Positions 1 to 32,000 of a stretch of 32,000 nt of DNA are shown here, piece after piece. The notes beneath the pieces were generated by a model. The model saw only the letters and a program-made list of their open reading frames with translations, did not search any database and was not told where the DNA came from. Source of the stretch: Vibrio vulnificus CMCP6 (lineage in GTDB: Bacteria; Pseudomonadota; Gammaproteobacteria; Enterobacterales; Vibrionaceae); contig NC_004460.2 of the NCBI RefSeq assembly GCF_000039765.1, forward strand, positions 450,001-482,000, given 5' to 3'. The translations under genes were made by a program, and so were the position numbers. How positions within the stretch are numbered: position 1 is the stretch's first letter; every line of letters starts with the position of its first letter.

Positions 1-327
1 GCGTAAAACATTGGCTGTTGCGGCTGGGTATCGTTCACGCCGGCTTTTATTGCAGGGGAGTCCTCTTTGGCACATAAACCATGCGGGTCTACCCACATCA
101 CCGGATTGGGGGCATATTGATAATGGTTTATACCGCCTAAAAGCCCAATCGGGTCTGGCTGAATAAAGCGTCCTGTTCTTGGATCGTAGTAACGGGCAAG
201 GTTGTAGTGTAGCCCTGTTTCCGCATCGTGATATTGCCCTTGAAAACGGAGTGGGTTGCCAACGCTCTCCACCTCAATGTGTGCACGTCCGTATGTGTCG
301 TAACGTGCTTGCCAAACAACGGAGCCA
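1..327 (-). pseudogene. Orphan 5'-truncated rhs fragment: end of the Rhs core including the DPxGL demarcation motif, then the start of a toxin tip that runs off the left window edge
   Basis: nt 1-327 are colinear with nt 5880-6205 of the full-length rhs; I saw no indels and only scattered substitutions. My translation: NGSVVWQARYDTYGRAHIEVESVGNPLRFQGQYHDAETGLHYNLARYYDPRTGRFIQPDPIGLLGGINHYQYAPNPVMWVDPHGLCAKEDSPAIKAGVNDTQPQQPMFYA-. There is an in-frame TGA at 348-350 and no start codon at the homology boundary. Confidence 0.8.
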
Positions 328-487
328 TTGACAGTAACGCAGAGTACTCATCTCAAAAACTAACTATTTGGGGACTTTTGAGGTTGGATGACAAACGTTA
401 AAGCTAAGCCCGCCAACCGACTTAGCAGACTTTGCGGCATTCATGTTGTTTGAGAGTAGAAGTTATTAGATATTAACAAATAAGTCA

Positions 488-829
488 TTATTCGTTGTTC
501 AAGCTTTCGATTTCATCAGCAAGGGCTTGATCCCACTCGAAGTCAATATTGAAACTTCCTGAGGGGTCGAGGCTAAATGTAGCTCTGTTCCAATTGTTAT
601 CAGTTCCACTTGTTACTGCATGAAGCTCTTCAAATGCTTCAAATATTTCAAAAGGAACATCGAAATATTTTGGCTGTTCAGGTGATAAGGTTGGAATGTA
701 TTCACTTTGAAATTCGATAGAACCCTCTGTAAGTTCTGCTCGAATTATTGAGATTGACCAATCATCATCTATAGAATTGACAATTGATTGAGCTATGGTT
801 AAGTACAAATTTTCTACGCTATTTTCCAT
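488..829 (-). CDS. Putative immunity protein for the orphan nuclease tip (YezG/DUF600-like)
   Basis: 113-aa acidic ORF. Its ATG (829) overlaps the last 11 nt of the upstream toxin ORF (stop at 819). The patterns IDDDWSISIIRAEL and W-NRATFSLDPSGSFNIDFEWD resemble the YezG/DUF600 immunity family that partners YeeF/EsaD-class nucleases. This is a recalled family pattern, not a search result. Confidence 0.6.
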   Translation of the reverse strand: MENSVENLYLTIAQSIVNSIDDDWSISIIRAELTEGSIEFQSEYIPTLSPEQPKYFDVPFEIFEAFEELHAVTSGTDNNWNRATFSLDPSGSFNIDFEWDQALADEIESLNNE

Positions 830-1718
830 TGGGCATATTCCTTAAAAAACGCTTCACTTTTTTACCATCAATTTCATATATTATTTCAAATGCAGTGGGC
901 CTTTTGCTTTCGCCTTTAAAAATCGAGTTTATCTCAACTTTAACTTCTTTAGGTGGGTTTCCACTAAGTGCTTCCGCCCATTTATTTTCCATCCGTTTCC
1001 AAGCACCTTTGTTTAAGTTGCCATTCATCGCTGCATAGTTTATTTGCTCACCAGGACCTTTAAAGATTGATGCGATAAGGTGACCGCCTTCATCATCAAC
1101 TAGGCCATCCTTAATACCATCTGTTTTCCCAGCTTTGCTTTGCTGATAAGTGTTTCTATCTACTTTGTTGAGTTCGAGTTTACCAGAAACGGATTTCACT
1201 CTGCCAAGTTCATCCGTTTTATATGAGTAAGAGCCCACTTTATACGTTGCGTTTGCTTCAAGTTTGCCATTGAGAGCCTTGTTCCATCCACCTTTGCTTC
1301 CTTGATCTAATTCAATTGTATGCGAAGTTGCCCCCGGCAACTCACTCCCTTTCGGTGCGTCCAGTTGTTTGGCAACTGATGTTAGGCTATCACCTCCCTT
1401 TGCTACTGTCTCCGTAGCTACATTTAGTGCTTTATTGCCATATTTTGCTGCTGTCACTCCCTGCCCAACGATTGGCAAGCCAGACAATAAAGACAAGCCA
1501 CTATTCAAAAAGTCGCCGCGCAGCGCATACAGCCCCGCATTAATTAAATCCGCTACAATGCCAATTCCAGGAGCCATACCGGCACCATCAAGCGCCAAGT
1601 GTATTGCCTCAAGTGCAGCACCTTTGTATTCATCTGGCGCTATGGCATGTAACTGATAAGTCGGGCTGGCTGTTTTCACCGCACTGGCGTAATTGCCTGA
1701 GCCCATCGCGTAAAACAT
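819..1718 (-). CDS. Orphan Rhs C-terminal toxin module with an Endonuclease_NS_2 / His-Me finger-like DNase domain
   Basis: 299-aa ORF. The first 29 aa (MFYAMGSGNYASAVKTASPTYQLHAIAPD) are near-identical to Rhs residues 1151-1179. The C-terminus reads DDEGGHLIASIFKGPGEQINYAAMNGNLNKGAWKRMENKWAEAL...KEVKVEINSIFKGESKRPTAFEIIYEIDGK. This matches the D-GGHLIA / N-LN-G-W-x-MEN-W / RP-x-F-x-Y-IDG pattern of YeeF/EsaD-type nucleases (PF13930 as I recall it). An in-frame TAA lies 3 codons upstream of the ATG. Confidence 0.75.
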   Translation of the reverse strand: MFYAMGSGNYASAVKTASPTYQLHAIAPDEYKGAALEAIHLALDGAGMAPGIGIVADLINAGLYALRGDFLNSGLSLLSGLPIVGQGVTAAKYGNKALNVATETVAKGGDSLTSVAKQLDAPKGSELPGATSHTIELDQGSKGGWNKALNGKLEANATYKVGSYSYKTDELGRVKSVSGKLELNKVDRNTYQQSKAGKTDGIKDGLVDDEGGHLIASIFKGPGEQINYAAMNGNLNKGAWKRMENKWAEALSGNPPKEVKVEINSIFKGESKRPTAFEIIYEIDGKKVKRFLRNMPNGK

Positions 1719-1727
1719 TGGCTTTTA
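1633..1727. repeat. About 95-nt homology block shared with the main rhs (5805-5899)
   Basis: Eye alignment of tctggcgctatggcatgtaactgataagtcgggctggctgttttcacc[g/a]cactggcgtaattgcctgagcccatcgcgtaaaacat[t/c]ggct[t/g]tt gives 3 substitutions. The sequences diverge completely on both sides. Confidence 0.85.
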
Positions 1728-1822
1728 CATCGCAGCTGACACAGAGATCACCTATGCTGGACGCTTATAGCTTTTATGGACGAGACGATGACCTTAGTCG
1801 ACAAGGTTTCTTCAAACTGCCG

Positions 1823-2038
1823 GGTACTAAGATCGCCTCTTTGAGAAAGGAACCGTAGATAACGCAGGTGCAGCTTTCAGAGAACCTGGGGATTTCCCAG
1901 CAGTACATGCAGGCATTTGAAGCTGGCCGCAGGAAAGTACCTTCATCCAAACAGCTAAAGCAGGTGGAACAGATCAGTTATTTGCCGAAGGCGAAACAGA
2001 AATTTGTGATGGATATGCGGTATACGGTGATACTGTAA
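1823..2038 (+). pseudogene. XRE/Cro-C1-type helix-turn-helix regulator remnant with an in-frame amber codon
   Basis: One plus-strand frame reads GTKIASLRKEP*ITQVQLSENLGISQQYMQAFEAGRRKVPSSKQLKQVEQISYLPKAKQKFVMDMRYTVIL*. The TAG is at 1856-1858 and the TAA at 2036-2038. This is the classic pattern (I-x-x-LR-x-x-x-x-x-TQ-x-x-L-x-x-x-LG-I/V-S-x-x-x-x-x-x-x-E-x-G), broken by a stop where a Gly is normally found. Confidence 0.5.
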
Positions 2039-2115
2039 CAGATGTGGAAAGCCCCACCACTGGATTCAAACGCTGGGGCTTAGGATTGTATTAAAATAAA
2101 GACAGGTTATCTATT

Positions 2116-2595
2116 TTATCGTTCAACTTTCAACAAGTAATCGTATTCACCAAAATTAGGATATTTATCATAATTCCCACTTACGTCTGTCGAAGAGTTC
2201 ACTTCTGCGAGACTTTGCGGGTTAAATGATTGTTTTCTTATTATGAGCTGACCGCTCTCATTAAAAATATACGAGTTACCCAACTTCACTTGATCCTTAT
2301 CACCGTCAAAATATCGATGTGTAGCCATTGATAAAAATAACTTTCCTAGCTCAACTTCTTTGAAATGATAGGACAGACTTTCCCTTAACAAGTCATCTAA
2401 AAAAGTAACGCCAACAAAGCGTGTACTCCCTGCTACATCAATAACAGCATAAGGCCGCTCACGATCATTCACCAATACAGTATATGTTCTGCATTCATCG
2501 TGCGCTTGCCTTGCTTGCTCTTCACTCCACATTTCAGTTGGACGCTTTTTCGACCAAAACCAAGACTTGCAATAAAAATAGTTAAATTTGTTCAT
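2116..2595 (-). CDS. Hypothetical 159-aa protein; candidate orphan immunity gene
   Basis: Intact ORF (MNKFNYFYCKSWFWSKKRPTEMW...). It starts 2 nt after the stop of a short open frame that looks like a toxin 3' remnant. I recognise no family; the assignment rests on context only. Confidence 0.4.
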   Translation of the reverse strand: MNKFNYFYCKSWFWSKKRPTEMWSEEQARQAHDECRTYTVLVNDRERPYAVIDVAGSTRFVGVTFLDDLLRESLSYHFKEVELGKLFLSMATHRYFDGDKDQVKLGNSYIFNESGQLIIRKQSFNPQSLAEVNSSTDVSGNYDKYPNFGEYDYLLKVER

Positions 2596-2597
2596 AC

Positions 2598-2699
2598 TTA
2601 ATAAATCCTGCCATCTATATCCCTAATAACTACACCAGCATTATCTGCGGCGTCTATTGTGATTTGCGATATCGGGTTATTCTGAACTGGAACCTCAAG
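2598..2699 (-). pseudogene. 3' remnant of an upstream gene (possibly a toxin C-terminus), cut at the IS boundary
   Basis: The frame is open from the IS left end: LEVPVQNNPISQITIDAADNAGVVIRDIDGRIY*. Its stop (TAA, 2598-2600) lies 2 nt before the ATG of the 159-aa ORF. There is no start codon. Confidence 0.35.
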
Positions 2700-2701
2700 A
2701 A

Positions 2702-2719
2702 GGCTTTGTTGCGTAATTC
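2702..2719. repeat. IS terminal inverted repeat (left)
   Basis: GGCTTTGTTGCGTAATTC pairs with 3736-3753. Confidence 0.85.
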
Positions 2720-2755
2720 AGTACAAAAGTAAAGCGACTTCATTTTGCGCTTTTT

Positions 2756-3674
2756 TTAGCCAATACGACAAGTTTTAGGCATACCTAACCCTGTAAGCTT
2801 GTTTAACGCTTTTATCATGGCGTAAGTCTCACCAACCTGAGCGTTGTAGTCTCTCAGACTTAATTTTCCACCTAGCAACTGCTTCACCCTATACATCGCT
2901 GTTTCTGACAGAGAACGCTTGTGGTAACCATACCTCTGTTTCCAGTGTTTATTTGAACCATACAATTTCTGGCAGGCCACACCAAGATTTCGGGGGTGAC
3001 CTCGCTCCCAGAATGCGGCTCCGTCTCGTGGAGGAATGAGTGCGACTGCTCGCTTTATACGGATAGCTTCGTAACAGGCCTTGGTGTCATAAGCACCGTC
3101 ACCTGATATTTCAACGATCTTTCTGCGTGTTTGCTTAAGTAGATTTGGCAGCACTTCAGCATCAGTCACGTTCGATAAACTCAATTCCGCAGCGATAATT
3201 TCGTGGGTATTCGTATCAACGGCAAGATGAAGCTTTCGCCAAACTCTACGCTTACCGTCTGTGCCATGCTTTTTGACTTTCCATTCCCCTTCGCCGTAAA
3301 CCTTGAGACCAGTAGCATCGATGGCCAAATGTCTTATCACACCATACGTTTGAGGTTTGAATGACACTTCAACCTGTTTAGCTCGGCGACTGATACAGAT
3401 GTAATGTGGACACTGCTATGGAACACGAGCAAGCAGAAATACGGAGTCAATGAATCCTTGCAGAGTTCGTAACGGCATTGAAAAGATGCTTCATCATCAA
3501 CGCAGTTGTGATCGCCAGGTCGCTAAAGAAACGAGGTCTTCCACGCTTTTTTTGTTTGCTTTGTTTCCACTCTCTTATCGCTTCTTCATCAATCCAGAAA
3601 ATGAGTGAACCACGGTTGATTAAGGCTTTGTTGTACTGTTTCCAGTTCGTTGTTTTGTAGCGAGGTTTCGGCAT
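2756..3674 (-). pseudogene. IS903-like DDE transposase, disrupted by a frameshift and an in-frame stop
   Basis: The N-terminal piece (3447-3674) reads YKTTNWKQYNKALINRGSLIFWIDEEAI...RGRPRFFSDLAITTALMMKHLF. The C-terminal piece (2756-3367) reads IDATGLKVYGEGEWKVKKHG...WRKLHLAVD...GDGAYDT...SETAMYRVKQLLGG. The two pieces are in different frames, with the shift near 3478. The continuing frame reads MPLRTLQGFIDSVFLLARVP*QCPHY, with a TAG at 3416-3418. Confidence 0.8.
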
Positions 3675-3735
3675 GAGACTAGGGGAATAAACTTACTTAA
3701 CCGATCAGATCGTAACCTTCTGATTTAGTTCCCTC

Positions 3736-3753
3736 GAATTACGCAACAAAGTC
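3736..3753. repeat. IS terminal inverted repeat (right)
   Basis: GAATTACGCAACAAAGTC is the reverse complement of GACTTTGTTGCGTAATTC. Confidence 0.85.
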
Positions 3754-3808
3754 AATTGGCCCCTTAATTACTTCAAGCAACGAACTCAAACTATTATTAT
3801 TGCTCATC

Positions 3809-4318
3809 TCACTTATATTGCTCACCCAGTTTTTTCAACAAGTCCAAAAAACCGAGATCATAAAGAAAATGGTAGCTAAACGAAATTCGTGTAGGCATAT
3901 AAGAGTTACCAACATCCAACGGACTTTGACGTGAGAGATTGACAAGATGATAACCTTGTGTCGCCGCTTGTACACAAAGCATTTCTCCGTCGACATCCTC
4001 ATCGGCACTGGTCATCGCTCCCGCATGTAAGCCGCCGGCCGCCGGCGGCTTGCGGAACTCCTCTAGCGCTTTGGGGAACCAGCTAAGAACCCTGAGAGGA
4101 AAGTCGAATTGTTTGCAATAATATTGATGCGTTTTTAAGTTCCTATACGCTGTCAAGATTGATAAATAATTATCTCGTTTCACAAGTACATATAAGTCTT
4201 CCGCCTCAGTAGTGTCCAATAGACGACCTATTTCAATGGCGCCCGTTGGCAACTGATCATGCTGAGTAATCGTTGGTAAAGCGGGTTGTACCGGGTATTT
4301 TTGTATGTCGTAGCTCAT
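3809..4318 (-). CDS. Hypothetical 169-aa protein; candidate orphan immunity gene
   Basis: Intact ORF (MSYDIQKYPVQPALPTITQHDQ...). Its ATG overlaps (ATGA) the stop of a 52-codon start-less open frame upstream. I recognise no family. Confidence 0.4.
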   Translation of the reverse strand: MSYDIQKYPVQPALPTITQHDQLPTGAIEIGRLLDTTEAEDLYVLVKRDNYLSILTAYRNLKTHQYYCKQFDFPLRVLSWFPKALEEFRKPPAAGGLHAGAMTSADEDVDGEMLCVQAATQGYHLVNLSRQSPLDVGNSYMPTRISFSYHFLYDLGFLDLLKKLGEQYK

Positions 4319-4470
4319 AACGGTTGAAGATCCTTAATAATGATGACAATAGCATCAGCGTCGTGTAATTCTTTTAAATTAACAGTCTTACGCTCAAAAT
4401 TCAGCGTTTCTACCGCGCCGAACTGCTTCGCACTATTAGGGTTAAGCTCTTTCGTCAAGCCGTTACCCAC
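4315..4470 (-). pseudogene. Short open frame, possibly the 3' remnant of a displaced toxin gene
   Basis: My translation is (V)GNGLTKELNPNSAKQFGAVETLNFERKTVNLKELHDADAIVIIIKDLQPL*. It has no ATG (GTG at 4468-4470 at best). Its TGA overlaps the ATG of the 169-aa ORF, which is the typical geometry of a toxin-immunity junction. Confidence 0.3.
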
Positions 4471-4475
4471 GTAAT

Positions 4476-4904
4476 CTACCTTTTTATAGCAGTTCCTTTA
4501 ATGATGATCTCCTCATCTATTTGCTCAATTGATTCTAAAGAGTCGACGACATAACTAGCTACGTCATTATCTTCATCAAAAACAATACCAAGAATATCGA
4601 ACTTATGGTAAGCATAAAGATAGTCATAGAGATATGAGCCCTCGATATCGATGAACTCCAGTAATGATGGATAATTTGTTGCTCCAGGATACGGAGGATC
4701 GAATTCACCAGTGATTTGGTCATCTTCTTTAAGATCTTCAACACCGTCATCGTACAAAGGGGTCAATTTTTCTAATAATTCGCTTTTAACTATTTTTATT
4801 TCGTAGGATAAAGTCTGTAAGCCTTGCCCTTTTCCAAAGCTTAACTGGCAAAAAGTCATCGCATTAGAATCTATGTTATTTTTATTTACTTTAAGCGAAA
4901 TCAT
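4476..4904 (-). CDS. Putative cognate immunity protein of the Rhs nucleotidyltransferase-like tip
   Basis: 142-aa, strongly acidic ORF. It starts 2 nt after the rhs stop (rhs TAA at 4907-4909, ATG at 4902-4904). It is AT-rich like the toxin tip. I recognise no family. Confidence 0.6.
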   Translation of the reverse strand: MISLKVNKNNIDSNAMTFCQLSFGKGQGLQTLSYEIKIVKSELLEKLTPLYDDGVEDLKEDDQITGEFDPPYPGATNYPSLLEFIDIEGSYLYDYLYAYHKFDILGIVFDEDNDVASYVVDSLESIEQIDEEIIIKGTAIKR

Positions 4905-4906
4905 TT

Positions 4907-7900
4907 TTAACCTCCTGGAGGTAAGATAATAATTTTTCCATCGGGAGCTATTGTTATTGACCCCGAAGGAGTATACGGCTGACCGGCTTTCAAGTCTCCC
5001 CCTGCTCTAATTCCGGCTCTTTGGAAAAACTGTTCTGGCGTTGTCATTGTTTCGATTGTTTGCGTACTTTTACCGGGAACAATCGTCAACTCTTCCATTT
5101 TTAAGAAATGGGGGTTGTCGGCTGTCGTTTTATTGATGTTTTTGATAATTCTTTGAGCTTGTTTCTCTGATAAACTACCAAAACCAACATCAATATCGCT
5201 ACCTTTACCGAAATCTCCTCTTATTCGACTTCCACCAAATACCACCGTTGAATCTCTTTTTAGCCCCTGTTCTAAAATCAGAGTAGCTTGTTCAGTTGTT
5301 AAATCAGGTACATGTTTTGATAAAAACGCAGACTGCTCTGTAATACCAGAAGTTCTTAATGTTGTTTGCTCAGGGAATGTATTAAATACCGATTTATCTG
5401 TCCAACGTTTGTCTGGAACTACCCCTTTCCCCACAGACTTCATAGCAACTCTACCGCCCCATGCGGTCATCACTATTTCTGGGGCTAACTGCACGAGTGT
5501 TGCCGCCAAGGGGGAACCTGTATGTTCTAGTGTTGCACTGCCAAGCCCTTCCATTGTATCTGCATAGGCTTCAACATATCCAGATACGTTGTTAATAATT
5601 TGATGTGCGCCCCGAGACTGCGGAACATAGCTATATTTCTCTTGAATCGATTGAATGAGCGCAGAAGATTGCTCTAAATCACCAAATGTGAGTTGCGCTA
5701 ACCCAGCTAAGCCAGCCACCGCGTCAACGGCTGTGTTGTAAGCACCTGCCGCCAGCATTTCTGTCGCACCCAACGCATAATCAATGCCGACTTGCTGAAC
5801 AGCGTCTGGCGCTATGGCATGTAACTGATAAGTCGGGCTGGCTGTTTTCACCACACTGGCGTAATTGCCTGAGCCCATCGCGTAAAACATCGGCTGTTGC
5901 GGCTGGGTATCGTTCACGCCAGCTTGTATTGCAGGAGAGCCCTCTTTGGCACATAAGCCATGCGGATCTACCCACATCACCGGATTGGGGGCATATTGAT
6001 AATGGTTTATGCCGCCTAACAGCCCAATCGGGTCTGGCTGAATAAAGCGCTCGGTTCTTGGGTCGTAGTAACGGGCAAGGTTGTAGTGTAGCCCTGTTTC
6101 CACATCGTGATATTGCCCTTGAAAACGGAGCGGGTTGCCAACGCTCTCCACCTCAATGTGCGCACGTCCGTATGTGTCGTAACGGGCTTGCCAAACAACC
6201 GAGCCTTGTTCATCCACCAGAGCCAAAGGTGTGCCAATTTGGTCACATTGGTAGAAGTAGCATTGCTCATCTTCCACTAGCATGATTGGCGTGTGACTAT
6301 TGGGCAAATAAAAATACCAACGGTACTTTCCGTTGTGATATTCACCAATTAACTGGCTCCCCTGCCAGATAAACTCGGTAGTGCCAGTTTCTGTCACTTT
6401 TCGACTACGACGCCCCAGCGCATCGTATTCAAAATGAGAAAGTTCCCCATCACTGTCGACTTGTACGAGCTGATTGAGTGCGTTGAAGCATCGATACTGC
6501 GCGCTCCCCTCGCCCTCTGCACAAATCTGATTGCCATGAGCGTCATACTGGAAGCGCCAACCGCTGTGTTCCACCAATCTGTCACCCATTAGTAGACAAT
6601 CCGCTTCACTTGGATTGCCAAAACTGTCGAATCGGTAGGTTTCTTCCTGATGCGCGGTTTTGGCGCGAGTGAGCTGACCTAGGCTGTCGTATTGGTAATG
6701 TGATGCACCCTGTACACTGTCGATAATAATGGCGAGCTGGTGAGCGGTATCATAATGGTATTTCCTGCTTCGGTTGTTCCACTGTTGTTGAGACAGTCGG
6801 CCAATACCATCAAACCGTTTCTGTTCTTGCTCTTGTCCATAGTAAACCGAGCAGATTCGTCCCATGGAATCATAGTCAAAATGCACACAAGGCGGCTTCT
6901 CACCCATTGAAATAGCCGCTAATTGGCCGTACGTGGTATACGCATAGTTCACTTGGCTGCCATCTGCTAGAAGCAACTGGCTAAGTTGCCCTGATGCGTT
7001 ATGGTGATAACCAATCCTGTGCTGCCCCTGAATTTGTTGAGATAGCTGACCACCAGAAGAGTATTGGTACTGAATAGTGCACGCTCGGTTGGTTGCCAAA
7101 CGCAGTTGCGACCCGTGACTAAACTGGTATCGGTTTTCTGACACGCCATGCGTCGCCCCCGCCTTGACCAGACAAAGATTGCCTTCAGCATCATAGGAAA
7201 AGACAACTTGACGTTCACAACTTTCTAAACGGGAGAGTCTTCCGGCTAAATCATAGTGATACTGAGTAGTGACACCATCAAAATTCTGCGTTTCAGTGAC
7301 ATAGTGGTCTGGCGACAGCGTAAACAGAAAATCACATGCATCGCTGCGAGAAATTCCAACGAGGTTCCTTTCTCCATCATAACGAAAAGCAAGCTCTCCA
7401 CCATCGGGGCGGATGATTGCATTCGGCTGTGCCAGCAAGCCCCACTCAATCGTGCTCGTTCCTGCTGGGGTAATAAGGTGTGTTACTCGGCCGCATTCGT
7501 CATACCGGTAACGCACTTCATGCTGTAAGTCATCCTCTTTACTGTAGGTAAAGGTTTTGGTCAGATGGCCATAGGTATCATGCTCAAATGCGGTCACCAT
7601 TCCGTTGGGAAATGCAATGCCATCGAGCCGATGTTCTTGGTTGTAACTGTAACGTAGCAATGTTTGATTGGCTTGATGAGCGATCATCTGATGGGCATCA
7701 TTCCACCACCATTGATGGCTTTCACCATCCGATGCTTTACGTTCGATCAGACGGCCAAACTTGTCATAACGACAATCCGTCCGTTTACCGCTTGAATCGC
7801 TCAAAGCCGTCAGTAAACCTAATATATTGTACTGGCGTTGCTCTAATGCGCCGTTTGGATAACGAATGGCCGTTTGCTGACCTAGTGCGTTGTATTGATA

Positions 7901-9340
7901 ACCTGTTGTGGCTCCACTGGAATGACGCTCTTTTGTTTTCTGACCATACGCATTGTATTGGTAGCACACCGTCTCACCGCTGGGTTGTATCGCGCGCACG
8001 AGTCGTCCGTTGTCATCGTATTCCCAGCGCCACTCACGCCCTTCTGGGCTGCGTTTTGAGCTTAGTTTGCCATGGGCATTGTGTTCAAATGACCATTGAT
8101 GGCCCAAGGTATCGCGATAACTTGACGTTTCATCTTGGTAGTGAAATTGATAATCGTAAGTGCCGTCATCGCCATAATTACGAAGACATTTGGCTTCCGG
8201 CCCTTCTGCTGACCACTCAAAATAGTGACTAAATCCCGACTGACGCTGCCTTCTTTTGAGCAAATGACTCTCTGAGTAGAAGTAGCTTTCTGTTTGACCA
8301 TGCTGATTGGTTGCCGCCGTTAAATTGTCTTGCGCGTCATATTGATAGCTCGCCAACACCTTCCCGGAATCGGGGAGCCGGACTTCAACCAGATGGCCTC
8401 TTCGATCATATTGAAGCTCTGCACAGTGCTGTTTGTTGTAGCGAATGCCTACCAAACGCTGTTTTGAGGAATAATCCAGATCAATTAAATCAATGGCTGT
8501 CGTTCTGATTTGTTTAATTAACCAAGTTTCATTCTTCCGTTCAAACTTGTACTGGGTACCATTCGCTAACGTGACCAGCAAATAACCATTTTCGTGATGG
8601 AAGCAACTTGCTCCTACGTAAGTTTGGTAACTCACCGCACCTTGGTTCACGACAGGAAACGCAATGACGTCGCCCATCTCATCGCAAAAATGCCAACCCG
8701 TAAGCTCTCCTTTTTCAGAGTGTACTTCGTGGATTTGATAGTCGAAGCAATGTCGCCAACCATGCCCTAAGCCAGTGTCTAAAAGACAAAACGAGGAACG
8801 ATAGGTGCGAGAAAAACTCAATCGATGGTGAAGTGTTAAGTCACACAGTGTTAGGATTTCTTCACCCGTCACCATAGAAACCGGATCGCCGGCTTTTTCA
8901 TGATGTTTACTGCTTTCGGCTTGCGCTTCGTCGCAAGTTTTATCATCACTGGTTTGGCTCTCTGTTTTCCCATCTGACGCGGGTTTTGACTCTTGGTCTT
9001 GAGGTGGTGGTGTTAAAATCGTTGGTTTTAATGATGCTGGCGTCACGCTTTCAAACTGAACGACATGCAGCCTTCTTGCTGCCAGTGCCGCACTCAGTGA
9101 CGCAACGTAATCTTCGAAGACTTTTTCATCGCGAAAGGGACTTTGGGGTATATTATCTCCCAACCAACCGCTTACCTCGGCGATGTCTTCTAACGAAGCA
9201 AGCTTAAATTTTTCGACAAACTGTTGAGCAACCAACTCTGTCGAGAAGTGCAGTGTCTTCCCTTCAGCGATTGGCTGGTCTGAGAAATAGTGTAACGATC
9301 CATCGTAGGCAGAGATTTTGACTATCCGTTGTCCATTCAT
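4907..9340 (-). CDS. rhs: Rhs/YD-repeat T6SS effector (1477 aa) with a polymorphic C-terminal toxin
   Basis: It contains many YD repeats (YQYDAQDNL, YQYNAYGQ, YRYDECGRV, YHYDLAGRL, FEYDALGRR and others). A plug-like GDPVSMVTGEE lies at aa 151-161. The core-end signature is RYYDPRTERFIQPDPIGLLGGINHYQYAPNPVMWVDPHGL, with DPHGL at nt 5954-5968. Its ATG directly abuts the stop of the upstream gene. Confidence 0.95.
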   Translation of the reverse strand: MNGQRIVKISAYDGSLHYFSDQPIAEGKTLHFSTELVAQQFVEKFKLASLEDIAEVSGWLGDNIPQSPFRDEKVFEDYVASLSAALAARRLHVVQFESVTPASLKPTILTPPPQDQESKPASDGKTESQTSDDKTCDEAQAESSKHHEKAGDPVSMVTGEEILTLCDLTLHHRLSFSRTYRSSFCLLDTGLGHGWRHCFDYQIHEVHSEKGELTGWHFCDEMGDVIAFPVVNQGAVSYQTYVGASCFHHENGYLLVTLANGTQYKFERKNETWLIKQIRTTAIDLIDLDYSSKQRLVGIRYNKQHCAELQYDRRGHLVEVRLPDSGKVLASYQYDAQDNLTAATNQHGQTESYFYSESHLLKRRQRQSGFSHYFEWSAEGPEAKCLRNYGDDGTYDYQFHYQDETSSYRDTLGHQWSFEHNAHGKLSSKRSPEGREWRWEYDDNGRLVRAIQPSGETVCYQYNAYGQKTKERHSSGATTGYQYNALGQQTAIRYPNGALEQRQYNILGLLTALSDSSGKRTDCRYDKFGRLIERKASDGESHQWWWNDAHQMIAHQANQTLLRYSYNQEHRLDGIAFPNGMVTAFEHDTYGHLTKTFTYSKEDDLQHEVRYRYDECGRVTHLITPAGTSTIEWGLLAQPNAIIRPDGGELAFRYDGERNLVGISRSDACDFLFTLSPDHYVTETQNFDGVTTQYHYDLAGRLSRLESCERQVVFSYDAEGNLCLVKAGATHGVSENRYQFSHGSQLRLATNRACTIQYQYSSGGQLSQQIQGQHRIGYHHNASGQLSQLLLADGSQVNYAYTTYGQLAAISMGEKPPCVHFDYDSMGRICSVYYGQEQEQKRFDGIGRLSQQQWNNRSRKYHYDTAHQLAIIIDSVQGASHYQYDSLGQLTRAKTAHQEETYRFDSFGNPSEADCLLMGDRLVEHSGWRFQYDAHGNQICAEGEGSAQYRCFNALNQLVQVDSDGELSHFEYDALGRRSRKVTETGTTEFIWQGSQLIGEYHNGKYRWYFYLPNSHTPIMLVEDEQCYFYQCDQIGTPLALVDEQGSVVWQARYDTYGRAHIEVESVGNPLRFQGQYHDVETGLHYNLARYYDPRTERFIQPDPIGLLGGINHYQYAPNPVMWVDPHGLCAKEGSPAIQAGVNDTQPQQPMFYAMGSGNYASVVKTASPTYQLHAIAPDAVQQVGIDYALGATEMLAAGAYNTAVDAVAGLAGLAQLTFGDLEQSSALIQSIQEKYSYVPQSRGAHQIINNVSGYVEAYADTMEGLGSATLEHTGSPLAATLVQLAPEIVMTAWGGRVAMKSVGKGVVPDKRWTDKSVFNTFPEQTTLRTSGITEQSAFLSKHVPDLTTEQATLILEQGLKRDSTVVFGGSRIRGDFGKGSDIDVGFGSLSEKQAQRIIKNINKTTADNPHFLKMEELTIVPGKSTQTIETMTTPEQFFQRAGIRAGGDLKAGQPYTPSGSITIAPDGKIIILPPGG
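4910..5953 (-). other. Rhs C-terminal tip (aa 1130-1477): a conserved 50-aa leader, an Ala/Gly-rich hydrophobic region, then a nucleotidyltransferase-fold-like domain
   Basis: This is the sequence after DPHGL. VVFGGSRIRGDFGKGSDIDVGF (nt 5180-5245) gives G1370-S1371-x10-D1382-x-D1384. That is the hG[GS]x9-13Dh[DE]h signature of pol-beta/MNT-type nucleotidyltransferases. Confidence 0.55.
5805..6205. repeat. Segment of the main rhs that is duplicated in the orphan region (5805-5899 with 1633-1727; 5880-6205 with 1-327)
   Basis: Direct eye alignment of the three copies. All are in the same (minus) orientation. Confidence 0.85.
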
Positions 9341-10249
9341 TTACTTATCTTCCGAACGACTGCTCCAACGATACAAAATACCCACAGCTAACCCCTGCTC
9401 TTCAGCATCAATCTGTAAGACATGAAAGGGTTTCTGTGGATCTTGCAACTGTTTTTGATAGGCATGAAGCGCCTTATATAACCCGGTTCCAGCACCGAGT
9501 TGCCCCACCAATGTGCTGGAGAAAAAATAGCCTGTGTTTTCTGTTACCCAAGGCGAAAAACGGTGTAGTTGGGAATGCCAAATAGGCATATCAGCACCGT
9601 CTAGAGGTAACATGAGTTCCGTTAATTCTCTTTGACACATTTGAGACAACGACGCCATCACTCTGGGAATGCCACTTTCATAGTGGCTGGAATAACGGTC
9701 AAACTGAACTTTCGATGGTTCTAGACCGTATGTAGAGCGTGCAATATGCACCAAGAGTAATGAGTCAGTTTTTATGTCTTCAAAAAGTTGATATTCACTG
9801 CCTACACAAAATAGAGACGAAGTATCCACAGACAGCACCCAGCACTCATGGCGCTCAAGACAATGCATGACACGCTCGAAGGCAACCAAAAAAGAGGCAT
9901 TCCCATAGGGGTAACAAAATATAGAACGCTGACCGCTAGGCGTGTCACCCAGTACCTCGTTGAGTTTCTTCACCAGCTTCAGTACCTCATCTTGTGTCGC
10001 TAGTTCAGGCAGCAAGAAGAAAATCGTCGCTTGTTTCGGGATCCTAGAAATGTCTACTGAATAATGCGCAATCAGCTCCTCCAAACGAACCAATAGAGAC
10101 GCTGATTGATGTGCGAATGTTTTATAGCTATTTCCAGAATAAAACAGATCATCGCACCATTGAGGTGGCTCAATCGTTCCTAAATTATCTTGAGTCGCCA
10201 GATTGTGAGAGCCAACATAAACAGCGTGTGGATTAAGTTCGAGCGCCAT
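9341..10249 (-). CDS. Unrecognised 302-aa accessory protein between PAAR and Rhs; possibly a degenerate ketosynthase/thiolase-like adaptor
   Basis: The ORF is wedged with zero spacing on both sides (PAAR TAG|ATG at 10249/10250; its TAA|ATG of rhs at 9340/9341). VLSVDTSSLFCVG resembles the KS active-site motif VDTACSSSL without the Cys. There is a Gly-rich LVGQLGAGTGLY near the C-terminus. I saw no DUF4123 (fRfYDPR) or DUF1795-like size or pattern. Confidence 0.35.
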   Translation of the reverse strand: MALELNPHAVYVGSHNLATQDNLGTIEPPQWCDDLFYSGNSYKTFAHQSASLLVRLEELIAHYSVDISRIPKQATIFFLLPELATQDEVLKLVKKLNEVLGDTPSGQRSIFCYPYGNASFLVAFERVMHCLERHECWVLSVDTSSLFCVGSEYQLFEDIKTDSLLLVHIARSTYGLEPSKVQFDRYSSHYESGIPRVMASLSQMCQRELTELMLPLDGADMPIWHSQLHRFSPWVTENTGYFFSSTLVGQLGAGTGLYKALHAYQKQLQDPQKPFHVLQIDAEEQGLAVGILYRWSSRSEDK

Positions 10250-10540
10250 CTAATCTCCAATCAACACGGTAGGTACGCCAACCAATATTTTGCCACCGTG
10301 AGAAGTGCTATCACCCATCCGAGCGGCTGGCTTGCCGTTAATTTTTACTGACGATGAACCGCTTGAAATACTGTCGGGAGGGCCAACACATATCAGCTTG
10401 TCTCCTTCTCTCGCGGCAGGTATACCTCCTATTTTCACATTCGGCGAGCCCGTGACGACAGGGCCTCCAACATGGGGAATCTTCCCGGTCTTTTTCGGAC
10501 AGACGTGAAAACAACCAATGACAGATGCAGGTTTACCCAT
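10250..10540 (-). CDS. PAAR-domain spike-tip protein (96 aa)
   Basis: The sequence contains GGIPAAREGD...CVGPPDSISSGSSSVKINGKPAARMGDSTSHGG, i.e. two PAAR motifs. The size is typical and it sits directly downstream of vgrG. Confidence 0.9.
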   Translation of the reverse strand: MGKPASVIGCFHVCPKKTGKIPHVGGPVVTGSPNVKIGGIPAAREGDKLICVGPPDSISSGSSSVKINGKPAARMGDSTSHGGKILVGVPTVLIGD

Positions 10541-10549
10541 GTGTTCTTC

Positions 10550-12385
10550 CTAGTTCAGTGAAATCTGGCCAGCTTTTAAGGCAATCGAGGCACCATTAAT
10601 GGCTATTTTGTTGCCTTTAATATTGATCTCCCCCGAACTCGACATCTGAATCGAAGCGCCGCCCACTTTAATTTCAATGCTTTTGCCTGCGGTCAGAGAA
10701 AGGACTTCGCCAATATCGAGTGAATAGTTTTTCCCAATCTTCCCAGAGACGTTTTGTCCAACCTCCTCCGTTAGGTTGTTGGTAATTTTCTGGGTCTTAT
10801 TGTTTTCAACTAGGACATCAGCGGAATCTTCGACGACCATTTGGAAGTTCTTTTCCGCATGAAGATAGACATGTTCCTCACCCGGTTTATCTTCAAAGCG
10901 TAACTCGTTGAAGTTACTCGCCCCTTTTTCTACAGACTGGCTACGGTAACCACTTTGGGTTTTCTTCTCTGGCAACGAAAAAGGTGGCGCTTGCGTCCCA
11001 TTGTAAAGAGACCCTGTCACCACTGGCTGATCCGGATCCCCATTGATAAATTCAACGATGACCTCTTGCCCTACTCTTGGCAGAAATGAGCTTCCCCAGC
11101 CATTCCCTGCAATTTGTTGTGCGACACGTATCCAGCACGAACTCGTCGTATCAAACTTACCTTCACGATCCCAGTGAAATTGAACTTTTATCCGCCCATA
11201 TTTGTCGACGTAGATTTCACCTTGCTTATTACCTGTCACAACCGCAGTTTGGATTCCGCGAATAACTGGCCTCACAAAGTTAACCGCCGGACGATGCACT
11301 TTCCCTGACTCAATGCAGGTAAAATAACTCCTAACACCTTGATTTGAAGGGCCACCATGACCTACTTGGTTGAAAACAGCTGCGTTGATAACAATCGATG
11401 AGAGCACGAACTCTTTGCCGATTCGGCTAGGGTCTTCATGCTTACCAAATTTGAAACTTCTGCCGACCGCAAAGGAGCGGCAACTCGACTCTCCAGAACA
11501 AACGTATGCGTTTTGCTGTAATGATTCGATCGTGTGGGTATTTCTCGTTTTGTACTGATCACCCGACTCCGCTTCACCCAGATATTCATAATGCTCGCTG
11601 CTCGGAACGGTAAATAAGGATTCGCTCCCTTTTGCCGTATTGTTAGGATGTGAAGCTGGCTTTTTCATATCATAGCCACTTTTGTGACTGCGCGTGATCA
11701 CCATCGATTGAGCTTCATGCCACGAAGAGATATGACCCAACTCTGCGGTACCTGAATTGAAATCAATTAAAAATTCAGCACCTGGCTTGTAATAGCTGGC
11801 ATCATCAAATATCTCGATCACATGTGAAGATTTAGTATGGCTGAAACAGAACGACAGCCCTTCCTCAGATAAGAGTCTTTTAACAAACTGTAGATCCGAT
11901 TCTTCGTACTGAACTTTGTAGTTATACTTGGCATAGCTTTTGGTCAGAGAAAAAGAAAAGTCGACGCCATGCTCACCAAGAATTAATGAAATGATTTCTT
12001 TTATATCTTTATTTTGAAAGATTCGGCTGTTGATTTTGTAGTCCGCAAAATTCAATTTTGGCACAACAACAAGCTCAATGTTTTTGTAGTTTTCACCATC
12101 TTCAAATTTGGTCACTCGGCTTCCTGCTAGTGTTGCCTTTGCAACAAACCCATGGAAGTATCTCGGTTCCAACATGACTTGGCTATTATTATCCATTTTG
12201 ATAATAACTGGCTGACCCACGATTTGATTCAGTTCGCCTTTTCGACCATTAAAATAAGCATAAACTCGCAATGAAAATAGCTCTGACATTTCTTCTCTAT
12301 ATTCAAAGGAATTGAGAATAATCGCATCTTTCCCATAAGGCGTGGAAATATTTATAAATTTATTATCTTGAGTCGCTTTTTTCAT
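10550..12385 (-). CDS. vgrG: VgrG (TssI) spike protein, no C-terminal effector extension
   Basis: The N-terminus is gp27-like (ISTPYGKDAIILNSFEYREEMSELFSLRVYAY). A gp5 OB-like region follows (VVTGNKQGEIYVDKYGRIKVQFHWDR...GWGSSFLPRVGQEVIVEFINGDPDQPVVTGSLYN). The C-terminal beta-helix repeats end in ALKAGQISLN. The ORF track starts at a TTG (12406); the first ATG is at 12385. Confidence 0.93.
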   Translation of the reverse strand: MKKATQDNKFINISTPYGKDAIILNSFEYREEMSELFSLRVYAYFNGRKGELNQIVGQPVIIKMDNNSQVMLEPRYFHGFVAKATLAGSRVTKFEDGENYKNIELVVVPKLNFADYKINSRIFQNKDIKEIISLILGEHGVDFSFSLTKSYAKYNYKVQYEESDLQFVKRLLSEEGLSFCFSHTKSSHVIEIFDDASYYKPGAEFLIDFNSGTAELGHISSWHEAQSMVITRSHKSGYDMKKPASHPNNTAKGSESLFTVPSSEHYEYLGEAESGDQYKTRNTHTIESLQQNAYVCSGESSCRSFAVGRSFKFGKHEDPSRIGKEFVLSSIVINAAVFNQVGHGGPSNQGVRSYFTCIESGKVHRPAVNFVRPVIRGIQTAVVTGNKQGEIYVDKYGRIKVQFHWDREGKFDTTSSCWIRVAQQIAGNGWGSSFLPRVGQEVIVEFINGDPDQPVVTGSLYNGTQAPPFSLPEKKTQSGYRSQSVEKGASNFNELRFEDKPGEEHVYLHAEKNFQMVVEDSADVLVENNKTQKITNNLTEEVGQNVSGKIGKNYSLDIGEVLSLTAGKSIEIKVGGASIQMSSSGEINIKGNKIAINGASIALKAGQISLN

Positions 12386-12439
12386 TACAAACTTCTTTAT
12401 AAACAAATAAGGAGGGCACTTTCGAACCCTCCAAATGAT

Positions 12440-12919
12440 TTACATTTGTTGACCTTTAACACCGCTGTAACCGTATACCAACGGAGCAGATGTGTTGTTT
12501 TTGTCATCAGTAGGCGTCACAGTCATCATCATCTCTGTGTAAGAGATGGTGATTGTTTCAATTGGACGGTCGTCTTGAATTGACACTGCATAGTTAGAAA
12601 TCATGGCATCCGTTAGTTGAATTTTCATGATTTCTTCGATTTTTTCACCCTGCTTAGTGATATGGAATACAGCGGGTTTACCCTTACCAATCGTGGCTTC
12701 TTTGAACAGATCTGGGGATGCTTTGTCTTGAAGTTTGGTAATGGTCATATCGTAAAGACGAGTAGAGCTTGCTTCACGATCCATTGCGGTACCAGTATAA
12801 GAAGAAATTTCACGACCTACACTCCAATCAACTGAAAGAAGAGTAATCATATCCTTGTACTGTTCTGCGGTAGCTTCACCTTTAATATCAGCATATTTCA
12901 GGTAGGTATTTGACTGCAT
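12440..12919 (-). CDS. hcp: Hcp (TssD) tube protein
   Basis: 159 aa, MQSNTYLKYADIKGEAT...DREASSTRLYDMTITKLQDKASPDLFKEA. The size and N-terminal I-K-G-E pattern are Hcp-like. It lies between clpV and vgrG. An AGGAGA Shine-Dalgarno sits 5 nt upstream. Confidence 0.85.
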   Translation of the reverse strand: MQSNTYLKYADIKGEATAEQYKDMITLLSVDWSVGREISSYTGTAMDREASSTRLYDMTITKLQDKASPDLFKEATIGKGKPAVFHITKQGEKIEEIMKIQLTDAMISNYAVSIQDDRPIETITISYTEMMMTVTPTDDKNNTSAPLVYGYSGVKGQQM

Positions 12920-13134
12920 GCTAGTCTCCTATAGCATTTGATTAATAAAACTCAAAAAAGAGTCAGATTTTCTTACTAGAATAAGAACTTTAGAATTAAT
13001 AATAAATGTATTAAATAGGTAAAATTAAATACACACTTTTATAACTGAGATGCTCGCTATTTTGTAGTGAATAACGAACATCTGTTAAACATGTTAGATG
13101 CAATTCTCAATTAACTAAAAATCATAAAAAAGTA
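12920..13134 (-). promoter_or_regulatory. AT-rich clpV-hcp intergenic region; likely internal promoter or regulatory region for hcp-vgrG-PAAR-rhs
   Basis: This is the only gap longer than 50 nt in the 22-kb operon. It is very AT-rich and holds an imperfect palindrome CATCTGTTAAACATGTTAGATG at 13079-13100. I could not define -35/-10 boxes unambiguously. Confidence 0.3.
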
Positions 13135-15699
13135 TTAGACGATTGAGATAGACAAGTCATCAACTTCACCTTCTATCTCAATTTTATTTATTCTTATATC
13201 ATTAAGAATGGCATTTAATACGGATTCAGATATTTTAGGCAGCACCTTATTTTCAATCACATTTTGAAGAGCACGCGCGCCACTGCCCGTTTCATTGCAG
13301 CTGTCAACAATACTATTAATTAAGCGATCGTTGATCACCGCTTCTGCTTTATAGTTTGTTTTTATCCTCTTCTGAATTTTGGAGAGTTTCAGCGCGGTGA
13401 TTTTCTCCAATACATCACGGTGCAAAGGGATATAAGGAATGACATTCACTCGACCTAAAAAAGCGGGCTTGAAATCCTGTAATAAATCATCTCGTAGCGC
13501 TTCTTTGAGTGCCTCCGGATCCGGAGCAAGCTCTGGATCTTGGAATAACTCCATTGTTGTTTCCGTCCCAGAGTTGGAAGTCATGATAATGATGGTGTTT
13601 TTGAAATCGATGTCTCGCCCTTCACCGTCTTTAATCATGCCCTTATCAAACACTTGATAGAAAATATCCTGTACACCCGGATGGGCTTTCTCCATTTCAT
13701 CAAGCAATATGACGCTGTAAGGTTTTCTTCTTACGGCTTCCGTTAGCACACCACCTTCGCCATACCCAACGTAGCCCGGAGGAGAGCCCAGCAGTAACGA
13801 GACTTTATGCTCTTCTTTAAATTCAGACATGTTAATGACGGTGATGTTTTCTTCACTACCATACACTTGCTCAGCAATGGCCAACGCAGATTCCGTTTTA
13901 CCGACACCACTTGGGCCTACCAAGAAAAAGATACCGTTAGGTTTTGATTCTTCATTGAGTTGTGCTCTCGCGGTTTTGATCACTTCCGCCATTTTACTCA
14001 ACGCGTGATCTTGGCCGACCACTCGCTCTTGCAGATGTTGCTGTAAGTCTAGAATCGCTTTTATTTCATCGCTTTTTAGTTTGCCTAATGGTATGCCTGT
14101 CCAGCCTGCAATAATTTCAGCAATTAGGGCTTCGTTAACATGCGAAAACACCAAAGGCATCGGGTTAGACGATAACTGCTGTTCAATGGATTGCAGCTGA
14201 TTGGCTTTCTCTGCAGATGGTTCTGCCAAAATGGAATCACGGAGCGCTTTGGCCTGCTTGACTGCGCCTTCTTCATCTCGCCACGTTGTCTCTAGTTGGT
14301 GAATTTCATTTTGAAGGAGCGACAACTTGCTCTCAAGTTCGTCAAGAGCTGTTTGATGAGAATGACCAAATGCAAGTTCATTGGTGAGCTGAAGCTGTTG
14401 AGCTTCTATCATTTGGCGTTTTTTGTATTTCTGATCAAGCAGCCCTGGTATCGAGTTTTGACTCAAAGCAACACGAGAGCACGCGGTATCTAAAACCGAT
14501 ACCGCCTTGTCTGGCAACTGACGGCCGCTAATGTAGCGAGAAGAAAGAAAGACGGCAGCCTTGAGTGCCTCGGTAGTAATGTGGACGCCATGATGTTTTT
14601 CCATGACAGGAACGAGGCCACGCAGCATCTCTATCGCCAATTCAGGTGAAGGTTCCTCTATTTTAACCACTTGAAAACGACGGGTCAGAGCTGCGTCTTT
14701 CTCTACATATTTTTTGTATTCAGCCCATGTGGTTGCGGCGATCGTGCGTAGCTCCCCCCTGGCTAAGGCGGGCTTAAGTATGTTCGCAGCATCACCTTGA
14801 CCAGCCTGCGCCCCTCCACCAATCAATCCATGCGCTTCATCGATAAACAGTACGATAGGCACCGCTGACTCTTTGACTTCTTTGACCACGTTCTTCAATC
14901 GATTTTCAAACTCGCCCTTCATACCAGCACCGGCCTGGAGTAGCGCCAAATCAAGCGATTTAATTCTCACTGCTTTAAGCGCGGGAGGCACATCCCCTTC
15001 AGCGATTTTTAGCGCAAGTCCTTCGACAACGGCGGTTTTACCTACCCCCGCCTCACCCGTCAGGATAGGGTTATTTTGACGGCGTCGCAGAAGAATATCC
15101 GTCATCAGACGAATTTCATCATCTCTGCCAATCACCGGATCAATTTGCCCCAACTCCGCTTGCTCTGTCAGATCTATCGTAAATTGATCCAACGCTTGTG
15201 TAGAAGCTCTGTGGTTGGGAATTTGATTAGCCATTTCAACATGAGTCTGTGCGTATTCGATTAGCGCACTAGGCTGAATTTTGCTTAGCTCTTTGCTCAC
15301 AGTCGAAGATAGAGCAAACAACGTGTCGTCAGAGAGGAAGGCATGAAGCAAATGAACAGCAGCAATTTTTTCTGCTTCAAACGCAATCGTCGCTGTCATC
15401 CATGCATTCTGTAGTATGGTGACCGTATGGGATGACAACCCCGGTACAGTTTGACAGCCCGTTTTGTACTTCTCTAATTGCAAAGTGAGATCCGTCTGCA
15501 ATTGGTTCAGATCAACCTTAAACGAGCGATACAGTTCGATTTCTTCAGGCCCAGCACTTTGCACTAGCGTAAGCAGCCAATGTGTCATTTCAATGCTGTG
15601 GTGAGTTCTTGAGCTCGCCAAAGCAGCGGCTTGCTCTAATGCTCTTTTCGCTTCAGGGGTTAACTTGTCAACTAACGCGGATAGTGAAAGAGATGCCAT
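13135..15699 (-). CDS. clpV: ClpV (TssH) AAA+ sheath-recycling ATPase
   Basis: 854 aa with two Walker A motifs (GEAGVGKTA, GPSGVGKTE), a Clp N-domain and a coiled-coil middle region. Confidence 0.95.
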   Translation of the reverse strand: MASLSLSALVDKLTPEAKRALEQAAALASSRTHHSIEMTHWLLTLVQSAGPEEIELYRSFKVDLNQLQTDLTLQLEKYKTGCQTVPGLSSHTVTILQNAWMTATIAFEAEKIAAVHLLHAFLSDDTLFALSSTVSKELSKIQPSALIEYAQTHVEMANQIPNHRASTQALDQFTIDLTEQAELGQIDPVIGRDDEIRLMTDILLRRRQNNPILTGEAGVGKTAVVEGLALKIAEGDVPPALKAVRIKSLDLALLQAGAGMKGEFENRLKNVVKEVKESAVPIVLFIDEAHGLIGGGAQAGQGDAANILKPALARGELRTIAATTWAEYKKYVEKDAALTRRFQVVKIEEPSPELAIEMLRGLVPVMEKHHGVHITTEALKAAVFLSSRYISGRQLPDKAVSVLDTACSRVALSQNSIPGLLDQKYKKRQMIEAQQLQLTNELAFGHSHQTALDELESKLSLLQNEIHQLETTWRDEEGAVKQAKALRDSILAEPSAEKANQLQSIEQQLSSNPMPLVFSHVNEALIAEIIAGWTGIPLGKLKSDEIKAILDLQQHLQERVVGQDHALSKMAEVIKTARAQLNEESKPNGIFFLVGPSGVGKTESALAIAEQVYGSEENITVINMSEFKEEHKVSLLLGSPPGYVGYGEGGVLTEAVRRKPYSVILLDEMEKAHPGVQDIFYQVFDKGMIKDGEGRDIDFKNTIIIMTSNSGTETTMELFQDPELAPDPEALKEALRDDLLQDFKPAFLGRVNVIPYIPLHRDVLEKITALKLSKIQKRIKTNYKAEAVINDRLINSIVDSCNETGSGARALQNVIENKVLPKISESVLNAILNDIRINKIEIEGEVDDLSISIV

Positions 15700-15712
15700 T
15701 CTTAAATCCTTT

Positions 15713-16681
15713 TTAAATTGTTATCGTTATTTGTTTATTTGCGTTCGATAGGCTCGGCATTAAGATACTGCCTTTGCCTAATCGACCTCTTCCTTTTGCT
15801 AAGTTAGCGCTAGGAAGTTGTGCTCTACGAGCGGTTAAAGTCCAACGAATACGCTTACTCGTCCCCAACATGCGGCACATCAAATGCTTGGTCTCACTCA
15901 ATCGTTCGGTGTGGAGCAACGCCGCCAATGAATCAGGGTCCTTTGCAATCAACTCGACATCAAATCCAGAACTCATGTTCCAGCTTTGCTTACCAAGCAT
16001 GGCCCCCAATCCCAGTTGTGCGTGCTGCCCTTCCGGCCTATCACGGCTGCAAAGGCGAGTTTGCTCTGCTTCACTAATGTCAAACCAGCGACCTTTGAAC
16101 TCATGCAAACACACATCACATCCGGTATAAAACTCAATGATGCTTTTGATGTATGCACGGCTTCGACGCTTTGACGTAAACATACCGCCAAAGAAAATCG
16201 CTTCATCGTCAAGGTTGCCAGTCAGAGAGGAGAGGACGGTCTGAATGGGCGACGCCGCTGATTTCTTATCTTGCGTTCGCAGTTGTGCGGGCAATTGGTA
16301 TGACTGCCAACACCGGTAGTAGAGAGAGAGCAGTCTGTGGTTAAAAATGTCGAAGAAATCCTTCATAGCCGTGTCATTTTCACGCGCCCTTTGCATAACC
16401 AGCTCGCTGTAATGACTCGGCAGTACCCCCTGCTCACCGGTTAAACCGATGATGTTGGTTTGTAAGGTTAATTTATTGCTCTGGCAATTTGGCACGACAT
16501 TTATCAGCTCTCGCGCCTCATAACCTAAACGTTGCGAGACTGTGAGCTGGATTTTTTCATTCTTTGGTAACGCATCAGAACCCAGATGACTATCTGCCTG
16601 CAGTAGATGAGTCTCGATCAAATGTATCGCGGTAAAGAGAGGTAGCGATTCAATCTCAGCGAGAAAATCTTCACTTTTCAT
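15713..16681 (-). CDS. tssG: TssG baseplate protein
   Basis: About 322 aa, following tssF with an ATGA overlap (16678-16681). It starts MKSEDFLAEIESLPLFTAIHLIE, and position and size are typical. The ORF-track start at 16714 overlaps tssF and is rejected. Confidence 0.85.
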   Translation of the reverse strand: MKSEDFLAEIESLPLFTAIHLIETHLLQADSHLGSDALPKNEKIQLTVSQRLGYEARELINVVPNCQSNKLTLQTNIIGLTGEQGVLPSHYSELVMQRARENDTAMKDFFDIFNHRLLSLYYRCWQSYQLPAQLRTQDKKSAASPIQTVLSSLTGNLDDEAIFFGGMFTSKRRSRAYIKSIIEFYTGCDVCLHEFKGRWFDISEAEQTRLCSRDRPEGQHAQLGLGAMLGKQSWNMSSGFDVELIAKDPDSLAALLHTERLSETKHLMCRMLGTSKRIRWTLTARRAQLPSANLAKGRGRLGKGSILMPSLSNANKQITITI

Positions 16682-18504
16682 AACAGCTCTCTCTCTCCCG
16701 CCATCGATGGCCATGTATGGAATAACGCCCCAGTGGAGGAGAGCTTAATCAGTAGCCGTGTGAACGTGTTGACTTCAGCGAATTGTGAGAAGTAACTCGA
16801 TAGCACGTTTCCTAACAAAAAGATCTGTTCTCGAGACAAAATCTGATCGGAAATCGTTAAGGTGATTTCGCTGCCGTGGCAAAAACCGACCCGACCATTT
16901 TGCACCACACGCCCAGTCGTCATCTTTGTCGACATACCTTTAATTGAATCGATCAATGCTTTGGTTTCTGGCGAACCTCTAAAAGCCAGCAAGTTTAAGA
17001 TTTGCTTAAGCGTTTCCGCTCCTTGTTGATTGCAGAAATGATCCAATGTAATCAGTTTTGCAAACTGCCATCGAGTCGTCTCATCCATTTCGGCGCGAAT
17101 GGTTTCGGTTGGCGTGGTCAAGCAACGAACGCGACTAAAATTGTCCTGACTCTCGGGCAATGTGACCAAAGGAAGCCCTCCACCAAACGGAATTTTGGCG
17201 GGGAGATTACGATTGCAACACCACGTGTCGATCGACATCAACCAACTTTCTTTCGCATCGGGGGCAAACAATTGGTGCTTACGATCAACCAGTGATACGA
17301 ACACTTCCCGCCCGGGTTCATCAAAACCACCAGCCCAGTTTCTATCTTCTCTACGCATTAACCAGAACAGATCATATTGCGTTTGATAGTGGGTATGCGT
17401 CCCCGCATAGTAAGGGGGCAAGTTTTCGAAGACCTTATTCCAGTTTCTTAAAGTGACGTCATCAATACTGACCACTTCACTCGACTCTGGATCGCAGTGC
17501 TCTGGATGCAGTTGATATTCATATTCAGAGGCTTGCACCCTCATTGGCTTCATTTTCGCTTGATAAAGATTGACAACCGGAACCGCTCCTAAGGCGATAT
17601 TTTCGACAGAGACTTGTTTCTCCAACCAGTCGTTGCCCTCTGCAAAATAGAGCCAGATTTCCACTTTCCCTTGTTCGCTAGCGAGGACTGAGAGATCTAA
17701 GTCTGTCAGCTCAAAAAAGAGAAATTTTTCGGGGAAGTGCAAGTACTCGATCAATAGACGCGTGCCAGAAAAGCTACGCTTACTGTATGGAACCGCCTGT
17801 ATTTGGTCGTCGAAGCCCAATGAACGTATGTGACGTGGCGTGAGCTCTTTTTTGCATCGACCTCCTTGTACCAAGCTTAGGCCAATGCAGGATTGAAAAA
17901 TTTGTTGATAAAGCTGCAGAGCCGCTTGTCGTTGACCACTCAGATAGAATCGCAGGCATGAATCATCCAGAGTGGATAGGCTCAACTCAGCATTGTTCGA
18001 TTGAATTTCGAGTTTGAGCACTGACTTGGCAGCGAGCTCCATACGACATTCTGTGCCGCTAAAAGGGGCATTTTCAAACTGGGCGTCAGTGACATCAAAA
18101 GGATGAACTTGTGTGGCACAGCATGTTTTGAAGTCACACTCTTGGTATCCCGGTGCCGTGATCGTGACGCGTTCTCCTTTGGCCACCGTAAACGCCGACG
18201 ACGAAGAGGTCGTTCCTTTCAACTGCACAATCGACATTGACGGAATGGGGGCATGAAAATCGGGAAATAGCTGCCCAATTAACGCTTCGGTTAGCTGTGG
18301 AAACGCGTTATCCAAGCTTTGTCGTATACGAGCAGAGAGAAAAGCACACCCTTCGAGAAGCCTTGAGACATGAGGGTCTTCAACGACTTCATCATTCATT
18401 CGCAATCGAGCTGCAATCTTAGGGTATTGTTCCCCAAATTCATGGCCTTTATGACGCAAATACGCGAGTTCTCGATTGTAGTATTTCAGAAAATCTTCAC
18501 TCAT
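16678..18504 (-). CDS. tssF: TssF baseplate protein
   Basis: 608 aa. The N-terminus YYNRELAYLRHKGHEFGEQYPKIAARL is the canonical TssF start. It has an ATGA overlap with tssE. Confidence 0.92.
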   Translation of the reverse strand: MSEDFLKYYNRELAYLRHKGHEFGEQYPKIAARLRMNDEVVEDPHVSRLLEGCAFLSARIRQSLDNAFPQLTEALIGQLFPDFHAPIPSMSIVQLKGTTSSSSAFTVAKGERVTITAPGYQECDFKTCCATQVHPFDVTDAQFENAPFSGTECRMELAAKSVLKLEIQSNNAELSLSTLDDSCLRFYLSGQRQAALQLYQQIFQSCIGLSLVQGGRCKKELTPRHIRSLGFDDQIQAVPYSKRSFSGTRLLIEYLHFPEKFLFFELTDLDLSVLASEQGKVEIWLYFAEGNDWLEKQVSVENIALGAVPVVNLYQAKMKPMRVQASEYEYQLHPEHCDPESSEVVSIDDVTLRNWNKVFENLPPYYAGTHTHYQTQYDLFWLMRREDRNWAGGFDEPGREVFVSLVDRKHQLFAPDAKESWLMSIDTWCCNRNLPAKIPFGGGLPLVTLPESQDNFSRVRCLTTPTETIRAEMDETTRWQFAKLITLDHFCNQQGAETLKQILNLLAFRGSPETKALIDSIKGMSTKMTTGRVVQNGRVGFCHGSEITLTISDQILSREQIFLLGNVLSSYFSQFAEVNTFTRLLIKLSSTGALFHTWPSMAGERELL

Positions 18505-18974
18505 TTCGCTCTACTCAGTTTTATCCCTAGACTGACGGGCTCAACTTCCGAATCCATAACCAACTCCTGCTCGTTATTATCAATCATGCAGGTCGCCTTG
18601 ATTCTGAGTTTTAAAATTCGATCTAACGGATTTTTGTCTTCTGCAATGGCGACCGACACATAGTTGAGCCTAGGTTCATACTGTTGAATGGTTTCTTTCA
18701 CTCGTTGGCACAGAACCTGTTGCCCATCCGCGCTGCTAAATGGCATTGATGAGAAATCTGGCAAACCATATCGCAAGATAGACGTCTGTATTTCACGTAG
18801 CTCATCTGACAACGTCATCCAGTTGATACGGCTGTTCAGTAATGATTCAAGATCTCGTCTGAGTGAATCCATCAACGCATGTCGCGTTAATGGAAAGTCT
18901 CTATCAATGCTGCTCAGAGGATCACTGTCCGTCAATTTATCCATGAGGGATGGGACTAGACCTGTTTCACTCAT
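18501..18974 (-). CDS. tssE: TssE (gp25-like) baseplate protein
   Basis: 157 aa, SLMDKLTDSDP...RDLESLLNSR...YGLPDFS, a gp25/lysozyme-like family pattern. It has ATGA overlaps on both sides. Confidence 0.9.
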   Translation of the reverse strand: MSETGLVPSLMDKLTDSDPLSSIDRDFPLTRHALMDSLRRDLESLLNSRINWMTLSDELREIQTSILRYGLPDFSSMPFSSADGQQVLCQRVKETIQQYEPRLNYVSVAIAEDKNPLDRILKLRIKATCMIDNNEQELVMDSEVEPVSLGIKLSRAK

Positions 18975-19774
18975 TCAATCGTGGTTTCCACAGCCAAGGC
19001 GACTCGTTCTAATTGGCTCAAAGCCAGCGCATTGTCACCAACCAGCCACATCTTTTGCCCTTGACCGATGCAGTGATCCGTACCTAGAACATTTTTCCAG
19101 TCCGTTTCTCTGCCCAGTTTTTGGTTGCCACTTTCGGAATCTACGTACGTCATTGGGAAATGAGCTTCACCTTCGCCAAGTCCTTGAATATCGAACTCGC
19201 ATGGTCGCCATAGTGTTTCCAACATGTTGGTGGCGGGTTTGAGTTCCAAGTAATGGAGATGGTCCATCGGAACTAAGAAATAGTTACCTGCGGAAGAAAA
19301 GAGCTCAATGAAGCCCCCCAATCGATCATCGAGATCTCTCACATCATCATAGCGCACACCATTAATTTCAAATTGGAGTGCTTGACGGGATTGCTCTGCA
19401 CGCTCACACACCGAGATCAGTTCCTCATGGTTGTTCTCTTTTTGCGCCAAAATGAACTGAACAATCGTTTCACCCAGTTTTTCGGTACCCTCTATGAATT
19501 GCGCTGATGCGGCGCCTGCAAAAAAGTCCTTTCTTGCTTGAGCAGCTTTAACCAGATGACGAATTTGGCTTGCTCCGGGCAAATACTCAGGGAACAACTT
19601 AATGGACTGCATTAACTGTTCATCCGCGCGCTCAAACTCGCCCATGATGCATAGCAGTTCAATAAACTTGCTGCGAATAGTGGCGTTTTTGGGCGCCAAT
19701 TTGATTTCTTTAATCAGCGCTTGTTTGGCGAGTTCGAGCTCGCTTCGACTGAGGTGGTCTTGCCAATCTGACAT
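18971..19774 (-). CDS. tagJ: TagJ (ImpE/SciE-family) T6SS accessory protein
   Basis: The N-terminus is TPR-like (AKQALIKEIKLAPKNATIRSKFIELLCIMGEFERADEQL), as in ImpE. It sits between the sheath genes and tssE, as in H1-T6SS. The ATG at 19774 has an AAGGAA Shine-Dalgarno; the track start at 19792 is a TTG. Confidence 0.8.
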   Translation of the reverse strand: MSDWQDHLSRSELELAKQALIKEIKLAPKNATIRSKFIELLCIMGEFERADEQLMQSIKLFPEYLPGASQIRHLVKAAQARKDFFAGAASAQFIEGTEKLGETIVQFILAQKENNHEELISVCERAEQSRQALQFEINGVRYDDVRDLDDRLGGFIELFSSAGNYFLVPMDHLHYLELKPATNMLETLWRPCEFDIQGLGEGEAHFPMTYVDSESGNQKLGRETDWKNVLGTDHCIGQGQKMWLVGDNALALSQLERVALAVETTIE

Positions 19775-19784
19775 GTTTATTTCC

Positions 19785-21278
19785 TTATACAATATGCTCA
19801 GGAGACAACTCCGTAATCAACTTGATCGATGAAACCATTTGATCCAGTTGAAAATGGGGCCGTAGGTGGATCACCGAATAATATTTTCCTGGGCTACCTA
19901 GCTTTTCAGTGACTTTTATTTTGGCTTCGTTAAGCGGATATTTTGCTCTCAGTTCATCCGAAGCCTCATCAGACGCAGTGGTATATTTATGAAGCCACGC
20001 CTGAAAATCTCGTTCTATCGATTGGGCATCTTGATAGCTGCCAATCCGATCTCTTCCCATCACTTTTAAATAGTGAGCAATTCTTGAAACACATAAGGTG
20101 TATTGCAACATCGAAGACAAACGTGCATTTACACTCGCTCCCTTGGAAGCAAACTGCTGAGGTTTGTGCAAAGAGATGTTCGACGTAAAGCTAACAAACG
20201 GCGTTTCAGCGACGGGAGACAGAGGGATAAATCCACAATCTGCCAACTCTTGCTCTCTTTTTTCCGTTATTTTTAAGTTGAGAGGTGCGCGATATCGCCC
20301 TCCCTTTCCTGGTAAATCAACCTGACATAAAGAAGGAGGCTGGATAATGCCTTGAGAGTAGTCCCCTGTTTTATGTCCACGTATGTGTGTAAACCAACCA
20401 TGCTCTTGAAATGCTCTAACAATGACCGCGGCAAAGGAATAGGCGGCATTTCCCCACAACAAATCTTGGTGCGAATCTCGAACTCGTTCGTTATAAACAA
20501 ACGAATCCGATCTCGAGCCGTCACTTTGATATGGCTGACGATACAAAAGGTTGGGTAGCGTTAAACCAATAAACCGAACATCTTCTTCGGCTCGTAGTCG
20601 TTTCCAACTCACGTATTCATTTTGCTCAAATTGGGCATAGACGTTCGTCATCGACGCGATGTTTTCAAAGTAATCTGAACCAAAAACACTCGGTTCGACC
20701 GACATAATGAAAGGGCTAAACGCCGCTGCTGCCGACTGCGCAATTTTCCTTAATATGTTGATTTCTCTTTCAACCACCATGGCGTTTTGACCGCCACAGA
20801 GATAATAGTCGCCAATCAATAAACCAAACGGCTCTCCCCCTGGCATCGAGTATTCGTTTTGATAGACCAACTTAAACAGCGCGGATTGATCGAACTCTAT
20901 CGCTCGCTCACTGTCTTTCTTCAGCTCTTCCCATGTACAAGATAGGACTTTGACCTTTACAAGCTCTCCGGCATTGTGATCTTTCTGCTGCACAAGGTAA
21001 TTTAAGCCTCGCCACGTCGCTTCAAGCTTTTGCATTTGTCGGTGATGAAGAATCTCATCCAGTTGAGCGCTCACTTCCCTATCAATCGATTCAATGGCAC
21101 TGATGATGCTGTGAACAAACTCTTGTTTCGTTTTCGCTCCAGAAATCTCAACCCAATAGCTCACCATCTGCGTCATCGTCTTGGCATCAAGAAAATGCGC
21201 CATCCAAATACCATTCTCCAAAGCAGACTCTGGTGTCGGTAAATCGTGGGAAAGTTGCTCAATTTCGATGAAATTCAT
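19785..21278 (-). CDS. Second, divergent TssC (VipB/EvpB-family) sheath-like paralog
   Basis: It aligns by eye along its length with the upstream TssC: [19 protein letters not shown] vs [19 protein letters not shown]; GGEPFGLLIGDY vs [12 protein letters not shown]; AAAAFSPF vs AAAGFSPF; IAHYLKVMGRDRIGSY vs [16 protein letters not shown]; LRAKYPLNEAKIKV vs [14 protein letters not shown]. The first ATG is at 21278. The track start at 21392 is a TTG inside tssC. Confidence 0.85.
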   Translation of the reverse strand: MNFIEIEQLSHDLPTPESALENGIWMAHFLDAKTMTQMVSYWVEISGAKTKQEFVHSIISAIESIDREVSAQLDEILHHRQMQKLEATWRGLNYLVQQKDHNAGELVKVKVLSCTWEELKKDSERAIEFDQSALFKLVYQNEYSMPGGEPFGLLIGDYYLCGGQNAMVVEREINILRKIAQSAAAAFSPFIMSVEPSVFGSDYFENIASMTNVYAQFEQNEYVSWKRLRAEEDVRFIGLTLPNLLYRQPYQSDGSRSDSFVYNERVRDSHQDLLWGNAAYSFAAVIVRAFQEHGWFTHIRGHKTGDYSQGIIQPPSLCQVDLPGKGGRYRAPLNLKITEKREQELADCGFIPLSPVAETPFVSFTSNISLHKPQQFASKGASVNARLSSMLQYTLCVSRIAHYLKVMGRDRIGSYQDAQSIERDFQAWLHKYTTASDEASDELRAKYPLNEAKIKVTEKLGSPGKYYSVIHLRPHFQLDQMVSSIKLITELSPEHIV

Positions 21279-21322
21279 ATCAATATGAGGGACTGGCTTG
21301 TTATGCCAGCCCCTAGTCTCTC

Positions 21323-22816
21323 TTATCCGCCAGACTGAGGGATTTTCGCTACCAAACGGAGAGACGTTGTGAGCTCTTCCATTTGCAGCCAAGGCTTAAG
21401 CCACGCGACCGCGTTGTAAGCACCCGGTGCGCCAGGAACTTCTCTGACCTGCACTCGCGCATCCGCCAACGGGTATTTCGCACGGATCTCTTGACCACCG
21501 CCTTCCGACGCGTTGACGTAGCCAAGGATCCATCGATTTAGCCATGACTCAACGTCTTCTGCTTCCATGAAGCTACCAATCTTATCTCGCGCCATGACCT
21601 TGAGATAATGCGCAAAACGAGAAGTCGCCATCATGTAAGGCAAGCGCGCAGAAATCGCAGCATTCGCAGTGGCATCTGGCGAATCGTATTTGGCTGGTTT
21701 TTGGCAGGTTTGCGCACCAAAGAATACAGCGTAGTTGGTATTCTTATAGTGACATAAAGGCAGGAAGCCCAGTTTACCTAACTCGGATTCACGACGGTCA
21801 GTAATGCCAATTTCGGTCGGGCATTTCATATCTGGATCGCCATCGTCACTCATAAAGAAGTGCGTTGGCAGATTGTCGACACGACCACCACCCTCAGCAC
21901 CACGAATTGCCGTGCAGAATCCATACTTGGCAAATGCGTCAGTGAGCTTCGCTCCCAGTACATACGACGAGTTCATCCAGCAGTAGTCGTTGTGCTGCGC
22001 ATTCACGGCAATTCCGGTGGTTTCGTCTACGGAAAACTCTTCAAAACCAAACTCTTCGACTGGCGATGTCGCTTGTCCATAAGGAAGTCGAGCAAGGACT
22101 TTCGGCATCGTCAAGCTGACAAAGCGTGAGTCTTGGCTTTCACGGAATGCGCGCCACTGAGTGTACTCGAGCGACTCAAATACTTTCTCTAAATCTCTAG
22201 GCTTCGACAATTCCGTCCATTCGTCAAAACCAAACAACGCAGGTGAGGCGGCAGAAAGGAATGGAGAAAAACCAGCTGCCGCAACATTCGACATAAGACG
22301 CAGCGTTTCAATATCTTCTGGATGATTCGTAAATTCATAGTCACCAATGATCGCACCATATGGCTCACCACCAGCACTACCGAATTCTGATTCGTAGACT
22401 TTCTTAAAGACCTGGCTTTGATCGAACTCCACTGCTTTACTCAAATCTTTGTGCAGCTCTTTCTTGGTCATACTCACCATACGAATCTTTAACGTGGAGC
22501 TCGTTTCCGAATTCATCACCAGATAATTCAACCCACGCCACGTTCCTTCCAACTTTTGCAACTCAGGGTGATGCATCACCGCAGACAGCTGTTCGGAAAT
22601 CTTTTTGTCCAAAGCGGTAATGGCTTCACGAAACGTCACGGTTAGGTTTTTATTCCACGTTACCGTACCTTTTAAAGCTTCTTCTGTTAATGTTTTGATT
22701 AACTCTTCTGCTCTCGACGCTTCCGTTTGTTTGGTCGCGCCAATCGCTTGTTCTAAGAAGGAAAAACTCTGGCCTTCAACGGTGGGGTCTAATTGTGTTT
22801 CAAGCTGTGTTGTCAT
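21323..22816 (-). CDS. tssC: TssC (VipB) large sheath subunit
   Basis: 497 aa with canonical TssC motifs (see the paralog comparison). It directly follows tssB. Confidence 0.95.
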
Positions 22817-22827
22817 TGTGCAGTCCC

Positions 22828-23340
22828 TTACTCCGCTTTCTCTTCTTGGCCTAACTTGAGTTCATCAGCCAATTTAGATAGGTTGTCGGTGTTGTTCAAA
22901 ACCGCTTCAAGCACGTTTTCTAGTTCTTCTGAACGGTCAACTTTGGTCATTAGGTCACGCAATTTGTTGCGTGTGTCCATTAATTGACGAAGCGGATCAA
23001 CTTGTCTAACAATCGAGGCGGGTTCGAAATCCTTCATCGATTGGAACTGCAGATTGACCGCAAATTCCGTTCCGTCATCCACCATCGTGTTTTTCACTTT
23101 AAACTCCACTGATGGACTCATTTTCTTGAGTACATCATCAAAGTTGTCTCGATCAATTTGAATAAAGCGACGGTCTTTTAGTGGTTTGAGGGCTTCAGTA
23201 TTTTGGCCAGCAAAATCCCCCATCACACCCACTACAAACGGAAGTTCTTTCTTCAGTGATGTGCCTTCTGTTTCAACATCATAGGTAATATGAACACGTG
23301 GCTTCCGTACTCGCGATAATTTCGAGTGGATACTAGTCAT
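22828..23340 (-). CDS. tssB: TssB (VipA) small sheath subunit
   Basis: 170 aa, [12 protein letters not shown]...[13 protein letters not shown]...L..LDRSEELE, the typical VipA pattern. Confidence 0.95.
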
Positions 23341-23356
23341 ATCGTTCTCCCTTTAA

Positions 23357-24490
23357 TTACTCATTTTTGTCTGCTATGCCAACCAAACGGAAATAGCCTT
23401 TCTTGGCGTCTCCATCGGAAATAAGCTCTGCCAGGAGTTCTGGCAAAGACATTCCACACCATCGAATCACTTGTTCAATCGTGTATGAAACGGGTGAATG
23501 CGGTTCTGTTTCACGAAAAAAATCAGCCACTCGTTGCAAATGCACTATGGCCTGTTCACGAGAGTGCATATTTGCGGCCAATAACTGAAAATTAGCTTCG
23601 CCCTGCCCTCGTCCATCGATCTCGCCTTCGTGACTAGAAGCAGAGTGCGATGGTTCATCTGAATTCGTTTCTTTTGAAACCTTGATCATTTTGTCACTCG
23701 CCAAATGCATAATTGCCGAGTGTATTGCATCTAATTTTCGAGAAATGTAGGAACTTGGGGTGACTTCTTCACACGCACTATCCAAAGCCTGTGAAAATCG
23801 TTCAAAAGAACTTATCGCTCTATTTAGATCCTCTATCAGTCTTTGGTAGAACTGACTGCTCGACGATTTGACGGCTTGGGTAATGTCAGATAACTCAGGG
23901 ACACCCTGATCGCGTTTGGCTCGTTTCTTGTCCTCATCACAGCGCTCCAAGTCCAAAGCTTGTTGATACTCCCAATACGCATAAGGTTGTTCTAACAGCC
24001 CTTCGGTCATGGGTATGCACGATAACGGAAAAATGAGCGTCCCCTCATTATCGATGCCATTCAGGCCGATGATGGGCGAAATTCTTGTTTCTAGGCCATC
24101 TTCATCCGGCATTGGATACAGATCTGCCCAATAATTTTCTAAGTAGTAGGTGGCCAGCTCATAGCCAACCGCCATTCCTTTAAAACCATCAAGGCGAGTT
24201 AACGCTTCGATAAGCCATGCCACGTACTCGAGATCTTTGGTTTGTGACGTCAGTGCCTGCGGAACTTCATCAAGAAACACTTGCCAGAGGTTGGCATAGT
24301 TAAGAATAGGCTCTTCTTCAATAATGGCATTTCGCTCAATATTTCTCGCCTGCATTCTCTGGTCTTTCAGTCGGTAATAGAGTGACTGAGGCGTAATATC
24401 ACTTCTTGGATCCACACCTGCTGGCTGCTCGGCAGAAATTGGCAGTAAGGCCGGCTCAAACCAAGTGAACTCCTCATAGTGATGACTCAT
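23357..24490 (-). CDS. tssA: TssA (ImpA_N-domain) protein
   Basis: 377 aa. The N-terminus ISAEQPAGVDPRSD...YYRLKDQR is ImpA_N-like. A GGAGGG Shine-Dalgarno is present, and the ATG overlaps the pppA stop by 1 nt. Confidence 0.85.
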   Translation of the reverse strand: MSHHYEEFTWFEPALLPISAEQPAGVDPRSDITPQSLYYRLKDQRMQARNIERNAIIEEEPILNYANLWQVFLDEVPQALTSQTKDLEYVAWLIEALTRLDGFKGMAVGYELATYYLENYWADLYPMPDEDGLETRISPIIGLNGIDNEGTLIFPLSCIPMTEGLLEQPYAYWEYQQALDLERCDEDKKRAKRDQGVPELSDITQAVKSSSSQFYQRLIEDLNRAISSFERFSQALDSACEEVTPSSYISRKLDAIHSAIMHLASDKMIKVSKETNSDEPSHSASSHEGEIDGRGQGEANFQLLAANMHSREQAIVHLQRVADFFRETEPHSPVSYTIEQVIRWCGMSLPELLAELISDGDAKKGYFRLVGIADKNE

Positions 24491-25284
24491 TACACCCTCC
24501 TTCTTGCATAAACTGGCACCGTTGCATCAGACGAATGAGACACGCCCTCTTGAACCAATTGCTTTTCTTTGGCCACTTTGATCAATGCGCACGTAACATT
24601 GTCATTTGCCCCCCGCACTAACGCAGCGTGAAGAAGGGCAAGACCTGACTGATTAACCGAGTCTGCACACATAATCTGATGTATTTCGCTATTACTAAGC
24701 TCTTTAGTCAAACCGTCACTGCAAAGGAGAAACTGATCGCCATGAAGCAACTGCCCCGACTGTTGGTCAATTCTCACCGTCTCTTCGACGCCAACCGCCC
24801 TCGTTATTACATTGGCTAAAGGATGCTTTTCTGCATCTTCTTCCGCTAGCAGTCCCTGCTCAACTAACTCCATCACTTGGCTGTGATCTCGTGTCTTTTG
24901 TACCAAGTGATTGTCTCTGAGTAGGTAAATGCGGCTATCACCAACCCACAGACAATGGAAATAACCGTCCTGTAAGAACAACAGCACAACGGTGGAACCC
25001 ATGGTTTTGCCATCGAGGTGAACTTGGGCGTACTGGAAAATTTCCCTATTGGCCACTTCGATCATCTGACGCAATTCATCGATGCCGAAATCTGGTGTGT
25101 CGAGAACAAATCTTTCAATGCGATCGACAAGCATTTGGCTCGCAACATCGCCAGCTGAATGCCCACCCATGCCATCTGCAACGACCCATACACGCCTTGC
25201 GGTCATATCCAACAACGCATCCTCGTTGTAAGGGCGGACTTTACCTGCGTGTGTCTTGGAAAATGTAAAGAAACTCCAACTCAT
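24490..25284 (-). CDS. pppA: PppA, PP2C-family Ser/Thr phosphatase (T6SS post-translational regulator)
   Basis: The sequence FSKTHAGKVRPYNEDA...VADGMGGHSAGDVAS...SDGLT...GANDNVT carries PP2C motifs. I chose the ATG at 25284 (MSWSFFTF). The track start at 25362 would overlap tagF by 68 nt. Confidence 0.88.
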   Translation of the reverse strand: MSWSFFTFSKTHAGKVRPYNEDALLDMTARRVWVVADGMGGHSAGDVASQMLVDRIERFVLDTPDFGIDELRQMIEVANREIFQYAQVHLDGKTMGSTVVLLFLQDGYFHCLWVGDSRIYLLRDNHLVQKTRDHSQVMELVEQGLLAEEDAEKHPLANVITRAVGVEETVRIDQQSGQLLHGDQFLLCSDGLTKELSNSEIHQIMCADSVNQSGLALLHAALVRGANDNVTCALIKVAKEKQLVQEGVSHSSDATVPVYARRRV

Positions 25285-25294
25285 TCGATCACCG

Positions 25295-25990
25295 TTACCA
25301 ATTCCATTTCTGCCATTGCCCATCCAACATTGCGGCAAATTTGCCAATTTGAGGTAAACCATCCATGACGAGCATCATCGGCTCGATGGCATCATTACCA
25401 TCCGTCCACCAGTAGCACGGCTTAGGGAACTGCTGTCGAACAACATGAGAGAGCAAACTCATCACATTGGTTTCTGTATGTTCCTTAATAAAGAGGTTTT
25501 CTCCGCTCAGTTTCTTTTGGGAAACCGGTAACGTTTCTGCCGAAATAGCGTTAATTAACTCTGTACCGGACTGTAGATTCTGACTCCAAACGTCGAAGGT
25601 AAAATGGTCGTCCAGCACGGTTAACGCCAGATCTTGCGATTCATTGGCCCAATCTCGACAGCTCCAATAGCTCACGGCATCACCAAGAACGGGCCTGGCT
25701 AATGTAAAAAAGAAGTACCGTCCAGCAGCATCTACGCTAGGAATCATCGTTCCGATGATCGTGGCGTCATTGGTTACACCACTGTCCAATGCGAAATGCC
25801 AAATTGGCGCGTTTAGAAAATGGCTTTGCCATGTTTCCTGTAGCTGTTCTTTGCTAACGGCGATAATCGCCTGCTGCCAGTCGTGGAAAAGATCCGCAAA
25901 AGGTTTCGGCAAGTCTTGCTTGATAAAATCCCCTTTCGCAGGAATTTTGCCTATAAAGCCCCAGCTTGGTGTTATAGCGTTTGCGGACAT
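25295..25990 (-). CDS. tagF: TagF (DUF2094) T6SS repressor/accessory protein
   Basis: 231 aa. The N-terminus WGFIGKIPAKGDFI is the hallmark G-K-h-P-x-x-GDF motif. It sits between tssM and pppA, as in H1-T6SS. Confidence 0.85.
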   Translation of the reverse strand: MSANAITPSWGFIGKIPAKGDFIKQDLPKPFADLFHDWQQAIIAVSKEQLQETWQSHFLNAPIWHFALDSGVTNDATIIGTMIPSVDAAGRYFFFTLARPVLGDAVSYWSCRDWANESQDLALTVLDDHFTFDVWSQNLQSGTELINAISAETLPVSQKKLSGENLFIKEHTETNVMSLLSHVVRQQFPKPCYWWTDGNDAIEPMMLVMDGLPQIGKFAAMLDGQWQKWNW

Positions 25991-28900
25991 CGGAAACTCT
26001 CCATATCACTCGACCAAAATGGGTTCATCGTACTCTTAGGAATCAATTCCAGTTGAACTTTGTTGCCTTTCAAATCAATCATGACGATGTTGTCTTTGCG
26101 AGATTGCGGCCTTGCTTTCAGAGATTGATCAAGCAACTTAAAAATGCCCCATTCGCCCTCATAGGTATAAGCAATTTCACGAATCGAATCGGGTGGTGTG
26201 AAGACCACTCTTGTCGCTGAACGCTTCGCTGGCCAAGAGAGATTTTTTACTCTTGCCGGCCCATGTCGATATGCAAGATTCTGCCCCCCAACTTCCAGTA
26301 CAAAGCTGGTTATATGTTGGTCGAGGTATATCGGTTTCATTGCAAAATCGACTTTTAATGTATTGTCGAGTTCGAAAAACGATTGTCGGATGCGATCTGC
26401 GCGTTGAAATACGGCGAGTGTTTCTTGACTGACACCGATTTCCTTCTCGAAGCGCCACACACTTCTCGACGTATCGACAAACGGTTCCAAGTATTCGACA
26501 AAGAACGCATCAAGTGTTCCGCCGTAGCCAAAGAATCGACTGAAGTCCTTTAACGTCACTTCTGTTTTCGCTCTTGGCTCAAACGGATACCTGCCTTTGA
26601 TGCTGCGCTCATAAGGTTTAAGAACCTTGTTAACCCATAGCGTATTAAGGTGAGATCGCGATCCTTTTTCCGCTAACTTGACCGATTCCTCGGAAAGTTC
26701 ACCTAGCCAGTTGTTGAACGGAGCGGGTAAAAGCTGTTTAGCATGTTCAATTGACGCGGCAACTTCTCCTGTCACGGTGCCATTTAAGATGCTCTTGTAG
26801 GCGACTTTCTGATTATTTCCTGAGCTAGAGAGATCGGCCAAATAACTTTTTAAACCACTCAGTGCGAGATGAATATCGTCAAAGTCTTGGTCTGTCATCC
26901 TAACAAGATCGTCAAACTCGGCTTCCACTTCTTTTCCAGGAAGCGCAATATCAAACGTATTGCCCTCTTCCGGACGATATAAATCAAGTTTGTCCGCCGT
27001 ATTTGAAAATTTCACTTTGGCAACTTTGCCAGCGACTTCAGCTACCGCTTTTTCGTTGTTGCTTAGCGAAATTTTCGTTAATGCCACCTCTTTTTGTACC
27101 GCTTTAAGCAGCGATTCAATTGGTCGCTCAGAGCCCGCTAATGCCATACTCTGCTCTAAACTTAGTTTCAAACTTGGTGCCGCTTTGAGTTGGATGTCAT
27201 TGAGCAGTGTCTTCCATTCATAGACATAGTCACGATAGTAGCGCTCTCTCACACCTTGCAAAGCGAGATCATGGTCGATGTTTTGGGCGTCGATCTCATC
27301 CCCATACACCCAGTTTTCTTCCATCAAGGCTTTTACCATACGACCCAGTTGCAATTGGAAGATGCTATGGAAACCGTTGTACGTGTAGAAACCGGAAATC
27401 CCCATCGATAATGGCTTGCCACTTTTTCGCTCAAACTGCTCAACTCCCCTAGCCCCTAGAACGTCCGTTAAACGAAATGAAGGCACATGACTTTTAAGGA
27501 ACTGCAGTTTCATTCTTTGGTAGGCTCTTTCCGACAACGACATTTCTGTTAGAACCAATCTGGCAGCGGTTACTGAATCGTTGTTGATATATAAGCCTCT
27601 GTCTGCCTGCGACAAAAAGTTCTCGGTATGAGCGTAGAGTTGCTCTCTTAACTCTTCATTCAGTTCACCGGGATACTGCCTTTCAAAGAAATAATTGAAC
27701 CAACCAAGAACATGTTCACGCTCAAATTTGTCATCGTTGAAGAGCATCAAATATGTTTTGAGTGTTTCGTACAGATATTCTCGGTGCTGTTCATTGTTCT
27801 TCATTTCACTGAGAAGTACCGATTCAACATAAGATGAATAGTAATTTGTCAATGCTTGGTGATAAGCACTCTTAGCCGATTGGCCAATTTTTTCACCTTG
27901 AAACAAACCAAACGATGTCACACGATCTCTCTCGTCATCTTGCTGTCTATAACCCATAGGGAAACGCATGATGTGATTGAGAATGTTTATCGAGGGGATC
28001 AAGTCGTTTTCGAAGTCCAGACCAGACTTAGCAAGTAAGTCATTCACCACAGCTACTTGACGATCCGTTTCATCAATGAGTTGATTGTTCCACTGATAAC
28101 TCATCATCCACAGAGTGATGGCAGCCCCAGACAGCGCTAGGCACGAGCAGTAGACGCCTTTTCGGATCCAACCACTTTGCTTTTGATGATGACGATTGAC
28201 CGTCCCTAAAAACTGTTCTTTAAAGATAACATTTTCAAACAAGTTTTTTACAAAATAGCTGCTTGATTCTTTGGAACTTAACCGCAGTAGAGGTTTGCCC
28301 AACCCCAGCCCTTGGGATGTTTCAGACATGATACGATCAACCGGCGTGCCTTCTTGCAACGAACTCACAATAAAGACGCCGCGAATCATTGAAGATTCTT
28401 CAAACTTGTTTTGGGCAAAAATGTCGTTAAGAAACTCGTCTAGATTCGCTTGAAGACAACGCAATTGCTTTGGAAATTCAAAAATTAAAGATCGCTTGTC
28501 AAGGTCATGTTCCGTTTCAAGCCTTTGCATCATGCGGCGATCAAGTCTCTCCAGTAAATCATGAAACTCTTTGTTAAATAGAGAGATGACACCTCGTTCG
28601 TCTTCTACTGAGGGCGGAAACATAAATCCTAATAACTGCTCTCGCTCTTCCTTGGTCAGTTCCGTAAAAAACTCACTAAAACCCGCAATGAGATCAGCCT
28701 TCGTCAACACAACGTAGATTGGGAACTGCATACCCAATTGATTTTTCAGTTCTTGTAGCCGATTTTTTATCGCTCTTGCATGCATGCCTCGTTCGGTGCG
28801 AGTTTGTGTTAGCATACTGGCGATGCTGACGGTAACAATCGCACCATTAATGGGACGCTGTTTACGGTATTGCTTTAATAAGCCTAAGAATCCATACCAT

Positions 28901-29496
28901 GCTTTTGAATCGACATGAGCTTGGCTATCTTGCGTGGTGTACCGGCCAGCCGTATCAATCAACACCGCTTTATTGGTAAACCACCAATCACAATTTCTCG
29001 TACCGCCAATACCAGAAACCGAGTCAACACCCATTGAATCTGATAGAGGAAACTCGAGACCCGATTCTTTTAATGCCGTCGTTTTACCTGTTCCAGGAGG
29101 ACCAATAAGTACATACCAAGGCAACTGGTAGAGATGACTCTTACGCTTTCCACCTTTCGTCACGACTTGAATCGCCTTCTCAATTCTTTCGCGCATGACG
29201 TCTATTTCTGCCGCCGCTTCTTTATCGGTCAGGGCATCCACCTCTAATAGGCTTTGGATGCTTTCATCTTGTTCCTTTCGCTCCTTCTGTTGACGGACAA
29301 CATTCGTTACGCCCCAAATGAAGACTAAAACCACAATAACCAACAAACGGTTAAAGTCTGATTTCAGTGGCTCTATGCCTGCTATCGCGATCAATGGTCC
29401 GACAAACCAAATAAAAATAGAAATTGCCCCAAGCCCGATCAAGCTAATCAGCCATTTTTGCCCCAATAAACGTTTAATCTTTGCCATTGTTTGCAT
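25972..29496 (-). CDS. tssM: TssM (IcmF) membrane-complex protein
   Basis: 1174 aa with N-terminal TM segments, a Walker A (GPPGTGKTT) and a long periplasmic domain. Confidence 0.95.
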   Translation of the reverse strand: MQTMAKIKRLLGQKWLISLIGLGAISIFIWFVGPLIAIAGIEPLKSDFNRLLVIVVLVFIWGVTNVVRQQKERKEQDESIQSLLEVDALTDKEAAAEIDVMRERIEKAIQVVTKGGKRKSHLYQLPWYVLIGPPGTGKTTALKESGLEFPLSDSMGVDSVSGIGGTRNCDWWFTNKAVLIDTAGRYTTQDSQAHVDSKAWYGFLGLLKQYRKQRPINGAIVTVSIASMLTQTRTERGMHARAIKNRLQELKNQLGMQFPIYVVLTKADLIAGFSEFFTELTKEEREQLLGFMFPPSVEDERGVISLFNKEFHDLLERLDRRMMQRLETEHDLDKRSLIFEFPKQLRCLQANLDEFLNDIFAQNKFEESSMIRGVFIVSSLQEGTPVDRIMSETSQGLGLGKPLLRLSSKESSSYFVKNLFENVIFKEQFLGTVNRHHQKQSGWIRKGVYCSCLALSGAAITLWMMSYQWNNQLIDETDRQVAVVNDLLAKSGLDFENDLIPSINILNHIMRFPMGYRQQDDERDRVTSFGLFQGEKIGQSAKSAYHQALTNYYSSYVESVLLSEMKNNEQHREYLYETLKTYLMLFNDDKFEREHVLGWFNYFFERQYPGELNEELREQLYAHTENFLSQADRGLYINNDSVTAARLVLTEMSLSERAYQRMKLQFLKSHVPSFRLTDVLGARGVEQFERKSGKPLSMGISGFYTYNGFHSIFQLQLGRMVKALMEENWVYGDEIDAQNIDHDLALQGVRERYYRDYVYEWKTLLNDIQLKAAPSLKLSLEQSMALAGSERPIESLLKAVQKEVALTKISLSNNEKAVAEVAGKVAKVKFSNTADKLDLYRPEEGNTFDIALPGKEVEAEFDDLVRMTDQDFDDIHLALSGLKSYLADLSSSGNNQKVAYKSILNGTVTGEVAASIEHAKQLLPAPFNNWLGELSEESVKLAEKGSRSHLNTLWVNKVLKPYERSIKGRYPFEPRAKTEVTLKDFSRFFGYGGTLDAFFVEYLEPFVDTSRSVWRFEKEIGVSQETLAVFQRADRIRQSFFELDNTLKVDFAMKPIYLDQHITSFVLEVGGQNLAYRHGPARVKNLSWPAKRSATRVVFTPPDSIREIAYTYEGEWGIFKLLDQSLKARPQSRKDNIVMIDLKGNKVQLELIPKSTMNPFWSSDMESFRCPQTL

Positions 29497-30802
29497 CCAT
29501 TTTTGATTGGGTTTGAACTAGGAGATCGATTTCGACTCTACGGTTGATACTTCTTCCTTCTGCGGTTTCATTTGATACCAAAGGTCTCGCATCTCCCATT
29601 CCTTCAGGAATGACGCGCCCACTCAATTTGCCTGCTGATGCTAAGCGATCGGTAAGCGCTGTCGCTCTGGCGAGAGATAAATGCCAGTTAGAAGGGAATT
29701 TACTGGTAAAAATGGGGTTATTATCGGTATGTCCGACAACCAATATTTTTCCATTGGTCGCCTCGAGTGCTCTGGCCACTTTCGAAACCACAGGGAATAT
29801 ATGCGCGACAAGCTCCGCACTGCCCGATTCAAACAGATCATTGGACTGAAAAGTAATACGCACTCTATCGGGTAATGCATCGACTTTTAGTAAAACCATT
29901 TCTATTTCCGTTGCCAACGAACGTTGGATTTGATTTGCTACGGCAAGAGACGAAATATAATCCGCACTCTGGTTCTCTATCTCTTTGCTCGGCACTAAGT
30001 TCATTAACTGACTAAAGGTCTGATCGGATTTTTCGTTTAGGCTATAACTTAAGTACATGTACACACTGACTAACACAGCCGCGGTAATTGATAAAACAAC
30101 CCACAATGGTGCTTTTTCTGCGATCTGCTCACCAACCAATACTTTGGCTAACGCATCATCGTTGAGTGAAGGACTGTAGTCCCGACCGTGCGATTTAAGG
30201 ACATCCATTACGCGGTTTTTTAAGGAACGATGTTGCTCGATTCCATTTTCTCGAACTCGAAATTGCCCCAAAAAACCTAAGCTCATGCAGATATACATGA
30301 CTTCTAGCAGATCTAAGTGCTTATTGGGTTCGGCAAGACTTTCATCGAGATGTATGAAGAACTGCTCACCGCCTTGAGTGTTGGAATAGAATGTCGACAA
30401 TAACGAGTTGTGTCCCCAAACGGATTGACTTCCCCATTCGGTATTTAGGACGGCTTCATCGATAGCACAACATAAACAGTAGCGTGCGATATCGATCTGC
30501 TTACTATTTGCGCCTTGTAATCTCAACCGGTTTTCATAGTCACGCATTTTTTGCACAAATGCTTCACGTAACTGTTTGACATCACTGTGCGTGGCCGTCG
30601 CTCTAATTTGGCCAAGCAAGGAAACAATGACATTCGCTTCTGCCAGCAGTACGTTATTGCCAAACGCGACGATACTCGTTTCACGCGTTTCTTTACTATT
30701 TTGCGTAAAGAGAACCGTGTTATCGCTTTCAAGCGATGCAACAGGTGTCGACTGCGGTGCTTTTTTACGCCCAGGGGTTGGTTTTACAATCGTTTCGTCC
30801 AT
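29474..30802 (-). CDS. tssL: TssL (DotU/IcmH) fused to an OmpA-like peptidoglycan-binding domain
   Basis: The DotU core reads GGEQFFIHLDE...LLEVMYICMSLGFLGQFRV. One TM segment follows. The C-terminus VVGHTDNNPI...NWHLSLARATA...NRRVEIDL is an OmpA/MotB-type motif. Confidence 0.92.
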   Translation of the reverse strand: MDETIVKPTPGRKKAPQSTPVASLESDNTVLFTQNSKETRETSIVAFGNNVLLAEANVIVSLLGQIRATATHSDVKQLREAFVQKMRDYENRLRLQGANSKQIDIARYCLCCAIDEAVLNTEWGSQSVWGHNSLLSTFYSNTQGGEQFFIHLDESLAEPNKHLDLLEVMYICMSLGFLGQFRVRENGIEQHRSLKNRVMDVLKSHGRDYSPSLNDDALAKVLVGEQIAEKAPLWVVLSITAAVLVSVYMYLSYSLNEKSDQTFSQLMNLVPSKEIENQSADYISSLAVANQIQRSLATEIEMVLLKVDALPDRVRITFQSNDLFESGSAELVAHIFPVVSKVARALEATNGKILVVGHTDNNPIFTSKFPSNWHLSLARATALTDRLASAGKLSGRVIPEGMGDARPLVSNETAEGRSINRRVEIDLLVQTQSKMDANNGKD

Positions 30803-30810
30803 AGCTTCAC

Positions 30811-32000
30811 TTATTGGTTAATACTCCAAAGCTCCATTTCTAACCCTGGGTAATTACCAGAGACATGAAATGCCATTCCCCCGCTTTCATTTAAACGAGC
30901 CCAATAAGCGCCTTGTTTAACCAGCTCAAAATAGACGTAGCCTGCTGCGTAAGGCATCTGTCTTGGCACCACATTCAGTGGCGAAACGGCAATACCGTTG
31001 ATCTGATTATTGATAAGGTCGCGAATATTCTCTGCGGGTCCAACTTTGATTTGTCCTGGTAACTTTTTTCTAATTTCATCGGCAGAGACATCGGCTTTAA
31101 CGGCCAATACAAACTGACAAAGTGAAAGCAAACTTTTATCTGGTAATGGCGTAACGCGAATCCCAAACTGGCGAATATCCAAGGGCATCTTGGTCGCAGT
31201 TTGCTCCAATACCACACTCAGATATTGACTGAGGATTTGATTCATCTCAGAAAAGACAGGCCCCAAATTACTGTGTTGGTATTCGGGAAGCTTAGGGACT
31301 CGCTTATTTTTACTCGAAAAAGTGGACAGCTCACCAATTAAGCTCAATAAGGCCGTCGCTAACTCATGTGGATGAAGCTCACTCCCTTTCGATAAATGTC
31401 TTAAATTAGCCTCATAACGATTCAGCATCTGTAGCATAATGAAATCTACTGCAGAGGAAGACGCTGACTTGCCTTGTCCGAGACGACTTGCAATGGCGTC
31501 TGCCCTAATTTTGATCATGGCTAAAACGTTATTCAGATAACGAGTAAGCAGCGAACTATGGTGGACATTAAGGAAAGGTGGTACGAACTCTTCATCAAGA
31601 ATGACTTGACCTTCGCTACCAACATGACGAATTTTCACCAGAGGCAAAGAGACATAGCCCGGCAAATTGTCATTGGTTGCCTTTAACTCGCACTTAAGCG
31701 CCGCGAGTTGAAGTACTTCTTCATCACCAGACACGCTATCGGTTAAGGTGTGATCAACCACCTTATAGCGCGTTACCATTGAAGTCTCGGAATGGGAAAC
31801 GTTTTGGCCTTGGGATTTTTCTGCAGGTATCACAAGCTGAACCAAAGTATTTTCAATCCCTGGCTCAATTTTGAGTGGCTCAGGAAGCTGCTCGTTAATA
31901 GGTATGTTAACGAATGTCATATCGGAGAAAATTCCAACACACTCAGTTAGCGATACAACCCCTTCTTTCAACTGTTCTTTGTCGAGAGAAAACGATTCAA
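30811..32000 (-). CDS. tssK: TssK baseplate protein (5' end beyond the right window edge)
   Basis: The reading frame stays open to nt 32000; the ORF-track start is a TTG. The C-terminus FHVSGNYPGLEMELWSINQ is typical TssK, and the gene sits immediately upstream of tssL. Confidence 0.88.
   Translation of the reverse strand, partial: ESFSLDKEQLKEGVVSLTECVGIFSDMTFVNIPINEQLPEPLKIEPGIENTLVQLVIPAEKSQGQNVSHSETSMVTRYKVVDHTLTDSVSGDEEVLQLAALKCELKATNDNLPGYVSLPLVKIRHVGSEGQVILDEEFVPPFLNVHHSSLLTRYLNNVLAMIKIRADAIASRLGQGKSASSSAVDFIMLQMLNRYEANLRHLSKGSELHPHELATALLSLIGELSTFSSKNKRVPKLPEYQHSNLGPVFSEMNQILSQYLSVVLEQTATKMPLDIRQFGIRVTPLPDKSLLSLCQFVLAVKADVSADEIRKKLPGQIKVGPAENIRDLINNQINGIAVSPLNVVPRQMPYAAGYVYFELVKQGAYWARLNESGGMAFHVSGNYPGLEMELWSINQ

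Follow-up and report, generated by a model that had tools for sequence, protein, structure and literature searches.

The region forms the variable 3′ end of a T6SS2-linked rhs effector locus of Vibrio vulnificus, of the CMCP6 type, with an Rhs protein identical to AAO07379.1 from V. vulnificus CMCP6. T6SS2 is the sole T6SS of this strain (PMC5087951). The array comprises an NTase-like tip with a 142-aa putative immunity gene, small ORFs, a degenerate IS5 element, a nuclease/YezG module and a dead remnant; its main rhs, orphan and remnant share one orientation on the minus strand. The rest of the window (the whole 32,000-nt stretch of DNA analysed) carries T6SS core genes and a PP2C phosphatase. 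Delivery genes 5′ of rhs occupy 9341–12919; their identical counterparts in the comparison loci L001–L017 have Hcp, VgrG and PAAR domains on record. In the direction of transcription of rhs, the features are:

12440–12919, minus strand: hcp
10550–12406, minus strand: vgrG
10250–10540, minus strand: PAAR gene (PAAR_motif, 2e-27)
9341–10249, minus strand: conserved 302-aa ORF, no assigned role
4907–9340, minus strand: main rhs, 1477 aa (Pfam RHS_repeat 1e-61, RHS 2e-14, DUF6531 4e-13)
5880–6208, minus strand: part of the main gene that recurs as the remnant: core end (DPIGL...DPHGL) plus leader start
5805–5898, minus strand: handle copy in the main rhs, 94 nt
4476–4904, minus strand: putative immunity gene of the main NTase-like toxin, 142 aa, assigned by position only
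3809–4470, minus strand: two small low-G+C ORFs, possible orphan immunity genes (51 aa, 4315–4470; 169 aa, 3809–4318)
2704–3751, minus strand: insertion sequence of the IS5 family, 1048 bp, bounded by perfect 16-nt terminal inverted repeats (DDE_Tnp_1_5 and DDE_Tnp_1 matches)
2116–2595, minus strand: 159-aa low-G+C ORF, possible orphan immunity gene
1727–2115, plus strand: spacer upstream of the orphan, with a degraded antisense HTH (XRE-like) frame
1633–1726, minus strand: handle copy at the 5′ end of the orphan nuclease ORF, boundary sharp on both sides
819–1718, minus strand: orphan toxin tip, 299 aa (Pfam Endonuclea_NS_2, E = 1.2e-36, profile 2–132 of 132)
488–829, minus strand: putative cognate immunity gene, YezG-like, 113 aa (PF04634, E = 4.7e-9)
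1–330, minus strand: 5′ part of the dead rhs remnant, the last ~106 core codons plus leader start

The main Rhs protein is built of an N-terminal DUF6531 domain, YD/RHS repeats, the RHS core, a leader (aa 1130–1179), pre-toxin region B (AVQQVGIDY...) and a C-terminal NTase-like domain. The core closes with PVMWVDPHGL (aa 1120–1129; core end at ~nt 5954), and the PxxxxDPxGL motif is where Rhs self-cleavage is expected. Directly 3′ of this motif, the leader forms a stretch of ~50 codons that is common to nearly all tips at the locus and would thus serve as a shared in-frame crossover zone; every array examined holds one to four copies. When the last 197 aa of the protein were scanned alone, NTP_transf_2 matched with 24.2 bits against a cut-off of 21, and the main tip is, by its sequence, an NTase-like toxin and the predicted active tip of the array. 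The putative immunity gene begins 3 nt past the rhs stop, and its product has no family match in Pfam or NCBIfam. G+C drops from 0.47–0.51 in the core to 0.37–0.41 in the tips; low G+C in the tips is a feature of the displacement model too (PMC2935791).

Two direct repeats link the main gene to the downstream elements. The original prediction had matched ~95 nt at the start of the orphan ORF to rhs with three substitutions, and alignment places this repeat at 1633–1726 against 5805–5898 (94 nt, 97% identity, 3 mismatches, spacing 4172). The two longest stretches of perfect identity measure 48 and 37 nt, and an 86-nt core of the repeat occurs two times in total in the 32-kb window, where chance would give 0. 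In the main gene, this handle runs from 8 nt ahead of codon M1151 to codon D1179 of the leader, 3′ of PxxxxDPxGL; the orphan copy and the distal remnant's leader share 91 nt at 100% identity. The other repeat, predicted as nt 1–327 against 5880–6205, aligns at 95% over 1–300 against 5880–6179 and, when extended, at 94.2% over 1–330 against 5880–6208 (spacing 5879). Both repeats are real. Collapsed or duplicated reads, the artefact that had been named as a possible refutation, might in theory produce such copies, and draft contig L004 begins inside the handle, at the orphan, and carries no sequence further upstream, which indicates that short-read assemblers can break there. This origin is nonetheless next to inconceivable and is refuted by comparison across assemblies. 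The copies are 3%–7% diverged, with sharp and different boundaries, and the main Rhs protein matches that of strain CMCP6 exactly. The same array is present in at least 23 contigs of independent NCBI assemblies, several of them >1 Mb; these contigs, which encode the intact 299-aa orphan, represent three full array groups and one contig that starts within the handle, with one representative of each examined. The three full loci (L001–L003) are collinear with the window over all 11,718 shared nt at 99.4%–99.99% identity (a single base apart in one case), and related arrays occur in CP044207.1 and CP027031.1.

The orphan tip consists of the leader, pre-toxin region A (EYKGAALEAIHLALDGAG...) and a DNA/RNA non-specific endonuclease domain. 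Its start Met corresponds to M1151 of the main Rhs protein, and the two sequences part after "HAIAPD," beyond which the orphan continues into the Endonuclea_NS_2 domain, the different toxin that had been foreseen. The complete Pfam domain and the low dN/dS, 0.09 against L005 (15 synonymous and 5 non-synonymous differences), argue that the nuclease ORF is intact. Between strains, dN/dS is 0.06–0.10; this shows constraint unlike that of a purely silent fossil and counts against reading the array as one, although the constraint may date from a time when the tip was the main one in other lineages. The YezG-like ORF overlaps the toxin ORF by 11 nt at the toxin stop, and its product is intact and 98%–99% identical in every array examined, including those in which the toxin is broken. 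The orphan nuclease and YezG could also be an internally expressed toxin-antitoxin-like module, in which the leader would matter as the source of a start codon, not for recombination. The double role of the orphan ATG as an internal Met of the main protein would fit, as would the purifying selection on the toxin ORF, the overlap, which permits translational coupling, and the precedent of Salmonella rhs-CT orphans (PMC7043789). An in-frame TAA lies three codons upstream of this ATG. However, there is no recognizable Shine-Dalgarno sequence before the ATG, and promoter-like sites upstream of the orphan are no more frequent than chance (9 found, 9.7 expected; none above chance). In Salmonella, the internal promoter sits in conserved sequence upstream of PxxxxDPxGL (PMC7043789), and it is this motif and everything upstream of it that the orphan has lost. 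Elsewhere, moreover, the toxin is lost and the immunity gene kept, and such a module appears improbable.

Between the two toxin modules, the transposase of the IS5 element is broken into ORFs of 75 and 203 aa. The element is 76%–79% identical to ISVa2/ISVpa3-type elements, and its flanks, when read, gave no clear target-site duplication. The 51-, 169- and 159-aa ORFs are possible orphan immunity genes. None has a family match in Pfam or NCBIfam; among the array types sampled, the first two are absent from the others, and the 159-aa ORF is likewise confined to the array type of the window. Over its final 130 nt, the spacer 5′ of the orphan has 86% identity with the one that precedes the first orphan of L006.

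The distal repeat had been taken as the start of a third toxin tip continuing beyond the window. The flank, taken from loci L001–L004, holds ~231 nt more, made up of leader and 55 codons of pre-toxin region B, up to a stop (...SALIQSIQ*), and the third tip was rejected: the element is a truncated copy of the main gene. In full, the remnant copies window 6208–5639 over 571 nt at 93%; it includes a 114-nt perfect tract and carries a deletion of 9 nt. It has neither a toxin domain nor a start codon of its own, and an in-frame TGA lies just upstream. Its tip belongs to the pre-toxin class of the present main tip, and the remnant, with an 80-aa ORF, also ends the array in L006 and L016. Of the three tips originally proposed, the common orientation and shared sequence stand, with two tips (NTase-like and nuclease) and one dead remnant. 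Nor would the ~5.88-kb deletion fuse the core to another toxin: a crossover between main rhs and remnant is predicted to yield a 1230-aa toxin-less Rhs and to delete both toxin/immunity pairs.

The comparison of related genomes that had been proposed did reveal alternative tips on the same core; the array types read are a sample, of up to 40 of 652 cluster members. Main Rhs proteins of 1409, 1416, 1448, 1449, 1464, 1471, 1477, 1479, 1487 and 1513/1515 aa share the core and the chromosomal site and differ in their tips. The nuclease is the main tip in L010–L013 and an orphan in L001–L005, L009 and L014. Similarly, Ntox15 is the main tip of L005 and an orphan in L006 (93% identity over 408 aa), and a PD-(D/E)xK-like tip occurs as orphan P0014 and in main protein P0367, from different strains. 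As predicted, the main rhs and the orphan tip/immunity module share homology that is in frame, and a crossover in the 94-nt handle would fuse the core to the nuclease as a 1449-aa protein while deleting 4172 bp (~4.17 kb had been estimated), including the main immunity gene. Indeed, natural alleles with this junction exist: in P0364 and P0365 (8 contigs each), the nuclease tip is fused to the full core at 1449 aa and followed by YezG. They equal the predicted chimera in length, are 97.7% identical to it and are collinear with the CMCP6-type array on either side of the handle; in L010, 7623–13536 corresponds to L001 1–5914 and 13443–15073 to L001 9993–11624, with an overlap of exactly the 94-nt handle. 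These fusion alleles, together with the nuclease, Ntox15 and PD-(D/E)xK-like tips that are main here and orphan there, indicate that tip exchange at the Rhs core is real on an evolutionary timescale. The 1449-aa allele could be either the ancestral state before displacement or the product of orphan re-activation.

The handle itself does not look like a dedicated device. Depending on the strain, the nuclease orphan keeps a core/leader fragment of ~530, 395, 164 or 94 nt, and the copy at 1633–1726 is a 75-nt deletion derivative of the homologous 164-nt junction of L006; an already short fragment was thus shortened further where 395–530 nt are kept elsewhere, and the handle is what erosion has left of a longer core fragment. 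An active switching device, with the orphan as a reserve weapon and crossover in the handle at a useful rate within populations, is accordingly judged unlikely. It would account for the clean 1449-aa ORF of the in-frame chimera, the natural alleles of exactly the predicted structure, the intact and constrained orphan toxin and the repeated leader, and Salmonella provides an experimental precedent (PMC3967940). Heavy mosaicism also marks the core-end and leader segment: among 14 copies of 392 nt with 26 informative sites, 121 of 325 site pairs failed the four-gamete test (Rmin = 13). Yet the eroded handle offers short tracts of perfect identity within 94 nt, compared with 522 bp in Salmonella (PMC3967940), and the better homology, that of the remnant, gives a toxin-less product. 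A recombinant would lack the main immunity gene and be open to attack by siblings unless the locus had been duplicated first. L001–L003 are all ancestral-type arrays, from a look-up by the 299-aa orphan that by its nature does not catch recombinants (they encode the 1449-aa fusion) and from consensus assemblies, which hide rare subpopulations. The same orphan is, moreover, broken in many other strains: it is frameshifted in L014 and cluster P0005 and cut to 57 aa in L015–L017 (24 contigs read), with YezG intact in each. This decay beside an intact immunity gene points to retention of immunity, not to a maintained switch. Of the proposed toxin-switching architecture, the shared handle, the viable fusion and the exchange between strains are borne out, whereas the handle is short and eroded, the orphan decays and the third tip is dead.

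The array is of a well-known kind, a leftover that records past toxin swaps, and we favor, at a probability of roughly 0.8, a fossil array formed by serial C-terminal displacement, kept largely for immunity and only rarely re-armable. Incoming tips, each with its immunity gene, would have recombined onto the constant Rhs core, and every arrival would have moved the prior tip downstream; cut off from its delivery domain, that tip would then have started to decay. The direct repeats would be leftover core and leader pieces carried along by the displaced tips. The array is probably maintained mostly by its immunity genes; YezG would protect because other V. vulnificus strains would fire the same nuclease from the same T6SS. 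Re-arming by a RecA-type crossover in the handle would be possible in principle and would recreate an allele known in nature. It should be rare, since it deletes 4172 bp with the main immunity gene and competes with the likelier, disarming crossover with the 571-nt remnant.

Arrays of orphan immunity genes are reportedly found in T6SS auxiliary clusters of Vibrio cholerae. There, in the same genus, stepwise displacement of effectors likewise leaves immunity genes that protect against strains with the old effector; the V. cholerae effectors are non-Rhs and usually the immunity gene alone survives, whereas V. vulnificus keeps a complete orphan toxin ORF. In Bacillus subtilis, YeeF-YezG is an LXG toxin/immunity pair of the T7SS. 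The orphan module similarly pairs an Endonuclease_NS_2 (PF13930) domain with a YezG-like (PF04634) protein, on an Rhs/T6SS instead of an LXG/T7SS scaffold and with a modest YezG match (E = 4.7e-9). The toxin-then-immunity order, and a constant delivery gene adjoining downstream cassettes able to swap its 3′ end by recombination, are shared with polymorphic toxin cassettes (Zhang et al., 2012, PMC3482391) and orphan cdiA-CT/cdiI modules (Poole et al., 2011, PMC3150448). CdiA uses type V secretion and a VENN boundary, in contrast to the Rhs DPxGL motif and lineage-specific leader found here.

Analogous to rhs-main/rhs-CT-orphan of Salmonella Typhimurium (STM0291/STM0292), a T6SS-linked full-length rhs is followed by a co-oriented orphan tip with its own immunity gene, and a direct repeat in both would allow a crossover to a chimeric Rhs with loss of the main tip and its immunity gene. 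In Salmonella, the shared repeat is 522 bp at 95%, recombination between main and orphan was shown by experiment and prior duplication was proposed as a way round the loss of main immunity (Koskiniemi et al., 2014, PMC3967940). In the Vibrio locus, recombination is inferred from comparisons between strains, the 94-nt handle lies wholly 3′ of PxxxxDPxGL, in a part expected to be released with the toxin, and the array adds an IS, small ORFs and a dead remnant that surpasses the live orphan in homology. The enterobacterial rhs displacement arrays (Jackson et al., 2009, PMC2935791) share dissociated, low-G+C tips 3′ of an intact rhs, core fragments of variable length, many of them frameshifted or lacking a start codon, and the same tip attached in one strain and displaced in another. 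The present locus differs from these in its genus and Rhs clade (Vibrio T6SS2), its DUF6531 N-terminus and its separate PAAR protein, and in its three nested levels of breakpoint, which follow DPHGL-CAKE, the ~50-aa leader and one of two or more pre-toxin regions.

A full-length Rhs protein with a PxxxxDPxGL core end, linkage to T6SS genes and a downstream orphan toxin tip with an immunity gene are all present at this locus. Its features are as follows, from the delivery genes toward the start of the window:

12440–12919, minus: hcp (Hcp domain recorded on identical genes in comparison loci)
10550–12406, minus: vgrG (VgrG domain recorded on identical genes in comparison loci)
10250–10540, minus: PAAR gene (PAAR_motif, 2e-27)
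9341–10249, minus: 302-aa ORF between the PAAR gene and rhs, conserved; all V. vulnificus loci read have it at this position
4907–9340, minus: rhs, 1477 aa (DUF6531, RHS repeats, RHS core)
between main and orphan: putative immunity gene, 142 aa, so labeled by position
between main and orphan: three small ORFs (51, 169 and 159 aa) with no match to a family
2704–3751: IS5-like element, 1048 bp, with perfect 16-nt terminal inverted repeats and DDE_Tnp_1 domains
1727–2115, plus: spacer upstream of the orphan, with a degraded XRE-type HTH frame (…LSENLGISQQYMQAFEAGRRKVP…), antisense and broken by stops
819–1718, minus: orphan toxin ORF, starting at the Met equivalent to M1151; leader, pre-toxin region (EYKGAALEAIHLALDGAG...) and Endonuclease_NS_2 domain
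488–829, minus: YezG-like immunity gene (PF04634, 37 bits against a cut-off of 21.7), overlapping the toxin stop

The rhs product matches RHS_repeat (1e-61) and RHS core (2e-14) in Pfam and has exactly the sequence of AAO07379.1 from Vibrio vulnificus CMCP6. Read in translation, its core ends at PVMWVDPHGL (amino acids 1120–1129), with DPIGL ahead of it. Self-cleavage presumably occurs just after this motif, as is established for Rhs and Tc proteins. The 302-aa ORF had no family match in Pfam and NCBIfam scans and is a possible Rhs adaptor or chaperone, as yet uncharacterised. Elsewhere in the window, T6SS core genes encode ClpV, TssG, TssF, TssE, TagJ/ImpE, two copies of TssC, TssB and TssA, and a PP2C phosphatase gene is also present. 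The two TssC/VipB sheath paralogues stand in tandem in the T6SS2 cluster (19785–21392 and 21323–22816, minus strand; 535 and 497 aa as ORFs). T6SS2 is the only T6SS cluster of CMCP6 and belongs to the type with kinase and phosphatase accessory genes; a T6SS2 mutant revealed no role in an inter-species killing assay against V. fluvialis, and the effectors and immunity proteins were still to be identified at the time of that study (PMC5087951). A later paper states antibacterial activity for both V. vulnificus T6SSs (PMC13348674). We found no published description of these V. vulnificus Rhs arrays in the literature.

Two repeats of the main gene had been proposed in the original prediction, one of about 95 nt shared with the orphan and one at nt 1–327, and both are borne out by alignment. 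Positions 1633–1726 match 5805–5898 over 94 nt with 3 mismatches (97%) at a spacing of 4172, and positions 1–330 match 5880–6208 at about 94% with a spacing of 5879. The window has exactly two occurrences of an 86-nt core of the 94-nt repeat; shuffles have none. An assembly artefact was ruled out, since the copies have diverged and their boundaries are sharp. Independent assemblies supplied 23 contigs with this exact orphan protein, the same array was present in those loci that were inspected and retrieved, and the window differs from an independent assembly (L001) by 1 base in 11,718. A draft contig (L004) starts exactly at the orphan start codon (window 1718), inside the 94-nt repeat, indicating that short-read assemblies break at this point.

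In the main protein, PVMWVDPHGL is followed by a leader of about 50 residues, CAKE...MFYAMGSGNYAS.VKTASPTYQLHAIAPD. The 94-nt repeat (the handle) lies wholly within this leader and therefore falls outside the core, in the portion that would be released along with the toxin. Past the leader, the main gene encodes a pre-toxin region (AVQQVGIDY...) and then its toxin domain, the C-terminal ∼150 aa of Rhs (4907–5500, minus). When the whole Rhs protein was compared with NTP_transf_2, the score was 20.4 bits, below the cut-off of 21, whereas the C-terminal 197 aa alone scored 24.2 bits, above it; 11 of 40 homologues also match. Residues G90, S91, R92, S101 and D102 are invariant and D104 nearly so, and the invariant GSR...SD.D signature of the family suggests a Pol-beta-type nucleotidyltransferase (NTase). 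Members of this widespread polymorphic-toxin family (155 representative clusters) are always C-terminal, on Rhs, CdiA-like, eCIS, PT-HINT or VgrG proteins. Pfam holds no dedicated family for this NTase-like domain, and a sequence search of solved structures found no relative of the main tip.

The orphan is co-oriented with the main gene, lacks the Rhs N-terminus and core, and carries a different toxin domain. Its Endonuclease_NS_2 domain is complete (E = 1.2e-36; PF13930, 126 bits against a cut-off of 27), and both partners of the pair, Endonuclease_NS_2 and YezG, are matched at family level in adjoining genes. Compared with the copy in another locus (L005), the orphan shows 15 synonymous and 5 non-synonymous differences, a dN/dS of about 0.09. 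This low value may reflect constraint from a period when the tip was part of a main gene in other lineages.

The fragment at the start of the window had been thought to run on into a third tip. Sequence beyond the left edge of the window, taken from assemblies encoding the identical orphan, shows instead a remnant of 571 nt in total, 93% identical to the main gene (6208–5639). Within it, the core end is followed by the leader and by 55 codons of the main tip's own pre-toxin region; it has a 9-nt deletion and ends in a stop (...SALIQSIQ-stop) with no toxin domain. A TGA also lies in frame just upstream. Lacking a toxin domain and preceded by this stop, the remnant is dead. It is followed by an 80-aa ORF and then by conserved chromosomal flank. 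Two further arrays (L006 and L016) close with the same remnant and 80-aa ORF, so the remnant is evidently old. Compared with the live orphan, the remnant has longer and better homology to the main gene, its perfect tract reaching 114 nt as against 48 and 37 nt. In place of the proposed fusion to an off-window tip, crossover at the remnant would produce a toxin-less Rhs of 1230 aa, with both toxin-immunity pairs lost. The orphan leader is identical to that of the remnant over 91 nt (L001 9996–10086 and 11703–11793; window 1633–1723 and off-window), closer than its 97.8% identity to the main gene. Were these two leader copies to cross over, about 1.7 kb holding the nuclease and YezG would be lost.

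In other strains, the site between the T6SS2 cluster and the Exo_endo_phos gene is occupied by many array types. A comparison of related genomes for alternative tips at the same core had been suggested, and in the arrays sampled (up to 40 of 652 cluster members) at least nine different C-termini were found on main proteins of 1409 to 1515 aa. Modularity of the tips is seen at three levels. In some, divergence begins immediately past DPHGL-CAKE; the leader is common to most, and those that bear it share one of two pre-toxin regions before unrelated toxin domains. Three tips occur both as main and as orphan: an Ntox15 tip with Tdi1-like immunity (main in L005, orphan in L006; 93% over 408 aa), a PD-(D/E)xK-like tip (orphan P0014, main P0367) and the nuclease. 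With a full-length Rhs query and cluster listing, the nuclease was found on the full core in two 1449-aa alleles (P0364 and P0365, 8 contigs each), with YezG directly after. In one such locus, L010, collinearity with the CMCP6-type array runs as far as the handle end and resumes at the orphan handle start, the overlap being exactly 94 nt. An in-silico fusion of main and orphan in the CMCP6-type array is likewise 1449 aa, in frame and free of internal stops, and differs from P0364 at 34 residues. The collinearity and the matching length indicate that the core-nuclease fusion foreseen in the original prediction is a real, circulating allele (L010–L013). In these four loci, homology to the CMCP6-type array ends 232 nt into the core fragment of the remnant (from about 15073 onward), and the chromosome beyond carries alanine racemase, MCP and ETF genes in place of Exo_endo_phos, M48 peptidase and LemA. 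This indicates a larger rearrangement with its breakpoint inside an rhs fragment.

The natural fusion, together with the completeness of the orphan toxin and its low dN/dS, would also suit a maintained toxin switch in which the orphan is re-armed by crossover at the handle. We consider this improbable. The handle itself is eroded. The orphan junction is homologous to that of the first L006 orphan, whose handle is 164 nt; relative to it, the CMCP6 type has lost 75 nt, including the DPHGL-to-QPQQ codons. The same nuclease orphan in other strains keeps 395–530 nt of core, so the 94 nt represent an eroded stump. In Salmonella, the precedent for such switching, the homology is 522 bp at 95%, and recombinants lose the main immunity gene, for which reason a prior duplication of the locus was proposed (PMC3967940). 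The orphan toxin is also decaying elsewhere: it is frameshifted in L014 and cluster P0005 and cut to 57 aa in L015–L017 (24 contigs read), with YezG intact in all of these. Ahead of the CMCP6 orphan there is no Shine-Dalgarno sequence and no promoter-like signal above chance, a further point against a switch; promoter and terminator counts in 1–5000 were at or below chance, which as regards orphan transcription weighs neither way.

The comparison also gives evidence of recombination in the core end and leader. The 392-nt core-end/leader segment shows a mosaic SNP pattern in 14 distinct copies, main and orphan. The four-gamete test is failed by 121 of 325 informative site pairs (Rmin = 13), and the leader variants EGSPAIQ and EDSPAIK are shuffled relative to tip type; as a guide to which state came first, the copies are too mosaic for clustering by tip type to be told from clustering by position. 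Searched as degenerate DNA in one genome per species, a scope that says little on wider distribution, the leader pattern had an exact match only in V. floridensis (L018, 5306–5342). V. navarrensis proteins carry a diverged leader (IFYAMGSG / IFYAMGSGNYSS). To judge from these sequences, the leader appears to be restricted to the V. vulnificus lineage and its closest relatives. A bolder proposal, and in our view an improbable one, is that the leader is a dedicated universal in-frame junction, that orphans are recurrently re-armed in nature through crossover at the leader and that the array is a working reserve arsenal. The leader and the two alternative pre-toxin regions would then be three nested swap points for the T6SS2 Rhs, and the 1449-aa alleles would be products of re-arming rather than ancestors. 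If so, the array would shape strain-against-strain competition in V. vulnificus.

No family was found for the 142-, 51-, 169-, 159- and 80-aa ORFs in NCBIfam and Pfam scans, so the term "immunity-like" for the small ORFs reflects position only. The IS5-like element is 76%–79% identical to ISVa2/ISVpa3, and its transposase is split into 75-aa and 203-aa ORFs. No clear target-site duplication was seen in its flanks, and the element may be responsible for a deletion next to it in the array. The final 130 nt of the spacer at 1727–2115 are shared, at 86% identity, with the spacer ahead of another orphan, in L006.

Taken together, a fossil array left by serial C-terminal displacement is the reading we favor, with a probability of roughly 80%. 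Incoming tips would recombine onto the constant core, and old tips, each still attached to a stretch of core, would be displaced downstream and erode there, re-arming being probably rare. Immunity genes would be retained because other V. vulnificus strains still fire the old toxin, YezG thus having a likely protective role. The nuclease tip is found, in one species and at one site, in five states: armed on the core, as an intact orphan with a long handle, as an intact orphan with an eroded handle, frameshifted, and as a stub; the immunity gene is kept throughout. The order in which these states arose is presumably that of displacement followed by erosion, though the 1449-aa allele may be either ancestral or re-armed. 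The array types further suggest which V. vulnificus strains may be mutually immune or susceptible via T6SS2, as predicted incompatibility groups.

In a well-studied human pathogen, the locus offers a clean natural example of how an Rhs effector locus diversifies. Three points have some value: the shared junction is placed downstream of the cleavage motif, the tips show modularity at three levels, and one tip is seen in a full series of states in one species. Systems of this kind are well known, and no new mechanism is revealed: the array agrees both with C-terminal displacement as modeled for rhs loci (PMC2935791) and with the cassette model of polymorphic toxins (PMC3482391).

Follow-up and report, generated by a model that had tools for sequence, protein, structure and literature searches.

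The window analyzed here, a stretch of 32,000 nucleotides of the Vibrio vulnificus CMCP6 genome, contains a complete type VI secretion system (T6SS) cluster that ends with an rhs gene for a protein of 1477 aa. Which enzyme is carried at the tip of this Rhs protein, and whether the short acidic gene behind it provides the cognate immunity, are the questions raised by this locus. To our knowledge, the enzyme classes of T6SS and Rhs payloads are few and comprise nucleases, deaminases, ADP-ribosyltransferases, NADases, a (p)ppApp synthetase, peptidases and lipases. In the initial annotation, which pointed out a nucleotidyltransferase (NTase) signature in the tip, no MNT-like domain was recognized among these payloads, and literature searches, which covered no subscription-only papers, returned no description of one. 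The Rhs tip together with the acidic gene appears to form a bacterial weapon of an enzymatic class as yet unstudied.

Organization of the rhs Locus

The rhs gene (4907..9340, minus strand, as are the genes, motif and tip modules with coordinates below) was delimited by means of the ORF list and its translation and matches the Pfam families PF20148, PF05593, and PF03527. In its product, a DUF6531 domain (aa 151-227) is followed by RHS repeats, the RHS core (aa 1028-1063) and the polymorphic tip. The demarcation between core and tip is the motif DPHGL (aa 1125-1129; 5954..5968 in the translation), which is presumed from established Rhs biology to be the site of autoproteolytic tip release. The length of 348 aa reported for the tip behind L1129 agrees with the translation. 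With RHS/YD repeats, an RHS core, a DPxGL boundary and a variable tip, which differs between V. vulnificus alleles, the protein has the features of an Rhs polymorphic toxin.

Directly upstream of rhs and on the same strand, a PAAR spike-tip protein (10250..10540; PF05488, E = 1.8e-27), a VgrG spike protein (10550..12406; Pfam Phage_GPD, Phage_base_V, and Gp5_trimer_C) and the T6SS core with Hcp, ClpV, TssG, TssF, TssE, VipB, VipA, TssM, and TssL (12440..30802; Pfam scan) are encoded, which is the linkage of a T6SS cargo effector. An ORF of 302 aa from the ORF list (9341..10249), for which the Pfam scan gave no family match, is placed between the PAAR gene and rhs and abuts the rhs start codon. 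Its C-terminus recurs upstream of Rhs in three related loci (L050, L051, and L053), and we infer that the protein may serve as an Rhs adaptor or chaperone. The G + C content of the toxin/immunity cassette (0.37-0.41) is below that of the Rhs core (about 0.49), and a search of the cassette against plasmids gave no match.

Modular Structure of the Rhs Tip

By BLASTP comparison with its homologs, the tip was divided into a linker, a middle domain and a C-terminal domain, a modular build that had been overlooked in the initial annotation. The linker (module 1, aa 1130-1187; 5780..5953) recurs, 76-94% identical, in many Rhs tips of V. vulnificus and in orphan tips bearing other toxins. Nucleotides 5805-5898 of this module recur at 1633-1726 in an orphan tip with 96.8% identity, and the linker is probably a recombination handle.

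The middle domain (module 2, aa ~1188-1310; 5411..5779), delimited by sequence comparison, is rich in Ala and Gly, has no Pfam match and was seen in Vibrio loci only. It also precedes other toxin domains, namely a TNT domain and another one without Pfam match. In locus L050, the Rhs protein is identical through the residues KGVVPD and then continues into a C-terminal domain of another kind, with an immunity gene that is also unrelated. Module 2 was rejected as the toxin, since tips whose C-terminal domains and immunity genes are different contain it as well.

The C-terminal domain (module 3, aa ~1311-1477; 4910..5410) comprises about 165 aa and is predicted to be an MNT-like nucleotidyltransferase toxin domain on the basis of alignments, the Pfam model PF01909, AlphaFold, Foldseek and the family census. 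It had been annotated as the last ~112 aa only, but conservation already sets in about 55 aa before that point, at aa ~1311-1313 (nt ~5404-5410).

Nucleotidyltransferase Signature and Predicted Fold

The reported arrangement G1370-S1371-x10-D1382-x-D1384 was recovered in the translation, in VVFGGSRIRGDFGKGSDIDVGFGS beginning with V1366 (nt 5245). The 34-aa peptide quoted for it covers nt 5144-5245 and not nt 5180-5245 as given. The predicted catalytic residues are encoded at 5228-5233 (G1370-S1371), 5195-5197 (D1382), 5189-5191 (D1384), and 5093-5095 (E1416). The sequence thus contains F-G1370-S1371, D1382-I-D1384-V and a third carboxylate, E1416, which is the motif pattern of the pol-beta superfamily. 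Among 108 relatives, G1370, S1371, and D1382 (also numbered G72, S73, and D84) are conserved to 100% each, D1384 (D86) to 98% and E1416 (E118) to 85%. In addition, F1438, F1439, R1441, G1443, R1445, and S1459-G1460 are invariant residues specific to this family, according to the alignments and the conservation over the 108 sequences.

The motif that had been taken as defining for the NTase fold is present, but by itself it is modest evidence. After shuffling, the bare expression still turned up by chance in 1% of the tips and 4% of the Rhs proteins, and one further chance match in the window lies in VipB (nt 22384). For these reasons, the bare GS-x10-DxD motif was rejected as sufficient proof. 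Stronger evidence is provided by the family-wide conservation and by the Pfam match: PF01909 (NTP_transf_2) scored 22.8 bits with the tip and 24.5 bits with the domain at a gathering cut-off of 21, and was matched independently by 12 of 28 diverse family members (E<=0.01). Apart from PF01909, the 28 members gave a match to a single Pfam family, the related Polbeta NTase model PF18765, which one of them hit. A profile search of the PDB recovered MNT-type proteins alone, via the stretch GSRxRG...SDxD; a single-sequence PDB search with the tip gave no match, and the PADLOC defense models gave insignificant matches only.

The AlphaFold model of the C-terminal domain (pLDDT 83, pTM 0.80) has the order alpha-beta-alpha-beta-alpha-beta, with GS following strand 1 and with DxD and E placed on strands 2 and 3, respectively. 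The best Foldseek matches in the PDB were nucleotidyltransferases (HI0073, 1ylq, 2rff, AadA, GLD-2, Tailor, and CCA enzymes), all of them weak and none with E<0.06; AAD(9) was also among the weak matches. The proposed NTase fold is thus supported by the sequence, with PF01909 above its gathering score, and the fold evidence agrees weakly. Of the relationships that had been suggested for a profile and structure comparison, PF01909 and the weak NTase fold matches were found, whereas the AbiEii/MenT Pfam model was not matched. About half of the domain, namely the N-terminal helices and the C-terminal part with FFxRxGxR and SGS, is family-specific without a known counterpart, and for this reason its chemistry could differ from simple NMP transfer.

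Distribution of the Predicted Toxin Domain Family

A census among 1.84 billion representatives revealed about 164 clusters, a small family of putative secreted toxin domains for which the searchable literature yielded no description. For 90 of 96 full-length matches, no more than 15 aa separate the end of the domain from the C-terminus of the protein. Its carriers are Rhs, VgrG-Rhs, CdiA with PT-VENN, Rhs with PT-HINT, eCIS_core, LysM and PG_binding proteins; a PT-TG-like stretch on one Rhs carrier (P0011) was recognized by eye and is unscored. The same domain is therefore located at the extreme C-terminus across unrelated trafficking architectures, as is characteristic of polymorphic toxins, and has at least four delivery routes. 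The carriers belong to Proteobacteria, Bacteroidota, Firmicutes, Actinobacteria, Myxococcota, Planctomycetota, Acidobacteriota, and other phyla. From the many phyla and delivery routes it follows that the target is probably a universally conserved cytoplasmic component.

The Putative Immunity Gene

The gene at 4476..4904, identified from the ORF list and by comparison of loci, encodes the putative cognate immunity protein of 142 aa. As annotated, it starts 2 nt past the rhs stop codon and its product is very acidic (pI 4.1; D+E 28 vs. K+R 11). An AGGAGG Shine-Dalgarno sequence is located inside the last rhs codons, 6 nt upstream of the immunity ATG, by which the gene is predicted to be translationally coupled to rhs.

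The assignment as immunity gene, proposed from position and charge, is strongly supported by conserved synteny. Among 36 loci distributed over many phyla, the gene right after the toxin domain is an immunity homolog in 33 according to the second HMM (31 according to the first), and the same toxin-then-immunity order was found in metagenomic loci. The gene tracks the C-terminal domain and not the middle domain, being absent after tips that share the linker and the middle domain alone. Two ORFs of 51 and 169 aa downstream of the immunity gene were rejected as parts of the module; they co-occur in Vibrio loci only and have no match to the immunity profile.

All members of the immunity family are acidic (pI 4.05-5.7), and the family has a conserved, nearly invariant acidic DD...G / YP.L region, with no catalytic-looking invariant residues. 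That the protein falls into no recognized family was borne out by Pfam, PDB sequence and fold searches: the single-sequence PDB search gave noise only, and the model had no meaningful match in the PDB (best E = 0.12, TM = 0.37). Neither for the 142-aa protein nor for the toxin domain is there a dedicated family in Pfam or NCBIfam.

The toxin/immunity allele is common in V. vulnificus, and in other strains the immunity gene has stayed intact beside an orphan toxin that is truncated. The retention of immunity beside such a remnant suggests ongoing strain-level competition in this species.

Comparison With Known Nucleotidyltransferase Systems

The only named relatives from the profile and fold searches are MntA-type adenylyltransferases, which have the identical GS-x10-DxD signature in a GSRxRG....SDxD stretch and whose minimal pol-beta fold core is also predicted for the Rhs-tip domain. 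The GS-x10-DxD motif serves MntA in the poly-AMPylation of a HepT tyrosine (PMC7641770). The model of the MntA/MNT type VII antitoxins (NF047752) was weakly matched by 17 of 28 members (best E-value 8.8e-4); the domain of the window scored 15.7 bits against a cut-off of 60 and is thus placed outside this family. Compared with MntA, the Rhs-tip domain has about 55 additional residues at the N-terminus and about 55 at the C-terminus, its own invariant motifs (FFxRxGxR and SGS) and fusions to Rhs, CdiA, eCIS, and other trafficking modules. HepT-MntA has a HEPN partner, whereas the neighbor of the Rhs tip is the 142-aa acidic protein with no match to HEPN or any other Pfam family. The roles also appear reversed, as MntA is an antitoxin and the Rhs-tip NTase would be a secreted toxin.

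MenT/AbiEii proteins resemble the proposed Rhs payload as growth-arresting toxins of NTase fold with the same class of catalytic motif and a dedicated neutralizing partner. In contrast, they are intracellular toxin-antitoxin or abortive-infection toxins and not secreted polymorphic domains, and their neutralizing partners are unrelated. PF08843 (DUF1814/AbiEii) was matched neither by the window protein (E<=1) nor by the 28 members (E<=0.01). Tas1 of P. aeruginosa is likewise a T6SS-delivered antibacterial effector from the wider nucleotidyltransferase superfamily, but it belongs to the RelA_SpoT family, is a pyrophosphokinase and not an NMP transferase, and has a different carrier and immunity protein. 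RelA_SpoT (PF04607; Tas1, toxSAS) had no match in the window protein or the 28 members. The characterized enzymatic Rhs/T6SS tips are ADP-ribosyltransferases (such as RhsP2, Tre23, and TreThr), nucleases and NADases. They share the Rhs cage, the DPxGL boundary, the swappable cassette of C-terminal domain and immunity gene and the orphan cassette arrays with the locus described here, and differ in the catalytic fold of the payload. In both the 2012 polymorphic-toxin catalog and the 2025 T6SS review, the nucleotidyltransferases given are RelA/SpoT-like only.

Proposed Mode of Action and Alternative Readings

Taken from the sequence, the locus very probably encodes a T6SS Rhs toxin with an MNT-like payload of about 165 aa from the pol-beta superfamily, neutralized by the 142-aa acidic protein; this degree of confidence applies to toxin, immunity and NTase and not to the choice of target. 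Judging from the gene context, the Rhs cage would ride on the VgrG/PAAR spike, whose genes are located just ahead of rhs, and would be shot out by the neighboring T6SS, and the tip would be freed at DPHGL as in established Rhs biology. In the cytoplasm of the recipient, the C-terminal domain is expected to bind NTP-Mg via G1370-S1371 together with D1382, D1384, and E1416 and to transfer an NMP, most probably AMP, to a hydroxyl of a universally conserved target, whereupon growth would stop. Binding and transfer are suggested by the fold, the invariant residues and the phyletic spread. The producer and its kin would be kept safe by stoichiometric binding of the immunity protein to the toxin domain, whose active site may be plugged by the nearly invariant acidic loop region (DD...G/YP.L).

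Protein Ser, Thr, or Tyr residues, AMPylated as by MntA, are tentatively named as the target; by analogy, a protein is marginally favored over RNA because MntA-type enzymes are the only named relatives. It is rather doubtful that the same pair acts on RNA, the enzyme extending 3′ ends of tRNA or other RNA and so blocking aminoacylation and translation as MenT/AbiEii does. The type of catalytic motif agrees (hG[GS]x9-13Dh[DE]h), R1441 and R1445 are invariant arginines specific to the family, and a universal target of this type would suit the spread over many phyla. Acidity is common in inhibitors of nucleic-acid enzymes, and the acidic immunity family faces a basic domain in the window (pI 9.2; family median 8.2). 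However, the pI of the toxin domain ranges from 4.7 to 10.9 over the family, so that basic charge is no family trait. Besides the lack of any family member matching the AbiEii/MenT Pfam model, MenT proteins are bilobed and about twice the size of the Rhs-tip domain, the model of which has no obvious RNA-binding lobe.

A distinctly improbable variant of the same pair would involve small-molecule nucleotide chemistry, be it runaway consumption of ATP or other NTPs, the synthesis of a toxic or signaling nucleotide as by Tas1 and CD-NTases, or the nucleotidylation of a metabolite. Small NTases in the range of 160-180 aa, ANT(2'') and Lnu(A) among them, have small-molecule substrates, and AadA and AAD(9) are among the weak fold matches. 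Tas1 is moreover the only T6SS effector of the NTase superfamily in the 2025 T6SS review. However, the RelA_SpoT and SMODS-type families of Pfam were not matched, and the nearest named profile is that of the protein adenylyltransferase MntA. It is very improbable that the NTase-like domain is non-toxic or a dead binding module, with the killing done by the middle domain (aa 1188-1310), e.g., by membrane insertion, or with a tip that is no toxin. The middle domain is hydrophobic and helical-looking, but it was seen in Vibrio alone and recurs in tips whose C-terminal domains are different and whose immunity genes are unrelated, whereas the immunity family accompanies the NTase domain in the 33 of 36 loci regardless of the architecture that precedes it. 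The near-invariant catalytic residues also argue against a dead enzyme.

Implications for Interbacterial Antagonism

On balance, the pair is somewhat more likely than otherwise to represent the first MNT-type interbacterial weapon, spread over many phyla through T6SS Rhs, CDI, eCIS, and further delivery systems, which would nucleotidylate a universal target with a chemistry unlike that of MenT (tRNA extension) or Tas1 ((p)ppApp) and be countered by an immunity protein of unseen fold. If this is true, an MNT-like NTase payload adds a new chemistry to interbacterial antagonism. The toxin/immunity pair is open to studies of its structure and substrate and to use in counter-selection or labeling, and identification of the target could expose a new vulnerable step. 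It would also provide an evolutionary mirror, in which the same minimal enzyme type is the antitoxin in HepT-MntA and the toxin in the Rhs tip.

Operon structure and organization of the rhs locus

The Rhs tip and a downstream 142-aa ORF close a long operon on the minus strand. On this strand, a complete T6SS (Hcp, ClpV, TssG, TssF, TssE, VipB, VipA, TssM and TssL; 12.4-31 kb) is followed by VgrG (10550-12406), PAAR (10250-10540), a 302-aa ORF without a Pfam match (9341-10249), rhs (4907-9340) and the 142-aa ORF (4476-4904). The 1477-aa Rhs protein contains DUF6531, RHS repeats and the RHS core, and 348 residues lie beyond its DPHGL motif (aa 1125-1129, nt 5954-5968). The stop codon of the 302-aa ORF abuts the rhs start codon, and its C-terminus recurs upstream of Rhs in three further loci (L050, L051, L053). 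This ORF is a candidate new Rhs adaptor or chaperone.

The 142-aa ORF starts 2 nt past the rhs stop, with an AGGAGG ribosome-binding site inside the final rhs codons (window 4907-4925, minus strand), and the interval between the two genes contains neither a terminator-like site nor a promoter-like site on the coding strand. The PPGG codons at the toxin end may be doubly constrained, since this Shine-Dalgarno sequence is written in them and the C-terminal PPG is invariant across the closer toxin relatives (alignment A2).

Modular structure of the tip

The modules of the tip were delimited by BLASTP against 32 relatives found among 5.8 billion proteins. Module 1 (aa 1130-1187) is a linker with 76-94% identity, common to many V. 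vulnificus Rhs proteins and orphan tips, and the tips sharing it bear Ntox15, Endonuclease_NS_2 or other domains. Module 2 (aa ~1188-1310) is an Ala/Gly-rich middle domain, also present in tips ending in TNT or other domains, and module 3 (aa ~1311-1477) is a C-terminal domain recurring on quite different proteins. The breakpoint can be placed exactly: a 1448-aa V. vulnificus Rhs (L050) is identical to the main Rhs through ...KGVVPD, beyond which both its C-terminal domain and the 142-aa gene following it are unrelated. GC content is 0.37-0.41 in the cassette formed by toxin domain and immunity gene, compared with ~0.49 for the Rhs core.

Nucleotidyltransferase signature, predicted fold and conservation

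The peptide VVFGGSRIRGDFGKGSDIDVGFGS starts at V1366 and gives G1370-S1371-x10-D1382-x-D1384, so that translation reproduced exactly the motif that the initial annotation had described in the 348-aa tip after DPHGL; the 34-aa peptide quoted there lies at nt 5144-5245 instead of 5180-5245. The motif itself stood, whereas the assignment of the domain to the last ~112 aa was too short, the conserved domain beginning ~55 residues before VVFGG. The bare motif was rejected as strong evidence, since 1% of shuffled tips and 4% of shuffled Rhs proteins contain it as well and since the only second regex match in the window (~22384, minus strand), inside the sheath protein gene vipB, was judged a chance match.

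Profile searches were more informative about the proposed nucleotidyltransferase (NTase) fold. The C-terminal domain scores 22.8-24.5 bits against PF01909 (NTP_transf_2; gathering score 21), which 12 of 28 diverse family members, each scanned singly, also match; the only other Pfam match among them was the Polbeta NTase model PF18765, in a single member. The NCBIfam model of the MntA adenylyltransferase antitoxin was weakly matched by 17 of the 28, and no other NCBIfam model was matched consistently. Profile searches against PDB sequences returned MNT-type proteins only (2rff, HI0073/1no5, 8xeo), aligned via GSRxRG....SDxD.

The AlphaFold2 model calculated from A2 is confident (pLDDT 83.2, pTM 0.80), with the predicted element order helix, strand, GS, helix, strand (DxD), helix, strand (E). 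Its top Foldseek matches in the PDB were nucleotidyltransferases (HI0073, 1ylq, 2rff, AadA/AAD(9), GLD-2, Tailor and CCA-adding enzymes), although these matches are weak (best E = 0.06) and well aligned only over a core of ~78 residues. In 108 family sequences, G1370, S1371 and D1382 are each 100% conserved, D1384 98% and E1416 85%, and the family-specific positions FF 1438-9, R1441, G1443, R1445 and SG 1459-60 are similarly conserved. Together, the invariance of the motif within the family and the profile matches provide strong sequence evidence for an NTase. An invariant or near-invariant predicted catalytic triad and, with weak agreement from structure comparison, the fold class are supported computationally.

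Census and carriers of the putative toxin family

Among 1.84 billion representative proteins, profile searching detected only 164 clusters (E<=1e-3), of which 149 reach E<=1e-10. As most matches lie far under the threshold, there is little sign of a gradient from the toxin family into ordinary MNT proteins. The distance from domain end to protein C-terminus is <=15 residues for 90 of 96 full-length matches. Among the carriers are Rhs proteins (including one that starts with a VgrG-type OB domain, Rhs with PT-HINT, and P0011 with a PT-TG-like stretch recognised by eye, without a PT-TG model score), a CdiA-type protein with haemagglutinin repeats and PT-VENN, eCIS_core (DUF4157) proteins, and LysM, PG_binding and annexin proteins. 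The annexin-type carrier, encoded in a Thiodiazotropha MAG (L012, 3478-6522), has 1015 aa and, unusually for a polymorphic toxin of bacteria, an N-terminal module of two annexin repeats (PF00191, E = 9e-30). One JGI record carries the automatic label 'predicted nucleotidyltransferase'.

A genomic scan with one genome per species yielded 36 toxin-domain loci, hosted by Vibrio, Zooshikella, Thiodiazotropha, Pseudomonas, Dyella, Moraxella, Neisseria, Desulfobacterales, Chryseobacterium, Fluviicola, Brevibacillus, Acetivibrio, Sorangium, Planctomycetota, Verrucomicrobiota, Acidobacteriota, Actinomycetota and others. The C-terminal domain belongs to a family of predicted polymorphic toxin domains.

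Predicted immunity gene

The acidic ORF behind rhs had been proposed as immunity gene, a proposal strongly supported by its conserved position. An HMM of the immunity family matches the ORF immediately 3′ of the toxin domain in 31 of the 36 genomic loci, and a second-iteration HMM in 33, with gaps typically between -4 and +16 nt. Homologues with 30-57% identity directly follow the toxin in Thiodiazotropha, in a LysM-type metagenomic locus and in L006, and all homologues are unnamed hypothetical proteins. Genes 3′ of tips sharing only the linker and the middle domain do not match the family, which ties the immunity gene to the NTase domain. By this pairing, the 142-aa ORF is the predicted cognate immunity gene of that domain.

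The 142-aa protein is very acidic (pI 4.1), as is the family throughout (pI 4.05-5.7). None of 31 family members matches Pfam, and in the PDB neither sequences match the protein nor folds its confident model (pLDDT 85.6). Only two positions are near-invariant, D61 (EDD...G motif) and P79 (YP.L); the lack of catalytic-looking invariant residues suggests neutralisation by binding.

Strain distribution and truncated toxin genes

Public assemblies contain the exact immunity protein in 109 index blocks. In the examined blocks its gene lies 3′ of the same 1477-aa Rhs, one such locus being 100% identical across 3.4 kb. A 100%-identical fragment and the 95% relative carry a Vibrio vulnificus annotation, which makes this species the most likely source of the window. 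In V. floridensis (L011) and four V. vulnificus loci (L050-L053), the NTase domain survives only as a 5′-truncated orphan, which begins at profile position 28 and is fused to Rhs-core-derived sequence in another frame; the adjacent immunity gene is intact (P0033, 95% identical). This looks like immunity kept without the toxin, as would be expected if these strains are attacked by kin with the full toxin.

Orphan cassettes and neighbouring genes

An orphan Rhs tip (819-1718, minus strand) opens with the linker of the main tip, MFYAMGSGNYAS.VKTASPTYQLHAIAPD, nt 1633-1726 being 96.8% identical to 5805-5898. After the linker it contains a PT-TG-like stretch (by eye only) and Endonuclease_NS_2 (PF13930, E = 1e-36), and it is followed by a YezG-like immunity gene (488-829, minus strand). 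A second, ungapped copy of the Rhs core 3′ end including the DPHGL region (21-326; 94.4% identical to 5900-6205) presumably heads a further orphan cassette extending past the left edge of the window; the ORF at 137-328 is this remnant read in another frame. Within the orphan array, an IS element (2756-3674, minus strand) carries a DDE_Tnp_1-type transposase split into 75-aa and 203-aa ORFs. According to gene calls, a transposase is found at this site in the sibling genome L048 and is absent from L047 and L049.

Two minus-strand ORFs of 51 aa (4315-4470) and 169 aa (3809-4318), overlapping by 4 nt, lie behind the immunity gene. All Vibrio loci examined have them alongside the cassette, and no other genus does; they match neither a known family nor the immunity profile. 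A displaced toxin may have left them as the remnant of its 3′ end and immunity gene. A 159-aa ORF (2116-2595, minus strand), likewise without a family match, shares 52% identity with a homologue in Dyella acidisoli (L014, 283-756), located ~5 kb upstream of the NTase toxin locus of that strain. The ORF probably represents a further orphan immunity gene, from an unknown family.

Proposed activity and relation to known systems

The payload has a polymorphic-toxin architecture, is linked to a T6SS and has a conserved immunity partner. The Rhs toxin would be delivered on the VgrG/PAAR spike and its tip freed at DPHGL. In a Mg-dependent reaction, it would then transfer the NMP of an NTP onto a hydroxyl group of a conserved target in the cytoplasm, and the immunity protein would inhibit it stoichiometrically.

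As target chemistry, protein AMPylation is marginally favoured, with a likelihood somewhat short of even, because the domain is small and its only named relative, MntA, AMPylates a protein: MntA poly-AMPylates a HepT tyrosine via the same GSX10DXD motif (PMC7641770). MenT-like nucleotidylation of RNA or tRNA 3′ ends, only slightly less likely, is suggested by the pairing of a basic toxin with an acidic immunity protein; the toxin pI, however, spans 4.7-10.9 across the family, and no member matches the AbiEii/MenT profile. Chemistry on nucleotides or small molecules is the least likely of the three.

At the sequence level, the locus agrees with an Rhs polymorphic toxin/immunity cassette in every respect tested. 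By superfamily the payload is a pol-beta NTase; it falls outside MntA, by score and by the absence of a HEPN partner, as well as outside MenT/AbiEii and RelA/SpoT. The only nucleotidyltransferases mentioned in the 2012 catalogue of polymorphic toxin domains are RelA/SpoT-like, and the same holds for a 2025 review of T6SS effectors. Searches of the openly accessible full-text literature yielded no MNT-like polymorphic or T6SS toxin; the initial annotation had recognised no such domain among characterised Rhs/T6SS payloads. Toxin and immunity protein thus represent two uncharacterised protein families. Within the familiar polymorphic-toxin framework, the predicted NTase toxins form an enzymatic class of interbacterial toxins that is well defined, widespread and apparently unstudied.
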